Source: an uncultured Verrucomicrobiota bacterium
Lineage (GTDB): Bacteria; Verrucomicrobiota; Kiritimatiellia; CAIQIC01; CAZMXS01
Direction of reading: 5' to 3'
Length of the DNA stretch: 52,846 nucleotides
NCBI GenBank assembly: GCA_964570325.1
Contig: CAZMXS010000029.1
Span: 1-52,846, forward strand
In this document: piece after piece, positions 1 to 52,846 of the stretch
Numbering within the stretch: position 1 is the first letter of the stretch
Layout: each line of letters begins with the position of its first letter
Notes under the pieces: model-generated
What the model was told of the DNA's origin: nothing
The model's input: only the letters and a program-made list of their open reading frames with translations
Databases searched by the model: none
Translations under genes and position numbers: made by a program

Positions 1-40
1 CCGGGGCATGCGCCCCGGCGCCTTGAACTCAACCGATCCA

Positions 41-520
41 TCAATCCGGCTTTGCGATTTCAGTCACGGCGTTGCCGGCCTCGATCCAACCTTGAAGACC
101 CTCCGGATACTTGATCACATTCTTGTAGCCCAGCGCTACAAGTTTCTCCGCCAGTTTGGCGCTGGCCGGGCATTTCAGGTTGCTGCAATAAGCCACCACC
201 AGCGCGTCCTTGGACGGAATCGCCTTCTCGATCTCTTCAGCCGGGCTGTCGGCCGTCAACGAAACCGCACCGGGAATACGCTTGCCGTCATCCCACTTCG
301 CGGATCGGGCATCCACAATCACCGCGCTCGACCCGGATTCGACCAGGCTCTTTACCGCCGCCGTGTCCATGGTGCCGTACTTCGCGGAGTGGGCGGCGCT
401 CTCCGCCGCCTTCGCCACCGGCTTGGAAGCGCACACCGCAGCGCAGCCCGCGCCCGCCTGAACGGTCGCCGCCCAGCCGGGCAACGCAATCGCCACTACC
501 AACAGAGATAATTTGTTCAT
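41..520 (-). CDS. Secreted single-domain rhodanese-like sulfurtransferase
   Basis: ORF 41..643; likely true start is the internal ATG at 520 (MNKLSLLVVAIALPGWAA signal peptide) preceded by an AAAGGAG Shine-Dalgarno; C-terminal rhodanese active-site loop 'VAYCSNLKCPAS'. Confidence 0.7.
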   Translation of the reverse strand: MNKLSLLVVAIALPGWAATVQAGAGCAAVCASKPVAKAAESAAHSAKYGTMDTAAVKSLVESGSSAVIVDARSAKWDDGKRIPGAVSLTADSPAEEIEKAIPSKDALVVAYCSNLKCPASAKLAEKLVALGYKNVIKYPEGLQGWIEAGNAVTEIAKPD

Positions 521-625
521 ATACCGCTCCTTTCTTTTGCCGCAATATACGCACGACCGCCCGGCTGTCAAATAAGCGGCAAAAATCGGCTTGGAAACCG
601 CGCCCGCGGCGCATAGTGTGACGAC

Positions 626-1219
626 ATGACTTCGGCCTTTCACGCGGGGCCAGCGGGGAATGTCCGGCGGCGCGCGGGCGCTTCGTTTGTTGGGATTCTG
701 TTTCTATGCGCGGTTTGCATCGGCGCCGGCGTTCTCATCGGCTACCATTTGAAAGACTGGCTTTCATCCCGGCGCAGTTCCTATCCCGCCCTTTGCACAC
801 GCGTGCTGGATACCGACACGATCGAGGTCGCCTGGGTCTGGGGCACCAACAAAGTGCGCCTCGTGGGCCTCGACGCGCCGGAGAGCAAGGACAACAAGAA
901 ACTGCATGATCAAGCCAAGCTGCTCCGGGTGGACGCCGGGCAGTTGCTCAGCATCAGCGGTGTGATTACGCGGCAGATGGAAAGCGGCCTGGTCGGCCGC
1001 AACGTAAACCTGATCTTCCCGCGGGTGAAAATTGAGCGGGACGCCTTCAGCCGTCTGCTGGCCTACGTGGAGGTGGACGGCAAAGACATCGGCGCGATGC
1101 TATTGCGCAACGGATTGGTCTATCCGCGACCCGAACCGCACCCGCGCCAGGCAACCTACCAAGCGCTCAACTCCGAAGCCCGGGAAAACCGCAAGGGCAT
1201 TTACGGCTTGCAACGCTGA
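626..1219 (+). CDS. Membrane-anchored thermonuclease (staphylococcal-nuclease-like, SNase fold)
   Basis: 197-aa ORF; N-terminal TM helix (FVGILFLCAVCIGAGVLIGY) then SNase-like motifs 'VRLVGLDAPES', 'RLLAYVEVDGKDIGAMLLRNGLV'. Confidence 0.7.
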   Translation: MTSAFHAGPAGNVRRRAGASFVGILFLCAVCIGAGVLIGYHLKDWLSSRRSSYPALCTRVLDTDTIEVAWVWGTNKVRLVGLDAPESKDNKKLHDQAKLLRVDAGQLLSISGVITRQMESGLVGRNVNLIFPRVKIERDAFSRLLAYVEVDGKDIGAMLLRNGLVYPRPEPHPRQATYQALNSEARENRKGIYGLQR

Positions 1220-1227
1220 CGACCGCT

Positions 1228-1509
1228 TTAGGAAAACGAATACCGTTTGCGAATCTTCTTCAGCACCTGCCAGCGGCAGGCCAATCCGGCCGGCAACACC
1301 GCAAGATCACCCGACTTAAGTTCCACGGGTGCGCCGCCATCAGGCGTGACGATGACCTGCCCTTCCAGCACATAACAGGTTTCGGTCTCGTCATAAGTCC
1401 AGGGGAACTCGGATACGCCCTTTTCCCAAATCGGCCAGTTATCCACCCCCAAGTCCCGCAAGCGGGCGGGCGACGGCTGATGCTCAACGCGGATCGTCAA
1501 CGGGTTCAT
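1228..1509 (-). CDS. Small cupin-fold protein (cupin_3/DUF861-like)
   Basis: 93-aa ORF; 'EFPWTYDETETCYVLEGQVIVTPDGG...LKSGDLAVLPAG' pattern of small cupins; overlaps the flotillin stop by 26 nt. Confidence 0.55.
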   Translation of the reverse strand: MNPLTIRVEHQPSPARLRDLGVDNWPIWEKGVSEFPWTYDETETCYVLEGQVIVTPDGGAPVELKSGDLAVLPAGLACRWQVLKKIRKRYSFS

Positions 1510-2902
1510 GCGCTATTCCTCCCGCCGGTTTCTCCGCCGCGGTTGTGCCCAGATAGTCCGGCAATTCCACCCCGGCCATGGCCGCCACGTCCCGCAACGG
1601 CGGAATGCTTTTAATCAGGCTGGAGACAAAATTGGCGGTGGACGAACCTTTGCCTTCGCCGGCCGCGGAATCCCACACGGTAATCTTGTCAATCCTGAGG
1701 TTCTTAATGGCCTCCACCTGCAGCGCCACCATCTCCTCTATTTTCTCGATCATCAGCAGCGAGGCCGCCGCGCGCGCATCGCTGTTGCAACTCTTGACCA
1801 GCGCCTGGTAACCGGCCGCCTTGCCCTCCAGCACCTGGCGCACGCCCTTGGCCTCGGCTTCGTACCGGAGCAGGATGCCGTCGGCCTGTCCCTTGGCCTC
1901 GCGCCGAATACGCTCGGCCTCGGCATCGGCGGCGATCTCGATCATCCGTTTGTCAATCTCTTTGCGCACGACCTCCTCGGCATTCAACCGCTCCTGTTCA
2001 GCCAGGTATTGGGCCTTCTGGATTTCCACCTGGGCCTTGCGCTTGGCCACCTCGCCGATCTGGAGCGCCGCCGCCTGTTTGACCGCCAGTTGCGCGTTGG
2101 AATCGGCAATGTCGGCCTTGGCGGTGTTCTCGCCGGCAACCGCCTGCGCCTCCTGTCCCTGCACATAGATGCGCTGGTCCGCCTCGGCTTGCTTCTTGCC
2201 CTTCTCGGACTGCGCCATGTTCTGCGCGACGCGAATGGTCTGCTCCCGCACCGCCTCGGCCTGGCCGATGGCGCCCAGTTTGTCCTGTTCGGCCACGTCC
2301 ACCTTGGCCTTGTTGATCGCCTCCGCCGCCGCCTTGCGGCCGATGCTCTCGATATAGGTGGACTCATCGGTAATGTCGGTGATGTTGACATTGATCAGGT
2401 ACAGCCCAATCTTATTCAGCTCCGGTTCGACGTTGTTGCGGATGGATGCCAGAAAACTTTCGCGGTCCTGGTTGATCTGCTCGATCGTGAGCGATGCAAC
2501 GGTCAGACGAAGCTGGCCGAAAATGATCTCACGCGCCATCGCCTCGATCTCGCCGGTCTCCAGACCCAACAGGCGCTCGGCGGCGTTCACCATGATGGCC
2601 GGGTCGGTGCTGATGCCGACCGTGAAGGTGCTGGGAACGTTGATGCGAATATTTTGCAGCGACAGCGCGTTCTGCAGCGGGATGCTGATCGTCATCGGCG
2701 TCAGGCTCAAATACGCGTAGTCCTGAATCAACGGCCAGACCAGGATGCCGCCGCCATGCATACAATGCGCCGAGCGGTTGCCGGCCACCTTCCCATAAAT
2801 GACCAGCACCCGATCGGACGGGCAGCGCTTGTAACGCGCCGCCAGGAAAACAATCGTCGAAACCAGCAGGATGACAAACGCGAGAATTACCACCGGCCAC
2901 AT
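1484..2902 (-). CDS. Flotillin / SPFH (band 7) domain protein, YqiK-like
   Basis: 472-aa ORF; N-terminal TM anchor, SPFH domain, long Ala/Glu/Gln-rich coiled-coil typical of bacterial flotillins. Confidence 0.85.
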   Translation of the reverse strand: MWPVVILAFVILLVSTIVFLAARYKRCPSDRVLVIYGKVAGNRSAHCMHGGGILVWPLIQDYAYLSLTPMTISIPLQNALSLQNIRINVPSTFTVGISTDPAIMVNAAERLLGLETGEIEAMAREIIFGQLRLTVASLTIEQINQDRESFLASIRNNVEPELNKIGLYLINVNITDITDESTYIESIGRKAAAEAINKAKVDVAEQDKLGAIGQAEAVREQTIRVAQNMAQSEKGKKQAEADQRIYVQGQEAQAVAGENTAKADIADSNAQLAVKQAAALQIGEVAKRKAQVEIQKAQYLAEQERLNAEEVVRKEIDKRMIEIAADAEAERIRREAKGQADGILLRYEAEAKGVRQVLEGKAAGYQALVKSCNSDARAAASLLMIEKIEEMVALQVEAIKNLRIDKITVWDSAAGEGKGSSTANFVSSLIKSIPPLRDVAAMAGVELPDYLGTTAAEKPAGGIAHEPVDDPR

Positions 2903-2926
2903 GATGCGCCTCCTTGAGCTATGCGC

Positions 2927-3496
2927 TCAGATTTTCTCCACCACCAGGATATTACCCGCGCTCAGTTTCTTCACGCGGATCCGGTCGCCCGTAATGATCG
3001 GCGCGTTGGATTCTGAAATCGCGTCAAATACGCGCAGTTGTCCCTGGACTGCCACGCGTACCTGCCCGCTCTTGCCGGGCGGGATATTCAAGTATACCGA
3101 CCCTTCCTGCCCGATGGCGTTCTCCACTTGCAACGTGCCATCGGCTTGCAGGCGTTTCATGCCGACGAAAATCCGGCCAATAACCCAAACGGTGGCCGCG
3201 CCAGCCGCGGCGCCGCCAATGATCGCCCACAAATCTCCCACGCGGCTCTGCCGGGAGAGCGCCAGCGCCACCAGGCCGAACATCATAAAGAACGCGGTCA
3301 GGCTCTGAATGGACAGGAATTTGAAACTGGCATCGGCATCGCCATGCATGTCCGCCTGGCCGATGTCCGTATCCACCTCGCCGCTGTGGCCCACCATCAT
3401 CATGATCGTCCGGACGACGAACAAGGCGCCGCCGAATCCAGCACATGCCGCATAGAACTTCTCCATCGCGGTCAAACTGGCGAAGAATTCCATCAT
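2927..3496 (-). CDS. NfeD-like membrane protein (YqiJ-like flotillin partner)
   Basis: Membrane helices followed by a C-terminal OB-fold-like beta domain; sits immediately upstream of flotillin as in yqiJK pairs; start taken at the ATGATG at 3491-3496, which overlaps the upstream stop (ATGA). Confidence 0.65.
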   Translation of the reverse strand: MMEFFASLTAMEKFYAACAGFGGALFVVRTIMMMVGHSGEVDTDIGQADMHGDADASFKFLSIQSLTAFFMMFGLVALALSRQSRVGDLWAIIGGAAAGAATVWVIGRIFVGMKRLQADGTLQVENAIGQEGSVYLNIPPGKSGQVRVAVQGQLRVFDAISESNAPIITGDRIRVKKLSAGNILVVEKI

Positions 3497-4335
3497 GGCT
3501 CCCCTCTTCCGCGTTGCATCACCTGCCGCCACACCGCCAACGTGCCGAGGACGGGATGCCACCATTTGGCGGGCGGTGCCCATCGGCTGCCATCGTCAAG
3601 CCGCAGGATCACCAACGAGTAGCGGCCGGTGTTGACATAGCGGTCCTGGCAGACAATGGTGTAAGTGTCATCATGGGGCAACCGCGCATCAATTTCGGCT
3701 AACGCATACGGGGCCGGGCAGTCGGCCGAAGCCAGGTCGGCGCCGCGCGAATCATACAGTTGCAAGTATGGCCCCACGGAAACATCCGTTTCCTCCATGC
3801 GAATCAGGAGATGATCGCCGCCGCGTCCGGTAAAAACCGCCGCGTCAAGATCGCCCGGCTGGTTGATATTACCCGGCCGCTTCTCGCCCACGCTGATCTC
3901 GCCGATATCGCCATCGTCATCCGCCAATTGCAGGCTCGGAATGCGAAGCATGGATATGGAGTAGCGGCCAACTGCCGCGCCGCGATCACGGCAGACAATG
4001 GTGTAGCGGCCGGCCCGCGGCAGACGCATGTTGATCTGCGCCCCCCGATATTCGCAGCAACTGTCGGCATAGGCCACACAGCAGCCAGTCGAATCCAGCA
4101 AGCGCAGTTTGGGCGAAATCCACGGATCAATCTCCATCATTCGGATTTTGACCCGCTCCCCCGCTCGAGCGCTAAAGGCAAATGCATTTGTCGCGCCGGG
4201 CTGCCGGAGGGTTGCGGCCAGGGTCTGCCCGGAATCAATAATATCAGGCTGAGCCGCAGCCGCCAGGGTCAGCGCCCAAGCCAGCGCAGCAGCAACCGGC
4301 ATGGCCGGCATCTTTCTAGCGCCCGCAGCGATCAT
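3493..4335 (-). CDS. Secreted protein with two tandem PPC-like (pre-peptidase C-terminal) beta-sandwich repeats
   Basis: Signal peptide (MPAMPVAAALAWALTLAAAAQP); two internal repeats sharing 'RYTIVCRDR...GRYSISMLR' / 'TYTIVCQDRYVNTGRYSLVILR'; stop overlaps the nfeD start. Confidence 0.5.
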   Translation of the reverse strand: MIAAGARKMPAMPVAAALAWALTLAAAAQPDIIDSGQTLAATLRQPGATNAFAFSARAGERVKIRMMEIDPWISPKLRLLDSTGCCVAYADSCCEYRGAQINMRLPRAGRYTIVCRDRGAAVGRYSISMLRIPSLQLADDDGDIGEISVGEKRPGNINQPGDLDAAVFTGRGGDHLLIRMEETDVSVGPYLQLYDSRGADLASADCPAPYALAEIDARLPHDDTYTIVCQDRYVNTGRYSLVILRLDDGSRWAPPAKWWHPVLGTLAVWRQVMQRGRGEP

Positions 4336-4423
4336 GCGTCATCACTCACTCGAACCGCGGCAAAAGCGATCGCTTACGTTAATGGATTATACACGGCCGC
4401 ACTCGCGGCGGTCAGCAAAATAG

Positions 4424-5056
4424 TTAATCCTTTGCGTACAGCCCACCCGTATGCTCCATCCAATCGGCGATATGTTCCACCGCCCCGTCAATATCGTTGT
4501 CCGAGATGTCCAGCTCCAGCCGGGTCAGCGTGGATTCCGCAACCAGGCGCTTGATCAATTCCTGCTCATGGACGAACTCGTCCAGATGGTCGTACTGGGA
4601 GGGCTTGCCGGATACCTTCAACCGCTCCGCGCGCGCGGCGGCAAACGACTCCGGGGTGCGGTTGCAGAAGACCAGCCGGAAGTCGAGCGCTTTCAAGCGC
4701 TGCTCGAGCCAGCGGAAATCATAATCGCGGTTCCGCAACTGCAATTGGCAGGCGCGCGTCGAGATATGAAAACGGTCCACGATCCAGGAGTAGTAACGCA
4801 GCAGTTCGAACAGGCGCATCCAGGTGGCGTACGTCTCCATGGCCTGGCCCTCCTCGGCCGGATCGAAATTGATCAGTCCCCGCCCCCAGGGAAAATTGGT
4901 GAATGCGCACCATTCGGCGGAAACCAGCGGCGAGTGATAACGGTATTTGCGCGGGCCGACGATCCGCGGATGCTCATTCAAGCGGAACGCAATCTCGGTT
5001 TTGAAAGTCAGGCGGGTGCCTTCGAGAATAATCTTCGGACAAAGTTTCTGACCCAT
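4424..5056 (-). CDS. Hypothetical protein; deoxynucleoside-kinase-like P-loop fold with degenerate Walker A
   Basis: 210-aa ORF; 'KIILEGTRLTFKTEIAFRL' aligns with the dNK P-loop pattern I-x-I-E-G-x-x-x-x-x-K-T but lacks GxxGxGK; 'IVDRFHIS' resembles the dNK ERS/DRF motif and 'LQLRNRDYDFRW' the Arg-rich lid. Inference only. Confidence 0.35.
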   Translation of the reverse strand: MGQKLCPKIILEGTRLTFKTEIAFRLNEHPRIVGPRKYRYHSPLVSAEWCAFTNFPWGRGLINFDPAEEGQAMETYATWMRLFELLRYYSWIVDRFHISTRACQLQLRNRDYDFRWLEQRLKALDFRLVFCNRTPESFAAARAERLKVSGKPSQYDHLDEFVHEQELIKRLVAESTLTRLELDISDNDIDGAVEHIADWMEHTGGLYAKD

Positions 5057-5289
5057 CCGGACATCCTCCTTTCAGCCAAGCGATTGCGCTCCGATAATTC
5101 GGACACATCAAGCGGAGTGTTGACCGGCGATTTATGCAACGAGTTTCTGTTCCTAGTCAAGCGGCGAGAGATCGCCGGCGGCGCGGGGCATACGGCCCGG
5201 GAGCAGCCGGTTTCGATGCGGAATACGCTGATGGCTGAAGCGGGCCATCTGCCCGCGTTTCGTTAGGACACAGGGGTGGAGTTTGGAGT

Positions 5290-6432
5290 TCAAAGATGCG
5301 CCGGCCCGATCTCGATCAGCGCAATCTCCGGCGGCGCGAGAAAGCGCATGGGCGGGCCCCAAGTACCCGCGCCGCGATTGACATAGAGTTGCAAACGTTC
5401 GCCAAGGCGGTGCAGGCCGCTGGGATGGCGGTACCAGAGCCGCACCAGCCATTGAAATGGGAAAATCTGGCCATCGTGAATGTGGCCGGACAACTGGAGA
5501 TCGCAATGGAGCAGCGCGATGTCCGTGACGCGCGGTTGGTGTTTGAGCAGCACAACATAGTCCCGGGATGGCGGTCCGGCAAAGAGCCGCGCCTCATCCA
5601 TTCGGGAATAGCGCGTGATGCGCCAGCCGGCCAAATCATCCACCCCGGCCAGCGTCAGCCCGTCGGCCACATTAGTCTGCGCCTGGCGCAGCACGGTGAA
5701 GCCGGCGGCTTCATGGCAACGGATGCTCTCCTCCAATCCGAGATAAAACTCATGGTTGCCCATGACCGAATACTTGCCCAGCGGGGCCGGCAAGGCCGCT
5801 AGTTGATCCAGCATGGCCCGGATATTCCGCCGCGGCGAGTCCACGATATCGCCGGTGGCCACAATCAAGTCCGGCTGTAGGCTCGGCACGGTTTCGCAGA
5901 TCCAATTCAGCGCCGCGCCGCCGCGATGAACGCACAGATGCAGGTCGGAAATCTGAACCAGCCGCACCGGGCGCCGCGCCGCGGGCCAGCCCGGCGCCGT
6001 CACCCGCACTTCGCGCACGCGCAACGCTCGGGCCTCCCGCAAACCCCAAACGCTCAACAGCAGCACGGCCGCAAAAACTGCATATAGGGCCGGCCGGCGG
6101 GCCACCCGCGCGCGCACAATATCCGGCTGAATCAGCGAGGCTGTCTGGCAGGCGAAATTCCAGCAATCCAGCGTGGCCGCCACCACGCAAAACCAGAACA
6201 GCATCGCCATCCAAGGATATGCCACCCACGCCAGGAGCCAGGACAGCGCGAGCCAGTCAAGCCGCTCCAAAATTCGCACTAACGCCGGCGCCACGATCAT
6301 CAGCAGCAGGAAAACCACCAACGGCAACACCCATTTGAGCGGCAGCCTGGGGAACGCGGCGCGCACCTTGAGCAGGAAGTAAACATGCATAGCCGCATAA
6401 GCCAGCAGAAAGAATAGCAGAAACAAGCTCAT
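5290..6432 (-). CDS. Membrane-bound metallophosphoesterase (calcineurin-like, YkuE/YaeI-type)
   Basis: N-terminal multi-TM region then 'VQISDLH', 'ATGDIVD', 'GNHEFY' metallophosphatase motifs. Confidence 0.8.
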   Translation of the reverse strand: MSLFLLFFLLAYAAMHVYFLLKVRAAFPRLPLKWVLPLVVFLLLMIVAPALVRILERLDWLALSWLLAWVAYPWMAMLFWFCVVAATLDCWNFACQTASLIQPDIVRARVARRPALYAVFAAVLLLSVWGLREARALRVREVRVTAPGWPAARRPVRLVQISDLHLCVHRGGAALNWICETVPSLQPDLIVATGDIVDSPRRNIRAMLDQLAALPAPLGKYSVMGNHEFYLGLEESIRCHEAAGFTVLRQAQTNVADGLTLAGVDDLAGWRITRYSRMDEARLFAGPPSRDYVVLLKHQPRVTDIALLHCDLQLSGHIHDGQIFPFQWLVRLWYRHPSGLHRLGERLQLYVNRGAGTWGPPMRFLAPPEIALIEIGPAHL

Positions 6433-6491
6433 GCCACAGTGAAAAACCCAGCCAAGCGGCCGGGTTTTTCACATCTTCCGTTGAATGGCGC

Positions 6492-7715
6492 TTACAGTTT
6501 GGCGCTCAAGCTGATCCCGAACAAGTGCGCGTGGCCATCGGTGAACTCGGAGTCATAAACCCCCTCCTCCGGCCGCGCATCTATGTGGCGGCCGAGAATG
6601 TCAATATAGCTATACGACAGGTCGAGGGTGAACTGCTTGACCGTGTAGCCCGCGCCGATATTGTAAATGCGCCGGTCATTCGCCGGGACCATGTAGTCGG
6701 TCGTGCGGCCGGGATCGGGCGTATCGTCATAAATGAACCCGACCCGCAAGGCCAATTGCTCGGTAGCCCAATACTCGAGACCCGTCTGGTAACGCCACAC
6801 ATCGTGCCAGTCCTTCTTGCTTTCGGTGGATTTGACGCCCAACACCGTCGGATCCTGGTAATTAACCTGCAGCGAGTCATAAGAGCTCCAACGCGTGTAC
6901 ACACCGCCCACCTCGAAATTGACGCGCTTGACCGGCTTGAAATTGGCGCCCAGGAAAATCATGTCCGGCAGGGTCACCGAGCCATCGGCATCCGTGCTCC
7001 GGACCTGAATGTCCGCCGTGCCGGAGATATTTTGGCGAATCTGGCTCTGGTAGGCCGCGCCGAGGTCAACCCACTCGAACGGCGCATAGCGCAGACCGAA
7101 ATTGTAGCCGTAGCCATAGGAGTCGCCCTTCAGTTTGAAGTTCAGATCCTGTCCGGCCAGGTAAGGCAGCTTGCGCTGGAGTTTGAGATCAAACCACATG
7201 GCGGAGACCCCCGCCGCAGCCGTGAGTTCGTCGGTCAGCTTGAGGCCGAGATTCGGGTTCAACGTCAAGGTTTTGATTTCCGCATCGTAGCTGTTGTAGC
7301 GGCCCGGCCAGTTTTCATCGAACTCCGTGCCCAGGCCAAACCGGGAATACAGGCCGACACCCGCCACAATCCGGTCCTTGAGCGGATAGGTGGCGTAAAT
7401 ATGCGGCGGCACCCAAACGTTGTCCTCGCTCTTCGTGGTTACCGTTCCGGCCGGCGTCCGGGTCTTCACTTTGGTCGAAGGCGCAATAATTGTCGCGCCC
7501 GCCATGGCGGACGGATTGGTGATGTTGGCAATGCCGGCTGGGTTGTAGTAAATGGCGGACGGATCATCCGCCTTGCCGGTCATGGCCGACCCCAATGCAT
7601 TGCCGCGAGCGCTGCCCTCATACAGCGCAAAGCCTGCGCCCAACGACGCCTGCGCGGCACCTAAACACAATGCGGCGCCGCTTATCAAGATGCGAACCGT
7701 CTTTACTCCGCTCAT
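6492..7715 (-). CDS. Outer-membrane transporter of the FadL/OmpP1/TodX family
   Basis: Signal peptide; N-terminal 'GFALYEGSARGNALGSA' hatch motif characteristic of FadL family; C-terminal beta-strand ending in aromatic/Leu. Confidence 0.75.
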   Translation of the reverse strand: MSGVKTVRILISGAALCLGAAQASLGAGFALYEGSARGNALGSAMTGKADDPSAIYYNPAGIANITNPSAMAGATIIAPSTKVKTRTPAGTVTTKSEDNVWVPPHIYATYPLKDRIVAGVGLYSRFGLGTEFDENWPGRYNSYDAEIKTLTLNPNLGLKLTDELTAAAGVSAMWFDLKLQRKLPYLAGQDLNFKLKGDSYGYGYNFGLRYAPFEWVDLGAAYQSQIRQNISGTADIQVRSTDADGSVTLPDMIFLGANFKPVKRVNFEVGGVYTRWSSYDSLQVNYQDPTVLGVKSTESKKDWHDVWRYQTGLEYWATEQLALRVGFIYDDTPDPGRTTDYMVPANDRRIYNIGAGYTVKQFTLDLSYSYIDILGRHIDARPEEGVYDSEFTDGHAHLFGISLSAKL

Positions 7716-7772
7716 GCTCGCCTCTCCTTGTTTTGATTTCCCCGATCCTGAATTCCAGCGTCCGTGAATTCG

Positions 7773-9236
7773 TCAATCCGCCTGTCGCACTTTGTTGACC
7801 GCCCAGCCCAGCGCATCCGTCAACATCTGTGGCGGCGGCGTCGGGATCAGCCCGGCGTTCAGCAGCGCCTCCACCGCGCCGCGCGCCTGTCGAATATCCG
7901 CCGCGGCGCGGCGATGCACCTCCGCGCGCTCGAGCGGCCGGCGGGCAACGCCCTCGCGCACGGCCTGATCCGCGACATCGGCGGCCTCGTGCGGGAACAC
8001 CGCCTCCTCCTCCATAGTCGGAATGATGTAATCGGGCCGCAAGCCCCGCTGTTCGGCGAAGCCCGCCAGCGAGCGCGCCGCCGCAATGGCCATCGCATCC
8101 GTGATCTTGGAGGCCCGCACCAGCAAGGCGCCCTTGAGAATGCCTGGGAAGCCCACCGAATTATTCACCTGGTTGGGAAAATCGCCGCGCCCGGTGGCCA
8201 CCACCGCCGCGCCCGCCGCCTGGGCGGCGTGTGGATATATCTCCGGCACCGGATTGGCGCAGGCGAACACAATCGCCCGGGGCGCCATTGCCCGAACCCA
8301 CTCAGGCTTGACCGTATCCGGGCCGGGCGTCGAAAGCGCAATCAACACGTCCGCGCCTTTCATGGCCGTCGCCATATCCCGCACCTGCCGCGGATTGGTC
8401 TGCTCGCAAATCTCCCACTTGCGGTAGAAGCGCGGGTCAGCCTGAATGTCATCGCGGTGTCGGCCGAGGGCACCGGCGCTGTCAAACATGATGATATTGC
8501 CCGGGTCGCCGCCGGCGAGCATGATCAGCCGCGCGATCGTGGTGTTTGAAGCCCCCGCCCCATAAAAGACAATCCGGACTTTTTCCAGTTCTTTGCCCAC
8601 CACCTTGACGGCATTGATCAGACCCGCCAGGGTTACGCATCCGGTCCCTTGCGCATCGTCGTGCCAGACGGGAATATCACATTCCGCCCGCAACACATCG
8701 AGAACCTTGAAGCAATTGGGCTGGGAGATGTCCTCCAGGTTGACCGCGCCGAAGCTGGGCTGGCAGCGCTTGACAAACTCGATGATCACATCCGGGTCGG
8801 GGCGGCCGTCCCGGTTGCGGCTGTCCAGACACAATGGCACGGCATCAACCCCGCCCAGGTATTTCATCAGAAACGCCTTGCCCTCCATGACGCCCAACCC
8901 GCCCGGCGGCGAGACGTCGCCGTCGCCCAGCACGCGCGTTGAATCGCTGACCACGGCCACCAGGTTGCCGCGATTGGACAACTCAAAAGATGCCGCCTGG
9001 TCTTCGCGGATGGTCGTGGAAACCAGCGAGACGCCGGGCGTGTACCAGACATTGAACCAGTTGAAGCCGAACGCGGCGACCTTCGGCAGCGTCTGGATTT
9101 TTCCACCGTAGAAACGATGAGCGTCGAGCGCCAGTTTCTTCAGGAACAATGTTTTGCCCTTGGCCACCTGGTCCGGCGTAAACTCGGCCGGGAAAACCTG
9201 GTCCAGATTGCTCAAGTCGGTCTTCAAGCCGGACAT
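7773..9236 (-). CDS. NAD(P)-dependent malic enzyme (short form)
   Basis: Start taken at MSGLKTD (9236); malic enzyme N-domain and NAD(P)-binding domain motifs ('VFYGAGASNTTIARL', 'FACANPVPEI'). Confidence 0.9.
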   Translation of the reverse strand: MSGLKTDLSNLDQVFPAEFTPDQVAKGKTLFLKKLALDAHRFYGGKIQTLPKVAAFGFNWFNVWYTPGVSLVSTTIREDQAASFELSNRGNLVAVVSDSTRVLGDGDVSPPGGLGVMEGKAFLMKYLGGVDAVPLCLDSRNRDGRPDPDVIIEFVKRCQPSFGAVNLEDISQPNCFKVLDVLRAECDIPVWHDDAQGTGCVTLAGLINAVKVVGKELEKVRIVFYGAGASNTTIARLIMLAGGDPGNIIMFDSAGALGRHRDDIQADPRFYRKWEICEQTNPRQVRDMATAMKGADVLIALSTPGPDTVKPEWVRAMAPRAIVFACANPVPEIYPHAAQAAGAAVVATGRGDFPNQVNNSVGFPGILKGALLVRASKITDAMAIAAARSLAGFAEQRGLRPDYIIPTMEEEAVFPHEAADVADQAVREGVARRPLERAEVHRRAAADIRQARGAVEALLNAGLIPTPPPQMLTDALGWAVNKVRQAD

Positions 9237-9526
9237 GTAATGAACTTCTCCACCGCGGTCAGGATTTGATCGGCGTCCGCCTGGGTCACGCCGCTGAACC
9301 AGACACCCTGTGGATACAGTATGACATTGGGTCCCTGCTGACAGAGGCCGAGGCAACCGGACTGTGAAACGCGCACGCGAGGCTTCCAGCCGCGGCGCTC
9401 TACTTCAGCCTTGAGATAATCCCGAATGGCGGCGGCCGCCCCGTCCGCGCACGATTTGCGCTCGCCATGCCGGTCATTGAGACAAACGAAAACATGGCAA
9501 CAATAAGGCGCCGCTTGCTGGTTCAT
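9224..9526 (-). CDS. Thioredoxin-like [2Fe-2S] ferredoxin
   Basis: Four Cys in 'CCHVFVCLN...C...GCLGLCQQGPNV' arrangement typical of Trx-like 2Fe-2S ferredoxins; may start at a GTG at 9547 overlapping the upstream stop; overlaps the malic enzyme start by 13 nt. Confidence 0.65.
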   Translation of the reverse strand: MNQQAAPYCCHVFVCLNDRHGERKSCADGAAAAIRDYLKAEVERRGWKPRVRVSQSGCLGLCQQGPNVILYPQGVWFSGVTQADADQILTAVEKFITCPA

Positions 9527-9543
9527 GGCCGGACCGGAGTCTC

Positions 9544-10344
9544 TCACCAGAAGGTGTAAGATGCCTTGGCAATGATGTTCATATCCTCGGCGCCGGTGTT
9601 GACCGCCCCGCCGTGGACTGAAAACACAAGCTGTTCGGTTGCCTTGTAGCTCGCGCCGCCCATGTAATAAACGGGGTTGTCGCCGCTATCGTCGGCATAT
9701 TCGTCCTTGGCTTCCTGGTTCGTCGCGCGCACTTCGCCCATGAGCGCAAACTCGGGGCTGATATCCCAGATAATCCCGCCGCCGAGCGAGGCCACATTAT
9801 CCTTGTAGTTTCGGTCCTTGGAACCGATCGTATAAGCCCCATCCACAATAAAGTGCAGAATGTTGCCCATGTAGAACAGATCTTCGACCTGCGTGCCGAC
9901 AGCCATGCCGAAGGTAGTGACTGTCTGGCCCGCGCCCAACCCCTTGTTCTCATTGCCGGAGGGAAAACTGATGTCGGCATACGGGATGATCCATGGGTAG
10001 CGGAAAATATCCTCGTAGGCCCGCAATTCGGCGCCAAAGCCAACATCGCCGAGGCCCCAGTGACTCTCGCCGACATTGGGCTGGTGCTGCCGGATCGGCA
10101 ACTCGGCGGTCAACGCCAGCTTGTCCAACGCGCCATAGCGCAGGTAGGGAACCTCATAATAGTCATCGTAAGCCTTGTATTCGCGGTACATGAAATAACC
10201 GCCGGTCTCCAACTGCCCCTTATCGGGCAACTTGTTTTCCTTGACCAGGAACGTGCGCATCGGCTCCGCGCCGACGGAAACCGCAACCAAGGCAGCCGCA
10301 AGCGCCGCCACACTACCCTTGAGAAAATCCGGCCTATGCATCAT
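9544..10344 (-). CDS. Outer-membrane beta-barrel protein (MetA/phenol-degradation-pathway-like porin family?)
   Basis: Signal peptide, alternating amphipathic beta-strand pattern, C-terminal 'SYTFW' aromatic terminus. Confidence 0.55.
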   Translation of the reverse strand: MMHRPDFLKGSVAALAAALVAVSVGAEPMRTFLVKENKLPDKGQLETGGYFMYREYKAYDDYYEVPYLRYGALDKLALTAELPIRQHQPNVGESHWGLGDVGFGAELRAYEDIFRYPWIIPYADISFPSGNENKGLGAGQTVTTFGMAVGTQVEDLFYMGNILHFIVDGAYTIGSKDRNYKDNVASLGGGIIWDISPEFALMGEVRATNQEAKDEYADDSGDNPVYYMGGASYKATEQLVFSVHGGAVNTGAEDMNIIAKASYTFW

Positions 10345-10487
10345 TGGTGGTTCTCCTTTTGCGTTTCCAAAGGCAATAATGCTTGAAATCTAAACATGAA
10401 ATGCGGCCAATGCCACAAAAAAACGCCGAATTGCTGATTCTCGTCCGTCGGCTGACATTCCCGGCCAACCGCCGCCACGGAATAATC

Positions 10488-10516
10488 TTGACGTAATTGT
10501 CGTATCCGATTGTACT
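10488..10516 (+). promoter_or_regulatory. Candidate sigma-70 promoter (TTGACG-N17-TGTACT) for the DUF2225 gene; near-leaderless transcript
   Basis: -35 TTGACG at 10488-10493, 17-nt spacer, -10-like TGTACT at 10511-16, ATG at 10526. Confidence 0.3.
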
Positions 10517-10525
10517 TATGCGCCT

Positions 10526-11497
10526 ATGAGCCCGATTGGACCGATCAAGCCGCAGCCGCCCAAACGCAATCCGGTAATCAAATTCTCTGCGAAATGCCCA
10601 ATTTGCGAGGCCACAAGCGAGCAGTACGGGCTCAACCCGCGGCTCTTCTGGCACAAGGATCTTGATATAGATCAGCAACCGCGCAATTACCAGTCGGTCG
10701 CCGGCTTGGAAATATATCATCCGCCGCTGTTCTATATGTGGTTCTGTCCCTTTTGCCGGTTCACAGCCGGTCATAAATATTATTCGGAGCCGATGAAAGG
10801 GATATTCATCGGCATGGACCTGGTCCGGGCCAAGGTCAAGGAAGCCGCTGCCGGCGACGCCCGTTTCAAGCAACTGGTCGCCCTGCTGGGCGACCAGATT
10901 GATACCCGCAATCCCGATTTTTTCATGGCCATCAAGCTGCATCTGCTGGCCATCGTATTCCTGGATGTGATCGAGAAAATGGTCAAACAGAACTTCGTCA
11001 ATCTCGGCCGCTATTACCTGCGCCTGGCCTGGCTTCATCGCGATCTTTCCCAGCGGCCCGACGACCGGGATAAAACCCAGCCTTTGTTGGCGGCCTTGGA
11101 TCTGAAACTGAAACCGCTCTGGCCGGATTACCCCGTCAACGAGCGCGAGGCGTTGCTCAAGGCTGTGGAACGTTACAACGCCACATTTGAAGCCTCGGCC
11201 GCCGTGCGCAGTCCGGTGGACGAGATCAAACTCATGCAGATCATTGCCCGACTCCATTACAAACTGACCGATTACCGCGAGGCGCAGGAAATGCTGATGA
11301 CCAGCGCCAGCCGGGCACTGGCGGCGAAACTGGAAATTGATCAGCGCCTGAAAGCCGGCAACCGGGACGGAACGCGTTTGAATGCCGAGGAGAGCGGCGA
11401 ACTGGTTACCCAAAGTCGGAAGCTGGAAAAATTGATCGAGGACGCCCAGGATTTGATCCAGAGTATCCGCGAAACCGCCAAGCAAAAATCCCCATGA
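10526..11497 (+). CDS. DUF2225-like protein (N-terminal CxxC...CxxC zinc ribbon plus helical/TPR-like C-terminus)
   Basis: 'CPICEATS' and 'CPFCRFTAG' Cys pairs, helical remainder. Confidence 0.5.
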   Translation: MSPIGPIKPQPPKRNPVIKFSAKCPICEATSEQYGLNPRLFWHKDLDIDQQPRNYQSVAGLEIYHPPLFYMWFCPFCRFTAGHKYYSEPMKGIFIGMDLVRAKVKEAAAGDARFKQLVALLGDQIDTRNPDFFMAIKLHLLAIVFLDVIEKMVKQNFVNLGRYYLRLAWLHRDLSQRPDDRDKTQPLLAALDLKLKPLWPDYPVNEREALLKAVERYNATFEASAAVRSPVDEIKLMQIIARLHYKLTDYREAQEMLMTSASRALAAKLEIDQRLKAGNRDGTRLNAEESGELVTQSRKLEKLIEDAQDLIQSIRETAKQKSP

Positions 11498-12351
11498 ACA
11501 TCGAAATGCTCGATAAGGCTCAGCAGTTCGTGAAGCAGCGCTGGCCGGAGGCCCGGCCGGATTGCGGGCTGGTGCTCGGCTCCGGTTGGAGCGAAGTGGC
11601 TGAGGCGTTCGCCATTCGCGACACCCTCGCCTATGACGACATTCCCGGCCTCGGCGCGCCCGGCGTCGCGGGGCATCATGGTCGGCTGGTCTGGTGTGAA
11701 ACCGCCGGGTTGGAAACCTTCGTCTTCCAAGGGCGCCGGCATTGGTATGAGGGCGAAGGTTGGACGCCCATCGCGCTGCCGCTCTACTTGTTGAAACAGG
11801 CCGGAGCCACCCGGGTCTGCCTGACCAATGCCGCCGGCGGCATCAACCACGCATTCAAGCCGGGCGACCTGATGATCATTGACGATCACATCAACCTGAT
11901 CGGCTCCAATCCGTTGATCGGACCCCGGCAGCCCGCCTGGGGGCCGCGTTTCCCGGACATGTCCCGCGTGTATGACTCCAGCCTGCGCGCCGCGCTTGAG
12001 CGCGCCGGCCGGGCCATCAACATCACGCTGCAACACGGCGTGTACCTGGCGGTTTCGGGACCATCCTACGAGACCCCGGCCGAAATCCGCGCCTTTCGCG
12101 CGCTCGGCGCGGACGCCGTGGGCATGTCCACCGTCTCTGAGGCCATCCTCGCCAACGCGGCCGGCCTGCGCGTGGTCGGGCTGTCCTGCATCACCAATCT
12201 GGCAGCCGGCGTAACGGACACTCCGCTCTCGCACGAGGAAGTCACCGCCACCACCCAGCTTTCCATGTCCGCCATGAAGGCCGTCATCATGCAGCTTTGG
12301 AAAGAAATGGCCCATGAGCCGGCCAGCGGCGCCCAACCGGGCCCGCGATGA
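11494..12351 (+). CDS. punA: Purine nucleoside phosphorylase (trimeric PNP/MTAP family)
   Basis: 'LVLGSGWSE', 'HHGRLVWCE', 'FQGRRHWYEGEG', 'GMSTVSEAILA' PNP family-I motifs; start overlaps upstream stop (ATGA). Confidence 0.85.
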   Translation: MNIEMLDKAQQFVKQRWPEARPDCGLVLGSGWSEVAEAFAIRDTLAYDDIPGLGAPGVAGHHGRLVWCETAGLETFVFQGRRHWYEGEGWTPIALPLYLLKQAGATRVCLTNAAGGINHAFKPGDLMIIDDHINLIGSNPLIGPRQPAWGPRFPDMSRVYDSSLRAALERAGRAINITLQHGVYLAVSGPSYETPAEIRAFRALGADAVGMSTVSEAILANAAGLRVVGLSCITNLAAGVTDTPLSHEEVTATTQLSMSAMKAVIMQLWKEMAHEPASGAQPGPR

Positions 12352-13172
12352 GCACGCCCAGCCCATTGTTCGTCTGCCCGCCGGACTATCACACGCACAC
12401 CGAGCTCTGCGGTCACGCGCAAGGCCGGCCGCTGGATTATCTTCAGGCCGCCATCCGTAAGGGAATCGGCGAAATTGCCTGCACGGACCACTGTCCCTCT
12501 TCCGTCGGTTACGATCCCGAGCACCGCATGGTCGTGGAACAACTCGCCCATTACCGCGAGTGGGTCGCCGCGGCACAGCATGCGCCGGAATGCCGGGTGT
12601 TGTATGGAATCGAGGCGGATTATTATCCCGGTTGCGCGGCGGATGTTCAACCGGTGCTCGCCAGCCAGCCCTTCGATGTGGTGCTCGGCTCCATCCACAT
12701 CGGCGAGTTCTGGGAATATGAAAAACACATCCGGCAAACCCAAGCGGATCCCGCCTATCTGACCGGCGTCTGGCGGGACTACATGCGCCTGCTCCGCGAC
12801 CTGGTCGCCAGCGGCATGTATGACGTCATCGCCCATCTGGACCTGCCCAAGCGCTCGGGCGTGCGTCCGCCCGAGACCCTGCTGCGCGAATGCGTCCTCC
12901 CGGTCCTGGATGCCATCGCGCACGCCGGAATGAGCATCGAGATCAACACCTCGGGATTGCACCATCCAGTCAAGGAAACCTACCCCTCGGAGCAAATCCT
13001 AGCCTGGTCCCGCGAACGCCAAATTCCGATCGTGTTCGGTTCCGACGCCCACCTGCCCGAGCGCGTCGGCTCGGATTTTGAAACCGCCGTGCAAATCGCG
13101 CGCGCCGCCGGCTACACCGAATACGCGCGTTACCAACTGCGCCAAATGACCCGGCATCCGCTGCCGACGTGA
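12348..13172 (+). CDS. PHP-domain histidinol-phosphatase family protein (HisJ-like)
   Basis: 'DYHTHTELCGHA', 'ACTDH', PHP-domain His/Asp metal ligands; ATGA overlap with punA. Confidence 0.8.
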   Translation: MSTPSPLFVCPPDYHTHTELCGHAQGRPLDYLQAAIRKGIGEIACTDHCPSSVGYDPEHRMVVEQLAHYREWVAAAQHAPECRVLYGIEADYYPGCAADVQPVLASQPFDVVLGSIHIGEFWEYEKHIRQTQADPAYLTGVWRDYMRLLRDLVASGMYDVIAHLDLPKRSGVRPPETLLRECVLPVLDAIAHAGMSIEINTSGLHHPVKETYPSEQILAWSRERQIPIVFGSDAHLPERVGSDFETAVQIARAAGYTEYARYQLRQMTRHPLPT

Positions 13173-13276
13173 ACGCGCGGCGGCACAACACCCGGCCGCC
13201 ATGGGCAGGGATGAACCGCCGGGCCGTCTGATCGGCGCAATCCGCCCGCGCATCCGCCAGCGTGAGCGAGCGGCGT

Positions 13277-14488
13277 TTACCGCAATGTCTGATTCAATTG
13301 CAGGATGGGCAGCAGAATGGAAAGGGAAATCAGCAGGACAAACAGGCCGACGCCGAGAATCAGCAACGGTTCAAGCAAGGTCAACGCGCGCGTAATCCAG
13401 CGGTCCCAGTAGTGCTGGCAGCGCGCGGCGGCGCTGTCGAGCAGTTCCTCCAACCGCCCGCTCGCCTCGCCGGCCTGGATCCAACCGGCCAGGGTCCCGG
13501 CCAGCGGATAGATGTCGCGCACCGCCTCCGCGAGACTGCGGCCCTGCCGGACCTCCTCCGCCGCCGCCACCGCCCGCGCCGCCACCCAGGCGCTGCCCGT
13601 CGCCCGGCCGGCCAGCGCAATCCCCTCCACCAGTTGCACGCCGCCGCGCAGCAGCAGGGACAAGGTACGCGCGAAGCGCAGCCCGACCAGCGCGGTATAG
13701 CTTTTTCCAATGATTGGAAAATCAAACCAGCGCCGGTTCCAACGCGCGCGCAGTTCGGGATCCTGGCGCAGGCGGTTGCGCAGCCACCAGCCGCCGGCCA
13801 CCGCGGCCAGCAGCAGCGGCGCCAGCAAGGGAAGGAGCCAGCGACCGGCGAACATCATCGCCCGGGTAAGCCACGGCAGCGGCAGGCGCGTCTCGGCCAG
13901 CATCCGTCCGATGGACGGCACCAGCACTCCCAGCATGACCAGCACCACCACCACGGCAACCGCCAACACGATGCACGGATAAAACAAGGCCGTGCGGACC
14001 CGGTCCGCAACGCGCAACTGGTCCTCCATGAACTGCGCCAACCGTTCAAGCACGGCGTCAAGATTCCCGGCACGCTCCCCGACCTCGATCGCCGCCTGCT
14101 CATACGGCGTAATCCGATCGCCGACGCGGGCCAGCGCGGACGCAAAGGAGGAGCCCTCGCGCAGCCGGTCGCGCACACCGGCCAGCGCCGGCCGGTGCGC
14201 GCCCATCTCCGGGGCATTGATCACGACATCCAGCGCCTGGGCCAACGGCAGGCCGGCCTTCAGCAAGGCGCCGGCCTCGCGATAAAACATCGCCCGCGCC
14301 TCCGCGTCGAAAGCGGTTCGCAAAAAGGGCCGGGCCGGCGTCGGCCGGGCGCCGGCGGGCGTCAGTTGTTCCGGCAGAATGCCCAGGGCGCACAGTTTTT
14401 CGCGCGCCTCTTTCGGGTCCAGCGCCTCGATCAGGCCGCGCGCCGCCCGGCCGGAATGCTCATATCCCCGGTATTCAAATGTCTTCAT
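13277..14488 (-). CDS. gspF: Type II secretion system inner-membrane platform protein GspF (PilC/GspF family)
   Basis: Two GspF-type repeats, three TM segments, N-terminus 'MKTFEYRGYEHSGRAARGLIEALDPKEAREKL'. Confidence 0.9.
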   Translation of the reverse strand: MKTFEYRGYEHSGRAARGLIEALDPKEAREKLCALGILPEQLTPAGARPTPARPFLRTAFDAEARAMFYREAGALLKAGLPLAQALDVVINAPEMGAHRPALAGVRDRLREGSSFASALARVGDRITPYEQAAIEVGERAGNLDAVLERLAQFMEDQLRVADRVRTALFYPCIVLAVAVVVVLVMLGVLVPSIGRMLAETRLPLPWLTRAMMFAGRWLLPLLAPLLLAAVAGGWWLRNRLRQDPELRARWNRRWFDFPIIGKSYTALVGLRFARTLSLLLRGGVQLVEGIALAGRATGSAWVAARAVAAAEEVRQGRSLAEAVRDIYPLAGTLAGWIQAGEASGRLEELLDSAAARCQHYWDRWITRALTLLEPLLILGVGLFVLLISLSILLPILQLNQTLR

Positions 14489-16172
14489 GCGCGCGGCCCA
14501 CGGCCCGCAGCACTTCAGCCAGGGAGGTCTCGCCCCGGCCGGCTTTTTCCAGACCGTCCACGATCATTTCCTGCATCCCCTCCCCGCGCGCCAACCGGCG
14601 CAGTTCCGTTGCCGGGCAACCTCTCCGCACCGCATCCTGGATGGCCGGGGAGGCGTTGATCAATTCGTAGATTCCGGTCCGGCCGCGATACCCGCCCAAG
14701 CATTGCGCGCAACCCGTCGCGCCCCACAACGGCCGGTCCTTCAACCGCGCGGCGAAAGCGCCCAGCGCCGCGCGTTCATCCGGCGTCGGCGCGGCCGGCC
14801 GGCGGCAGTGCGGACAGAGCCGCCGCACGAGGCGTTGGGCCAGGCAGGCCCGCAGGGCGGAGGCCAACAAGTAGGGCGCGACGCCCATGTCCACCAGGCG
14901 CATGACCGCGCCCGCTGCGTCGTTCGTATGTAACGTGCTAAACACCAGGTGGCCGGTCAGCGAAGCGCGCACCAGGATTTCGGCCGTCTCCAAATCGCGG
15001 GTCTCGCCGACCAGGATCACGTCCGGATCCTGGCGCAGGATATGCCGCAATCCCTGGGCGAAGGTCAGCCCGATCTTCGGCTTGACCTGCATTTGCCCGA
15101 TGTCCGGCAACTGGTATTCAATGGGGTCTTCGATCGTCAGGACGTTGCGGTGCGCCGTGTCGAGTTCGCGCAGTGCGGCATAAAGCGTGGTGGTCTTGCC
15201 GCTGCCGGTCGGACCGGTCACCAGCACAACGCCATGGGGTTCAGCCAGGATAGCGCGCAAGCGTTGCAGGAGCCCGTCCGGCAGGCCCAGTTCGCCCAGC
15301 GGCAGCAGAACGGATTCGCGGTTGAGCAGGCGCAGCACCACGCGTTCCCCCTCGGCCACCGGAATCGTTGAAACCCGGATGTCCAGTTCGCGCTCGCCCA
15401 GGCTCACGCGGGCGGCGCCATCCTGCGGCAGGCGTTTTTCCGCGATGTCCAAGTGCGCCATCACCTTCAGCCGCGAGATCAGCGCGGCCTCCATGCTTTT
15501 CGGGGGCGCCGTCTGACCATAGAGCCAGCCGTCAATCCGATAGCGAATCTGCAAATGATCCGCGTAGGGTTCGATGTGGATGTCCGAAGCGCGCGCCTTG
15601 ACGGCCTCCAGCAAGATCAGGTTGACCAACTGCGTCACCGGAGCCTGGTCGGAAACGCGCAGCAGGTCATCATCGCGCCGCGCGGGCGCCGTTGGCCGGG
15701 GCTGTTCCTCCGCCAGATCCTTCAGCAGGTCGCGGGCCGAGCCGGTCTTGCGGAAATAGCACTCCTCGATGGCCCGGCTGATCTCCTGCCGCGGCGCCAG
15801 CACGGGCGTCAACTCCTGCTCCAGCAGCAGTCCGAGGTCGGCCAGCGCCGTGACGTTGACGGGGTCGTTGGTCAGGGCGCAGATTCGGCCGGCCATGCGA
15901 ATCGGCAACAGCCCGTGGGCGCGGGCCCATTCGACCGGAAGCGCGGTCACCAGCGCGGGATCGAGCAACTCCGGCGCGACGGCGAGCAGCACTTCGCAGC
16001 CGAACTGCCGCCCGAGCGCGCTCAACAGGTCAGATTCGGAAATGAGGCCGTCCGCAACCAGTATTTCGCCGATCCGGCGGCGTGGCGCGGTCTGCCGCTG
16101 CCGGTCCAGGGCCGCCGCCACTTGGGCCGGCGTCACCCGGCCGGATTGGACCAGAATCTCGCCCAACAACAT
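14475..16172 (-). CDS. gspE: Type II secretion ATPase GspE
   Basis: N-terminal GspE_N domain, Walker A 'GPTGSGKTTT', Asp/His boxes, C-terminal tetracysteine CPHC...CAQC zinc motif specific to GspE; overlaps gspF by 14 nt. Confidence 0.9.
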   Translation of the reverse strand: MLLGEILVQSGRVTPAQVAAALDRQRQTAPRRRIGEILVADGLISESDLLSALGRQFGCEVLLAVAPELLDPALVTALPVEWARAHGLLPIRMAGRICALTNDPVNVTALADLGLLLEQELTPVLAPRQEISRAIEECYFRKTGSARDLLKDLAEEQPRPTAPARRDDDLLRVSDQAPVTQLVNLILLEAVKARASDIHIEPYADHLQIRYRIDGWLYGQTAPPKSMEAALISRLKVMAHLDIAEKRLPQDGAARVSLGERELDIRVSTIPVAEGERVVLRLLNRESVLLPLGELGLPDGLLQRLRAILAEPHGVVLVTGPTGSGKTTTLYAALRELDTAHRNVLTIEDPIEYQLPDIGQMQVKPKIGLTFAQGLRHILRQDPDVILVGETRDLETAEILVRASLTGHLVFSTLHTNDAAGAVMRLVDMGVAPYLLASALRACLAQRLVRRLCPHCRRPAAPTPDERAALGAFAARLKDRPLWGATGCAQCLGGYRGRTGIYELINASPAIQDAVRRGCPATELRRLARGEGMQEMIVDGLEKAGRGETSLAEVLRAVGRAHEDI

Positions 16173-16176
16173 GGGG

Positions 16177-18138
16177 TCACTTCCTTCGCAACGGGACCGG
16201 CTGCTCGACCTGCGCTTCGAAGTTGGTGGCCGGATTGACCAAATCCATTTGTTTCTCGAGGCGCTGCCGCATGGCCTGCGCCACCTTTGCGTCGGTCACG
16301 ATATGCGGAGTGACAAAGATCAACAGGTTGGTGCGCACTCGCTTGGTGGAACGGTTCTGGAACAGCCAGCCGATCAAAGGCAGGTCGCCAAGCAGCGGAA
16401 TCTTGGAGAGCGTTTTGACGGAATCCTCCCGAATCAGGCCGCTGATCGCCACCGTGGCGACATCCGGCACCGTGACCGTCGTGGAAACCTCGCGCTTGGC
16501 GATCGTCGGCGTATACTTGCCCGGTTCGCCCTCGTCAACGATCGCCTCAATGCTGGGATTCAACTCGATCTGGACCTGCCGGTCCGGGTTCACGTGCGGA
16601 GTCAGTTTGAGCTTGATGCCGACGTCCATGCGGTCAATGTTTTGGATGTAGTCGCGCGCCGTGCCGGAGCCGCCTTCAACCGTGGATTTAAGGATCGGGA
16701 TATTCTCCACGACGCTGACGCTGGCCTCGGTGTTGTTCTGCGCCCAGAGCGGGATGTTGGATAGGATCTTGACGTCTTTGTTCACCGCCAGGGCGTTGAT
16801 CAGGAACGGCACCAACGGGCGCTCAACGCCGTCCTTATCCTTGTACGTCCCGGTGGCAACGCCTAACGAGAGACCCTGTGGAAAAAGGCCCGTGGTCACC
16901 ATTTTCATCAGCTCGTCAGTTTCGCCAGGCCGGCTGCGGCCGATCACCGTGGTACTGTCCTCCGTCGGGATTTCCACCGCCGACCACTCCACGCCGAGAT
17001 CAAGATTTTTATTCAGGCCAACTTCCGCAATCAGCACTTCGACCAGCACCTGTTGCGGAATCTGGTCGAGCTGCTTGACCAGCTCCTGCACATATTGGAA
17101 ATCCCGTGGCGCGGCATCCACAATCAGGGCGTTGTTCTCAATGCTGGGCTCGATCGCGATGCGCGCGTTCTGGTCCTTGGGCGCGGTTTTGGCCAGCAGG
17201 GCGTTGAGGCTCTTGGCCGCGTCCTCCGCGGACAGGTAATTCAGGAAGATGGCGTTCAGCCGGCCATAACCAGAAGGCGGTTCGACATCCACCAGTCCAA
17301 TAATGCGCCGGATTTCGCCGATCTGAATCTGCGTGCCGACCACAACCAGGCTGTTGGCTTGTGGCGCCGGCACGATGACGACGTCGGCCGGCAGCGCGCC
17401 GCCACCCTCGACGGATTGCTGGATGTGGCGGCTGATCTGGCTGTTGGCGGAGAGCATGCCGCGCACCGCGGCGTTAAGCTGATCCGCGAGATCATCGGCG
17501 GAAGCATACTTGAGCTTCAGAATCTCCACCGCGCGCGACGCGCCGGGCCGGTCCAGTTCCGCGACAATTTGCTCGACCCGGGCAATGCTCTCAGCGGTGT
17601 CGGTGATAATCAAATGGTTGGTCGGCCCGAACGCGGAGAGCGCGCCCGTCTTGCCGCCGCGCACCATCGGCTCCAGCAGCTTGCGCAGTTCGACGGCGCT
17701 GATGTGCTCCAGCCGGATCACCTTGGTGATCAGGCCGCGCGCCGGGCGGGTCTCCTCCGCGCCAATGACCGGGACCACCTCGACCGCCTTCTCGGGCAGC
17801 GGCACCACCGTGGAGACGGCGCCCTTTTCGATCACCGTATAGCCGCTGGATTCGATGATCGAGAGGAACAAGGGAAAAACCTCGTCGGCGGGAATCTGCG
17901 CCGGGGTCACCACGGTCACCTTGCCTTTCACCCCCTCGTCAATCGTGAAGCGCCGTCCGGTCATTTCGCCGACCAGCTTGGCCAGAACCCGGATATCCAC
18001 CTGGTCAAAGTTAAAATTGACGTAGGCGCGGCCGCCGGGGGCGGCGCCCCCCGCCGGGGCGCCCGCCGGCGCGCGGGCCCCGCGCCCCGCGGCCAGCGCC
18101 AGCCACAGCCCGACCCAGGCCTGCCGACGGAAATTCAT
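16177..18138 (-). CDS. gspD: Type II secretion secretin GspD
   Basis: Signal peptide, N0/N1-N3 domains, C-terminal secretin domain ('GGL...SKIPLLGDLPLIGWLF'); start ATG overlaps the lpxA stop (ATGA). Confidence 0.85.
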   Translation of the reverse strand: MNFRRQAWVGLWLALAAGRGARAPAGAPAGGAAPGGRAYVNFNFDQVDIRVLAKLVGEMTGRRFTIDEGVKGKVTVVTPAQIPADEVFPLFLSIIESSGYTVIEKGAVSTVVPLPEKAVEVVPVIGAEETRPARGLITKVIRLEHISAVELRKLLEPMVRGGKTGALSAFGPTNHLIITDTAESIARVEQIVAELDRPGASRAVEILKLKYASADDLADQLNAAVRGMLSANSQISRHIQQSVEGGGALPADVVIVPAPQANSLVVVGTQIQIGEIRRIIGLVDVEPPSGYGRLNAIFLNYLSAEDAAKSLNALLAKTAPKDQNARIAIEPSIENNALIVDAAPRDFQYVQELVKQLDQIPQQVLVEVLIAEVGLNKNLDLGVEWSAVEIPTEDSTTVIGRSRPGETDELMKMVTTGLFPQGLSLGVATGTYKDKDGVERPLVPFLINALAVNKDVKILSNIPLWAQNNTEASVSVVENIPILKSTVEGGSGTARDYIQNIDRMDVGIKLKLTPHVNPDRQVQIELNPSIEAIVDEGEPGKYTPTIAKREVSTTVTVPDVATVAISGLIREDSVKTLSKIPLLGDLPLIGWLFQNRSTKRVRTNLLIFVTPHIVTDAKVAQAMRQRLEKQMDLVNPATNFEAQVEQPVPLRRK

Positions 18139-18914
18139 CAGCGTACAATCCCCCGTTCCGATGCGCGCACGAAGCCGATCAGATGCCGAATTTCCGCAAC
18201 CATATCCAGCTCGGTCTCCATCCGGGCCAGGGCCTGGCTCGTGGACAGCCCTTCGCGGTACAGGAGCTTAAAGGCCTTTTTAAGTTGCGCCTGGGAATCT
18301 TCGGGCACACTGTGGCGCTTCAACCCCACGCTGTTGAGGCCATGGATGCCGATCGGATTGCCGTCCGCCATCATGAACGGCGGCACGTCCTGCGTCGCCT
18401 TGGAGCAACCGCCCATGATGCTCAACCGGCCGATCCGCACGAACTGGTGGATGCCGCAGAGCCCGCCCACCACCGCATGATCCTCGATGATGACATGGCC
18501 GGCCAGCGTGCCGCAGTTGGCAATGATCACGCCGTTGCCGACTTGGCAATCGTGGGCGATGTGGGCGTAGGCCATGATATGGCAATCGGCGCCGACCACG
18601 GTCACATCGCCGTCGTTCGTGGCGGCGTTGACCGTCACATATTCGCGGATGGTCGTCCGGTCGCCGATCTCGACGCGCGGCCGGCCGCCCTTGTATTTGA
18701 GGTCCTGCGTCTGCATTCCGAGACTGGCAAAGGGAAACACCGTGCAATCCGCGCCGAGGGTGGTCCAGCCGTCCACACAGACGTGGGATTGCAGCCGCGC
18801 GCCGCGTCCAATCCGGACGTGCTCGCCAATCACGCAATAAGGGCCGATCTCCGCGCCGTCACCGATCTGCGCGCCGGGGGCGACAATCGCGGTGGGATGA
18901 ATCCGGGCCGACAT
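18138..18914 (-). CDS. lpxA: Acyl-ACP--UDP-N-acetylglucosamine O-acyltransferase
   Basis: Hexapeptide-repeat left-handed beta-helix, 'MSARIHPTAIV...GPYCVIG', LpxA C-terminal helical domain. Confidence 0.95.
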   Translation of the reverse strand: MSARIHPTAIVAPGAQIGDGAEIGPYCVIGEHVRIGRGARLQSHVCVDGWTTLGADCTVFPFASLGMQTQDLKYKGGRPRVEIGDRTTIREYVTVNAATNDGDVTVVGADCHIMAYAHIAHDCQVGNGVIIANCGTLAGHVIIEDHAVVGGLCGIHQFVRIGRLSIMGGCSKATQDVPPFMMADGNPIGIHGLNSVGLKRHSVPEDSQAQLKKAFKLLYREGLSTSQALARMETELDMVAEIRHLIGFVRASERGIVR

Positions 18915-18920
18915 GGGGGC

Positions 18921-19355
18921 TCAGTCCTCGCTCGCGCCGAACATCATGTCCGCCTCGCAGGCCAACTGGCCATCCACGAGGATCACGCCGTGCACCTTGG
19001 ACATGTTCAGCCGGGTTCGTAGCAGCGTGATTTCCATCCGCATGACATCGCCGGGGTGGATGGTCTTACGGAACTTGGCATTGTCCACGCTAAGATAATA
19101 GGCGATCCGTCCCTCCTTGCCGTGCATTTTGTTCAGCAGGATGCCGCCGGTCTGCGCCATGGCTTCGAGTTGCAGCACCCCCGGCATGATCGGCCGGCCC
19201 GGGAAGTGACCCTGGAAGAACGGCTCATTCATCGTCACGTTTTTGATCCCGACAATGCGCGTCTTGAAATCGCATTCGACAATCCGGTCCACCAGCAGCA
19301 TGGGATATCGGTGCGGCAGGATTTTCATTATCTCTTCACATTCGAATATAGCCAT
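18921..19355 (-). CDS. fabZ: 3-hydroxyacyl-ACP dehydratase
   Basis: 'ILPHRYPMLLVDRI', 'FFQGHFPGRPIMPGVL' hot-dog fold motifs; start taken at the internal ATG (MAIFECEE); 6-nt gap to lpxA. Confidence 0.93.
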   Translation of the reverse strand: MAIFECEEIMKILPHRYPMLLVDRIVECDFKTRIVGIKNVTMNEPFFQGHFPGRPIMPGVLQLEAMAQTGGILLNKMHGKEGRIAYYLSVDNAKFRKTIHPGDVMRMEITLLRTRLNMSKVHGVILVDGQLACEADMMFGASED

Positions 19356-19459
19356 CGGCGTTTCCCTTTCGTTAAAAACCGCGCCGGCCTCGGCAAAGAA
19401 CAGGCCGTAACAGCCGCAACATATAACAAACCCCGTGCGGGGCTGGAAACCGAAATTAC

Positions 19460-21511
19460 TCAAACCTCCACGATCTCAACGGGACATTCGGGGATGGAAG
19501 CCAGGAACTTGCGCCCGTAATACTTGTTAAGGATGCGGCTGTCGAGAATCGCTATGATGCCCTCGTCCGTAGCGGTACGGATTAACCGACCGACGCCCTG
19601 CCGGAACTTCAAAATGGCCTCCGGCAGCGAGTATTCCTTGAACGGTTCACCGCCGCGCGACTTGATCCGGTCCATGCGGGCCTTGACCACGGGCTGATCC
19701 GGCACGGCAAACGGCAGACGGCAGATGATCACGTTGCTCAACGCCTCGCCGCGCACGTCCACGCCCATCCAGAAGCTGTCCAGGCCGAACAGCACCGCCG
19801 ACGCGCCCGCCTTGAACTTCTCCAACATCGCATGCCGCCCCAGTCCGGCGCCCTGCACATACACGGCCAGCCCCTGCCGCTCGAAATCGTCGCGCACCGC
19901 GTCGGCCACCTGGCGCATCAAGCGGGCGCTGGTGAACAGGACAAAGGCGCGTCCGCGGGTCTTGTTCACGAAGAAGCGCACGCCGCGCGCGGCCGCTGCG
20001 GGAAAGGCGGCGGCGTCATTGGGGTCCGGCATGTCGCGGGCGATATAGATGCGCATCTGGCGCGAAAAGTTGAAGGGCGACCCCAGGCACAACGTGGCGC
20101 ATCTTTCAGCCCCGACCCGGCCGCGAAAATAATCCAGGCTGCCGGCGACCGCCAGCGTGGCGCTGGTCATAATCACGCAGGGGATGCGCTCGAACAGGGA
20201 CTTGGCCAGCATCGGCCCGACCTCGATCGGGGCGGAATAGAGGACGGTCTGCTGGCGGCGCTTGCCCTCGCTCTCCACCCAATAAACCTGGTCGGGCCAG
20301 GATTGCTCCAGAAAGGCCTCCAGTTCGTCCTTCATTTCGGCGCCCAACTGGCGGGCGGAGTTGAGTTCGGCGCGAATTTCCTCCTGCTCGCCCAGGCCGT
20401 CCACGATCCGGCGCAGCACCGCGGTGACGCGGCCGATCTGCTGCGGCAGGTTGGTCGGCAGATCCAGCGGCGCGGCCACCACCCGCTGCGTTTCCTCCGT
20501 TGTGAACGCCGCCCAGTCGCGCACCAGCCCAAAGAACCGCTCCGCCTCCTCCCAGGCGCGGGTCACTTCGTTGGCCGCCTCGCCATGCCGGATCAGCTTG
20601 AGCAGGCCCTTGCCCGTGTCGGGGGTGTACAGGCGCCGCAACCAGTACTCGAACATGTAATGCGAAATGCGCATGCCCAGGTGGTCGGTGGCAACGCCTT
20701 CCACCATGTGGGCCTCGTCCAGCACCAGGCTGGTGTAGTTCGGCAGGAAGGCCGCGCCCTGCGCGCGCAGTTTCAGTTCGGAGAAAAGCAGGTAATGATT
20801 GACGACCAGCAGATTGGCGGTCCGCATCTGGGCGCGCGCGCGCGTTAGAAAGCAGGCGCGATAGTGGCGGCAGCGGACCCCGTCGCAATTGCCGCGCTCC
20901 GCGCAAACGGCGCCCCAGACGTCGGCCGGCGGCTGCTCGGCCAGATCCTGGAGGCTACCCTCCGCAGTCTGGTCAGCCCAGGCCCGGATCCGGTTCAATT
21001 CGTCCTGCTCCGCCGTGCGGAACAACTGCCCGCTGTTGCGCAAAGCCAGCGCCAGGCGCCGCCGGCAAAGATAGTTGGAACGGCCCTTCACCAACACCGC
21101 CCGGAAATCCACGCCCAAGTGCGCCTGAAGGAACGGAATGTCCTTGTACATTAACTGTTCCTGCAAGGCGATGGTGTAAGTGGAAACGACAACCTGGGCC
21201 TTGCGGGCGGCCGCGGCCAGGATCAGGGGCACCAGGTAGGCGTAACTTTTGCCGACGCCGGTGCCGGCCTCGACGGCCAGGTGCTGCGGGCCCTCCAGAG
21301 CGGCCGCCACCGCCGCGGCCATCTCCCGTTGCTGCGGGCGCGGCTCAAAAGGAAAGGGGGCGCCGACGCAAGCCTGCTGGAGGCGCCCGCCCGGCCGAAA
21401 AAAAGCATCCACCGCCTCGCGAATACGAAGAGGCTCCTCCACCGGCGCAATCGGTTCCTGACGCGGCGCAATCATCGGACGGTTTGTAGCACGCCCGCCG
21501 CGCCGGCACAA
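19460..21511 (-). CDS. dinG: DinG/Rad3-family ATP-dependent DNA helicase
   Basis: Walker A 'GTGVGKSYAYLVP', 'VLDEAHMVE' DEAH box, C-terminal helicase motifs. Confidence 0.75.
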   Translation of the reverse strand: MCRRGGRATNRPMIAPRQEPIAPVEEPLRIREAVDAFFRPGGRLQQACVGAPFPFEPRPQQREMAAAVAAALEGPQHLAVEAGTGVGKSYAYLVPLILAAAARKAQVVVSTYTIALQEQLMYKDIPFLQAHLGVDFRAVLVKGRSNYLCRRRLALALRNSGQLFRTAEQDELNRIRAWADQTAEGSLQDLAEQPPADVWGAVCAERGNCDGVRCRHYRACFLTRARAQMRTANLLVVNHYLLFSELKLRAQGAAFLPNYTSLVLDEAHMVEGVATDHLGMRISHYMFEYWLRRLYTPDTGKGLLKLIRHGEAANEVTRAWEEAERFFGLVRDWAAFTTEETQRVVAAPLDLPTNLPQQIGRVTAVLRRIVDGLGEQEEIRAELNSARQLGAEMKDELEAFLEQSWPDQVYWVESEGKRRQQTVLYSAPIEVGPMLAKSLFERIPCVIMTSATLAVAGSLDYFRGRVGAERCATLCLGSPFNFSRQMRIYIARDMPDPNDAAAFPAAAARGVRFFVNKTRGRAFVLFTSARLMRQVADAVRDDFERQGLAVYVQGAGLGRHAMLEKFKAGASAVLFGLDSFWMGVDVRGEALSNVIICRLPFAVPDQPVVKARMDRIKSRGGEPFKEYSLPEAILKFRQGVGRLIRTATDEGIIAILDSRILNKYYGRKFLASIPECPVEIVEV

Positions 21512-21529
21512 AAAAGAAATCGGCGGGCT

Positions 21530-21871
21530 TTAGCCGATGGCCGCCTGGCCGGTTTCGCCGGTGCGGATGCGGATGCATTCCGGCAGGTCCAGGACGAAGA
21601 TCTTGCCGTCGCCAATATTGCCGGTGCGCGCGCCGCGAATGATGGCCTCCACGGTCGGCTTCACGAAATCCTCGTTCACCGCGATCTGCAGCTCGACCTT
21701 CTTCAGCAGGTTGATCTCCTCCTTGGCGCCGCGATAGCTTTCGCGGTAGCCCATTTGCTGGCCGCAGCCAATGACGTTCAGCGCCGTCATTTTGTGGACG
21801 TTGGCCGCCAACAGGGCTTGCTTCACGTCCGTGAGTTTTTCGGGTTGGATGATAGCCAGGATCAGTTTCAT
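21530..21871 (-). CDS. glnK: Nitrogen regulatory protein P-II
   Basis: 113 aa; T-loop '[13 protein letters not shown]', C-terminal 'RIRTGETG'; 21 nt downstream of amtB. Confidence 0.9.
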
Positions 21872-21892
21872 GTTGGCGCTCCTTTCAATATG

Positions 21893-23311
21893 TTACTTGG
21901 TGAGAAAACCTTGGAAATCGGGATATGCTTCCATCCCATGCTCGCCGACATCCAAGCCCTGGATTTCCTCCGCCCGACTGACGCGCAGACCGAGGATCCG
22001 ACGGATAACCAGCCAGACCAGAAACGCGCCAATGAAGGTGAAAGCCCCCACCGTGCCCACGCCCGTCAACTGCGCGAGAAACAGTTTGAATCCGCCGCCA
22101 TAGAACAAACCATTGCCGGTGGTGTTGGGCATCACGGCATCCGCCGCGAACAGGCCGACCGCCAGGGTGCCGAAGATGCCGTTGACCAGATGCACCGAGA
22201 GGGCGCCGACCGGGTCGTCAATCTTGACCTTGTCAAAGAAGAGCACGGCCAGCACCACGAGCACGCCGGCGATCAAACCGATCATTACCGAACCACCCAC
22301 GGTAACGAACGCACAGGGCGCGGTGATGGCCACCAGACCCGCCAGGCAACCGTTGAGAATCATGGACAGGTCGGGTTTGCCGAGGAGCAGCCAGGCTGTA
22401 ACGGTCGCGCTCAAGCTGGCCGCCGCCGCCGCGCTGTTGGTGGTAACGGCGATCCGCGCGATGTCCCCGGCGGCCGCCGCCATCGTGGAGCCGGGATTGA
22501 AACCAAACCAGCCAAACCAGAGCACAAAGACCCCCAGGGCCGCGGTGGTCATGTTGTGGCCATAGATCGGTTTGGCGGAACCGTCGGGACGATACTTGCC
22601 GATGCGCGGCCCCAGCAGCAGGATGCCGGCCAGCGCCGCCCAACCGCCGACTGAATGCACAACCCTCGAACCCGCAAAATCCCACATCCCCAGCTTCTGC
22701 AACCAACCGCCCCCCCAAATCCAATGGCCGGTGATCGGATACATCAGCGCGACAATGATGAACGAGAAGATCATGAACGAATGGAACTTGATCCGTTCCG
22801 CCACGGCGCCGGAAACAATCGTGGCGGCCGTTCCCGCAAATACAAGCTGGAAGAAAAACTTGGCCCAGATTGGAACGCCGGTCCAATTCAGCGCCGAATA
22901 GACGCCCTGATAGGCATCGCCCGTAGCCGGGCTGTTATCCGCCCCACTCACCAGAAACAAGCCCTTCAACCCGGCGATGGGCGTGCCATCCCCAAACATC
23001 AACCCCCCCCCCAATAAATAGAAAGCCAGCGAGGAAATACCGAAAACGATGAAATTTTTAGCCAGAATGTTCACCGTATTCTTCGCGCGGCACAGACCGG
23101 ATTCCACCATGCCGAACCCAAGATTCATAAAGAACACCAGAAAGGCGGTGATCAAAACCCAGATCGTATCGAGCGCGATTTTCGTATTGGCGATGGCGTC
23201 CGCCAAATCCTGGGTGAATACCGGCGCCACACCCTCTTCAGCCCAACCCGCCGGCAATACCCCCACCATCAGGCCCACAATGAATAACCACAGCCACCTA
23301 TTCGGTTTCAT
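21893..23311 (-). CDS. amtB: Ammonium transporter
   Basis: 11-TM Amt fold, signal peptide, conserved 'FGFNPGS' and twin-His region; SD GGAG 7 nt before the ATG at 23311. Confidence 0.95.
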   Translation of the reverse strand: MKPNRWLWLFIVGLMVGVLPAGWAEEGVAPVFTQDLADAIANTKIALDTIWVLITAFLVFFMNLGFGMVESGLCRAKNTVNILAKNFIVFGISSLAFYLLGGGLMFGDGTPIAGLKGLFLVSGADNSPATGDAYQGVYSALNWTGVPIWAKFFFQLVFAGTAATIVSGAVAERIKFHSFMIFSFIIVALMYPITGHWIWGGGWLQKLGMWDFAGSRVVHSVGGWAALAGILLLGPRIGKYRPDGSAKPIYGHNMTTAALGVFVLWFGWFGFNPGSTMAAAAGDIARIAVTTNSAAAAASLSATVTAWLLLGKPDLSMILNGCLAGLVAITAPCAFVTVGGSVMIGLIAGVLVVLAVLFFDKVKIDDPVGALSVHLVNGIFGTLAVGLFAADAVMPNTTGNGLFYGGGFKLFLAQLTGVGTVGAFTFIGAFLVWLVIRRILGLRVSRAEEIQGLDVGEHGMEAYPDFQGFLTK

Positions 23312-23367
23312 TTTTTGCTCCTATCCCAGTCGCAATGTTTGGTTGTTGTGCGACGCCTGCCAATTGA

Positions 23368-23382
23368 GCAAACAACATGCCA
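23368..23382 (-). promoter_or_regulatory. Sigma-54 (RpoN) -24/-12 promoter driving amtB-glnK
   Basis: Minus-strand reading 5'-TGGCATGTTGTTTGCT-3' matches TGGCACG-N4-TTGC with exact GG/GC spacing; GC is about 57 nt upstream of the amtB ATG. Confidence 0.6.
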
Positions 23383-23418
23383 TGTTGAGCGCATAAAGAT
23401 TGCAATTTTCTTATCACA

Positions 23419-23438
23419 TTGATTACAAATTGATTACA
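23419..23438. repeat. Tandem direct repeat TTGATTACA x2 (11-bp phase) inside an AT-rich island upstream of the sigma-54 promoter
   Basis: cacaTTGATTACAaaTTGATTACAtata; the region at 23395-23530 is strongly AT-rich in a GC-rich genome. Confidence 0.4.
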
Positions 23439-23771
23439 TATACATCATAATTGTTTTATTCTTTTTATGTAGCTACGATATTGTATTATCTGGTATTTTA
23501 TGATACTGTTTTGTTATTATTATGCAAATAAAGTGTCTGTTTGGGTTCGGTGGCAACTCAAGGTTTCACTGTCTGGACCGCCTTCGCTGGAACTGCGGTG
23601 TAGAAATTCTAATAAGAGCTGGCGTCGGCGAATGGAATCAAGCCGCGCATGCGCATTCGCACAATCCAGTCACTCACGCCGGCGACGATAGCGAAAGGCG
23701 CGCGCGGCGCAAAGTGCGGATACAGACGTGCGATCAGGATGATCGGGTCAGCGCCCCCTCCTTGATTCGCG

Positions 23772-26700
23772 CTACGGCAGTGTCACGCGAAGGCGGTAGC
23801 TGCGCGCGGGAGCCGCGCCGTCATTGGTATAGCTAAGCCAACCGCCAGTGCCCGCCACATTGGTCCAGATTGGCGCCCAGTTCAGGTTATTGCTAAAGGC
23901 GCCCAAGCTCGCCTGCAGATGATAGCGGCGATTGGAGGAACTGCCCCATTGGATCAGGCCCGCCCGGGCATCCGGACTAACGCCGGCCTTAAACACCAGC
24001 CAGGAATTGGAGTCCATCGGATCGGTGTCCCAAAAGAACTCATCATGATTGGAATAGCGGTCGCCGTCGCTGTTCTGCCCGGCGTCGGCGGCATTGGTCG
24101 GCGATAATCCGTTGCGCACCTCCCAGCCGTCCGGCATTTCGTCGCGGTCGCCGTCGGGATCGAGCGGGCTGCAGCCGTACGCGGCCTCGCCGGAATTCGC
24201 CAATTCGTCCGCGTCATAATCGCCGCTCGCGCCCAGCACGACAATGGAGCGGGCGGCGGCGGCGCCAAGGTTGCCGTAACCGTCGCCGGCCCAGACGTAA
24301 ACGGTGTTCACCGCCTCCACGGTGGGATTCGCCATAATCGCGGCCAACGCATTCGTCCAGGCGCCATTGGTTGTGCCGGCGCCGTTGGCCAGGCTGTAAT
24401 AATAGCGCGCCACGCCCACGCCTTCGTCCGTGAAATTCGACCAATTGACCGACAGGCTGGCATCGAACGTGAAGGCCGCGTCGTCCCCGATGTGCACCAC
24501 GGCAGCGGCGGCGGACGGAGGCTGATTGTCGAGCGTGAACACCGCCGCGGTCACCGCCGGCGCCGCCAGCGCCAGGTTGTCCGCGATCACGCGCACGCGC
24601 ACATTGGTACTGACGGCATTGGTCGGCAGGCCGCTGTTGCCGGCGGCCCGCGTGTCCCAGGTCAGCGCCAGCCGGTTGGTGCCGGCGGCCCCGCCGCCAT
24701 TGGTCGCGGCCACGCCGCCGATCTGGTAGTAGCACTGGGTCGGGGCCAGCGCCGCCGCCGCCGTGCCCGCGGCGGCGATCATTCGCACACCGAACCAGGC
24801 GGCGCCGCCGTTGGTGCTGGCCTCCACGCGGAGCATGCCCGGCCGCCCGCCGGCATCATAGTAAGTGTTGCTGATCGTCACCAGGCCGCGGCCGTCGGTC
24901 GAAGTCTGCGCGGCAAACGGCAGCGCCACCGCCGGGACAGCGGCCCGATACAACTCGGCCCAATCCCACCAAACCGAGCCACGCCCCGCGCCATAGTTTT
25001 GCGCGCCGACCAGCCAATAGGCGTTCAACAGTTTGTTGGAAAGCTGGTGATATCCGGTGGCCGCGCCGGAATCGGTCGTAATCGCGATGGGCTGGCCGCC
25101 CGCGTCCGCGAACCGCACGGCGTAACGGCCGTCGCCCAGCAGGACGCGCATCTGGATGCCGCCGGTGGCCGTCAGATAGCGGGAAACATTGGCGATAGTC
25201 CCGACGAAGCGCTCGGTGCCGTCACTGGACGGCGTCTCCGTCTTGGTGAACAGCGCCATGGTCAGCGTGTCCGCTCCGGAATCATAGCGGCCGTGCAGGT
25301 TCACCGCATTGGTGGCCGCCCAGCCGTTGATAAATTCAGAGCAAACGCTTAATACCGCGCGCAGATCCTCGCCGGACTGCGCGGCATCCACGCGGATCGT
25401 GCTGAGTTGCGCGGCAAACACATACCATTCGCCGTCGGAATCACTCCAGGATCGCGCCTCATTCAACAGGTAGCCGGCCGTCTGCCAATCGCTGCCGGGC
25501 GGCTTCACCCGGAAACGCCCGCCCGCCTCCTCGAACTCCGCGCCGCCCCAGTCATTGTAGCGCGTCCAGGCATTGCTGGTGGCGCCATCGTCGAAATCGT
25601 CGCGCACGGCGAATGTTGAGCCGACCGGCGCGTTCGTGTACAGGAAGACAAATCGGATGTTGGGCACGTTGTTGGTCAGCGTCCGCGCGCCGCTCCCCGG
25701 CTGCGTGCCGGTCCAGGTGGTCGGATCGGTGGACACATTGGCGGTGTTGCCCAACGATTGGTTGGTGGCCGTCTTGGAGTACCGCGCGTAGCCCAGGGGA
25801 GGGCGCTGCTTGGCGCTGCCGTCTATGGAAAAATCCACCAGCAGATTGCTGGCGCCGTTGTAGGCGAAGTTGGTTGCCAGCTTGAAATAGTACCAGCCGA
25901 CCGCGCCAATGTTCAGATTGGATTCGAACACCGTTGTCCAATCGGCCACGGCCCACTGGTTGGACAGGCTGTTTAACGGCGTGTGCGCCAGCCGGATCGT
26001 ATATTCCGGCAACGTGATCGTCGGATACCCGCTGACGTAGATCGCCAGCGAGGTAATGACGCCGGACTTGCCGATCTGGCCGGCCAGGTACAGCGCCTGC
26101 AAACGGGTTTTCTTCTCATTGGTGTCCAGCGGATAGCGCCATGTGGTCAGCGTGTTCGTCCCAACCTGCGCGACGTTCGGCGCGTTAGTCTCCGGCGGCG
26201 GCGGAATGTGCGGGTTGGTGGCGACCCCCGTGTAGACGCGCGTCCGGTTCCAGTACACTTCGCCGCGGCCGTCCCAGACGTTGGCGGCGCCCAGCAGATA
26301 TGAGCCGCCGTCCAACACGTGACCCAGGGCGTGCACGCCGGTGCTGGACCCGCTCACGGGCGTGATGGTCACGCCGTTGGTGCGGTAATTGGCGCGGACG
26401 TAATAATTGGTCGTGCGCAGGACGAATTGCAGCTCGAGGCCATTGGTATCCGCGTAGGCGGACACGTTCGGGATCGTCCCCTTGAAGTGCGAATAGCCCC
26501 AACTATAGAGCCAGTTGGTCTTGGTGTAGAACTCCACGGTCAGCGAGTCATTGGCCTGGTCATAGCCGCAACGCAATGACGCCGCGTTGGAGGAATTCCA
26601 CGGATCGTACCAGACGCTGCCGGAGATGAAGGACTGAATGAGAAAGACATCCAGACCCGCGGCGTCGTTGCTGGTGCTGGCGCGGGTGACGTTCACCGTG

Positions 26701-27650
26701 TAGAGGCTGGCGGAGAAGACATATTCACGGCCCTCCGGCGAGTACTGGAGCGCTCCGGCCGTGTGATAACCGAGCGTGTAGTGGTCGGTATCGGGCAGCT
26801 TAATCCGCAGCAGCTCGTTGGACTCGACCAAGCCGTCGGCGCCCGGCTCGCCGGTGTTGGCCCAGATGTTGCTCATCGTATTGTCGCTAAACTCATCCTG
26901 GACCAGCGTCCCGGTCGCGGCCATGGCGGTGAAGATAAAATCCTGCAGGATCATCTCCACCGCGTTGGTGTCGGTCGGCGCGGCGCTCTCGAACAGCCAC
27001 ATGTTCATATAAGTCCGCTCGTCGGCATGCTCGGGCACATCGGTCCCCGTGTAGGTCCAGTCGGCGATCATGGAGCCGGTGTTCGGCGTAGGCGAATGGC
27101 CGTACCAGCTCTGCCAGCGGATGTAGTCCGGCAGCCAGGTGAACTGGTGCGTGGTGTAGTCATTGGTAAAGTTGACCAGTTTTTTTTCCTGATGCCCGGC
27201 CGTATAGTAGGGTTGGAGCGTGTAGTGCAGGTTGGTCTGCGCCTCAACGGTGAAGGCCTTCGTGAACTCGATGTCAATTTCGTTGACGCCCCATGGATTC
27301 GCATAGGTGAACAGACCGCCAACGACGTTGGTGTCCAACTGATCCACCCGGTTGGCCACATACCACGTGTACGTCCCATAGCCCATGCTGTTGGTGGAGA
27401 CCACCTCGGCGCAATAATTGGTGCCGCCGCGCTTGACGATCTTCAGATGCAGACAGCCATTGGTGTCCACCCAGACGCCGTTGGTCGCCCAATAGTTCGG
27501 CCCCGGCTCGGCCCACTGGCCCCATGTGCGGACATCCCACTTGCGCCCCGCAAACGTCACCTGATGCGCACCCGCCTCGACCGCCAGCCCACCCGCCAGC
27601 ACCGCCAGCAGCAACCCGCCGCGCCCGCCATTTCGCCACACGCACGCCAT
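23772..27650 (-). CDS. Giant secreted multidomain glycoside hydrolase: N-terminal GH16-like domain, an internally duplicated ~230-aa beta-sandwich domain, TSP3-like calcium-binding linker and terminal beta-sandwich module
   Basis: 1292 aa; signal peptide; GH16-like layout with catalytic 'NEIDIEF' (ExDxE) at aa 124-128; two paralogous domains (aa ~245-470 and ~681-900); C-terminal 'DPDGDRDEMPDGWE...NSDGDRYSNHDEF' then '...SYRLRVTLP'. Confidence 0.7.
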   Translation of the reverse strand: MACVWRNGGRGGLLLAVLAGGLAVEAGAHQVTFAGRKWDVRTWGQWAEPGPNYWATNGVWVDTNGCLHLKIVKRGGTNYCAEVVSTNSMGYGTYTWYVANRVDQLDTNVVGGLFTYANPWGVNEIDIEFTKAFTVEAQTNLHYTLQPYYTAGHQEKKLVNFTNDYTTHQFTWLPDYIRWQSWYGHSPTPNTGSMIADWTYTGTDVPEHADERTYMNMWLFESAAPTDTNAVEMILQDFIFTAMAATGTLVQDEFSDNTMSNIWANTGEPGADGLVESNELLRIKLPDTDHYTLGYHTAGALQYSPEGREYVFSASLYTVNVTRASTSNDAAGLDVFLIQSFISGSVWYDPWNSSNAASLRCGYDQANDSLTVEFYTKTNWLYSWGYSHFKGTIPNVSAYADTNGLELQFVLRTTNYYVRANYRTNGVTITPVSGSSTGVHALGHVLDGGSYLLGAANVWDGRGEVYWNRTRVYTGVATNPHIPPPPETNAPNVAQVGTNTLTTWRYPLDTNEKKTRLQALYLAGQIGKSGVITSLAIYVSGYPTITLPEYTIRLAHTPLNSLSNQWAVADWTTVFESNLNIGAVGWYYFKLATNFAYNGASNLLVDFSIDGSAKQRPPLGYARYSKTATNQSLGNTANVSTDPTTWTGTQPGSGARTLTNNVPNIRFVFLYTNAPVGSTFAVRDDFDDGATSNAWTRYNDWGGAEFEEAGGRFRVKPPGSDWQTAGYLLNEARSWSDSDGEWYVFAAQLSTIRVDAAQSGEDLRAVLSVCSEFINGWAATNAVNLHGRYDSGADTLTMALFTKTETPSSDGTERFVGTIANVSRYLTATGGIQMRVLLGDGRYAVRFADAGGQPIAITTDSGAATGYHQLSNKLLNAYWLVGAQNYGAGRGSVWWDWAELYRAAVPAVALPFAAQTSTDGRGLVTISNTYYDAGGRPGMLRVEASTNGGAAWFGVRMIAAAGTAAAALAPTQCYYQIGGVAATNGGGAAGTNRLALTWDTRAAGNSGLPTNAVSTNVRVRVIADNLALAAPAVTAAVFTLDNQPPSAAAAVVHIGDDAAFTFDASLSVNWSNFTDEGVGVARYYYSLANGAGTTNGAWTNALAAIMANPTVEAVNTVYVWAGDGYGNLGAAAARSIVVLGASGDYDADELANSGEAAYGCSPLDPDGDRDEMPDGWEVRNGLSPTNAADAGQNSDGDRYSNHDEFFWDTDPMDSNSWLVFKAGVSPDARAGLIQWGSSSNRRYHLQASLGAFSNNLNWAPIWTNVAGTGGWLSYTNDGAAPARSYRLRVTLP

Positions 27651-27660
27651 AAATGATCTC

Positions 27661-27810
27661 CTGTGTATACCGCTATTGTACCAGTATACAGATACTTGGC
27701 GTTTTTGTTAAATCACCGGATCATCCCCTGATCGCCGGATTGGACCTTGATCATCCGCCCCGCGCTCAACGCAAAGGGTAAACATACTAGTATGGTTTTA
27801 GTATACCTGT
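27661..27810. promoter_or_regulatory. Cluster of GTATAC-containing palindromes (candidate operator/promoter) between the two giant CAZyme genes
   Basis: TGTATAC-N13-GTATACA inverted repeat (27664-27690), perfect 12-bp palindrome CATACTAGTATG (27783-27794), and another GTATAC (27801-27806); lies upstream of the 23772..27650 gene. Confidence 0.3.
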
Positions 27811-27863
27811 TCAATGGCGCACGGTATAGGCCGCGGGCGGGTGCAAAAAACGCCGGCGCGGCT

Positions 27864-30800
27864 TCAAGGCACGACCAGCCGATAATAACCGCGCGGCTGG
27901 CCCGCAATGGTATTGGTCACCACCAGCTCTTCGTCCCGCGCGGCCGTGATCAGGGCGCCGACATCCTGCCAGGCCGCCGGCAGATTGGTGGCCATTTGCA
28001 CGCGATAGGTGACGCCGGATCCCGCCTGCCAGGCGAGCATGAAGCCTGGCGGATTGAAGATCGGCGCGGCCGCGCCAACATGCAGATAGGAACCGCCGTC
28101 CCAGGGATCCGTGCGCGCGCGATACTCGGACAGGTTCGGATAGCGGTCACCGTCCGAATCCAGCGCGGCATCGGCGCGCAGGCGCGGATTCAGGCCATGC
28201 GCCAACTCCCACTCGTCGTTCATCCCGTCGCTGTCGTCGTCCGCCTCCGCCCCAAACGGCACGCCGTTGCTGTTTGAATCCACCACCGCCTGCAAGGCGT
28301 CCACATACACGGTCGCCGGACCCGTCACGGGCAGGTCTATCTGCAGATACAGGTTCAACCACACCGAACTGTCATGCCGCGTCCAGTCATACGGGATCAC
28401 CAGTGTGTGCCAGGCCCCGTCGTTCGGGCAGGCGTTGGTCCCGAGGTTGTCCCAACCCGTCTCGCTGCTCTGCATGATCAGCCGGAATGACGCCCACGCC
28501 ACATTGGTCGGCGTCCGCGCTCGCAGATACACGCAATTATAGTTGGTCCACGTCAACGCATCCTGCCGCGCGCTGAAGTCCGCCATCACGGTCTTGCCGT
28601 AAGGCGACGACGAATTGTCGAAGTCCACGCGCACTCCCGCCCGTCCCTCGTATGGCTGGTTCGTGTCCAGCGTCACGGCGAACGGCGCCCCACCCCCGCC
28701 CCAACCCTCCAGCGAGCAGTTCCACCCGTACACATATCCCCGCAAATCGTCGGCATGCAGAAAATGCCGGCGCCCATTCTTCATCGCATTCAACCATCCG
28801 TAGTACGCCGACTGCACGGCCGCGTTCGAGGTCACCGTCCAGTTCACCCAGTCGCTTTGCGCCTCGGCCTCGATCTTATACCAGTTGAACCAGTTGATCG
28901 CCTTCAGCATCGGCAACTGCTCGGCCACGTCCCGCGCATTGGCGTTATCGCCGCCGATATTGAACAACTGCTCCATCCACCGGTTCTTGATGTATAATTC
29001 ATCGTTCGTCTGCTGCGGCGGCCAATAGGGATTCCCTGAACTCGGACACGACGGCCGGTAATAACCCGCGGTTTCCGGCACCATCATCGGCTTATCCCGG
29101 CCCACCGCCCAAATTGCATGGAAATCCGGGTTCCAGGTGTTGTCGCCGTTCGGCCCGTTATAGTTGCCGGTGATCTGCGACCAGAATTTATTCGTCTCCG
29201 GCCAGCAGTTGTACCACCACGGGTACACCGTCCCCCAATGGTACAGCGTCATTCCCACCCAATCCACATACGCGTCGCCCGGATAAAACGGCTCGTATGG
29301 ATCGTCCTGCAGCACGCCGCCGTCATTCTTCAGGTATCCGTCTCCATTGCTGTCCAGCAGATACCAGTCCGCGGCCGATCCGTAGCCCGCCACGTAGGTC
29401 GCCTTGGTCATGTTATTGTACGCCCCATAGGGATAGGCGCCCGCCACGTTCGGCGCCCACAGCAAGGCGGTGTTGGTCGCCGTCGCGTGCACACTGCTTG
29501 CCAGCAGGCGGAATTTCTCCCGATACAACGCCGGCCGCATCTTCCATGCATACCAGTCCCCGTTCATCTCATGCGCAAACCGGATCATGATCGGCACACC
29601 GCGGCCGTTCCAGTACGCGCACCAGTTCGCAAACGACTGACAGTCGTTGCTCGTGATGCTCCCCAACCCCGCCGTCGGCTCCAGCGTCGCCACGAACATG
29701 CCCCCCACCTCGCGCACCAGCGCGATATGGTTGCTCAACGCCAGGTAATGCGGCGCGTCCACCGGGAACACCGTGAAGTCCACGAACGCCGTATGGTCCC
29801 AGCCCACCCGCGCGTTGAACTGCAACGGCGACTCCTGGCCCCAATCGAGGTTCGCCCCGATCATGCACCCGGCCGCCGGCTCCAGGCGCGCCAGCGCCGA
29901 CACGGCCTGGGTCGTCAGGTTCAACGCGTCACACTTGAATGCCGCGTTGAGCCCCTGGCCCTCCGCCGCAATCACCGCCCGCACCTTCACCGTGTTCGTC
30001 GGCGCCCAGCCCTCCACCTCGTAATAGGTCCAGTCCGGCCCCACGCCCGAGACAACGGCAATGTTGGTCCCAATCATGTGGTCGCTGCCGTCATAATACT
30101 CCAGTTTCAGATACAGCCCGCTGAAGGTGTAGTTCGTGTCCGCGCAAAAATAGCCCGACAGCCAATACTTTGCCGCTCCGCTGCGCGCCACATCCTGATA
30201 CCAACCGCCGCTGGCGTTGGCGCCACCCCAGTTATGCAAGCTCGCCAACCACCCGTCCCCATCGTAGGAGCCCCAATTCTCCCGCGTCGCGTCGCCCCAC
30301 CGATTCCAATACTGGGCCGCCGCGTTCGCGTTGGTTGTCCCATCCGGCCCGTAACGGAAACCACCGTTCTGCAACAGCGTCGGCGCCTCGGGCGGCAGCC
30401 CACCCGTCGTCGAAAACGTGATACTGGTCGCCGCCGCCGCCAGGCATGCGCCGTTTTCCACGGCCTGCCCGGCGAAAGCGAAATACACCGTCTGGCTGTA
30501 GTCCAGCGCGGGGGTGATCGTGAAGGTGGTCTTGGCCTCGTTGACGCTGACGCCAAATGGCACCCACGCGCCTCCCGCGTGGCTCAAGCGGACCACCACC
30601 AGATTGCTCAAGGCCGCCGTCCCGTTCAGCAGCGGCAGGCCATTGGTGTGGCGCATCGCCGCGGAAAAGGCGACTTGAATCGAACTGCCCGGCGCGACGC
30701 CGGTCGCGCCATCGGCCGGCGCCACCGTGTAGGGCGGCACGTACACCAACGGCGTCCCCGCCTGCGTCAGTTCGGCGTTGTCGAACTCCGCCTGGTTGGA

Positions 30801-32972
30801 ACCCGTGCTGTGGGAATAACCCATCGAGACGCGCACGGCGTTCACGCTGGCCACATTGGCGGTGACGGAAAGACTGTGCACGATCCAGGCGGTGGACGTG
30901 GCCAGCATATCGGCATAAATGTTGCGCTCGTTGACCGCGCTGGTGGCGCTGCCGGAAAGCGCCTCGATCCGCATCCAGATGTTGGAGGTGGTCGAACGCA
31001 GGTTGCCCAGCCGGCCGGTGATGCGGAAGGTGTACTGCCCGCCGTCCAACGGCGTAACGCGGCAAACCTGATAGAAGGTACCGGAGGAGCCCGGCGTCCA
31101 AGTCGGCATGACCATGCCACCGCTCGCGGCCGGACCCGCCCACGGGGCAATCACGCAACTGCCCGACGTCTTCCACGGCGAGGGCGACTGGTCAAACGAC
31201 GCATCCTTGACCCCGGTCTTCACCAGGGTCATGCCCAACGCCGCGGTGCGCGCCACCCCGGAGGTGCACTGGCTCGCGCCGAGGGTCAGGCGATTGGTCC
31301 GGATATCGCTGGCGTACACATTGCTCGCGTTGCCGCTGAGCACCACCACGGCGCTGGTGGCGTCCAGACGCGTAACCGTGCCGACGCCAACGCCGGCGGG
31401 CAGCCCCGCGAAAGACCACTGGGATGCATTGAGACTGCCGGCAAAGGCATCGCCCTGGAGATAAACGGCGATCGGCTCGCCATTCTCGTGGCGCGCCAGG
31501 ATTTCACCATCGTCGTACATATCGAGCGGCTCGATCACCCGGTACATGGCCAGGGCATAACGTTGGCCGAACTCGCGCTGCGCGTTTCCGCTGAAATGAT
31601 GGTTATCCGGATTCCCCTCAAGGTCATCCGAGGGCGCGCAGCCCGTGCGCGCCTTGTATTGCGGCAGCGCCTGCAAGGCCGCCTGCACCGGGGCGGCGTA
31701 AGCAGAATAACTCTGGCCGGCGTTGACAAAAAAATCGCCCATTTCACCGACGATGAACGGCAAATCCGGCCGGCCGAGGTCGGCCCGCAGGTCGTCAATC
31801 AACTGGTTGAGCTTGTTGCTGTAAACGGAAGCCAGGACGGAATCGCCGCTGTCGCCCTCGCCCTGGTGCCAGATGATGCCCGCCAGGTTGCCGTAGTTCG
31901 TGGCGAACCGGACGCGGTCGAGCGTGCTCTGGTAGAGATTGGTGCCGTAATCGTTGCCCCAGCCGTCCACGTCGCCGATCGCGATGTTGTCGGTCCAGTA
32001 GATGGTCGCGGAATTGGTTTTCTGCCACCAATCAATCGCCGTGCCGCCGTGCGCGTTGGGCACCAACAGGATTTGGGTGTCCGGCCAGGCGTCCGCCAAC
32101 GTCTCGCCAAAGGTCTTGCCGGGGCCGACACCCATCCAGTTATAGACATAGTTGGGGTCGGATTCGTTGGTAATCGTGCAGTTGTAACGGAAATCGTGAT
32201 GGGTCAATGGGTCCACCGCCGCGCGCCACACTTTGCCGACGAAGGGATTATTGGTCTGGTCGGCCGGATTGCGGCGCGACAATTGCTGCACGCGCGCGTG
32301 CGGCTGGTTGGCGCCGCTGGCATAGGTGTAGGAGTAAAAGCTGTTCCAGCCGGTCATATTGGACTGGCCCAGCAGGACAAACACGTTGGTCTTCGTCACC
32401 GCCGGCGGCGGGTCGCTCTGGATCAGGCTCGCGTTGTCCCAACGGGCCACGCGATAATCACCACCCACCCCCGTACCGGCGGAAAAGCCGACTTCAACCA
32501 GAATCCGGTTGAAATTCAACCCGGAGGTGTTGGTGTAGCCCGCCGCCCAGCGCAGCCAGCCTGATGAGTTCGTAAAAGCCGCATAAATGTTATTGGTGAC
32601 GGTCTGCACGGGAGTGGCATCCTGCAGAAATTGCAGCCGCAGATAGAGGTCGGCGGTCGAGGACCGGAACTCCGCGCCGCACAGGCCGTCAACCGTAAAT
32701 TGAAACACGCTGCCATTCGAGGTGCTGACGCCGGTGACCGTCTGGCGGAACCAACCGGAGGCGCCCGCCCACCAATTGCCGAGGACGACGCCGTTGGTGC
32801 CGTCCCTGGCCGCCCACCCCGCCATCATCACCCCACCCGTGCCGGCCAGTTCCCAATGATTGGTGCCGGCTTCCATGTCGCCATTCTGCAAGAGTTCCAC
32901 CCCTGGCGCCATTGCGGCGCAGCCCCAAACCCAGACCGTCAGCCAGTGCGCGAATCTTCTCATTCGGGACAT
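27864..32972 (-). CDS. Giant secreted multidomain carbohydrate esterase/glycoside hydrolase: CBM4/9-like, SASA esterase domain, CBM-like and Ig-like domains, GH26-like domain, C-terminal TSP3-like linker and terminal beta-sandwich module
   Basis: 1702 aa; signal peptide; 'LLQNGDMEAGTNHWE' and 'LLQNGGFRYGPDG' CBM4_9-type starts; 'VFVLLGQSNMTGW...IIWHQGEGD...DNHHF' SASA/SGNH motifs; 'MIRFAHEMNGDWYAWK...MMVPETAGYY' GH26-like; ends '...DSDGMNDEWELAHGLNP...DSDGDRYPNLSEY...RGYYRLVVP'. Confidence 0.7.
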   Translation of the reverse strand: MSRMRRFAHWLTVWVWGCAAMAPGVELLQNGDMEAGTNHWELAGTGGVMMAGWAARDGTNGVVLGNWWAGASGWFRQTVTGVSTSNGSVFQFTVDGLCGAEFRSSTADLYLRLQFLQDATPVQTVTNNIYAAFTNSSGWLRWAAGYTNTSGLNFNRILVEVGFSAGTGVGGDYRVARWDNASLIQSDPPPAVTKTNVFVLLGQSNMTGWNSFYSYTYASGANQPHARVQQLSRRNPADQTNNPFVGKVWRAAVDPLTHHDFRYNCTITNESDPNYVYNWMGVGPGKTFGETLADAWPDTQILLVPNAHGGTAIDWWQKTNSATIYWTDNIAIGDVDGWGNDYGTNLYQSTLDRVRFATNYGNLAGIIWHQGEGDSGDSVLASVYSNKLNQLIDDLRADLGRPDLPFIVGEMGDFFVNAGQSYSAYAAPVQAALQALPQYKARTGCAPSDDLEGNPDNHHFSGNAQREFGQRYALAMYRVIEPLDMYDDGEILARHENGEPIAVYLQGDAFAGSLNASQWSFAGLPAGVGVGTVTRLDATSAVVVLSGNASNVYASDIRTNRLTLGASQCTSGVARTAALGMTLVKTGVKDASFDQSPSPWKTSGSCVIAPWAGPAASGGMVMPTWTPGSSGTFYQVCRVTPLDGGQYTFRITGRLGNLRSTTSNIWMRIEALSGSATSAVNERNIYADMLATSTAWIVHSLSVTANVASVNAVRVSMGYSHSTGSNQAEFDNAELTQAGTPLVYVPPYTVAPADGATGVAPGSSIQVAFSAAMRHTNGLPLLNGTAALSNLVVVRLSHAGGAWVPFGVSVNEAKTTFTITPALDYSQTVYFAFAGQAVENGACLAAAATSITFSTTGGLPPEAPTLLQNGGFRYGPDGTTNANAAAQYWNRWGDATRENWGSYDGDGWLASLHNWGGANASGGWYQDVARSGAAKYWLSGYFCADTNYTFSGLYLKLEYYDGSDHMIGTNIAVVSGVGPDWTYYEVEGWAPTNTVKVRAVIAAEGQGLNAAFKCDALNLTTQAVSALARLEPAAGCMIGANLDWGQESPLQFNARVGWDHTAFVDFTVFPVDAPHYLALSNHIALVREVGGMFVATLEPTAGLGSITSNDCQSFANWCAYWNGRGVPIMIRFAHEMNGDWYAWKMRPALYREKFRLLASSVHATATNTALLWAPNVAGAYPYGAYNNMTKATYVAGYGSAADWYLLDSNGDGYLKNDGGVLQDDPYEPFYPGDAYVDWVGMTLYHWGTVYPWWYNCWPETNKFWSQITGNYNGPNGDNTWNPDFHAIWAVGRDKPMMVPETAGYYRPSCPSSGNPYWPPQQTNDELYIKNRWMEQLFNIGGDNANARDVAEQLPMLKAINWFNWYKIEAEAQSDWVNWTVTSNAAVQSAYYGWLNAMKNGRRHFLHADDLRGYVYGWNCSLEGWGGGGAPFAVTLDTNQPYEGRAGVRVDFDNSSSPYGKTVMADFSARQDALTWTNYNCVYLRARTPTNVAWASFRLIMQSSETGWDNLGTNACPNDGAWHTLVIPYDWTRHDSSVWLNLYLQIDLPVTGPATVYVDALQAVVDSNSNGVPFGAEADDDSDGMNDEWELAHGLNPRLRADAALDSDGDRYPNLSEYRARTDPWDGGSYLHVGAAAPIFNPPGFMLAWQAGSGVTYRVQMATNLPAAWQDVGALITAARDEELVVTNTIAGQPRGYYRLVVP

Positions 32973-33021
32973 CCTTTCCTGTGAGCTAATATACCCGGCC
33001 CATCCTCCCGCTGATCCTTTT

Positions 33022-34632
33022 TCACCAATTCACCCGCTGAACCAAGGCGGCGCGCAGCACGCCCGCCATCTTCTGATGGGTAACCGCGCTGGGATGGTAA
33101 TCCGCCCCATAACCGTCCGCCGGTTCCTGCTGGGCAAACTCCAGATAAGACACATTCGTTATTCCTTTGGCCGCGAATCCGTTCACGATGTGGGTCAGCC
33201 AGGTCCGCAGGGTCGTGCGGCGATACTGGCCAATCGGCCAGTCATCGTTGGGCGTGGAACTTAAGCAGCAGAATATGGCTGGTTCGCCGTACGCGTCCCG
33301 CACCCGATTGACCAGGCCGATATAGGCGGTGCAAAAATCGGATTCGGGCGGCGACCCGATGCCGAAATCGTTCGCCCCCAGCGTGATCACGACCGCCTGG
33401 GGCACCCACTGCGCAAGATCCCACACGGATGCCGGCTCCCACGGCAGCGCGCGGGAGTACAGCTCCGGCAACGTGCCGTTGGTCGAGCCATCCACGTTGC
33501 GCCAGACACCCCGGCCGGACCACGAGATCAGTCGGCAGTCCGCCGTTACCGCCGCGGCGGCCAGCCACCCGTACGTGAGCGTCGCATTAACTGTGGCCGG
33601 ATGATAGGTGTTAGTCGCGGCGGGAGCTTCAATCCCGTACCCGCTGGTCACGGAGTCGCCGATGATTTCCAGGCGGCGCGCGGGCGCGGGCGGCGGCGTT
33701 TCCAGCATCCCGCCCTCCGGCAGTTCCAAACCCAGCACTTGAATTCGACCCACCCAGGCTTCCGTTCGCTTGACGACGCGCACCGTGTGGACGCCGGACA
33801 GCGGCTCGTCCACAATCCGGTAATGCCGCGCATGGGTCTGGAGCGGCACCCGGGTGTAAGGTCCGCCATCCACCGAAATGGCCAGGTAATTGCCGGCCTG
33901 GGGATTGGCCGGGCTGGGCCACTTGGTGATCTCGCGCACCAACAAATCCGCCTGGGCGCCGGTAAAACGGAAGGTCAGACCCACCGCCCCCCATTCGGCT
34001 TGGGGGCCTGCCGGGTCGCCCGCATCCCACCGGCCTTGATAAGCAATGCGCGGGTCGTTGGGCGCATAGCAATTGGCGCCGGCCGGACTGCGACCCGCAC
34101 CCCCCTGGCAACCGCGTTGCGCATCTTCACGCATGGCATTCGTGTAGCTCATTAAGCCTCCTGATCCCGCGGCGGGCCCCCGCTCGTGTTCCCGTACCGA
34201 CGGAGAAATCGAACCCGCAAACTGAACGGCGAAAAGGATATCGGCTTGACCGGTCCGCTGCATCGCCATGCACGCCCGATTCCCCACCAGGGGATCCGCC
34301 TGCGGGAACGCTTGCGCCTCCCGGGAGTCGCTTCCCGTCCTGTATTCCGCCCAGTTGGCAAAACCGTCGCCGCCCAAATCCGCATGAGCGCGTACACCCT
34401 GGAACCATTCGCCGGCCGTATTGGTTCCGCCCCGACGGCGCACCTGCGCCGCCACGTCCGCGCTCGTCAGCCCATCTACCCCATGCCGAAATCCGCCGTT
34501 CGTCAGCCGGTTCGCGCCAGCCGCCGCGCCCGCGAGCGCCAACCAATACCCTGCGCCGACCAATGCCATCACGACCCGCGCGCCGGCTTTCATGCGCGGC
34601 CTGTCTCCAGACGCTTTCATATTATACAACAT
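33022..34632 (-). CDS. Secreted SGNH/GDSL carbohydrate esterase (CE2-like: N-terminal beta-sandwich plus SGNH hydrolase)
   Basis: Signal peptide; 'IIGDSVTSGYG' GDS(L) block, 'ITLGANDF' block III, 'ADYHPS' catalytic Asp/His block; N-terminal jelly-roll-like region. Confidence 0.7.
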   Translation of the reverse strand: MLYNMKASGDRPRMKAGARVVMALVGAGYWLALAGAAAGANRLTNGGFRHGVDGLTSADVAAQVRRRGGTNTAGEWFQGVRAHADLGGDGFANWAEYRTGSDSREAQAFPQADPLVGNRACMAMQRTGQADILFAVQFAGSISPSVREHERGPAAGSGGLMSYTNAMREDAQRGCQGGAGRSPAGANCYAPNDPRIAYQGRWDAGDPAGPQAEWGAVGLTFRFTGAQADLLVREITKWPSPANPQAGNYLAISVDGGPYTRVPLQTHARHYRIVDEPLSGVHTVRVVKRTEAWVGRIQVLGLELPEGGMLETPPPAPARRLEIIGDSVTSGYGIEAPAATNTYHPATVNATLTYGWLAAAAVTADCRLISWSGRGVWRNVDGSTNGTLPELYSRALPWEPASVWDLAQWVPQAVVITLGANDFGIGSPPESDFCTAYIGLVNRVRDAYGEPAIFCCLSSTPNDDWPIGQYRRTTLRTWLTHIVNGFAAKGITNVSYLEFAQQEPADGYGADYHPSAVTHQKMAGVLRAALVQRVNW

Positions 34633-34673
34633 AACGTCAGAACGCGCCGCCGGATAGAATCACTCTTGCGGAT

Positions 34674-34788
34674 TAATTGTCCGTTATTGCCCATCGGTCA
34701 CAGGGCGGTCCGGCAGCCGACCGATAGCCGACGACGCGCGGGGCTGGGCCGAAAGCAGCCGGATTGCGCAGTAATTGTCCGATATTGC
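34674..34788. promoter_or_regulatory. 17-bp direct repeat pair (TAATTGTCCGTTATTGC / TAATTGTCCGATATTGC), candidate AraC-family operator
   Basis: Copies at 34674-34690 and 34772-34788 (16/17 identical), located between the araC-family gene stop and the esterase gene start. Confidence 0.35.
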
Positions 34789-35835
34789 TCAGCGCACGGC
34801 GTGCGCAAGGCGGTAACGCAGCGGCGAGAGGCCAAAGTGGCCGCGGAAGGCCTTGATGAAGGCGGCGCTGGCGGCGAAGCCGGCGCGCTCGGCCACGTCG
34901 CCAACCGGCAGGTCGGTTTGGATCAGCAGCTTGCCGGCGCGCTCCATCCGCACGCCGCGCCGGTACTGCGCGGGCGCGACGCCAAAGAAGCGGCGGAATT
35001 CGCGGATGAAATGAAACGTGGAAAATCCCGTGGCGCGCGCGATTTCCGGCAGCGGGCGGTCGCGCTGCGCCTCGTCCGCCAACAGGCTCTTGGCGCGCAT
35101 CAGGCTGCGCTCTTTCTGGCTGTATTGAATCACCAATCCCTGTCCGGCTTTGACGGCCCGCCGCCGCAAGTCCACGGCCATCATCGCCATCAGCTCGATC
35201 CAGAAATTCACAATCCAGGCCGAGCCGCACTCGGGATAGCCGCGCAACCGGGCCAGCATGCGCGCGGCGGATTGGCGCAATTGGCTGCGTGTCGGCCGAC
35301 CGAGTTGCAGGCTGGTCTCGCGGCGAATAAAAAAGTAATCGAAGAACGGCGCGAACGTCTGCGCCAGGCGCAGGTCGGAACGGGCGTCCAGGCGGTCGGA
35401 TTCGAGATTGATGTCAAACTGGATGATCAAACCGCGCCAGGGGTGTCCCGGCGCGGCCGACCATTCTGAAGAATGGGCGTACCCCGGCCGCGCGACGAAT
35501 ATATGGCCCTCCGGACAGACCTCGCTCCGACCACTGTGCAGCGTCCGCCCGCTGCCGGAGAGCGTGTAGAAGAGTTCGCTGAACGGGTGGGTATGCCCCT
35601 GGAACGCGCCGCGGCCGACGTGATCGTTCACGCCGAAATAGATGAAGTTGACCTGAACCCCCTCGAACACGGCACGGGCATCGCCAAACCAGCGGCCGTC
35701 TATTTTGCGGATCGTGGCCGGCAGCCCCTTGGGGCGCTCCTGGCCTTCGATCACCCGGGTGGATTGCTGGGCGGGACGCTTGTTCATGCGAGCCTTCGCG
35801 CGGCCGTTACACTTATTTGTGACAACCATACTCAC
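34789..35835 (-). CDS. AraC-family transcriptional regulator (N-terminal cupin-like sensor plus C-terminal dual HTH)
   Basis: C-terminal 'ARATGFSTFHFIREFRRFFGVAPAQYR' AraC HTH signature; N-terminal cupin-like 'GHTHPFSELFYTLSGSG'; true start may be MNKRP at about 35787. Confidence 0.85.
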   Translation of the reverse strand: MSMVVTNKCNGRAKARMNKRPAQQSTRVIEGQERPKGLPATIRKIDGRWFGDARAVFEGVQVNFIYFGVNDHVGRGAFQGHTHPFSELFYTLSGSGRTLHSGRSEVCPEGHIFVARPGYAHSSEWSAAPGHPWRGLIIQFDINLESDRLDARSDLRLAQTFAPFFDYFFIRRETSLQLGRPTRSQLRQSAARMLARLRGYPECGSAWIVNFWIELMAMMAVDLRRRAVKAGQGLVIQYSQKERSLMRAKSLLADEAQRDRPLPEIARATGFSTFHFIREFRRFFGVAPAQYRRGVRMERAGKLLIQTDLPVGDVAERAGFAASAAFIKAFRGHFGLSPLRYRLAHAVR

Positions 35836-35837
35836 AA
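35817..35837. promoter_or_regulatory. Inverted repeat TTGTGA-N9-TCACAA at the 5' end of the araC-family gene
   Basis: Seen directly; lies either in the 5' UTR (if the start is 35787) or in the first codons (if 35835). Confidence 0.25.
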
Positions 35838-36093
35838 GCTACGGCGCCCGGAAGTTCAAAATGCAAGCCGCGTAGGCGGCACATGGCTTCCCGGCCGGGT
35901 TACCGGCCAGAGCCAGAGTTCACCTCCCCAGCCCGGCAAACTTACCGGGAAACGGGAACAACCTTCGCGCGGGAAACCGCCTTGGGATTTATCGGTTTGC
36001 CACGGGCGCCCGGTCTCTTCATATTTAATCGCATGAGCCACGTATGCGCGGATAATCGGGTCCGAGCCCGCGCCCGGGCGGGAGCGCCAGCGT

Positions 36094-37209
36094 ATGAGCG
36101 ATGAAATCAAGAAGTTGAGCCTGTCCGTGCTGTCCAAGGGCGCGCGCGCGCAATTCGCAATCGGTCTCGCGCTGGTCTCGGTAATCCCCCTGCTGACTTT
36201 CTGGTACCTGAGCCTGTTCGTCCACGCGGATCGGCCCTTTTACAGCTACCAGTCCTTGGCCCTGCTGGTGATGGTCTGCGCCATGGGCTTCAGCGGCTAC
36301 GCCATCCTGCACAAGTATCCGCTCAATATTGTCCGCCTGCGCGACTACCTGGAGCACATCATCCAAGGCAAGCTCCCCGAACAGGTCAAACTGGTCACGG
36401 GCGAGGACGACATGCGCGTGGTGGAAAAATGCCTGAACCTGATCCTCGTTCAACTGCAGGAGCGGCTCGAGATCCTGCAGGCGGAAAAAGCAGCCCTGCA
36501 ACAGAAGGTCTTTCAACTGCAAAAAATGGAATGCCTGAGCGTGATGGCGGCCGGCACGGCGCGCGCCTTCGACCATCTGCTGGCCGATATCGGCAGCCAG
36601 TTGACGCGGACTGGTCCGGCGCTGGCGGCCGGCCCGGGGGATATCGAGACACTGCTTCGCCGCGGCGCCGCGCTGACCAATCAGATGCTGGTCTATGCCG
36701 GTCAGGGCCGATTCGTCATGGAACGGGTGGATCTCGTGCCGCTGGTGCGCGATACCGTCCGGATGCTGAACGCTTCCGGCGATGGCCTGCGCGTGGAGTT
36801 TGCCTCCGAATGCCCCACCCTGACCGTCACCGCCGACCCCGCTCAACTGCGGCAGGCGCTCATCAACCTGGCGACCTTCGCCAGGGACTCGGCCAAGCCG
36901 CGGCAGGCGCTGATACGCATCTCCACGGCGCCGCTGAAGACGAATCCCGACGTTTTCAAGGACTGCGTGATCCAAGGCGTCCGGCCGCGCGACACCGCCG
37001 CTTGCATTGAAGTCAGGGACAACGGCCCCGGAATTGCCCCGGAGGTTTTGCCCCGGATCTTTGAGCCCTTCGCCGGATCAAAATCCGACGACCGTGGCCT
37101 GGACCTGGCCGTCATCCCCAGCATCCTCAAGGCGCACAAGGGCGCGGTGGCGGCGGATAGCGAGGCCGGCAAAGGCGCCCGATTCCGGCTCCTGCTCCCG
37201 ATACATTAA
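36094..37209 (+). CDS. Sensor histidine kinase (intramembrane-sensing type, no periplasmic domain)
   Basis: Two closely spaced TM helices, coiled-coil, H-box 'AAGTARAFDHLLADIGS', HATPase_c ('EVRDNGPGI', 'GLDLAVIPSILKAHKG'). Confidence 0.8.
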   Translation: MSDEIKKLSLSVLSKGARAQFAIGLALVSVIPLLTFWYLSLFVHADRPFYSYQSLALLVMVCAMGFSGYAILHKYPLNIVRLRDYLEHIIQGKLPEQVKLVTGEDDMRVVEKCLNLILVQLQERLEILQAEKAALQQKVFQLQKMECLSVMAAGTARAFDHLLADIGSQLTRTGPALAAGPGDIETLLRRGAALTNQMLVYAGQGRFVMERVDLVPLVRDTVRMLNASGDGLRVEFASECPTLTVTADPAQLRQALINLATFARDSAKPRQALIRISTAPLKTNPDVFKDCVIQGVRPRDTAACIEVRDNGPGIAPEVLPRIFEPFAGSKSDDRGLDLAVIPSILKAHKGAVAADSEAGKGARFRLLLPIH

Positions 37210-37282
37210 GCGACGGATCACGGCGCCCCGTTCCGCTCCCCGCGAACAGAGAGCTTTGGGACAAACCGTCTGAATGCAAGTT

Positions 37283-39064
37283 CTAGACCGGTTTCTCCGC
37301 CACGGACTGGATATGAATGTCGCGCAACTGGCGCGCATCCACTTGCGCCGGCGCGCCCATCATCAGGTCCATCGCCTTCTGGGTCTTGGGGAAAGCGATC
37401 ACCTCGCGGATGGATTGTCCGCCGGCCATCAGCATCACCAGCCGGTCCGCGCCCAGCGCCAGTCCGCCATGCGGCGGCGCGCCATAAGCCAGCGCCCGGA
37501 TCAAGTGGCCGAACCGCTCCTCGATCTCCGGTTGGGGGAACCCCAGCACATCGAACATCTTCGCTTGCAGCGCGGAATCGTGGATACGGATGCTGCCGCC
37601 GCCCAGTTCCACGCCATTGAGCACGATGTCGTACGCCTGCGCCCGCACCTTCAGCGGTTCCGTTTCCAGCAACGGTATATCCTCCGGATGCGGAGCGGTG
37701 AACGGATGATGCATCGCGGAAAGCTGTCCTTCCTCGTTCTTCTCGAACAAGGGGAAATCCGTCACCCACGTGAAAGCGAACCGGTCGGCCGGGATCGCCT
37801 TGGCCATCTCGCCCGCGAGCAGGCGCAGACGCCCGAGCGCGACATTGACCTTGGCGGCGTTCAAGTCCGCGCCGAAAAGAATGAGATCCCCGACCTCGAT
37901 TCCCAGCTTGCGTGCCAATCCCGCTTTCTCCGCGTCGGAGAAGAACTTCACGATCGGCGATTTCCAAGTGCCGTCCGGCAACACCCGGATGTAGGCCAGC
38001 CCGCCCAGCCCCGCCTCCTTCGCCATCAGGGTCCAGTCCTCCTCGACCGTCTTGATGCTGACCCCGGCCAGGCCCTTGGCGTTGATCGCCTTGACCACCC
38101 CGCCCTGCGCCAGCACGGCGTTGAAAATCTTGAACTTCGTGTCCTTGAACACATCCCCCAGATTCGTCAGTTCCATACCAAAGCGCAGGTCCGGCTTGTC
38201 CACGCCGAAACGGTCCAGCGCCTCGGCGTAGGACAGGCGCGGCAGCGGCAGGCTGATTTCACCATGGCCGGCCTCGCGCATCATCACGGCCAGCAAGCCA
38301 TCAACCAACGCATAAATGTCTTCCGGCGCGATGAACGACATCTCAATATCTATCTGGGTAAATTCCGGCTGGCGGTCGGCGCGCAAATCCTCGTCGCGAA
38401 AACAGCGCGCGATCTGGAAGTAACGATCCATGCCCGCCATCATGAGCAGCTGCTTGTACTGCTGCGGAGCCTGCGGCAGGGCGAAAAAGCACCCCGGCAT
38501 CACGCGGCTGGGCACAAGGTAATCGCGCGCGCCTTCCGGCGTGCTCTTGGTCAGAATCGGGGTCTCGACCTCCACGAATCGCTGCGCATCCAGGTATTGC
38601 CGCGTCGCCTGGATCAATTTGTGCCGCATCAGCAGGCACTGTTGCATCCGGGGCCGGCGCAGGTCGAGATAGCGGTAGGTCAGGCGCAAATCCTCTGAAA
38701 CGCGCTCAGCCTGTTCATCGTCCAACGGAAACGGCGGCGTCTGGCTCTTGTTCAACAGTTGAATCCGGTCGCACCGGACCTCGATTTCGCCCGTGGCCAG
38801 CTTGGGGTTGATCATGTCCGCCGGTCGCGCCTCGACCACGCCTTCGACCCGGATGACATATTCACCGCGCGTGGACTGCGCCAGGTTCCACGCCTCCCGG
38901 GAGTCCTGGGGATCGAAGATCACCTGGGTGCGGCCGTAGCGATCGCGCAGATCAATGAAAATCATCCCGCCATGATCGCGCACGGTGTCCACCCAGCCGC
39001 AAAGTTGCACGCGTTGACCGACCGCGTCCTGGCGCAGTTCGCCGCAGTTGTGTGTCCGCATCAT
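37283..39064 (-). CDS. aspS: Aspartyl-tRNA synthetase
   Basis: Start at MMRTHNCGELR (39064); OB anticodon-binding domain, class II motifs 1-3, insertion domain. Confidence 0.95.
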   Translation of the reverse strand: MMRTHNCGELRQDAVGQRVQLCGWVDTVRDHGGMIFIDLRDRYGRTQVIFDPQDSREAWNLAQSTRGEYVIRVEGVVEARPADMINPKLATGEIEVRCDRIQLLNKSQTPPFPLDDEQAERVSEDLRLTYRYLDLRRPRMQQCLLMRHKLIQATRQYLDAQRFVEVETPILTKSTPEGARDYLVPSRVMPGCFFALPQAPQQYKQLLMMAGMDRYFQIARCFRDEDLRADRQPEFTQIDIEMSFIAPEDIYALVDGLLAVMMREAGHGEISLPLPRLSYAEALDRFGVDKPDLRFGMELTNLGDVFKDTKFKIFNAVLAQGGVVKAINAKGLAGVSIKTVEEDWTLMAKEAGLGGLAYIRVLPDGTWKSPIVKFFSDAEKAGLARKLGIEVGDLILFGADLNAAKVNVALGRLRLLAGEMAKAIPADRFAFTWVTDFPLFEKNEEGQLSAMHHPFTAPHPEDIPLLETEPLKVRAQAYDIVLNGVELGGGSIRIHDSALQAKMFDVLGFPQPEIEERFGHLIRALAYGAPPHGGLALGADRLVMLMAGGQSIREVIAFPKTQKAMDLMMGAPAQVDARQLRDIHIQSVAEKPV

Positions 39065-39085
39065 GGCCGCCCGCCTCCGGTTGTG

Positions 39086-39135
39086 TTTCCAATCATTGGA
39101 AAAAAAGCGAAAAAGTTTTCCAACCATTGGAAAAC
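39086..39135. promoter_or_regulatory. Two tandem near-palindromic boxes TTTCCAAnCATTGGAAA upstream of aspS
   Basis: tttccaatcattggaaa (39086-39102) and ttttccaaccattggaaaa (39117-39135), separated by A-rich spacer, 22-70 nt upstream of the aspS ATG. Confidence 0.35.
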
Positions 39136-39295
39136 TCGCGGCGGATACTAGCGGCGGCGGGAGGAAAGTTCAAGGGGCAAGGTTCAAGGCTGAAGGGCCG
39201 GACGGTTGCGCGGGGGCGCGGTGCCCTTATTTTTTGAGCCCGCTGTGGTCAAGGCGGGGCAGACCGTCCCCGGTGACCCGCGCGGCCGCCGTCCG

Positions 39296-40552
39296 CTATG
39301 GGCCCGGCCGGACCAGGCGCTCCATTACCTGCGGCAGCTCGAGTTCCTCCTGCGCGCCGTCGGCCATGCGCTTCCAAATAACCAGGCCCTTGGCCAGTTC
39401 GTTATCGCCGCAAATCAGGACAACCGGCGCACCGGCCTTGTTTGCGGCGCGCATTTGGGATTTCATGCTGCCGCCGGCGGGTTCATAGCCACAGGCGACA
39501 CCGCGCCGCCGCAGGGTCTGGGCTAGGATCAGGTTGTGCGCCAGGGCCGGGGCGCCCAGCGCGACCAGCCAGACCGCGGGCGCTCCGTCGACGGCGGCTC
39601 CCGCCGGCGCCGGCGGCCGGGCCGCCACCAATCGTTCGATCCCCATTGCGAAACCAACGCCTTCAATCGGCCGGCCATCCATTTCTATCCGGTAGCGCCC
39701 GCCGCCGCCCAACGCGTTCTGGGCGCCCAACGCGTTGTGGGTGATTTCCCAGACGGTATGCACATAATAATCCAGGCCCCGCACCAGCCGCGTGTTCAGC
39801 CGGACCGGGATGTCAAACGCGCGCAACAGGCGCAGCACTTCGTCCAGGTATTGCCGCGACGTTTCCGCCATGAAATCCGTGACCGGCGGCAGCCGGTCCA
39901 CCACCGCGCGGCAGGCCGCTTGCTTGCAATCGAGCACACGCAGGATGTTGGTGGCCAGGCGCCGACGGCAGTCCTCGCACAGCTCGGCGTGGTGCGGCTG
40001 GAGCGCGGCCGCCAGGCCGGCGGCAACCGCGGGGCGATCCTCCGGCAGGCCGCGAGTGTTGAGTTCCAGCGCGGCACCGTGGATGCCGAACTCCGCAAGC
40101 AGGTGCATTTGCATAGCAATACACTCGGCATCAGCCGCGGCGCAGGCGGGACCGATCGCTTCCGACCCCAACTGGTGAAACTGACGCTTGCGGCCGGCCT
40201 GCGGCCGCTCGCAACGAAACATGGGGCCGATGTAATAGAGGCGGGCGCCCAGCGCCTGCGGACCGAGACCGGCGACATGGCGAATGACGCCGGCGGTGCC
40301 CTCGGGACGCAGGGAAAGGCTGCGTCCGCCGCGATCATCGAAGGTATACATCTCCTTCTGCACAACATCCGTGGTGTCGCCGATCGCGCGGGTGAACAGC
40401 GGCGTATATTCGACAAGCGGGGTGCGCACCTCATTGTAGCCGTAGAGGTGAAAGACCCGGCGAGCCTGCTCTTCGATCCACTGCCAAACGCGAATTTCCG
40501 GGGCGCAAATGTCGGACATCCCCTGGACGGGTTGGAGGCTTTCGGCGGACAT
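39296..40552 (-). CDS. hisS: Histidyl-tRNA synthetase
   Basis: 'LRPEGTAGVIR' motif 2 region, class II core, C-terminal anticodon-binding domain. Confidence 0.95.
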   Translation of the reverse strand: MSAESLQPVQGMSDICAPEIRVWQWIEEQARRVFHLYGYNEVRTPLVEYTPLFTRAIGDTTDVVQKEMYTFDDRGGRSLSLRPEGTAGVIRHVAGLGPQALGARLYYIGPMFRCERPQAGRKRQFHQLGSEAIGPACAAADAECIAMQMHLLAEFGIHGAALELNTRGLPEDRPAVAAGLAAALQPHHAELCEDCRRRLATNILRVLDCKQAACRAVVDRLPPVTDFMAETSRQYLDEVLRLLRAFDIPVRLNTRLVRGLDYYVHTVWEITHNALGAQNALGGGGRYRIEMDGRPIEGVGFAMGIERLVAARPPAPAGAAVDGAPAVWLVALGAPALAHNLILAQTLRRRGVACGYEPAGGSMKSQMRAANKAGAPVVLICGDNELAKGLVIWKRMADGAQEELELPQVMERLVRPGP

Positions 40553-40571
40553 GCGCGATCCGGACAGCGGC

Positions 40572-40853
40572 TCAAACGCCGGTGATCAACTTCTTCATGA
40601 CCTTGCCCGGTTTGAACTTGACCACCTTGCGGGCAGGGATCGTCACGACATCGGTCGGCTTGTTGGGATTTCGGCCAATACGTTGTTTCCGCTGGCGCAC
40701 TTCGAAGACACCAAAATTGCGGAACTCCACGGTCTCGCCCCGGGCCAGGCTTTCCACAATATAATCCAGCGTTTTCTGGATAACAGCGAAGACATCCAAT
40801 TGAATCAAGCCGGTCTCATCGGAAATACGAACAACCAAGTCCCTTTTAGTCAT
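40572..40853 (-). CDS. HU/IHF-family nucleoid-associated DNA-binding protein
   Basis: 93 aa from MTKRDLV; 'GFGVFEVRQRKQRIGRNPNKPTDVVTIPARKVVKFKPGK' beta-arm signature; 19 nt upstream of hisS. Confidence 0.85.
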   Translation of the reverse strand: MTKRDLVVRISDETGLIQLDVFAVIQKTLDYIVESLARGETVEFRNFGVFEVRQRKQRIGRNPNKPTDVVTIPARKVVKFKPGKVMKKLITGV

Positions 40854-41057
40854 GATAGCTCCTCTCCGCGCACCGACAGTCAACTTGAAATATTAGCGGC
40901 TGCCAAATCGCTTGTTAACAGTAAATCAGCAGAACATATTTGATTACAAGATATTATGCGCCGACGGATTGGTCAAGGGAGAAGAATTGGGAAATAAAAA
41001 GGTTGCCAAGGGCTGTTTGGGCCAGCGTATGCTGGGGTCACTATTCAAAGGAGGACG

Positions 41058-42233
41058 ATGTTGCATAGCCGATTCATTATCTCGGGATTGGCGTTGATGG
41101 GATTGCTGGGGGCGGCATGGGCGCAATTCACCCTGGGGCCCGATCCGGTGCCGTGGGGCTGGAACGAAGCGGTGCCGGTGCATGGCGACTATGATGGCGA
41201 CGGGCGAATTGACGCCGCCGTGTACTGGCCGGCAGCGGGCAACTGGTACATCCTGCCCAGTTCAACTTGGATTCCTTGGGTTCAAAACTGGGGTTGGAGT
41301 GAAACCGTGCCGGTCCCGGCCGATTACGATGCCGACGGCCGAACCGACCTGGCGGTCTACCATTCAGCAGCGGGCAACTGGTATATCCTGTTCAGCGGCG
41401 GCGGCGCGCCGTGGGTGCGCAACTGGGGCTGGCGTGAGACCATACCGGTTCCAGGCGACTACGACGCCGACGGCAAGGCCGACCTGGCGGTCTACCATCC
41501 GCCGAGCGGACGATGGTATATCGAGCCGTATGCCTACCCCATCACCACCGATACCAACACGCTCAATGCATTGTGGGCGGCGGCGGTGACCAACGCGCAT
41601 AGTCCCAACTGGGGCAAGGTCTGGCGCCGCCTGACCCCCGTCCGGCGCGACAACTCCAATCTCTGTTGGCGCCTCACCAACAACGAATGGCAGGTGAAAG
41701 CGGCCTCGTTCATGGCGCCCTGGATCGCGACCAATTATATCCCTGGCGCGGCGCTGGCCCTGCCGACGAATTCCATCTCGTGGGTGACCATGGTCCCCGA
41801 ATTGCGGAACTTCTGCCGGAACTACCGGCTGTTCGCGGGAACCAATTATCTGGGCCTGCGCGTTCTGCAATTGCTGGGCATGCCGTGGAACCGCGCGAAC
41901 AACACGGTCGTGGAATACTGGGTCAACCCGAAATACCTCGCCCGGCCCAGCGCGGATCCGGCAATCACGGACAATCAGAGCGAGCCGGACTTTGCCTATA
42001 CCAATTCCCTGTATTGCCCGGTCAATCCGCTGCATTACAGTTGGTATACCAACGAGCTGGTCGCCAACACCTGGCCGTGGTCGCGCCTTGGCTATACCTA
42101 CGACTGGGCCAACCCGAACAGCCGGGGTATGGGGTTGAGCGAGTTCATCATCCCGGCAAAGATGTTCAATGAGGCGTGGGGCACGGTCGTGACGGTTTAC
42201 GTTGAATCCGTCACGCTCTTGGTTGATTATTAA
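41058..42233 (+). CDS. Secreted protein with three FG-GAP/VCBS-like repeats and an uncharacterised ~250-aa C-terminal domain
   Basis: Signal peptide; repeats 'GDYDGDGRIDAAVYWPAAGNWYI', 'ADYDADGRTDLAVYHSAAGNWYI', 'GDYDADGKADLAVYHPPSGRWYI'; strong AAGGAGG SD. Confidence 0.6.
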   Translation: MLHSRFIISGLALMGLLGAAWAQFTLGPDPVPWGWNEAVPVHGDYDGDGRIDAAVYWPAAGNWYILPSSTWIPWVQNWGWSETVPVPADYDADGRTDLAVYHSAAGNWYILFSGGGAPWVRNWGWRETIPVPGDYDADGKADLAVYHPPSGRWYIEPYAYPITTDTNTLNALWAAAVTNAHSPNWGKVWRRLTPVRRDNSNLCWRLTNNEWQVKAASFMAPWIATNYIPGAALALPTNSISWVTMVPELRNFCRNYRLFAGTNYLGLRVLQLLGMPWNRANNTVVEYWVNPKYLARPSADPAITDNQSEPDFAYTNSLYCPVNPLHYSWYTNELVANTWPWSRLGYTYDWANPNSRGMGLSEFIIPAKMFNEAWGTVVTVYVESVTLLVDY

Positions 42234-42236
42234 CCC

Positions 42237-43517
42237 ATGATCTTCGATTTCTGGTATCGGGTCCGGCGTTGCTTGATTGTGCTGGCGCTGCTGTTGGTTT
42301 TTTTTACGGCGGCTGAATGCCTGCGCATCTACATTCTTTTATACCGCGCCAACCCGCTGCTGGCTTTCGGCTTCGCGGCCCTGGCGCCGCTGGCGCTGCT
42401 GCTGGCGGCGCGGTACCTGTTTCCGCGCCGCCGACGGCTGATATCCCGCCAGTCGGCGGTAGGGAGCGAGTCGTCGCATGCTCGCCTGACCAAGGCGTGT
42501 CATCACCTGCGCGCCTACCTGCGGCAACTCGCGCAGAACCGGCATCTCACGCCGCCGGAGCGCGAGCTGGCGCTGGGGCGCATTACGGAACTGGTGGAAA
42601 TCCTCAACGCCCACCCGCTGCGCGACGACCTGATCCGGGCGCTGGAACAGACGGATCGGGACATCATCACCCCCATCATGGCGCGCCTGAACCGGGAATC
42701 CGCCCAGGAAATTGAGCAACACGCCCGGCAGGCCCTGCAACTCGCCGCCGGCAGTCCGTTCCCGGGGCTGGATTTGGCCGGGACGCTGCTGAAGACCGGT
42801 CGCGCCGTGCAGCGCATCATTGACCGTGTCGCCAACCGCGCCAACCCGCCGGAGCGCATGGCCATCGCGCGCGATATTGCCGGGGTGGTACTGCGGTCGG
42901 ACCCGATCCGCACCATGCGCCTGCTGCACGCCGGCCTGATGGAAAAGCTGCCGGCGGCGGGCCCGGCTGTGGATGACCTTGCGCGCGGCCTCGGCGGCGC
43001 GTGGCTGACGCTGTTAATCGGGCGCGCGGCCATGGATCGCTGCGCGGCGGCCTATGGCTGGGATGCGGGCAGCGCGCTGGATCGGCTGGAGACATCCGCC
43101 GCCGAGTTTGCCGATAGCGTGGCCACCCTCCTCGACAGCGCGGTGCTGGCCGCCTTCAAGCAACGGCTCCGTTGTCTCCAATTGGAGGCGCCGGCGGACG
43201 ACACCATTCTCCATGCGCTGCGTTCCGTGCTGAAAGGAACCGCCCACGCGCTAAACAAACCGTTCCGACCGCTGGCCGGCACGCACGCCGACCTGGCGGC
43301 ATTGACGGTGCCCACGCCGCCGCCGGCCATCGAAACCCTGCCGGGCGCCCCCGCGCCGGAAGCGGCGGCAGCGGAACCGGCGCCCTCGCCAGACACCGCA
43401 CCGCAATATAATCACCACCGCCATCGCCGCCCGCTGGGTTGGAAGTTTCTTCGCGCGCTGGAGACGTTTGGACAACGAATGAAATACGGCATCAAGGGCC
43501 GAAGGCTGTATAAATAA
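42237..43517 (+). CDS. Uncharacterised membrane protein (N-terminal TM hairpin, long helical cytoplasmic region, Pro/Ala-rich segment, basic C-terminal tail)
   Basis: 426-aa ORF 4 nt after the FG-GAP gene; no recognisable catalytic motif. Confidence 0.5.
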   Translation: MIFDFWYRVRRCLIVLALLLVFFTAAECLRIYILLYRANPLLAFGFAALAPLALLLAARYLFPRRRRLISRQSAVGSESSHARLTKACHHLRAYLRQLAQNRHLTPPERELALGRITELVEILNAHPLRDDLIRALEQTDRDIITPIMARLNRESAQEIEQHARQALQLAAGSPFPGLDLAGTLLKTGRAVQRIIDRVANRANPPERMAIARDIAGVVLRSDPIRTMRLLHAGLMEKLPAAGPAVDDLARGLGGAWLTLLIGRAAMDRCAAAYGWDAGSALDRLETSAAEFADSVATLLDSAVLAAFKQRLRCLQLEAPADDTILHALRSVLKGTAHALNKPFRPLAGTHADLAALTVPTPPPAIETLPGAPAPEAAAAEPAPSPDTAPQYNHHRHRRPLGWKFLRALETFGQRMKYGIKGRRLYK

Positions 43518-43589
43518 CGGCCGGGGCAAGACGCAGTAGAGTGGAGAGCAAGCGGCAGATTAAGCGGAAAGAGTAAGAGTATTGAATCA

Positions 43590-45680
43590 ATGAGCACGAG
43601 AAGAAGCCATCTGGCGTTGAACATCCCATTGCTGGTTCCCTATGGGGCGCACGTCGTGGACAAAGGTGTGCATTTCGCCGTTTTCAGTCGGCATGCCACC
43701 CGCGTCTGGCTGCTGCTGTTTGACGCGCCCGACGCCACCCAACCGGTGCGGGAATACGAGCTGACCCCGGAAAAGAACCGCATCGGCGATATCTGGCATA
43801 TCCATGCGCCCGAAGCGCGTCTGGGTCAGTTCTACGTGTATCGCATGGACGGCCGGACGCCGCCTGGCGTGCCGAACTTTTTCAACCCGGACCAGTGGCT
43901 GCTGGACCCCTTCGCGCTGGCCGTTGCCGGCCAGCCGCGCTGGGGCGACGCCAGCGGCCTGACACCCGGGGAAAATATCCGCAACGGCCCGCGTTTCCCG
44001 AAAGGCGTAATCATCAAGGACACCTTCGACTGGTCAGAGGATCGCAATCCGCGCATCCCGCTCAACGACAGCGTAATCTATGAAACGCATCTGCGCGGTT
44101 TCACGGCGCATTCCTCGTCCGGCGTCCGGCATCCCGGCACCTATCGCGGCATCATCGAGAAAATCCCCTACCTGCAGGACCTGGGAATCACCGCGGTGGA
44201 GTTCCTGCCGTTGCAGGAATTCAACGAGATGGAGTATTTCCAGGAAAACATGCGGCGCAAGCAGCTCCGTAATTACTGGGGCTACAGCACACTGGCTTTC
44301 TTCGCGCCCAACGGGCGCTACGCCGCCGGCGGCGTCTGCGGCCAGCAACTGCGCGAATTCCAAGAAATGGTGCTGGCTCTGCACAAGGCCGGCATTGAAG
44401 TCATCCTGGATGTGGTCTTCAACCACACCGCGGAGGGGGGCGACCGCGGCCAAACCTATTCATTCCGCGGCATAGATAATTCGATTTTCTACATCATGGA
44501 CGAGAAAACCGCGCATTACCACAATTATTCCGGCTGCGGCAACACCGTGAACAGCAACCATCCGATCGTGCGCGACTTCATTCTCGACTGTCTGCGCTAC
44601 TGGGTGCTGAACTTGCACGTGGACGGATTTCGTTTCGATCTGGCCTCGGTGCTGACCCGCGGCGCAGACGGCGCGGTCTTGCCCAATCCGCCGATTGTCG
44701 AGCATATCGCCGAGGATCCCGCGCTGCGCGATACGAAGATCATCGCCGAGGCGTGGGATGCGGGCGGAGCCTACCAGGTCGGCTCGTTCCCAAGCCATCG
44801 CTGGTCCGAATGGAACGGACAGTTCCGCGACGATGTGCGCCGGTTCTGGCTGCGCGAGAAGGGTTTTCTCGGCCGGCTCGCGACGCGCCTGGCCGGCAGT
44901 TCCGATCTCTATGACCGCGACGGCCAGACACCCCTCAAGAGCATTAACTTCATCACCTGCCACGACGGGTTCACCCTGCGCGACCTGGTCAGCTTCGCGA
45001 AGAAACACAACCTGGCCAACGGCGAAAACAACAACGACGGCGAGAACAACAACTGGAGCTCCAACTATGGCCGCGAGGGGCTCAAGGCCAGTCCGCGCAC
45101 GGAGGCGATCCGGCGGCGCCAAATGAAGAACATGCTGGCGACCCTCTTCCTGGCGCAGGGCGTGCCGATGCTGCTGGCCGGCGACGAGTTTGGTCGGACA
45201 CAGCGCGGCAATAACAATGCCTATTGCCAGGACAATGAAATTTCCTGGGTGGACTGGTCGCTGGCCGAGGAATACGCCGAACTGCGCGCCTTTGTGAAGC
45301 GACTAATCGCATTTCGCAAAGCGCACCCCGTCCTACGGCGCAAGCATTTTCTGAGAGGCGACAGGGCGCCGGGCCCGGGACCGGATATCGCCTGGTTCGG
45401 TCCGGACGGACGAGCGCCGAAATGGGACACCGATTTCGCCCTGGCCTGCCTGTTGGATGGGCACCGCAGCAACACCGGCGCGACGGCGGACGACGACAGC
45501 CTCTTCATCATCATCAACGCCAGCATCCTGCAAACGCGATTTGTCGTACCGCGCCCGCCCGGCGCGCCGTGGGTGCTGCAATGGAGCACACAGGAAACGC
45601 CGCCGGTTTGGGGCCGCGACCTGCTCTCCATGACAGTGGACGGCCGTAGCGTCACGGTGCTGGCTTCGCGACTGGCTTAA
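43590..45680 (+). CDS. glgX: Glycogen debranching enzyme (GH13 isoamylase-type)
   Basis: N-terminal CBM48-like domain, GH13 regions 'GFRFDLASVL', 'EAWD', 'FITCHDGFTL'. Confidence 0.9.
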   Translation: MSTRRSHLALNIPLLVPYGAHVVDKGVHFAVFSRHATRVWLLLFDAPDATQPVREYELTPEKNRIGDIWHIHAPEARLGQFYVYRMDGRTPPGVPNFFNPDQWLLDPFALAVAGQPRWGDASGLTPGENIRNGPRFPKGVIIKDTFDWSEDRNPRIPLNDSVIYETHLRGFTAHSSSGVRHPGTYRGIIEKIPYLQDLGITAVEFLPLQEFNEMEYFQENMRRKQLRNYWGYSTLAFFAPNGRYAAGGVCGQQLREFQEMVLALHKAGIEVILDVVFNHTAEGGDRGQTYSFRGIDNSIFYIMDEKTAHYHNYSGCGNTVNSNHPIVRDFILDCLRYWVLNLHVDGFRFDLASVLTRGADGAVLPNPPIVEHIAEDPALRDTKIIAEAWDAGGAYQVGSFPSHRWSEWNGQFRDDVRRFWLREKGFLGRLATRLAGSSDLYDRDGQTPLKSINFITCHDGFTLRDLVSFAKKHNLANGENNNDGENNNWSSNYGREGLKASPRTEAIRRRQMKNMLATLFLAQGVPMLLAGDEFGRTQRGNNNAYCQDNEISWVDWSLAEEYAELRAFVKRLIAFRKAHPVLRRKHFLRGDRAPGPGPDIAWFGPDGRAPKWDTDFALACLLDGHRSNTGATADDDSLFIIINASILQTRFVVPRPPGAPWVLQWSTQETPPVWGRDLLSMTVDGRSVTVLASRLA

Positions 45681-45821
45681 GCCGAAATAAGCGGACCAGC
45701 GAGCGTCATCCGCGATGTTTCGGGCCTGACCGGCCATTGAAACCGCACCGGACCGAGTCCGATCGGTCATTCCGCGGCGAGCCACGCAAACCGTCCCGCC
45801 ACGGCATACCGGCTGGCGGGA

Positions 45822-48293
45822 TCAGGCCGTCTTTTCCTTGGCCAACAGTTTCTTTTCCGGATGCCACAGCATGGCAATCGGAGTCGCCACGGCGATCGAA
45901 GAGTACGTGCCGATGATAATGCCGACGAACATCATCAGCGCGAAATCATTGATCGCGCCGCCGCCGAAAATCAACAAAGCCGCCACACTGATCAACGTAG
46001 TCAGGGAAGTCAGCAGCGTCCGGCTCAACGTCTGGTTCAAGCTGAGATTCGCCACCTCCGCGAACGGTTTGCCGCGGTACAATTTGACGTTTTCCCTAAT
46101 TCGGTCGAATACGACGATCGTATCGTTGACCGACCAGCCGATGATCGTCAGGATTGCCGCGATACTCGTGACGCTCAACTGCCGCCCCAGCAGGCAAAAG
46201 ACACCCACCGTGATAATCACGTCGTGGATCAACGCCACCACAGCGCCAACGGAGAACCCAAACTCAAACCGCCATGAGATGTAGATAATCATCCCGATCA
46301 GGGAAATCAGCACGGCGGTCAAACCCTTCTTCTGAAGCTCTTTGCCGACCTGCGGACCAACGCTGTCTTCCTGCAACACGCGGAACCCGGGGAAGGCATC
46401 GGTGATCGTCTTAACCGCCGTCTTGCCATCGGCGAACTGGGTCTTGATCTCCAGGTATTCCCGCGCCGTTTCCTCCGCCCCGGCCAGATGTTGCTTCTGG
46501 TATTGGATCAGCGCCTCCCGCACACCCGCTTTGGCCAACGCGTCGCGCACTTTCTCCACCGGCGCCTTTTCGGTGAACTCAAAGGTCATCGTGGCGCCGC
46601 CGGTGAAATCCACGCCAAAGTTCTTCTGGCCCTTCATCGCAAACACGACCATCGTGCCGATGATCAACGCCGCCGAGATGGCATAACAAACATACCGCAA
46701 CCCCACAAAATTGATCTTGGTCTCCTTGATCAACTGAAGCATTTTAACCTGCGGGATGGTGGTGTAGCGGGCCAGCAGATCGAAAATCATCCGGGTAACC
46801 ACGATCGCGGTGTACATGCTGACAGCCACACCGGCGGCCAGCGTCACGGCATAACCGCGGATCGGGCCGGAGCCCATCCAAAACATGATCACGCCCGCGA
46901 GAATCGTGGTGATGTTCGAGTCGAAGATCGCGCTGAAGGCCTTTTCATATCCGGCTGAAATCACCGTGCCAAACCGTTTTCCCTGGCGCTGCTCCTCGCG
47001 CATGCGCTCAAAGATCAGCACATTGGCATCCACCGCCATGCCGATGGTCAGCAGGATGCCGGCGATGCCGGGCAGGGTCAGCGTCGGCAGGCTGATCCCA
47101 CCGCCGCCGAGGTTGTTGCTGTCGAGAATGCTGAAGAACCCCGCCATGACCACCATGCCCAGCGGCAGCAGGATCAAGTTCAGCACCAGCGCCAGGTTGG
47201 CGATCATGCCGCCCAGCAGGTAGTAAACCGCCATGAAGGCCATGACAGCGATACCGCCGATGACGGCAGCCCGCTTGCCGCTCTCAATCGAGTCCTGCCC
47301 GAGCGACGGATCCACCGTGCGCTCCTCGACCACCTTGACCGGCGCCGGCAGCGAGCCGGCGCGCAGCACGATCGCCAGATCCTGCGCTTCCTTGAGCGTG
47401 AACGTGCCCTCGATGATGGCTTCGCCGCCGTGAATCGCGGTCTTGATGAACGGCGCGGAATAGAGCGTGCCGTCAAGCACAATGGCCAGGTAGCGCCGCC
47501 CGTTCGGATCGGGGTTCTTCGCGCCGCCCGGAGCGTAATCGGAGGTGACCGCCGCAAAACGCTTGGCCCCCTTGCCGTCAAACTTCAGGTTAACGATCGG
47601 TTGCCCGAACTGGTGATAGTCCACGCCGGCGTTCTTCAAGCTCTCGCCTGAAAGTTCGCGGCGTTTGTTGACGTAATAGGGACGAAAGAGCTCTTCCTTG
47701 TTGATATATTCCTTGTTCAGCAACAGCTCATATCCGGCCGGCGCCTGAAACAAGCGGGCCTTGGCCCGGACTTCAACCTCGGTGGCGCCCGCCGGATCCT
47801 TGGACGGATCGCGCTTCCAGAACTTGCCGCCGCGCATACCCGGACCGGCGTCATCCACCGTGACAATCCGGTACCCCTCGGCAACCTGGCCTTTCTCAAA
47901 GAGATCGCTAATCAACTCGTCATTCTTGGGATGAACCATCCGGAATTCAAGGAATGCCGCGCTTTGCAAGTTCTTGAGGGCACGCTCGCGGTCCTCGGTT
48001 TTCAGGCCGGGAATCTGCACGACGATCCGGTTGTTGCCGGCTTCGGGGTAGATGATCGGCTCGGCAATGCCCATCGCGTCAATGCGGTTGCGGATGACTT
48101 CCAGCGCCCGCTCGCGCGCATCTTTCAGCGCGTTGGGCTCCAATGCCGAGGTATCCACCTCCAGCAGATAACTCGTGCCGCCGCGTAAATCCAACCCCAG
48201 CTTGATCTTCTCATGCAACGGGGTAACCAGCACCAACGACCAGCAGACCAGCACAATCAATATCAGCCATTTCCAGATCGCATTCTTATCCAT
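45822..48293 (-). CDS. secDF: Protein translocase subunit SecDF (fused SecD-SecF)
   Basis: 823 aa; SecD periplasmic domain and two 6-TM SecD/SecF repeats. Confidence 0.9.
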   Translation of the reverse strand: MDKNAIWKWLILIVLVCWSLVLVTPLHEKIKLGLDLRGGTSYLLEVDTSALEPNALKDARERALEVIRNRIDAMGIAEPIIYPEAGNNRIVVQIPGLKTEDRERALKNLQSAAFLEFRMVHPKNDELISDLFEKGQVAEGYRIVTVDDAGPGMRGGKFWKRDPSKDPAGATEVEVRAKARLFQAPAGYELLLNKEYINKEELFRPYYVNKRRELSGESLKNAGVDYHQFGQPIVNLKFDGKGAKRFAAVTSDYAPGGAKNPDPNGRRYLAIVLDGTLYSAPFIKTAIHGGEAIIEGTFTLKEAQDLAIVLRAGSLPAPVKVVEERTVDPSLGQDSIESGKRAAVIGGIAVMAFMAVYYLLGGMIANLALVLNLILLPLGMVVMAGFFSILDSNNLGGGGISLPTLTLPGIAGILLTIGMAVDANVLIFERMREEQRQGKRFGTVISAGYEKAFSAIFDSNITTILAGVIMFWMGSGPIRGYAVTLAAGVAVSMYTAIVVTRMIFDLLARYTTIPQVKMLQLIKETKINFVGLRYVCYAISAALIIGTMVVFAMKGQKNFGVDFTGGATMTFEFTEKAPVEKVRDALAKAGVREALIQYQKQHLAGAEETAREYLEIKTQFADGKTAVKTITDAFPGFRVLQEDSVGPQVGKELQKKGLTAVLISLIGMIIYISWRFEFGFSVGAVVALIHDVIITVGVFCLLGRQLSVTSIAAILTIIGWSVNDTIVVFDRIRENVKLYRGKPFAEVANLSLNQTLSRTLLTSLTTLISVAALLIFGGGAINDFALMMFVGIIIGTYSSIAVATPIAMLWHPEKKLLAKEKTA

Positions 48294-48337
48294 GACACTA
48301 CCGTCCAGTTTGGGTTTTTATTTGAGTTGGAAAATCC

Positions 48338-48688
48338 TTATTTCTTGTCCTCGATCGGCGCCTCGCCCTTTTCCAACACCTGGCTCACAGCGGCGCGGCT
48401 GACCTCGATCTTGCAGTTGTCGGCCACTTTGATAATGAAAGTCTTATCCTTGACGTTGGTCACGATGCCAATAATGCCGCCGCTGAAGGCGACCTTGTCG
48501 CCGCTCTTGATGGCCTCCATCAGCGCGCGACGCTCTTTCTCCTTCTGCTGCTGCGGCCGAATCAGCATGAAGTAAAAGATCACGACCATGATGGCCAACC
48601 AGCCGAACATGAACACCGGCGACTGCTGTCCCTCCTGGCCGCCGCCCCCCATGCCGCCCATTGCCACTGTCATTATATAATCCAGCAT
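48338..48688 (-). CDS. yajC: Preprotein translocase subunit YajC
   Basis: Single TM then 'LIRPQQQKEKERRALMEAIKSGDKV...GGIIG.V' YajC signature. Confidence 0.85.
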   Translation of the reverse strand: MLDYIMTVAMGGMGGGGQEGQQSPVFMFGWLAIMVVIFYFMLIRPQQQKEKERRALMEAIKSGDKVAFSGGIIGIVTNVKDKTFIIKVADNCKIEVSRAAVSQVLEKGEAPIEDKK

Positions 48689-48735
48689 GAACAGACTCCT
48701 TTTTCTCCGAAATCACCATCTGCGTCGCGCCATCC

Positions 48736-50899
<2,164 letters not shown>

Positions 50900-50903
<4 letters not shown>

Positions 50904-51898
50904 GCGGCCGCCTCCGGCGCGCGCGCCAGCTCCGGGAAATGGCAGCTAACACGGCGCCCGCCGGCGAGCGCCTGTGATGCCGGGTCTTCCGCGCGACAGC
51001 GCGCCTGGCATTTGACGCACCGGGGATGGAACCGGCAACCGGCCGGCAGGCGGCCCAGGCCGGGAACCTGGCCTTCAATTCCACGCAGGCGGCCTTCGGC
51101 GGCTTCCAGGCGCGGAACAGCCTCCAACAAGGCCCGGGTATAAGGATGCGCGGGCGCGCCCAGGACTTCCGTCGCGGGACCGGCCTCCACTATCCGACCG
51201 GCATACATCACATTGATCTGGTCCGCGACACCCGCGACCAGGCCCAGATTGTGCGTGATCAGCAGCACCGCCATGTCCAATTCACGCTGTAAGGCGACGA
51301 GCAAATCTATGATCTGAGCCTGAATCGTGACATCCAGCGCCGTGGTCGGCTCGTCGGCAATGAGCAAGCGCGGCCGGCAGGCCAACGCCATCGCAATCAT
51401 CACGCGCTGTTGCATGCCGCCGCTGAGCTCATGGGGATAAGCGCGCGCAATCCGGTCCGGCTCCGGCAAACCAACCTGGTTCAAAAGCCGCTGTATTTCT
51501 CCGGATGGCGGGCCATCCGGCCGATGCAGGCGAAGGGCTTCCGTAATCTGGTCGCCGACGCGAAACACCGGATTCAGCGACTGGCCGGGCTCCTGGAAAA
51601 CATACGCAATTTCGCCGCCGCGCAACCGCCGCAAATCCGATTCGGCCATTGTTAATATATCACGCCCGCGATACAAAATACGGCCGCCGGTATAGTGGCC
51701 CGGCGGCTGCGGCACCAATCGGGCCAGCGCCAGCGCGGTGACGCTTTTACCGCAGCCACTTTCGCCCACCAGAGCGGCGATTTCGCGCGCATGCACGGTG
51801 AAACTGACGCCGTCCACCGCCCGCGCGGCATGCGCGCCGGCGCCGAATGCTATCCGGAGGTCCGTCACCTCTAGTATGGCTTGCTGGTCATGACTCAT
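50900..51898 (-). CDS. ABC transporter ATP-binding protein, oligopeptide/dipeptide type (DppD/OppD-like)
   Basis: Walker A '[10 protein letters not shown]', signature '[15 protein letters not shown]', C-terminal Opp-type Cys-containing extension; overlaps downstream ATPase gene by 4 nt. Confidence 0.85.
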
Positions 51899-52106
51899 GC
51901 TGCGCCCGAAAAATGAAAAAACGGGCTGAATATAGGCGTTGGCGCCAACGACATAAAGGACGAAAAGGGCCTAAAGTGCAAGCCGCGCGCGAAGGGCGCG
52001 TTTTTGAGTTAGCCCATGGGCAAAGGCGCCGGCGGTCCCGTTTCGATACGCATTATCGCGGGCGCCCGCGCGCCGTCTCGGCCGGCTCGTTGTTGTTGCT
52101 CATCCG

Positions 52107-52823
52107 TCAGCGGCGGAGCAGTTGTAGCAGCAGGCCGCCAAGCATACCGCCGGCGTGGCAGACCGCCACCGGATAGCCCACGTTGCCCAGGTGCAGGAAC
52201 GACAGGCAGACCCCGCCGGTCCAGGCTTCAAAAACGCACTTGCCGAGGAGGATCAGGAGGGCCGCAAGACCCAGCCAATGAATCTCGCGCTGGCCCGGAT
52301 CGCGCAGCAGGTCAACGGCCACGACTGCCAGCAGGCCATGCCCCACGCCGGAGAGGCCGCACAAGCCCTGCGCCGCCACCGCCGGGCAGGCCAGGACGGA
52401 AACCACCAGGCTGCCGGCGGCGCAAGCTCCAAAAACCGTCAACCGCCGCCAAGGGCCGCGTGCCGCCGGCATTGTGTAAAGCGAAAAAAACGCGCCGGCA
52501 TCGAGCAACAGGTGATACCAACTGACATGCACAAAAGGATGGGTGAACAAACGCCACCATTCGCCGCCGGCCACCGCAGCCGGTAGGAAAATCAATGCGG
52601 CAGCGCAGCGCCCAAACACTAACGGCAGGTTGCAACAAACGACCGCCAGCGCGAGCAGCCAGACGTCAAATCGGGTGTGCCAGTTAAACCCGGCGAACCA
52701 CCCCACACCCGCCCCCGAGCCGGGCAAGGAATCCAGATTCAAACTGGAATGGGAAAGCCACTCCCCCACGCGGTGGGCAAGGATCGGGCCGGGGCGACAT
52801 TGGCTGGGGAATGTGGTTTTCAT
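52107..52823 (-). CDS. Rhomboid-family intramembrane serine protease (small, rhombosortase-like size)
   Basis: 'FTHPFVHVSWYHLLLDAGAFFSLY' resembles the rhomboid TM2 region; 'GLSGVGHGLLAV' GxSG catalytic Ser motif; downstream His-containing TM. Confidence 0.55.
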   Translation of the reverse strand: MKTTFPSQCRPGPILAHRVGEWLSHSSLNLDSLPGSGAGVGWFAGFNWHTRFDVWLLALAVVCCNLPLVFGRCAAALIFLPAAVAGGEWWRLFTHPFVHVSWYHLLLDAGAFFSLYTMPAARGPWRRLTVFGACAAGSLVVSVLACPAVAAQGLCGLSGVGHGLLAVVAVDLLRDPGQREIHWLGLAALLILLGKCVFEAWTGGVCLSFLHLGNVGYPVAVCHAGGMLGGLLLQLLRR

Positions 52824-52846
52824 TTTCGTTTCCCTTTGGGAAAACG

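Follow-up and report, generated by a model that had tools for sequence, protein, structure and literature searches.

The closest described counterparts of the locus analyzed here are the canonical proteobacterial type II secretion systems (T2SSs; Gsp, Pul, Eps, Xcp), the reduced T2SSs of Chlamydia trachomatis, Cytophaga hutchinsonii and mitochondria (miT2SS, made up of GspD, E, F and G only) and, for its lipid A genes, the E. coli envelope cluster bamA-skp-lpxD-fabZ-lpxA-lpxB. In Chlamydia, gspD-gspE-gspF are presumably followed by a pseudopilin-like gene, with lpxA-fabZ lying elsewhere rather than adjoining. LpxA catalyses the opening step of the lipid A pathway and shares with FabZ a pool of R-3-hydroxyacyl-ACP, both enzymes being cytoplasmic. 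A working T2SS core is thought to need only a secretin, an ATPase, a platform protein and a pseudopilin (PMC8134430), and incomplete gene sets linked to secretion have been reported (PMC6617341); c-di-GMP-binding T2SS ATPases are also known, in the form of a P. aeruginosa homologue (PMC5013675).

The window, by which we mean the whole 52.8-kb stretch of DNA that was analyzed, comes from an uncultured bacterium of the class Kiritimatiellia (PVC group). It contains a five-gene block, fabZ-lpxA-gspD-gspE-gspF, that is conserved in nearly all of that class; as an operon it is apparently undescribed, no description having been found in the literature searched. We consider it probable that the block is a five-gene envelope operon, a signature of the Kiritimatiellia, which couples a lipid A enzyme to a secretin and encodes a T2SS-type machine that uses dispersed prepilins.

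The five genes, their junctions and their flanks

The block consists of five co-directional ORFs on the minus strand, and all five gene identities are backed by Pfam and NCBIfam profile searches. The first gene, fabZ (18921..19355), has an ATG start with an SD-like AAGGGA 7-12 nt upstream, and encodes a 3-hydroxyacyl-ACP dehydratase of 144 amino acids (PF07977 at 1e-35; TIGR01750 at 185 bits, cutoff 155). After a gap of 6 nt follows lpxA (18138..18914), encoding a 258-aa acyl-ACP--UDP-GlcNAc O-acyltransferase with Hexapep and Acetyltransf_11 domains (TIGR01852 at 329 bits, cutoff 231). Its stop codon TGA (18140-18138) shares one nucleotide with the gspD start codon ATG (18138-18136), and an SD-like GGGGGA sits ahead of gspD inside the 3' end of lpxA. 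By direct reading this junction (18136..18140) is therefore TGATG with a 1-nt overlap, and not the 4-nt ATGA given in the preliminary description, whose spacings for the other three junctions were correct: gspD (16177..18138) is separated by 4 nt from gspE (14475..16172), which in turn overlaps gspF (13277..14488), the last gene of the block, by 14 nt (14475-14488). GC3 is even across the block, at 0.79-0.83, and thus gives no sign of recent insertion.

On domain architecture and model scores the secretin is of the T2SS type. The 653-aa gspD product begins with a Sec signal peptide, MNFRRQAWVGLWLALAAGRGARA, followed by N0, three Secretin_N domains and the secretin domain; it scores 417 bits with the GspD model TIGR02517 (cutoff 351), as against 204 bits with the PilQ model (cutoff 284), its closest solved structures are the T2SS secretins XcpQ 5wln and E. 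coli GspD 5wq7, and a Pfam scan found no AMIN match in it. The 403-aa inner-membrane platform protein GspF has two T2SSF domains (176 bits) and reaches 298 bits with TIGR02120, below the cutoff of 424, and at most 150 bits with the PilC models. The assembly ATPase GspE (565 aa) combines an MshEN N-terminus, a T2SSE core (PF00437, 444 bits) and a tetracysteine motif, CPHC...CAQC. Judged by profile and structure matches, it appears to be about equally close to PilB and GspE: TIGR02533 (GspE) gives 601 bits over residues 76-557, under its cutoff of 630, and TIGR02538 (PilB) gives 550 bits over residues 3-557, while among solved structures PilB proteins give the best matches over the full length, with Geobacter PilB 5zfr and Myxococcus PilB 3jc8 scoring slightly above the GspE structures, of which 4pht aligns over residues 102-558 only.

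At its downstream end the unit faces a convergent hisJ-family histidinol phosphatase gene (12348..13172, plus strand; NF005596, 249 bits), which also lies 3' of gspF in several relatives (e.g. L004, L024, L028, L030 and L032). Upstream, outside the conserved block, is a DinG/YoaA-type helicase gene (19460..21511, minus strand; NF053712, 574 bits), which only the six closest relatives (L001, L004, L005, L007, L008, L030) also carry 5' of fabZ. Alignment with these six brings out a promoter-like motif (19419..19450, minus strand) in the 104-nt dinG-fabZ spacer: TTTCCA (19449-19444), an 18-nt GC-rich palindromic spacer and an extended -10-like TGT-TATATG (TATATG at 19425-19420), some 65 nt 5' of the fabZ ATG. 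A GTTT(C/T)C ... TTTGnTATAnG block is kept in the window and all six relatives within an otherwise divergent spacer, and we infer that the motif acts as a promoter. A consensus scan of positions 12800-21800 found no sigma-70-like promoter; it called none in the dinG-fabZ spacer, where it marked the palindrome as terminator-like. Terminator-like matches within genes in the same region were weak and consensus-based, at 14 against 7.2 +/- 3.6 in shuffles.

Conservation across the Kiritimatiellia

Synteny in related genomes was compared over 80 species-level loci, each from a different Kiritimatiellia genome. Among the 76 informative loci, 73 have lpxA directly 5' of gspD; the whole block is present in 61 of the 80. 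None of the other three junctions is as tight across these loci as lpxA/gspD: the first in-frame gspD start falls at -4, -1 or 0 from the lpxA stop in 58 of the 73, and the overlap, TGATG in the window, is ATGA or GTGA in most relatives. The flanks vary, with dinG upstream in six loci and an ExbD-like gene in 24, and with hisJ downstream in about ten and waaA (Kdo transferase) in 18; in these 18, no more than about 10 nt separates gspF from the waaA gene behind it, which places the secretion genes inside an LPS operon. Two relatives whose GspD is only 45-46% identical (L085, L086) nevertheless keep fabZ-lpxA-gspD-gspE-gspF, and in two loci (L021, L027) gspE and gspF are displaced, with lpxA and gspD still together. 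Conserved order, tight junctions, varying flanks and divergent carriers together argue for a selected, class-wide envelope operon. The coupling of lpxA to gspD is not obligatory, since in a few lineages (L035, L059, L070, L075) the two genes stand 60-215 nt apart and the rumen lineages L071 and L074 have lost the linkage; L087 carries a 6 kb insertion, and in L084 the lipid A and secretion genes are completely separated. The single transcription unit put forward in the preliminary description is strengthened by the tight junctions, the promoter-like motif 5' of fabZ and the class-wide conservation, all of them read from sequence.

Prepilin-type genes and the nature of the machine

A six-frame search of the window for the G-F-T-L-I-E prepilin motif with a hydrophobic helix gave no credible pseudopilin, and no genes for GspC, GspL, GspM or a prepilin peptidase were found there; the 10-kb flanks of the block in all 80 loci (1.23 Mb scanned) contain a single prepilin-type gene. 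The earlier claim that the secretion genes are limited to D, E and F thus holds for the window and for 10 kb on either side in the relatives. The reduced T2SS deduced from it is not established, as canonical prepilin-type genes occur elsewhere in Kiritimatiellia genomes, including that of the cultured Kiritimatiella glycovorans, as scattered single genes. They belong to a large family, with 1890 matches in the class, and the strict prepilin pattern fits the G-F-T-L-[IV]-E-L N-termini of its real members. Their absence beside gspF accordingly reflects dispersed organisation, not demonstrated loss.

A genuinely minimal T2SS, run by GspD, GspE and GspF with no more than a few scattered prepilin-type proteins and lacking GspC, GspL and GspM, is possible, though we regard it as doubtful; it would be akin to the reduced systems of Chlamydia, Cytophaga or mitochondria. 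The ATPase N-terminus, being of the MshEN/PilB type, is not that of the shorter GspE form, which is the one that pairs with GspL. The gene content in and around the block suits such a system, as do two more distant D-E-F triads (L088, L089) that also have no adjoining pseudopilin genes, and incomplete yet functional T2SS sets are on record (PMC6617341, PMC8134430). These absences are local, however, applying to the window and the flanking 10 kb; sequence comparison easily misses divergent GspC, GspL and GspM proteins, in L089 a weak T2SSC-like gene precedes gspD, and the size of the canonical prepilin-type family in the class also speaks against a minimal machine.

It is improbable that gspD, gspE and gspF instead build a type IV pilus or another type IV filament machine, serving adhesion, motility or DNA uptake and not protein secretion. 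The ATPase invites this reading, with its full-length alignment to PilB and an MshEN N-terminus of the sort usual in MshE and PilB, as does the label 'Pilin' that UniRef gives the scattered prepilin-type proteins; but the secretin has T2SS architecture without an AMIN match, passing the GspD cutoff and missing that for PilQ, the GspF score of the platform protein is twice its PilC-model scores, and no pilM, pilN, pilO, pilP or pilT lies near the block. Also improbable is a historical accident preserved by phylogenetic inertia, with independent expression and a gspD promoter embedded in lpxA: some lineages do tolerate gaps, an insertion (L087) or separation (L071, L074, L084), yet the block survives repeated turnover of both flanks and GspD divergence down to 45% identity, its most compact junction overlaps in most lineages, and waaA joins it throughout a subclade.

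In the envelope-operon reading that we prefer, the block supplies FabZ and LpxA together with the core of a T2SS-type machine: a secretin with domains N0-N1-N2-N3, an assembly ATPase as long as PilB and a platform protein resembling GspF. Transcription most likely begins at a promoter in the spacer 5' of fabZ and would run on to the end of gspF, since the junctions, three of the four too tight to hold a promoter or terminator, leave no space for signals. Ribosomes ending at the lpxA stop could restart at the overlapping gspD start, which would tie secretin synthesis to that of the first lipid A enzyme. The machine probably polymerises prepilin-type proteins from the dispersed single genes, and its likely cargo is folded periplasmic proteins exported by Sec, polysaccharide-degrading enzymes for example. 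The neighbouring CAZymes, suggested earlier as cargo, bear signal peptides; relatives, whose flanks differ, do not keep them next to the operon.

Comparison with known systems

Like MshE, PilB and HxcR-type ATPases, the gspE product has two tandem MshEN-type motifs at its N-terminus, LLGEILVQSGRVTPAQVAAALDRQ and RIGEILVADGLISESDLLSALGRQ (16005..16169, minus strand, gspE codons 2-56), and passes the NCBIfam domain cutoff (NF053729 at 55 bits, cutoff 38). Under the published definition (tandem 24-residue motifs, spacer 5; PMC5013675), motif II fits, while motif I is degenerate, with its key first Arg missing and an Arg where a hydrophobic residue is expected, and the spacer has 7 residues; c-di-GMP binding is predicted, and about half of the Kiritimatiellia loci lack the extension or have it in diverged form. 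Given these motifs, c-di-GMP may also gate activity in this lineage.

With the canonical T2SS the cluster shares the N0, N1-N3 and secretin domains, a GspD that passes the equivalog model, the T2SSE core with its tetracysteine motif, two T2SSF domains and the co-directional order D, E, F. It differs in having no gspC, gspG-K, gspL, gspM or gspO, in a PilB-length ATPase with an MshEN N-terminus, in GspE and GspF scores under the equivalog cutoffs, and in being fused to lipid A genes rather than forming a gsp operon of its own. The likeness to the Chlamydiae drawn in the preliminary description is a loose one: both hosts are PVC members, but here there is no adjacent pseudopilin gene and lpxA is apparently translationally coupled to gspD, unlike the arrangement we take to be chlamydial.

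As in the E. coli envelope cluster, fabZ and lpxA are adjacent and stand beside genes for outer-membrane protein biogenesis; lpxD and lpxB are missing from the block, a secretin, ATPase and platform protein replace BamA and Skp, and in one subclade waaA closes it. The two may share a logic of co-regulating envelope parts, and by this analogy the linkage in Kiritimatiellia would be kept to co-regulate an abundant outer-membrane multimer with the outer-leaflet lipid that surrounds it, the conserved operon hinting at outer-membrane lipid synthesis and secretin production in step.

Gene arrangement of the fabZ-to-gspF block

The block comprises five co-directional open reading frames on the minus strand, all identified by Pfam and NCBIfam: fabZ (19355..18921), lpxA (18914..18138), gspD (18138..16177), gspE (16172..14475) and gspF (14488..13277). 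Gaps of 6 nt and 4 nt separate fabZ from lpxA and gspD from gspE, respectively, while gspE and gspF overlap by 14 nt. These identities and spacings agree with the preliminary description, except at the lpxA/gspD junction, which is not the 4-nt ATGA given there; it is a 1-nt overlap, TGATG (18140..18136, minus strand), with one base common to the lpxA stop and the gspD start. The gspD start at 18138 is supported by the N-terminus that results from it, a normal Sec signal peptide (MNFRRQAWVGLWLALAAGRGARA). SD-like purine runs lie ahead of fabZ, lpxA, gspD and gspE, and GC3 is uniform across the block (0.79-0.83). FabZ and LpxA score above their NCBIfam equivalog cutoffs, and fabZ is directly followed by lpxA, as in lipid A clusters; where lpxD and lpxB might have stood, upstream and downstream, there are a DinG/YoaA helicase gene and gspD.

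In 12800-21800 a consensus scanner picked up no sigma-70-like promoter; it scored as terminator-like a GC-rich palindrome in the spacer between dinG and fabZ. When the window is aligned with its six closest relatives, this otherwise divergent spacer is seen to conserve the motif GTTT(C/T)C ... TTTGnTATAnG, which in the window reads TTTCCA, 18 nt, and then TATATG with TGT before it; we infer that this motif upstream of fabZ is the operon promoter. No intrinsic terminator is evident 3' of gspF (z = 0.06), and scans of the window for regulatory RNAs and tRNAs gave no Rfam family and no tRNA gene.

The DinG/YoaA helicase gene upstream of fabZ is accompanied by one for an ammonium transporter. On the 3' side of gspF, and convergent with it, is a gene for histidinol phosphatase that belongs to a plus-strand DUF2225-purine nucleoside phosphorylase-HisJ group. 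Elsewhere the window carries housekeeping genes (aspS, hisS, secDF, tgt, ABC ATPases). Two outer-membrane protein genes are close by, at 9544-10344 (-) and 6492-7715 (-); one product is a FadL/TodX-family transporter, and the other, 266 aa long and matching no Pfam family, has a signal peptide and the aromatic C-terminus (..SYTFW) typical of beta-barrel proteins.

Conservation and lipid A neighbours across the Kiritimatiellia

The best homologues of the GspD protein are 58-67% identical to it, with one at 98%, and come from MAGs of the Kiritimatiellia, a class within the PVC group according to the NCBI taxonomy; some of these MAGs carry the submitter labels Verrucomicrobiota or Lentisphaerae. 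For the comparison of gene order, one genome was taken per species, giving 80 loci (L001-L080; GspD identity 52-66%) against which the window proteins were run by tblastn; K. glycovorans and Pontiella are outside this set. Immediately upstream of gspD stands lpxA in 73 of the 76 loci with enough upstream sequence, and the complete five-gene block is present in 61 of the 80, most of the others ending at contig ends. The linkage is missing in L071 and L074, both of rumen lineages, and in L080, a second, stand-alone secretin. This L080 secretin (9815-11893, +; 52% identity) belongs to MAG STD1_155, which has the full block in L075; it has no ATPase or platform gene nearby and adjoins a response regulator gene and a TetR/OEP/HlyD efflux cluster.

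Among the four junctions lpxA/gspD is the tightest, since the first in-frame gspD start lies at -4 (ATGA/GTGA), -1 (TGATG) or 0 from the lpxA stop in 58 of 73 loci; in 69 of the 73 it is no more than 17 nt away. It is intact even in L021 and L027, though gspE and gspF are not downstream there. The flanks turn over: dinG is upstream solely in the six closest relatives, and hisJ is downstream of gspF in about 10 loci. The single fabZ-to-gspF transcription unit proposed in the preliminary description is thus both supported and extended by synteny with relatives, order and junctions being kept across the class.

More distant relatives (L084-L089) were obtained by an exhaustive representative search and inspection of the contigs. 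The order fabZ-lpxA-gspD-gspE-gspF is kept in L085 and L086 (GspD identity 46% and 45%). In L087 (43%; L087:1-9043) lpxA lies about 6 kb from gspD, the insert carrying toxin-antitoxin- or defence-like genes (SLFN/AlbA_2, a PIN toxin-antitoxin pair, LRR and DUF4143), and gspD is followed by mnmA instead of gspE; to judge by this gene content, the ancestral block seems to have been disrupted in L087. Beyond it, L088 (40%) has gspD-E-F without lpxA, in L089 (36%) gspD-E-F is preceded by a gene with weak similarity to T2SSC and by a TPR gene, and L084 (39%, a Verrucomicrobiota MAG) has gspD alone. From these gene orders it follows that the lpxA link characterises a Kiritimatiellia-level clade; D-E-F triads without adjoining pseudopilin genes are more widespread than the link. 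The secretin query also matched dozens of proteins of 3,400-5,500 aa (P0260-P0390) in 13-30 separate stretches each, the best of them near the C-terminus; these look like giant secretin-related proteins.

In 18 loci (L037, L043-L046, L048-L050, L052, L053, L055-L057, L060, L062, L064-L066) gspF is followed within about 10 nt by waaA/kdtA, the Kdo transferase gene (for example L037:7037-8344, +), giving fabZ-lpxA-gspD-gspE-gspF-waaA. In this subclade the secretion genes therefore lie within an operon for LPS biosynthesis, with genes of lipid A on one side and of the LPS core on the other; the window has no waaA. A conserved open reading frame after gspF in nine loci, considered as a missing component, proved to be an Arg/Ala/Gly/Pro-rich wrong-frame artefact of high GC, the real gene there being waaA.

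Directly upstream of fabZ, on the same strand, 24 loci carry a gene for a conserved, Kiritimatiellia-specific single-TM protein of about 212 aa without Pfam match (L012:8053-8697, +; also the L009-L042 group, L061 and L072); it is absent from the window. Its AlphaFold model (pLDDT 80) matches nothing in the PDB significantly, with TolR ranking second at E = 0.2, and in L012 its gene is preceded by one of the MotA/ExbB family. On both counts a GspM- or PilO-like component was rejected; the protein is probably an ExbD/TolR-like stator subunit.

Completeness and kind of the secretion system

A Pfam scan of the window's open reading frames found no GspC, GspL, GspM or GspO, and a six-frame scan of the 52.8 kb found no prepilin motif, leaving GspG-K unrepresented locally. 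The strict search pattern agrees with the N-termini of genuine prepilin-type proteins of the Kiritimatiellia, G-F-T-L-[IV]-E-L; across 1.23 Mb around the blocks of the 80 relatives the six-frame scan returned a single prepilin-type match, in L032. Its product is a generic N_methyl protein and not a GspG equivalog, and was rejected as GspG. The family to which it belongs has 1890 matches, among them a protein of the cultured K. glycovorans named "type II secretion system protein / Pilin"; all members inspected have canonical GFTL(I/V)ELLVVIAII N-termini, and the genes are isolated singletons in housekeeping neighbourhoods. Pseudopilin-like substrates therefore exist in the class, in dispersed form. 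Of the reduced, Chlamydiae-like T2SS envisaged earlier, the local restriction to D-E-F holds good; reduction as such is not established, given the dispersed prepilin-type genes. A truly minimal system, for which the local gene set speaks and against which the size of the prepilin-type family stands, is in our estimation rather unlikely.

The prepilin-type gene of L032 (3303-3938, -) lies immediately beside glmS, as does one in K. glycovorans (CP010904; L081:10001-10705), both being distant Kiritimatiellia, and in L027 a gene for a GlmM-like mutase stands two genes after gspD. There is thus a second, weaker association, of type IV filament parts with the UDP-GlcNAc/lipid A pathway. Exceptions to it are the copies in L082 and L083, which stand alone.

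PilQ-type secretins have AMIN domains and a single N1 domain. The secretin of the block matched no AMIN domain in Pfam and has instead three Secretin_N domains, between N0 and the C-terminal Secretin domain; it passes the GspD model TIGR02517 (417 bits vs a cutoff of 351) and falls below the PilQ model TIGR02515 (204 vs 284), and among solved structures it comes closest to two T2SS secretins, XcpQ (5wln) and E. coli GspD (5wq7). In the platform protein there are two T2SSF domains; it scores 298 bits against the GspF model TIGR02120, under its cutoff of 424 and twice the score of any PilC (150 bits at most), HofC or ComGB model. The ATPase, with a T2SSE domain (444 bits) and a tetracysteine motif, reaches 601 bits against the GspE model TIGR02533 (cutoff 630; residues 76-557 covered) and 550 against the PilB model (cutoff 676), but aligns with the latter full-length, and its top structure matches, also full-length, are the PilB proteins of Geobacter and Myxococcus. 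Its sequence places it as intermediate between the GspE and PilB families. A pilus machine, suggested by these PilB matches and at odds with the secretin and platform scores, seems to us improbable.

At its N-terminus (gspE codons 2-56; 16005-16169, -) the ATPase carries tandem MshEN-type motifs (NF053729, 55 bits, cutoff 38). As published, MshEN consists of two tandem 24-residue motifs, RLGxx(L/V/I)(L/V/I)xxG(L/V/I)(L/V/I)xxxxLxxxLxxQ, with a 5-residue spacer (PMC5013675). Motif II of the ATPase (residues 33-56) fits; in motif I (residues 2-25) Leu replaces the first Arg and an Arg occupies a hydrophobic position, and the spacer is 7 residues vs the published 5. Since motif I is degenerate and the spacer has this length, binding of c-di-GMP is a prediction only. 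In only about half of the related loci can the N-terminal extension be aligned; in the others the match begins at residues 38-70.

Three CAZymes in the window, of 536, 1292 and 1702 aa, have Sec signal peptides. The idea, put forward previously, that the two giant ones might be exported by the block's machine draws solely on these signal peptides, which are not evidence of T2SS dependence; the CAZyme neighbourhood of the block is not conserved among relatives. The 1292-aa enzyme is GH16-like, and the 1702-aa enzyme combines a SASA esterase with a GH26-like domain. Their C-termini, encoded at 23772-24200 and 27864-28400 (-), have in common a module of about 100 aa (36% identity) with Asp-rich stretches (e.g. 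DGDRY) resembling calcium-binding repeats, ending ..YRLxV..P; it may be an anchoring or sorting domain.

A probable envelope operon compared with known systems

Building on gene identities, junctions and a conservation that are directly observed, we consider it likely that the block is a selected, class-wide envelope operon. The genes from fabZ to gspF would be co-transcribed, with the secretin translationally coupled to LpxA, which catalyses the opening step of lipid A synthesis; the T2SS-type core would work with pseudopilins encoded elsewhere, probably exporting the large hydrolases that polysaccharide degraders need, and in this lineage the machine may also be gated by c-di-GMP.

A further step, to which we give little credence, is that the T2SS-type secretin, ATPase and platform are bound up with lipid A/LPS assembly in function as well as in position: insertion of the secretin might need stoichiometric new LPS, or biogenesis of the outer membrane or of an LPS-linked surface might be among the machine's own tasks. 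Such integration, if true, would account for three things: the lpxA-gspD junction being the most conserved one, the joining of waaA to the block in a subclade, and the presence of UDP-GlcNAc pathway genes (glmS, GlmM-like) beside parts of the system. A historical accident with independent expression of the genes, compatible with the separations seen in L071, L074, L084 and L087 and set against the survival of the block while its flanks turn over, is improbable.

The abundant, anaerobic Kiritimatiellia degrade complex polysaccharides, sulfated ones among them, and have very large enzymes to export, a process that to our knowledge is essentially unstudied. For the envelope operon favoured here, the block offers a concrete, testable case of outer-membrane lipid synthesis co-regulated with a secretion channel, as well as a synteny marker for the class. 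With pseudopilin genes scattered and no GspC, GspL or GspM evident, it also lends itself naturally to the question of which T2SS parts are really indispensable.

The type-strain description of K. glycovorans mentions only the presence of "a type II secretion system" (PMC5148204), and in the literature on Kiritimatiellia T2SS or on lpxA/fabZ/gspD we found no description of the fabZ-lpxA-gspD linkage. Incomplete gene sets are on record for the non-canonical T2SSs of Chlamydia and Cytophaga (PMC6617341), and a core of D/E/F/G only has been proposed for the mitochondrial system (PMC8134430). The T2SS core and the lipid A cluster are thus both of known kinds; what is new is their fusion into what is probably one conserved operon.

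Follow-up and report, generated by a model that had tools for sequence, protein, structure and literature searches.

A cluster of acetylesterase and glycanase genes beside an AraC-family regulator in an uncultured Verrucomicrobiota bacterium

The cluster described here combines an AraC-family regulator with secreted enzymes that would deacetylate and cut a sugar polymer. This is, of course, a fairly ordinary bacterial kind of cluster. Secreted esterases and endo-glycanases under AraC follow a familiar logic, and confirmation would add to what is known without upsetting it. What is unusual here is a rare fusion of an esterase to a glycanase, and the uncharacterised branch of GH26 to which that glycanase belongs. 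We consider it likely that the target of these AraC-regulated enzymes is an O-acetylated beta-linked glycan, which they would deacetylate before cutting it. For its backbone, profiles and structural models favour a gluco or xylo configuration with beta-1,3/1,4 linkages over a classical beta-mannan. The genes and domains are arranged as follows in the window, the 52.8-kb stretch of DNA that was analysed.

36094..37209, plus strand: HATPase_c (sensor-kinase-like) gene, divergent from araC; Pfam HATPase_c only
34789..35835, minus strand: AraC/XylS-family regulator; Pfam HTH_18, HTH_AraC, AraC_binding, Cupin_2
33022..34632, minus strand: CE2 acetylesterase; CE2_N at residues 198-314, SGNH/GDSL at 323-523, residues 1-190 a degenerate region
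27864..32972, minus strand: 1702-aa secreted multidomain protein; probable start 32963 (public gene calls)
31542..32390, minus strand: its SASA (CE6/CE20-type SGNH) esterase domain, residues 195-477; PF03629, E 2.7e-45
30408..30725, minus strand: its Big_5 Ig-like domain, residues 750-855; E 1.2e-7, 32.8 bits against a GA of 23.6
28713..29900, minus strand: its GH26 (beta/alpha)8 catalytic domain, residues 1025-1420 (about)
27867..28277, minus strand: its TSP3-type repeats and a C-terminal domain of ~75 aa ending YYRLVVP; weak NCBIfam and Pfam TSP3 matches
23772..27650, minus strand: 1292-aa secreted protein; GH16, jelly-roll module X, module Y, second module X, Ala/Gly-rich region, TSP3, C-terminal domain
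26916..27563, minus strand: its GH16 beta-jelly-roll domain, residues ~30-245; ExDxE Glu124-Asp126-Glu128 at 27267-27281

The four genes of the original prediction are present at the predicted coordinates as co-oriented open reading frames on the minus strand, and nearly all of the domains and motifs that it had claimed were recovered: AraC; CE2; SASA, Big_5 and GH26 in the 1702-aa protein; and an N-terminal GH16 in the 1292-aa protein. Pfam recovers the SASA, GH16 and GH26 modules, and the catalytic residues are intact in the window proteins. All of the enzymes look secreted, judging from signal peptides called by eye. To call the locus "PUL-like," however, was an overstatement, since Pfam scans of the window find neither a transporter nor downstream glycosidases. 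For the same reason, a nutritional role is an assumption. The locus does differ, as was also claimed, from the SusC/SusD-centred PUL of Bacteroidota; none of the 29 ORFs scanned with Pfam across the window encodes a SusC/SusD-like protein. Membership of the HATPase_c gene in the cluster is doubtful, because two related loci (L010 and L020) lack it next to their orthologous AraC genes. A long antisense ORF (29118-32564) was dismissed as a high-GC artefact, and an Rfam scan of the window gave no matches. Pseudopilin/T2SS genes, together with the C-terminal domain discussed below, suggest a PVC-type lineage.

The 1702-aa protein comprises, in order, a signal peptide, a beta-sandwich, SASA, an Ig-like repeat, a beta-sandwich, Big_5, a CBM-like module, GH26, a beta-sandwich, TSP3 repeats and the C-terminal domain. 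The motifs claimed for SASA lie at residues 202 (GQSNMTG), 369 (HQGEGD) and 456 (DNHHF); these carry Ser204 in GQSNM, Gln370 in HQGE, and Asp456/His459 in DNHH. In the PDB, the domain matches 1zmb (E 3.5e-17), named an "acetylxylan esterase related enzyme," and 2apj, an Arabidopsis "putative esterase," both of which we take to be CE6 members; its motif blocks align with those of both. Bacterial CE20 members have a beta-sandwich ancillary domain inserted in the SGNH domain. Here, the only addition to the SGNH domain amounts to ~57 residues, inserted between blocks I and II (the match stretches 226 model positions over 283 residues). The domain is a SASA esterase of the CE6/CE20 kind, in which Gln typically replaces Asn (PMC12313940).

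Of the remaining modules, the Ig-like domain that had been proposed is a Big_5 domain scoring above its GA in Pfam. The four beta-sandwich-like modules reach at best 12.9 bits against PF02018 (CBM_4_9; GA 25.9), while the equivalent module of a homologue (P0163) reaches 24.9 bits (E 3e-5); the CBM4/9 label is thus the one part of the original prediction that Pfam did not confirm. When ten unassigned segments were put through a lenient Pfam scan, the CBM-like modules, modules X and Y and the C-terminal domain all stayed without a significant family. The last ~75 aa are not covered by any database model; an HMM built from 16 C-termini finds matches in large secreted proteins of related loci, and there only at the very end of the chain. 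This domain is common to Victivallaceae and Verrucomicrobiales contigs. A genome-collection scan with the 1702-aa protein found only TSP3-repeat matches in unrelated MAGs. The beta-sandwich modules would hold the substrate and, more speculatively, the TSP3 repeats and the lineage-specific C-terminal domain would probably retain both giants at the cell surface.

This architecture had been called unusual. The pairing of SASA with GH26 is indeed rare, with one other hit among 1.84 billion representatives. Fusions of esterases with glycanases in general are, however, well known. CtCel5C-CE2 (PMC2661963), for example, likewise holds an acetylesterase and an endo-glycanase on one polypeptide, and L020 carries the CE2 version of such a fusion with the GH26 clade of the window. 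Unlike CtCel5C-CE2, the window protein has a SASA/CE6-like esterase, N-terminal to GH26, and ends not with a dockerin but with TSP3 repeats and a novel C-terminal domain. Placing the two on one polypeptide means that deprotection and cleavage are coupled; the fused esterase would keep deacetylation beside cleavage.

Turning to the glycanase, PF02156 covers only part of the GH26 domain (residues 1110-1174; 30.5 bits against a GA of 20.2), where the modelled domain spans ~1025-1420. The same family is carried by all but one of the best 120 of 321 homologues of the domain. The predicted motifs are found at residues 1131 (RFAHEMNGDWYAW) and 1298 (VPETAG). Here lie the acid/base Glu1135 (codon 29568-29570) and the nucleophile Glu1300 (codon 29073-29075), which are invariant in 28 sequences. 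In an alignment with CtLic26A, the lichenase that forms the GH26 module of Clostridium thermocellum endoglucanase H (PDB 2bv9, 2cip), they fall on its HEANG and AEF segments. The model and structure searches give a (beta/alpha)8 fold of clan GH-A, closest to solved GH26 structures. The domain would therefore by its fold and residues be a retaining (beta/alpha)8 endo-glycanase, able to cut exposed backbone.

Because its identity to any characterised GH26 enzyme is 24% or less, specificity cannot be read from similarity. A profile of the clade finds CtLic26A with E 2.6e-23, the best mannanase (BoMan26B) with E 8e-12 and the Bacillus mannanases with ~4e-9. With this profile, as with both structure searches, the lichenase and beta-1,3/mixed-linkage xylanases rank above every mannanase. 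The nearest characterised relatives are not mannanases, which places the domain outside the GH26 beta-mannanase branch. After the acid/base Glu, the alignment shows WYAW in the window domain and WYPW in CtLic26A; mannanases presumably have WFWW at this position. CtLic26A is 18-24% identical to the window domain, which differs in being ~110 residues longer, in having clade-specific insertions (the LDTNGDG...DDPY loop, for example), and in being fused to an esterase, whereas the partner of CtLic26A is a GH5. Xyl4, a beta-1,3-xylanase (3vpl/2ddx), and AlXyn26A, a mixed-linkage xylanase (7xjr; PMC10470212), are marine algal-xylan enzymes with 16-21% identity; in contrast, no xylan-related genes were found near the window cluster.

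Two kinds of substrate had been proposed, mannan and mixed-linkage beta-glucan. Mannan is the less supported, as the GH26 domain is nearest to the lichenase and beta-1,3-xylanases, and the GH16 domain is nearest to lichenases. Nevertheless, CE2 together with GH26 is what classically marks acetylated-mannan loci, and this counts against the backbone that we favour. It is conceivable, if unlikely, that this is a classical acetylated (gluco/galacto)mannan cluster, in which GH26 would be an endo-beta-1,4-mannanase and the CE2 and SASA esterases would be complementary, like CE2+CE17 or CE7+CE25 in gut mannan loci. Most characterised GH26 enzymes are, after all, mannanases (PMC10470212), CE2 enzymes often prefer acetylated glucomannan (PMC2661963), and full deacetylation of mannan takes paired esterases, as in Roseburia (CE2+CE17) and Bacteroides cellulosilyticus (CE7+CE25; PMC13276840). 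A neighbouring gene in L020 also gives a weak match to GH113, a mannanase family (E 1.6e-3). Those mannan loci resemble the window in having two different acetylesterases, a GH26 and a dedicated regulator. The window, however, has no transporter, SusC/SusD, GH130, GH36 or epimerase; its GH26 lies outside the mannanase branch, and its esterase families are others. The profile, the two structure searches and the WYAW segment speak against mannan as well, as do the lichenase-like GH16 next door and the absence of GH130, GH2, GH36 and mannose-catabolic genes near the cluster.

The GH26 clade itself, which is without a characterised member, suggests another kind of target. It has 202 representatives at E<1e-30, from several bacterial phyla and chytrid fungi. 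In a metagenome sample of 80 clade loci, a CesA-like GT2 lies within 6 kb in 13, and an OpgC/Acyl_transf_3 O-acyltransferase is fused to GH26 or directly 3' of it in seven; SASA, CE2 and AraC neighbours appear in none of the 80. A Terrimicrobiaceae homologue lies within a TPR-GT2-GH26 operon, and structure searches bring up the biofilm hydrolase PslG as a neighbour of the window domain. Given that the clade is elsewhere found mainly next to CesA-like GT2 synthases and in fusions with O-acyltransferases, an O-acylated exopolysaccharide may be the substrate. As a tentative alternative, then, the target is a bacterial polymer of this kind made by a CesA-like GT2 synthase, and the locus either eats the matrix of other microbes or remodels its own. 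We would offer, in the same speculative spirit, that the window GH26 has an undescribed specificity, cleaving an O-acylated beta-glycan exopolysaccharide (GT2-made, OpgC/AT3-acylated), and that AraC-CE2-(SASA-GH26) is the catabolic mirror of the biosynthetic operons. If this is true, one system deacylates and cuts what the other polymerises, acylates and trims, and a PVC-type bacterium feeds on the matrix polymer of other microbes.

Many members of the clade do resemble BcsZ/PslG-type hydrolases of exopolysaccharide operons in lying beside CesA-like GT2, with or without TPR. The window copy, in contrast, lies outside such an operon, has an esterase and CBM-like modules as its fusion partners, and is a candidate for AraC control; GT2, TPR and acyltransferase genes are absent from the window. 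Further, the GT2/AT3-linked members are just 25-39% identical to the window domain, so that the PVC-type subclade may have switched substrate. The links of the clade to acetylesterases, O-acyltransferases and cellulose-synthase-like GT2 narrow the search for a substrate, and this makes the clade a well-defined target for enzyme discovery.

Returning to the reading that we prefer, deacetylation followed by cleavage of an O-acetylated beta-linked glycan, the second esterase is the product of the CE2 gene. Its ORF of 536 aa matches CE2_N (E 1.9e-19) and Lipase_GDSL_2 (E 1.2e-13) in Pfam, and the AxeC2-like model of NCBIfam with E 3e-43, under that model's cutoff. The catalytic Ser lies in GDS at residue 325 and the Asp-aromatic-His near the C-terminus as D-Y-H (ADYHPS), where the counterpart in CtCE2 is D-W-H (PMC2661963). 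The esterase that had been described as "CE2-like" is thus a CE2 enzyme; it is 51% identical to the CE2 half of the GH26-CE2 fusion in L020. Its start is probably the ATG at 34593 (523 aa), rather than 34632, since a TATAAT falls inside the longer ORF and the public gene call takes the shorter start. Together, CE2 and the CE6-like SASA would strip acetyl groups, probably at different positions.

The 1292-aa protein gave no matches when the whole of it was searched against the PDB, which made structure prediction necessary for its GH16 domain; an exact look-up of the product found no record. PF00722 matches residues 55-179 marginally (25 bits against a GA of 22). An AF2 model (pLDDT 87) puts the ExDxE motif on a predicted beta-strand of a jelly-roll fold, and the N-terminal GH16 domain that had been read from this motif (NEIDIEF at residue 123) stands. 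The top Foldseek matches are Bacillus/Paenibacillus 1,3-1,4-beta-glucanases (1mac, 1gbg, 3o5s; target-normalised TM-scores 0.70-0.73), which have the same EIDIEF catalytic strand. They differ in being only 20-22% identical to the window domain, which heads a multi-module, surface-type protein. Of 17 homologues, 15 retain the catalytic motif; in the other two, which are fused to GH30 (P0145, P0146), it has degenerated.

The original prediction spoke of a dedicated locus for an acetylated glycan. Its acetylated target is supported by the fact that the GH26 clade has been fused to acetylesterases in two independent ways, as SASA-GH26 (the window and P0002, the orthologue of the giant) and as GH26-CE2 (L020), each adjoining a homologous AraC. 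The four genes are, however, not one fixed unit; relatives show a mosaic. AraC and the SASA giant recur together across the comparative loci. L010 has SASA-GH26 with an adjacent AraC; neither CE2 nor GH16 accompanies the AraC beside P0002. L020 has, beyond its fusion and its AraC, two further GH26 genes. The orthologues of the 1292-aa protein are 48-50% identical, and that in L015 directly follows aspS, with the other three genes absent. Against a mosaic reading of the GH16 gene, its adjacency to the SASA giant recurs in L013; adjacency links it in two of three informative relatives only. The lichenase-like GH16 protein may be best seen as a companion, separately transcribed and inherited, whose substrate would probably be the same polymer or a related one of beta-glucan type. 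In relatives, B-type (GH16-like) proteins occur as fusions with GH30, which adds to the leaning away from mannan. The possibility that split-off GH26 halves follow P0003 and P0004 was considered and rejected, as one of the two genes there is B-type GH16-like and the other unrelated.

A mosaic composition is also what might be seen if these were unrelated neighbours, the giants being adhesin-like surface proteins with enzyme-like domains that are mainly lectins. Non-catalytic beta-sandwich, Ig and TSP3 modules do dominate both giants, and the GH16-like catalytic residues are lost in P0145 and P0146. We nonetheless find this very improbable. The catalytic residues of SASA, GH26, GH16 and CE2 are all intact in the window and (near-)invariant across homologues, the association of esterase, GH26 and AraC recurs independently, and an operator motif is conserved upstream of orthologues.

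The regulator that would use this motif is encoded by an ORF of 348 aa, probably starting at 35787 to give 332 aa (public gene calls). Pfam finds a C-terminal double HTH (HTH_18, E 4e-26) and an N-terminal AraC_binding/cupin domain, as in the AraC/XylS family. Its identity is 50% to the AraC that immediately precedes the orthologous giant in L010, and 40% to that of the GH26/CE2 cluster in L020. The sites that bear on regulation are these.

34764..34788, minus strand: candidate AraC operator, distal copy of a 25-nt direct repeat, directly after the araC stop codon; GCAATATCGGACAATTACTGCGCAA
34666..34690, minus strand: candidate AraC operator, proximal (second) copy of the repeat; GCAATAACGGACAATTAATCCGCAA
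34621..34626, minus strand: -10-like TATAAT, presumed AraC-dependent promoter of the CE2-giant unit, as read from the sequence
27683..27711, minus strand: sigma-70-like promoter TTAACA-17-TATACT ahead of the 1292-aa gene; a consensus match only, at 10/12 positions

The two copies of the repeat in the window compare with about 0.02 expected by chance. A core, GCAAT-N3-GGA-N10-GCAA, is kept ~100 bp upstream in all four SASA-giant orthologues (L010, L013 and L014 included), and is found nowhere else in the 20 loci compared. This pattern was refined after inspection of L010; for the 22-position consensus derived from the window alone, we put the probability that its match in L010 arose by chance at ~5e-3. 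L020 has four near-matches where 0.34 are expected, all of them intergenic beside GH26, CE2 or AraC genes. The motif is a candidate AraC operator and, with the regulator next to it, offers a testable regulator-site pair in an uncultured lineage.

AraC, with its cupin sensor domain and two HTH, would bind the tandem GCAAT-N16-GCAA(T) sites between the araC stop codon and the CE2 gene and, once bound, would activate a promoter with a weak -35. The consensus scan missed the TATAAT because no -35 match accompanies it. The proximal copy lies ~40 bp upstream of the TATAAT, which we infer to be the placement expected for an activator site beside such a -35. As only 49-58 bp separate the CE2 stop codon from the 1702-aa gene, the two are likely to be co-transcribed; the giant, 50 bp further down, would share one transcript with CE2. 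The operator motif is missing from the GH16 gene, whose own promoter-like site, TTAACA-17-TATACT, sits within a 213-bp AT-richer gap and is the best site in the 14-kb promoter scan.

The four minus-strand open reading frames of the cluster lie where the original prediction had placed them, every motif that it quoted sits at the expected residues, and Pfam recovers the SASA, GH16 and GH26 modules, each in the expected protein:

34789-35835, minus strand: AraC-family regulator (AraC), 348 aa, with a cupin domain and AraC-type HTH domains
33022-34632, minus strand: esterase (CE2), 536 aa, with CE2_N and GDSL
27864-32972, minus strand: the giant, 1702 aa, with SASA at residues 195-477 (E 2.7e-45), Big_5 at residues 750-855, and GH26 at 30.5 bits against a gathering cutoff of 20.2, the match being limited to residues 1110-1174
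23772-27650, minus strand: its neighbour, the second giant, 1292 aa, with GH16 at residues 55-179 (25 bits against a gathering cutoff of 22)

Four beta-sandwich-like modules gave no significant match in Pfam, and the CBM4/9 label proposed for such modules was not recovered; in the homologue P0163, the module before GH26 scores 24.9 bits for CBM_4_9, where the threshold is 25.9. True starts probably lie slightly 3' of those of the longest frames. The long CE2 frame has a TATAAT inside its first codons, and the public gene call begins at 34593. An antisense frame of 1148 aa within the giant gene (29118-32564, plus strand) is most likely a high-GC artefact.

Residues 1025-1420 of the giant, used as a query on their own, find 321 homologues (the GH26 clade), with PF02156 in all but one of the 120 listed. 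The RFAHEMNGxW block and the nucleophile Glu do not vary among 28 aligned homologues (E1135, E1300), and the AlphaFold model built from this alignment is confident (pLDDT 91, pTM 0.92). Given this model, Foldseek ranks the lichenase CtLic26A at the top (E 5e-15), the mixed-linkage xylanase AlXyn26A next and a Vibrio beta-1,3-xylanase after it, with mannanases below. A profile of the clade, compared with PDB sequences, gives CtLic26A at E 2.6e-23, aligned over the full barrel with both catalytic Glu residues in register, AlXyn26A at 2e-14, BoMan26B at 8e-12 and Bacillus mannanases at approximately 4e-9. By three independent comparisons, the domain falls in the non-mannanase part of GH26, a family whose activities on record are mannanase, beta-1,3-xylanase, mixed-linkage xylanase and one lichenase (PMC10470212). 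Identity to any characterised enzyme is 24% or less; the comparisons thus leave specificity unfixed. The homologues include Paenibacillus "stalk-domain" proteins and proteins of the chytrid fungi Globomyces, Rhizophlyctis, Entophlyctis and Obelidium (24-31% identity; P0035, P0039-P0041, P0066 and others), several of the latter with an apparent N-terminal membrane anchor. The chytrid proteins suggest an old horizontal transfer or a role in cell-wall remodelling.

The SASA domain aligns with 1zmb, an "acetylxylan esterase related enzyme" (E 3.5e-17), and with 2apj, an Arabidopsis "putative esterase," both CE6 members; the alignment preserves the GQSNM (Ser204), HQGE and DxxH blocks. Replacement of the SGNH Asn by Gln is typical of CE6 and CE20, and one Pfam model is common to both (PMC12313940). 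Judged by sequence, the domain would be CE6 or CE20. The CE2 protein has an N-terminal CE2 sandwich and a GDS nucleophile motif (Ser327), and its Asp-Tyr-His motif is comparable to the Asp-Trp-His of CtCE2. Its N-terminal extension (residues 1-190, window 34060-34632) resembles what is left of a collapsed giant protein. Here, a 34-aa stretch that matches the beginning of the third beta-sandwich module of the giant at 53% identity is followed by a TSP3-like motif and then by a weak match to the C-terminal domain of the giants (E 9e-4). A deletion or a recombination event may have left the extension as a scar.

The joining of deacetylase and endo-glycanase in one polypeptide had been called unusual. 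As a class, esterase-glycanase fusions are well known, CtCel5C-CE2 being one example (PMC2661963); what is rare is the pairing of SASA with GH26. In a filter-only HMMER search with residues 195-1390, P0002 was the only one among 1.84 billion cluster representatives to hold SASA and this GH26 together. The remaining strong matches were to the esterase half alone, to a CBM-like module with the GH26 half alone, or to Ig-repeat proteins. Thus, the giant looks like a fusion of an esterase protein of the P0003/P0004 type with a GH26 protein of the P0022 type.

The cluster is flanked by housekeeping genes: hisS and aspS, with HU by gene call, on the upstream side, and amtB, a P-II gene by gene call, a DinG-type helicase and T2SS genes on the downstream side. 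Neither a transporter nor a SusC/SusD pair nor a cytoplasmic glycosidase was found in the window, in agreement with the view that the locus is not SusC/SusD-centred.

Loci from relatives differ in what they retain. In L010, the giant's orthologue P0002 (SASA and GH26, approximately 63-72% identity over aligned regions) is directly preceded by an AraC gene with 50% identity to that of the window, and CE2 and GH16 genes are both absent at the locus. In L015, from a close relative (AspRS 74% identity), the gene order is HU, hisS, aspS and a 1291-aa orthologue of the neighbour, with AraC, CE2 and the giant all absent at the locus; the block 27651-37282 is therefore an insertion or a deletion with respect to that genome. 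L013 carries a SASA giant without GH26 (P0003) and, immediately after it, a relative of the GH16-like protein (46% identity, NEIDIEF intact), so this adjacency recurs. L020, from the assembly of P0004, holds a standalone GH26 (P0022, 57-59% identity to the window domain), a GH26-CE2 fusion of 768 aa with 51% identity to the window CE2 in its CE2 half, a third GH26, and an AraC with 40% identity to ours.

Comparison of these four loci gives a recurrent core of AraC, this GH26 subclade and an acetylesterase. The dedicated four-gene locus of the original prediction survives as that core, and not as a fixed unit with GH16, given L010 and L015. An acetylesterase has been fused to this GH26 subclade twice independently. 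By the Rosetta-stone argument, the GH26 substrate would be O-acetylated, in support of the acetylated glycan first proposed; mannan, also proposed, becomes the less supported default under the profile and Foldseek rankings. Two hints in L020 run against a beta-glucan: an FGE-sulfatase-family gene (9125-9967) within the GH26/CE2/AraC cluster of that relative points to a sulfated glycan, and a 644-aa protein (12301-14235) with a weak GH113-like match (E 1.6e-3) points to mannan. We hold an acetylated mannan to be a rather unlikely target, and lean toward a non-mannan beta-1,3/1,4 gluco- or xylo-configured polymer, plant or microbial, with roughly half of that expectation placed on an exopolysaccharide. 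Other substrates take the remainder.

The exopolysaccharide idea comes from a scan of metagenomes with the GH26 alignment as query, which returned 80 loci, none with a SASA, CE2, AraC or GH16 neighbour. A CesA-like GT2 synthase lies within 6 kb in 13 of them, typically in the order GT2, approximately 0.8 kb, GH26, on one strand. In seven of the 80, an OpgC/Acyl_transf_3 O-acyltransferase is fused to GH26 or directly follows it, as in:

L047, 9815-12382: one such frame

Among members of this uncharacterised clade from other phyla, the conserved GT2-gap-GH26 arrangement, often with the GH26 fused to an O-acyltransferase of this kind, is seen in L047 (7082-12382), L048-L050, L052, L056, L059 and L021 (811-8679); in L021, three TPR proteins stand ahead of the array. 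A Terrimicrobiaceae homologue lies in a TPR-TPR-TPR-GT2-x-GH26 array. In carrying a hydrolase of their own together with an enzyme for acylation, these loci are like synthase-dependent exopolysaccharide operons, and the arrangement looks like an undescribed operon of that type. From this likeness, the native substrate of the clade may be an O-acylated beta-glycan exopolysaccharide, of which the esterase-bearing, AraC-controlled version in the window may be the catabolic counterpart. The relatives linked to GT2 or acyltransferase share no more than 25-39% identity with the window GH26 domain. The idea is therefore ranked as a serious rival and not as the primary claim.

A direct repeat of 25 nt occurs twice in the stretch from the araC stop codon to CE2; by chance, not one such pair would be expected. 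The repeat core, GCAAT-N3-GGA-N10-GCAA(T), contains two GCAAT elements at 21 bp spacing. Among the 20 loci compared, it is confined to positions approximately 100 bp 5' of where the SASA-giant orthologues begin, in each of L010, L013 and L014. In L020, near-matches number four, where 0.34 would be expected, and every one is intergenic and beside GH26, CE2 or AraC genes. The motif is a candidate AraC operator. Its proximal copy stands approximately 40 bp upstream of a TATAAT without a -35 match, which fits an activator-dependent promoter. A gap of 49-58 bp separates CE2 from the giant, and the two are probably co-transcribed. The GH16 gene follows a 213-bp gap that has the best sigma-70-like site of the region and lacks the operator motif.

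A likely general mechanism is that AraC would activate a CE2-(SASA-GH26) unit, which would deacetylate and cleave an acetylated beta-glycan; the lichenase-like GH16 surface protein would be a loosely linked companion. The cluster is a useful enzyme-discovery lead, with no surprise in principle.

For residues 25-480 of the 1292-aa protein, the AF2 model (pLDDT 87) best matches Bacillus and Paenibacillus 1,3-1,4-beta-glucanases, at target-normalised TM-scores of 0.70-0.73. The marginal GH16 assignment is borne out by this predicted structure, in which a galectin/LamG-like jelly roll forms the second module. Of 17 homologues, 15 keep the EIDIE motif (E124 and E128 in the window protein). As it has decayed only in P0145 and P0146 (ExDxE as RELDIQF and HGLGIDY), both with an extra GH30 domain, the pattern suggests selection on EIDIE where GH16 is the sole catalytic module. 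In these two proteins, the GH16-like domain appears to be turning from a catalytic into a binding module. The GH30 domain occurs in these relatives:

P0145, P0146, P0156: homologous proteins with GH30
L018, 10001-15700: locus with GH30

Both giants end, after TSP3 repeats, in a domain of approximately 75 aa that terminates in YR[LV]x[VL]..P and has no match in Pfam or NCBIfam:

27867-28100, minus strand: C-terminal domain of the 1702-aa protein
23775-24010, minus strand: C-terminal domain of the 1292-aa protein
L001, L002, L010, L013-L015, L018: loci with the same domain

Many large secreted proteins from related PVC-type contigs have the domain at their end, and a T2SSK-like pseudopilin protein in L015 (22606-23505) carries it as well. 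It may serve, as a lineage-specific module, in sorting or anchoring. On gene content, export of the giants by a T2SS would be plausible. The T2SS genes gspF, gspE and gspD lie at window 13277-18138, approximately 6-10 kb downstream of the cluster.

Follow-up and report, generated by a model that had tools for sequence, protein, structure and literature searches.

Two giant exported proteins encoded in the window (the whole stretch of Verrucomicrobiota DNA that we analyzed, 52,846 nucleotides) end in the same C-terminal module, a putatively Ca2+-binding linker followed by a terminal beta-sandwich, and this module is one large, widespread domain family that is uncatalogued in Pfam and NCBIfam. 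Because it is widespread, uncatalogued, and nearly always terminal on exported proteins, it makes a good candidate for a localization tag not yet described. We tentatively propose an interchangeable C-terminal localization module that would act as a Ca2+-dependent docking handle for the outer face of the envelope, a reading that we hold to be plausible, if a little short of probable.

Results

Both host genes lie on the minus strand (Table 1), so the positions at which the initial annotation placed the shared endings are the 3' ends of the genes. The gene A protein, which JGI records for the same contig likewise call at 1292 aa, has a Sec-type signal peptide (MACVWRNGGRGGLLLAVLAGGLAVEAGA, with cleavage before HQ; read by eye), an N-terminal GH16 domain (Pfam Glyco_hydro_16, residues 55–179, E = 1.5e-5), long uncharacterized beta-rich regions, and then the module. 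The gene B protein comprises, in order, a signal peptide, a SASA-type carbohydrate esterase (Pfam SASA, residues 195–477, E = 2.7e-45), Big_5 (750–855), GH26 (1110–1174), a CBM-like region, and the module; protein P0001 is 100% identical to it across 1699 aa. Genes A and B form a polysaccharide-utilization cluster with the CE2 esterase and AraC-family regulator genes upstream of gene B, both of which lacked the module in a six-frame phmmer search, and an AraC gene adjoins the ortholog at a related locus (L001) too.

Table 1. Coordinates of the two host genes, their C-terminal modules, and neighboring genes in the window.
Feature	Position	Strand	Description	Basis
gspF	13277-14488	minus		Pfam T2SSF
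gspE	14475-16172	minus		Pfam T2SSE
gspD secretin	16177-18138	minus		Pfam Secretin/Secretin_N/GspD_N0
Gene A	23772..27650	minus	1292-aa exported protein, GH16	ORF list
Gene A module	23775-24161	minus	129 aa	
Gene A terminal sandwich	23775..24041	minus	89 aa, EFFWDTDPMDSNSWL ... ARSYRLRVTLP; stop 23772-23774	
Gene A linker	24042..24161	minus	40 aa, DPDGDRDEMPDGWEVRNGLSPTNAADAGQNSDGDRYSNHD	translation
Gene B	27864..32972	minus	1702-aa exported protein, SASA esterase and GH26	ORF list
Gene B module	27867-28241	minus	125 aa	
Gene B terminal sandwich	27867..28127	minus	87 aa, EYRARTDPWDGGSYLHV ... PRGYYRLVVP; stop 27864-27866	
Gene B linker	28128..28241	minus	38 aa, DDDSDGMNDEWELAHGLNPRLRADAALDSDGDRYPNLS	translation
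CE2 acetyl-esterase	33022-34632	minus	upstream of gene B	Pfam CE2_N and GDSL
AraC-family regulator	34789-35835	minus	upstream of gene B	Pfam HTH_18/AraC

The two C-termini share 39% identity over 84 aa (BLASTP, E = 6e-14), and in a comparison of the full-length proteins the last ~125 residues gave the sole significant similarity (E = 5e-11; all other HSPs E>1). An independent HMM (length 88), built from 44 sequences of other organisms only with the window sequences left out, matched both proteins at the extreme C-terminus over model positions 1–85/86 of 88, with i-E values of 1.7e-15 and 1.5e-16. The same model found no third copy with E<3 among the other six-frame ORFs of the window, and phmmer located the module in genes A and B and nowhere else in the six frames. 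Two Asp-rich, beta-rich tails of separate origins could resemble each other through chance or composition, given the low complexity of the TSP3-like Asp-rich part and the generic nature of FN3-like features. However, the BLASTP value given for the full-length proteins is composition-adjusted, the independent HMM reaches ~1e-16 on both proteins over the full model length, and secondary-structure elements follow in identical order in both AF2 models. The BLASTP and HMM values thus refute a chance likeness, to which we assign next to no probability, and they bear out the initial annotation in its claim of a shared C-terminal module on two otherwise unrelated enzymes.

The C-terminal position stands as first described, but the modules are somewhat shorter than the original limits of ~24260 and ~28350, reaching 24161 and 28241, respectively. 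Across the family, the linker comprises ~40 residues with two degenerate bacterial TSP3/EF-hand-like Asp-rich loops, each leading into a short helix ('WExxxGL', 'E[YFW]xAGTDP'). In gene A each of the two loops is followed by a short helix, loop 1 having a 2-residue insertion and loop 2 (NSDGDRYSNHDE) being near-canonical; in gene B, loop 1 (DDDSDGMNDEWE) is a canonical EF-hand-type DxDxDGxxDxxE and loop 2 is DSDGDRYPNLSE. The AF2 models place helices at 11–16, 24–28, and 38–43 in gene A (m36c5ec34fcab, pLDDT about 91) and at 9–14, 22–26, and 36–41 in gene B (m264660ce8e7b, pLDDT 92–95). Against Pfam TSP3_bac (PF18884), the gene B linker scored 16.3 bits, below the cutoff of 25, and the gene A linker gave no match at E<=10; the ortholog P0002 (32.8 bits) and the relatives P0108 and P0153 were above threshold. 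Residues 1143–1217 of the gene A protein gave sub-threshold matches to the NCBIfam models Amuc_1099_fam and MtsD. Judging from the EF-hand-like DxDxDGxxDxxE motifs, the linker may bind Ca2+.

The sandwich that follows is FN3-like, with ~75–85 residues and six predicted strands, and the AF2 models likewise contain six, no strand being contributed by the linker (monomer pLDDT 81–86). Its terminal consensus is [FY]-Y-R-[VIL]-x-[VL]-x(0-2)-P/E/Q-COOH; the polypeptide ends 4–6 residues past the last-strand 'YR' in 160/194 tails ([YF][RK] scored), and Pro is the terminal residue in 108/230. The shared terminal strand behind the originally proposed Y-x-R-L-x-V-x-P ending is therefore real, but that exact consensus fits neither GYYRLVVP nor SYRLRVTLP. 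The sandwich appears to stop at FN3 strand F, lacking a G strand: the canonical FN3 array register places the protein end directly after strand F, and the array period is 71–86 aa as compared to 97–103 aa in canonical FN3. Such a sandwich might accept a donor strand from a subunit or outer-membrane receptor, as chaperone-usher pilins do, polymerizing or tethering the proteins as surface fibers tied to Verrucomicrobial secretin/pilus-like systems. The register, the short period, and the six modeled strands with none from the linker would all fit, as would the homology of the linker to the Amuc_1099 'pilus-like system' family and a secretin gene adjacent in one lineage. However, internal array copies are no longer than this, and six strands therefore probably make a complete and self-sufficient fold; AF2 gives a confident monomer model without a donor strand, and we found neither a donor sequence nor an usher- or chaperone-like gene. 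We consider strand donation distinctly improbable.

The ending, which the initial annotation allowed might be absent from other proteins, was found in 10,841 cluster representatives at E<=1e-3 (479 at 1e-10) and at 362 confirmed places in reference genomes. Among 48 members scanned, no Pfam or NCBIfam model covered the sandwich, and no TM helix or basic tail was found at the module. All 71 named loci among the best 80 belong to Verrucomicrobia, Kiritimatiellia, or Lentisphaerae (Verrucomicrobiota in the broad sense), and the isolate Pontiella sulfatireligans F21 has three module loci. The last copy lies within 8 aa of the end in 137 of 151 retrieved proteins, and in 3 of the 14 exceptions a further undetected copy ends the protein; among raw stop-to-stop ORFs of the reference genomes, a count independent of gene calling, the module is <=8 residues from the end in 93 of 94. 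Tandem arrays hold up to 8 sandwiches, and a few proteins (P0011, P0043, P0113, and P0119) have internal or N-terminal copies only. A crude test recognized signal-peptide-like N-termini in 44 of 55 complete ORFs. The passengers include Laminin_G_3, Calx-beta, Trypsin_2, porphyranase/malectin, GH42/mannanase, and PATR, along with GH16 and SASA/GH26 (in the window), NHL-repeat proteins, beta-helix adhesin-like proteins, and esterases. Directly upstream of the module, 7 of 10 relatives scanned carry choice-of-anchor Q (NF041518; 38–53 bits, cutoff 25), a domain defined by its place ahead of C-terminal sorting signals that differ between taxa.

Genomes hold several copies of the module, often on adjacent genes; neighboring genes both carry it in the window and at L014, L029, L033 (three genes), L041, and L080. 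Sandwich identity follows body identity in most ortholog pairs, which points to selection on the module, but between the 1702-aa protein (W1702) and P0002 the body is 52–84%, the linker 68%, and the sandwich only 28% identical; in this lineage the module was apparently swapped as a cassette.

The T2SS core encoded in the window had been named as a candidate exporter. While gspF, gspE, and gspD are indeed present, their link to the module is weak: five housekeeping genes (lpxA, fabZ, helicase, P-II, and amtB) lie between the core (13277..18138) and gene A, the core does not share an operon with the enzyme genes, and 76 of 80 related loci have no T2SS gene closer than 6 kb. Four loci (L035, L041, L057, and L080) have a divergent secretin gene immediately ahead of the module-bearing giant genes on the same strand, but because these loci form one orthologous group, the adjacency represents a single event. 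No conserved partner gene emerged from the 6-kb flanks, the largest module-free gene cluster being present in only 5 of the 80 loci.

Discussion

A discrete unit that is locked to the C-terminus, borne by diverse passengers, and placed in the slot after choice-of-anchor Q has the pattern expected of a localization tag. The initial annotation's suggestion of such a common tag is upheld to this extent, but the tandem, internal, or N-terminal-only copies are atypical of a pure export signal. Also counting against it, carbohydrate-active enzymes often contain FN3-like modules as inert spacers, and we know of no common tag shared by T2SS substrates. Were the module a tag, it would be separate from catalysis and exchanged between proteins, which would first be exported by Sec and then fold in the periplasm; there, the Ca2+-loaded linker and the sandwich would make up a common handle that delivers proteins to the outer face of the envelope or keeps them there. 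Its likeliest mode of action would be Ca2+-dependent, non-covalent docking to a receptor of the envelope once the protein has crossed a secretin (T2SS-type), in functional analogy to a T9SS CTD or a dockerin. A plausible binding surface would be the edge of the last strand, which is free in the absence of the FN3 G strand, and the handle might act either in outer-membrane translocation itself or in later retention. A segment of the Amuc_1099 family shows homology to the linker; Amuc_1099 itself, whose gene adjoins that of the Akkermansia secretin Amuc_1098, is enriched in the membrane/cell-envelope fraction (PMC5332112). A precedent comes from the pectate lyases PelI and Pel3, in which Fn3-domain loops help determine secretion by the T2SS (PMC7949064).

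The C-terminal lock could also have a structural or recombinational cause. If the module were a passive element, namely a stalk, spacer, or C-terminal cap that stabilizes large multidomain exoproteins or shields the C-terminus from proteolysis, its terminal position might arise because a G-strand-less sandwich is hard to follow with another fold or because 3'-end cassettes recombine easily. The generic FN3 fold, the stalk-like arrays of 3–8 copies, the lack of a partner gene in 80 loci, a terminal residue that is mostly Pro or polar (and thus suited to protease evasion), and the observed cassette exchange are all consistent with a passive role. However, the module is the last domain in all but one of the stop-to-stop ORFs, where a spacer would have nothing beyond it to space, and the TSP3 linker and sandwich are co-conserved as a single unit with high model confidence. 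Moreover, the module fills the slot after choice-of-anchor Q and is limited to one superphylum, whereas FN3 spacers are universal. We thus regard a passive role as somewhat unlikely. A second alternative, that the sandwich and Ca2+ sites bind substrate polysaccharide or the cell's own capsule/EPS as a new CBM-like family with no role in sorting, is suggested by the carbohydrate-active nature of both window proteins and many relatives, by weak profile matches to CBM32/discoidin-type glucanase modules (4zy9, E = 0.008), and by tandem duplication reminiscent of CBM avidity. Yet the protease, PATR/beta-helix adhesin-like, Calx-beta, and NHL-repeat passengers have no obvious glycan substrate, a conserved aromatic platform is absent beyond the FN3 core W, Y, and FY, and CBMs are generally not confined to the extreme C-terminus, making this role improbable.

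Comparison with known systems

The FN3 domains of bacterial extracellular enzymes have their strands in the same order as the module and share its core motifs, with W in strand B, Y in C, 'ytD' in E, and '[FY]YRV' in F; the module's best PDB sequence match is a Clostridium thermocellum Fn3-like protein (3mpc, E = 1e-3). However, Pfam fn3-type models matched it in none of the 48 members or the window proteins; it is ~20–25 residues shorter, ending where the canonical domain goes on into the FG loop and G strand, and, unlike FN3, it comes joined to a conserved TSP3 lead and keeps to the C-terminus.

Like the module, the T9SS CTD of Bacteroidota (Por_Secre_tail, TIGR04183) is an ~80-residue Ig/FN3-like sandwich that forms the very end of many unrelated enzymes and adhesins exported by Sec, is restricted to one lineage, and is poorly conserved in sequence; it was reportedly first noticed in the same way, as a tail shared by many hydrolases. 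The module differs in its preceding Ca2+-loop repeats and tandem occurrence, and we know of no T9SS in the host phylum. Because the 48 members matched no Pfam or NCBIfam model, we rejected identity with the T9SS CTD, whose conserved motifs also differ, and with PEP-CTERM, given the missing TM helix and basic tail; the initial annotation had likewise set both aside.

Type I dockerins are also C-terminal on carbohydrate-active enzymes, several per organism, and consist, as the linker does, of two duplicated ~20-residue segments, each an EF-hand-like loop (DxDxDGxxDxxE) and then a helix. In the module, a beta-sandwich after the loops ends the protein, and no cohesin-like partner was found in the 6-kb flanks of the 80 loci. 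A dockerin was rejected as Pfam Dockerin_1 gave no match at E<=10 and the loops match bacterial TSP3; the DxDGD calcium-type stretch noted initially is a degenerate bacterial TSP3 repeat. The Asp-rich loops are common to the linker and PF18884, but in other settings TSP3 repeats are not coupled to a terminal sandwich. Within Amuc_1099_fam, the linker aligns to positions ~93–157, the remainder (158–321) being unmatched, and P0025 and P0028 are just at its 50-bit cutoff with two stretches summed.

PelI/Pel3 of Dickeya and Pectobacterium resemble the present case in that a secreted enzyme that degrades polysaccharide carries an FN3 domain. In Pel, this domain is N-terminal and is not known as a tag common to substrates, and its structural likeness to the module is that of the generic FN3 fold only. 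If the module is a localization tag, it would be an undescribed one, serving the exoproteins of Verrucomicrobia, Kiritimatiellia, and Lentisphaeria.

Results

The two giant genes of the window, designated gene A and gene B, encode proteins that both begin with a Sec-type signal peptide (read directly from the sequence) and end in a shared module, an Asp-rich TSP3/EF-hand-like linker followed by a terminal FN3-like sandwich. The C-termini align by BLASTP at E = 6e-14, and when the full-length proteins were compared, nothing but the tail scored significantly (E = 5e-11, against E>1 for each remaining HSP); the initial annotation was therefore correct in describing two unrelated enzymes with one common tail. 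A family HMM derived from 44 sequences, all from other organisms, matched both tails over 85–86 of its 88 positions (i-E 1.7e-15 and 1.5e-16). The tails are thus members of one family, and that they resemble each other by chance is extremely improbable.

Coordinates of features in the window and in related genomic loci
Feature	Position	Strand	Description
gspF, gspE, gspD	13277-18138		T2SS core of the window
gene A	23772..27650	minus	1292 aa; N-terminal GH16 domain
module, gene A	23775-24161	minus	125-129 residues per module
intergenic region	27651-27863		213 bp, between genes A and B
sigma-70-like site	27711-27683	minus	TTAACA-17-TATACT, in the intergenic region
gene B	27864..32972	minus	1702 aa; SASA-type esterase, Big_5 and GH26 domains
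module, gene B	27867-28241	minus	125-129 residues per module
antisense ORF	29118-32564	plus	1148 aa, within gene B
AraC-family regulator, window	34789-35835		CE2 esterase gene between it and gene B
AraC-family regulator, L001	2363-3370		adjoins the SASA/GH26 gene system
PEP-CTERM protein gene, L004	3958-4623		0.7 kb upstream of the gene for P0003
secretin and module genes, L035	37-6258		Verrucomicrobia genome
secretin and module genes, L041	1308-9974		Verrucomicrobia genome
secretin and module genes, L057	276-6261		Verrucomicrobia genome
secretin and module genes, L080	555-9982		Verrucomicrobia genome

The region between the giant genes is AT-rich relative to the contig (62.5% GC) and contains a sigma-70-like site; directly past the gene B stop come a GC-rich palindrome and then a T-run. 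Genes A and B are probably separate transcription units, as far as the sequence indicates. The long antisense frame within gene B, rich in Arg, Gly, and Pro, was rejected as a gene, being a typical high-GC shadow ORF. The same contig is on record both as JGI metagenome Ga0255811_11779670 and in an NCBI assembly.

The module is locked to the C-terminus. Its last copy lay within 8 residues of the protein end (mostly 0–2 residues) in 137 of the 151 proteins retrieved, and within 8 residues of the ORF end in 93 of the 94 module-bearing ORFs found in 80 related genomic loci; because the latter were raw stop-to-stop ORFs, gene calling had no role in this count. Of the 14 exceptions among the retrieved proteins, five come from other lineages and are arrays of canonical FN3, and in three (P0041, P0099, and P0105) one further, undetected copy forms the protein end. 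The true exceptions are P0011, whose copies are all internal, and P0043, P0113, and P0119, in which all copies are N-terminal. Proteins also stop in a narrow register: 160 of 194 tails end 4–6 residues past the last-strand [YF][RK], and proline is the final residue in 108 of 230. Proteins with two whole modules, or with sandwich arrays that reach the C-terminus, are numerous. A module in this position might simply be a passive structural cap or stalk, a reading that we regard as somewhat unlikely.

The linker of ∼40 residues contains a pair of Asp-rich loops whose spacing is of the EF-hand/TSP3 type, as in DDDSDGMNDEWE and DSDGDRYPNLSE, and a short helix comes after each loop (WELAHGL; EYRARTDP). 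In the products of genes A and B, visual inspection showed EF-hand-type spacing for three loops out of four. The Pfam model TSP3_bac (PF18884), a 22-residue Asp-rich repeat (DxDxDGxxDxxE...) with a cutoff of 25 bits, scored the 1702-aa protein below threshold (16.3 bits) and gave no match to the 1292-aa protein at E≤10; P0002, the ortholog of the gene B product, passed at 32.8 bits, and the relatives P0108 and P0153 were likewise above threshold. We would predict from these loops that the linker binds Ca2+. The linker is homologous to positions ∼93–157 of the NCBIfam Amuc_1099 family (NF042425), to which the window proteins scored 20.7 and 24.2 bits over model positions 105–153 only. Membership in this equivalog-level, 321-position model takes at least 50 bits, and the homology being limited to the linker, the window proteins were ruled out as members of this pilus-like family. 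In Akkermansia, the Amuc_1099 gene adjoins the secretin gene Amuc_1098, and the membrane and cell-envelope fractions are enriched in both products (PMC5332112).

The sandwich extends from the motif TDPxDxxS[YWL]L through to the final residue. AF2 models built on a 124-sequence alignment were confident (mean pLDDT 86.4 and 81.2) and share one order of elements, three short helices and then beta strands. DSSP assigned six clear strands to the 1292-aa model; for the 1702-aa model it gave five, with two short bridges in addition. By fold the domain is of the FN3 class, having an Ig-like sandwich with FN3 strand order, W in strand B, Y in strand C, and a tyrosine corner in strand F, but it appears to lack the seven strands with a C-terminal G strand and falls short of the ∼90–100 aa of that class, and no fn3-type Pfam model (PF00041 and related) matched the window proteins at E≤1 or any of 48 family members. 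The best sequence match in the PDB was 3mpc (E = 1e-3), and a Foldseek search against the PDB gave nothing significant (best E = 0.095). In the profile, the last strand (FYRV) aligns with FN3 strand F; 3mpc extends ∼30 residues past the aligned part, and canonical FN3 arrays caught by the profile run on past strand F (HYRVSAxNxxGxGxxS..., the FG loop and G strand) where module-bearing proteins terminate. The period of tandem arrays is also shorter, at 71–86 aa for module-type sandwiches versus 97–103 aa for canonical FN3. Because of this strand-F register, the protein stop, the short array period, and the models, we describe the terminal domain as a putative FN3 variant with six strands and no G strand. 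Incomplete Ig folds of chaperone-usher systems also lack the G strand, and their open groove is filled by a donor strand from a chaperone or a further subunit; in the module the G strand appears to be absent on the evidence of sequence and models. The 80 loci yielded neither a donor strand nor a gene for a chaperone or usher. Assembly of the donor-strand type seems very unlikely.

At E≤1e-3 an exhaustive profile search returned 10,841 cluster representatives, part of the weak matches being canonical FN3; at E≤1e-10 it returned 479. A six-frame scan of the window with the family HMM found no match beyond the tails of genes A and B. Further proteins with the same ending, for which an HMM search had been proposed, were thus plentiful in the database but missing from the rest of the window. 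A word-index search with the alignment added 409 sequences, unannotated save for TSP3_bac. The same search with the 125-aa module alone returned nothing, the index being lossy for short queries; the full-length query search, like the exhaustive profile search, did return relatives. When 48 members were scanned singly against Pfam and NCBIfam, no consistent sandwich family emerged, and no family occurred in more than two members. Many of the 120 listed alignment-search matches were gene-call fragments of 90–160 aa beginning at the Met of DGDGMNNWQEW; among P0155–P0253 (90–160 aa), many module-only entries start at a Met in the TSP3 loop, even on contigs of 0.1–2.3 Mb. Such entries were rejected as stand-alone module proteins, since their start is an internal Met of that loop; they seem to be 3′ fragments of large genes, left by mis-calling or frameshifts.

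When a single genome from each GTDB species was scanned with the pattern E[YFW][IV]AGTDPT and a 10-sequence alignment, the module was confirmed at 362 places. The best 80 of these, the loci used throughout, comprised 31 from Kiritimatiellia (three of them from Pontiella sulfatireligans F21, an isolate, and several from isolates of Pontiellaceae), 25 from Verrucomicrobia or Spartobacteria, 15 from Lentisphaerae or Victivallales, and 9 from "bacterium" MAGs without a named lineage; no other named phylum was present among the 80. This distribution, with the source names of homologs, makes it probable that the window itself comes from Verrucomicrobiota. A full-text literature search, Pfam, and NCBIfam yielded no earlier description of the domain or of such a C-terminal sorting signal, which is not proof of absence, and the domain may fall under structure-based superfamily annotations. 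What appears to be new here is a lineage-specific C-terminal FN3-like tag, a variant of a known FN3 kind.

For the majority of ortholog pairs, conservation of the sandwich roughly equals that of the protein body, so the sandwich is under purifying selection; general hypervariability was rejected on the same grounds. Only the pair formed by the 1702-aa protein and P0002 shows a swap: the bodies are 52–84% identical and the linkers 68%, but the sandwiches (window 27867-28127 versus P0002 residues 1497–1582, encoded in L001) are only 28% identical, no closer than any two family members, with the break in identity at about the TDP motif. In this lineage the sandwich alone has apparently been replaced as a cassette by recombination, and different sandwiches would therefore be functionally interchangeable.

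The module is carried by diverse passengers, including Laminin_G_3, Calx-beta, trypsin-like protease, porphyranase/malectin, GH42/mannanase, PATR-repeat, NHL-repeat, and beta-helix proteins. A role as a CBM-like binding module is quite unlikely. By a crude test, the N-terminus was signal-peptide-like in 44 of 55 complete ORFs, and module-bearing proteins are presumably extracellular. The NCBIfam domain "choice-of-anchor Q" stood directly upstream of the module in 7 of 10 relatives scanned. We take this domain to be defined by its standing before different C-terminal sorting signals in different taxa, and if so, the module occupies the "anchor slot." Adjacent genes often both carry the module (the window, L014, L029, L033 with three genes, L041, and L080). 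Among the relatives P0025, P0028, P0033, P0062, P0071, P0017, and P0031, a large sub-family has, in this order, a parallel beta-helix, choice-of-anchor Q, YAWLQQYGLPTDGSAD, and a single or double TSP3-sandwich module; in another sub-family, InlB-B-repeat (Flg_new_2) domains and TPEWWLAQYGLTN precede the module. A large common cluster among module proteins was not universal, being caused by upstream InlB-B-repeat/beta-helix regions of one sub-family.

The initial annotation named the T2SS core of the window as a candidate exporter. The gsp genes are separated from gene A by lpxA, fabZ, a helicase gene, the P-II gene, and amtB, and are not in an operon with gene A or B; gspD-gspE-gspF sits directly beside lpxA and fabZ, and the 52.8-kb contig contains no pseudopilin, gspC, gspL, or gspM gene. 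No gspE or gspF homolog was found in the 80 related loci. A CE2 esterase gene and an AraC regulator gene lie upstream of gene B, and an AraC-family regulator gene neighbours the giant SASA/GH26 gene both here and in L001, which suggests a conserved, regulated unit for polysaccharide utilisation (acetylated mannan or glucan?). In four of the 80 loci, one or two module-bearing giant genes are immediately preceded by a divergent secretin gene in the same orientation; the products of these giant genes are NHL-repeat proteins of 1000–1400 aa with the module at the end. This secretin resembles GspD and PilQ, is sub-threshold to both, and falls below every NCBIfam cutoff. The four loci form one orthologous group and thus represent a single evolutionary event; they may be dedicated secretin-cargo operons. 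All-against-all clustering of ORFs from the 80 loci gave no recurrent partner gene, no module-free cluster reaching more than five loci, and a conserved neighbouring partner was rejected. A small PEP-CTERM protein gene lies upstream of the gene for P0003, a module-bearing homolog, and exosortase sorting therefore runs in parallel for other proteins in these bacteria.

Discussion

We tentatively propose, as a real possibility, that the module serves as an interchangeable C-terminal unit for localisation. Once a protein has been exported by Sec, its Ca2+-loaded linker and shortened sandwich would form the common handle by which it is passed to, or kept at, the cell surface, most likely through non-covalent docking after secretin-type translocation. 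A more specific version, which we consider unlikely, is that the module is the recognition and attachment signal of a CTD-dependent sorting pathway specific to Verrucomicrobiota, Kiritimatiellia, and Lentisphaeria. It would then be a functional counterpart of the Bacteroidota T9SS CTD, with secretin-type channels in the outer membrane to serve it; in the G-less FN3 domain the last strand, exposed and with a free edge that may have a role here, would be completed by, or docked on, a surface receptor. Substrates of the T2SS depend on the Gsp machinery and have no defined sequence signature. The window gsp genes, the secretin loci, the linker homology to Amuc_1099, and the finding that Fn3-domain loops of PelI and Pel3 are T2SS secretion determinants (PMC7949064) are leads to a secretin link, not evidence for one.

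One easily recognised C-terminal module marks thousands of exported proteins in these groups. In soils, oceans, and guts, Verrucomicrobiota, Kiritimatiellia, and Lentisphaeria play a major part in degrading complex and sulfated polysaccharides, and to our knowledge next to nothing has been described of how they export and position very large enzymes. A dedicated sorting pathway, if true, would account for the export and display of enzymes and adhesins of 100–400 kDa. The module offers a sequence handle to predict the surface and secreted proteome of mostly uncultured bacteria and a testable way in to the sorting machinery, as the T9SS CTD was for Bacteroidota. It also supplies a missing domain model, as these tails are today unannotated or called as fragment "proteins" of 90–160 aa; were the module merely a structural cap, better annotation would be the only gain.

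The view that the tail is neither a PEP-CTERM signal nor a T9SS CTD held up. The PEP-CTERM/exosortase signal consists of a PEP motif, a hydrophobic TM helix, and a basic cluster at the C-terminus, whereas the window proteins end in ...GYYRLVVP and ...SYRLRVTLP, without a TM segment or basic tail, and match no such model (PF07589, TIGR02595). The T9SS CTD models (PF18962, TIGR04183, TIGR04131) matched neither the window proteins nor 48 members, and we know of no T9SS in Verrucomicrobiota. A type I dockerin has two F-hand Ca2+ loop-helix segments and a cohesin partner; the likeness of the module is limited to the loop-helix duplication, Dockerin_1 (PF00404) gave no match at E≤10, and the 80 loci hold no recurrent partner gene. 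Because the model searches fail and motifs and architecture differ, the module lies outside both the T9SS CTD and dockerin families. In its working, though, it would be closest to these two, as a common C-terminal module borne by many exported enzymes.
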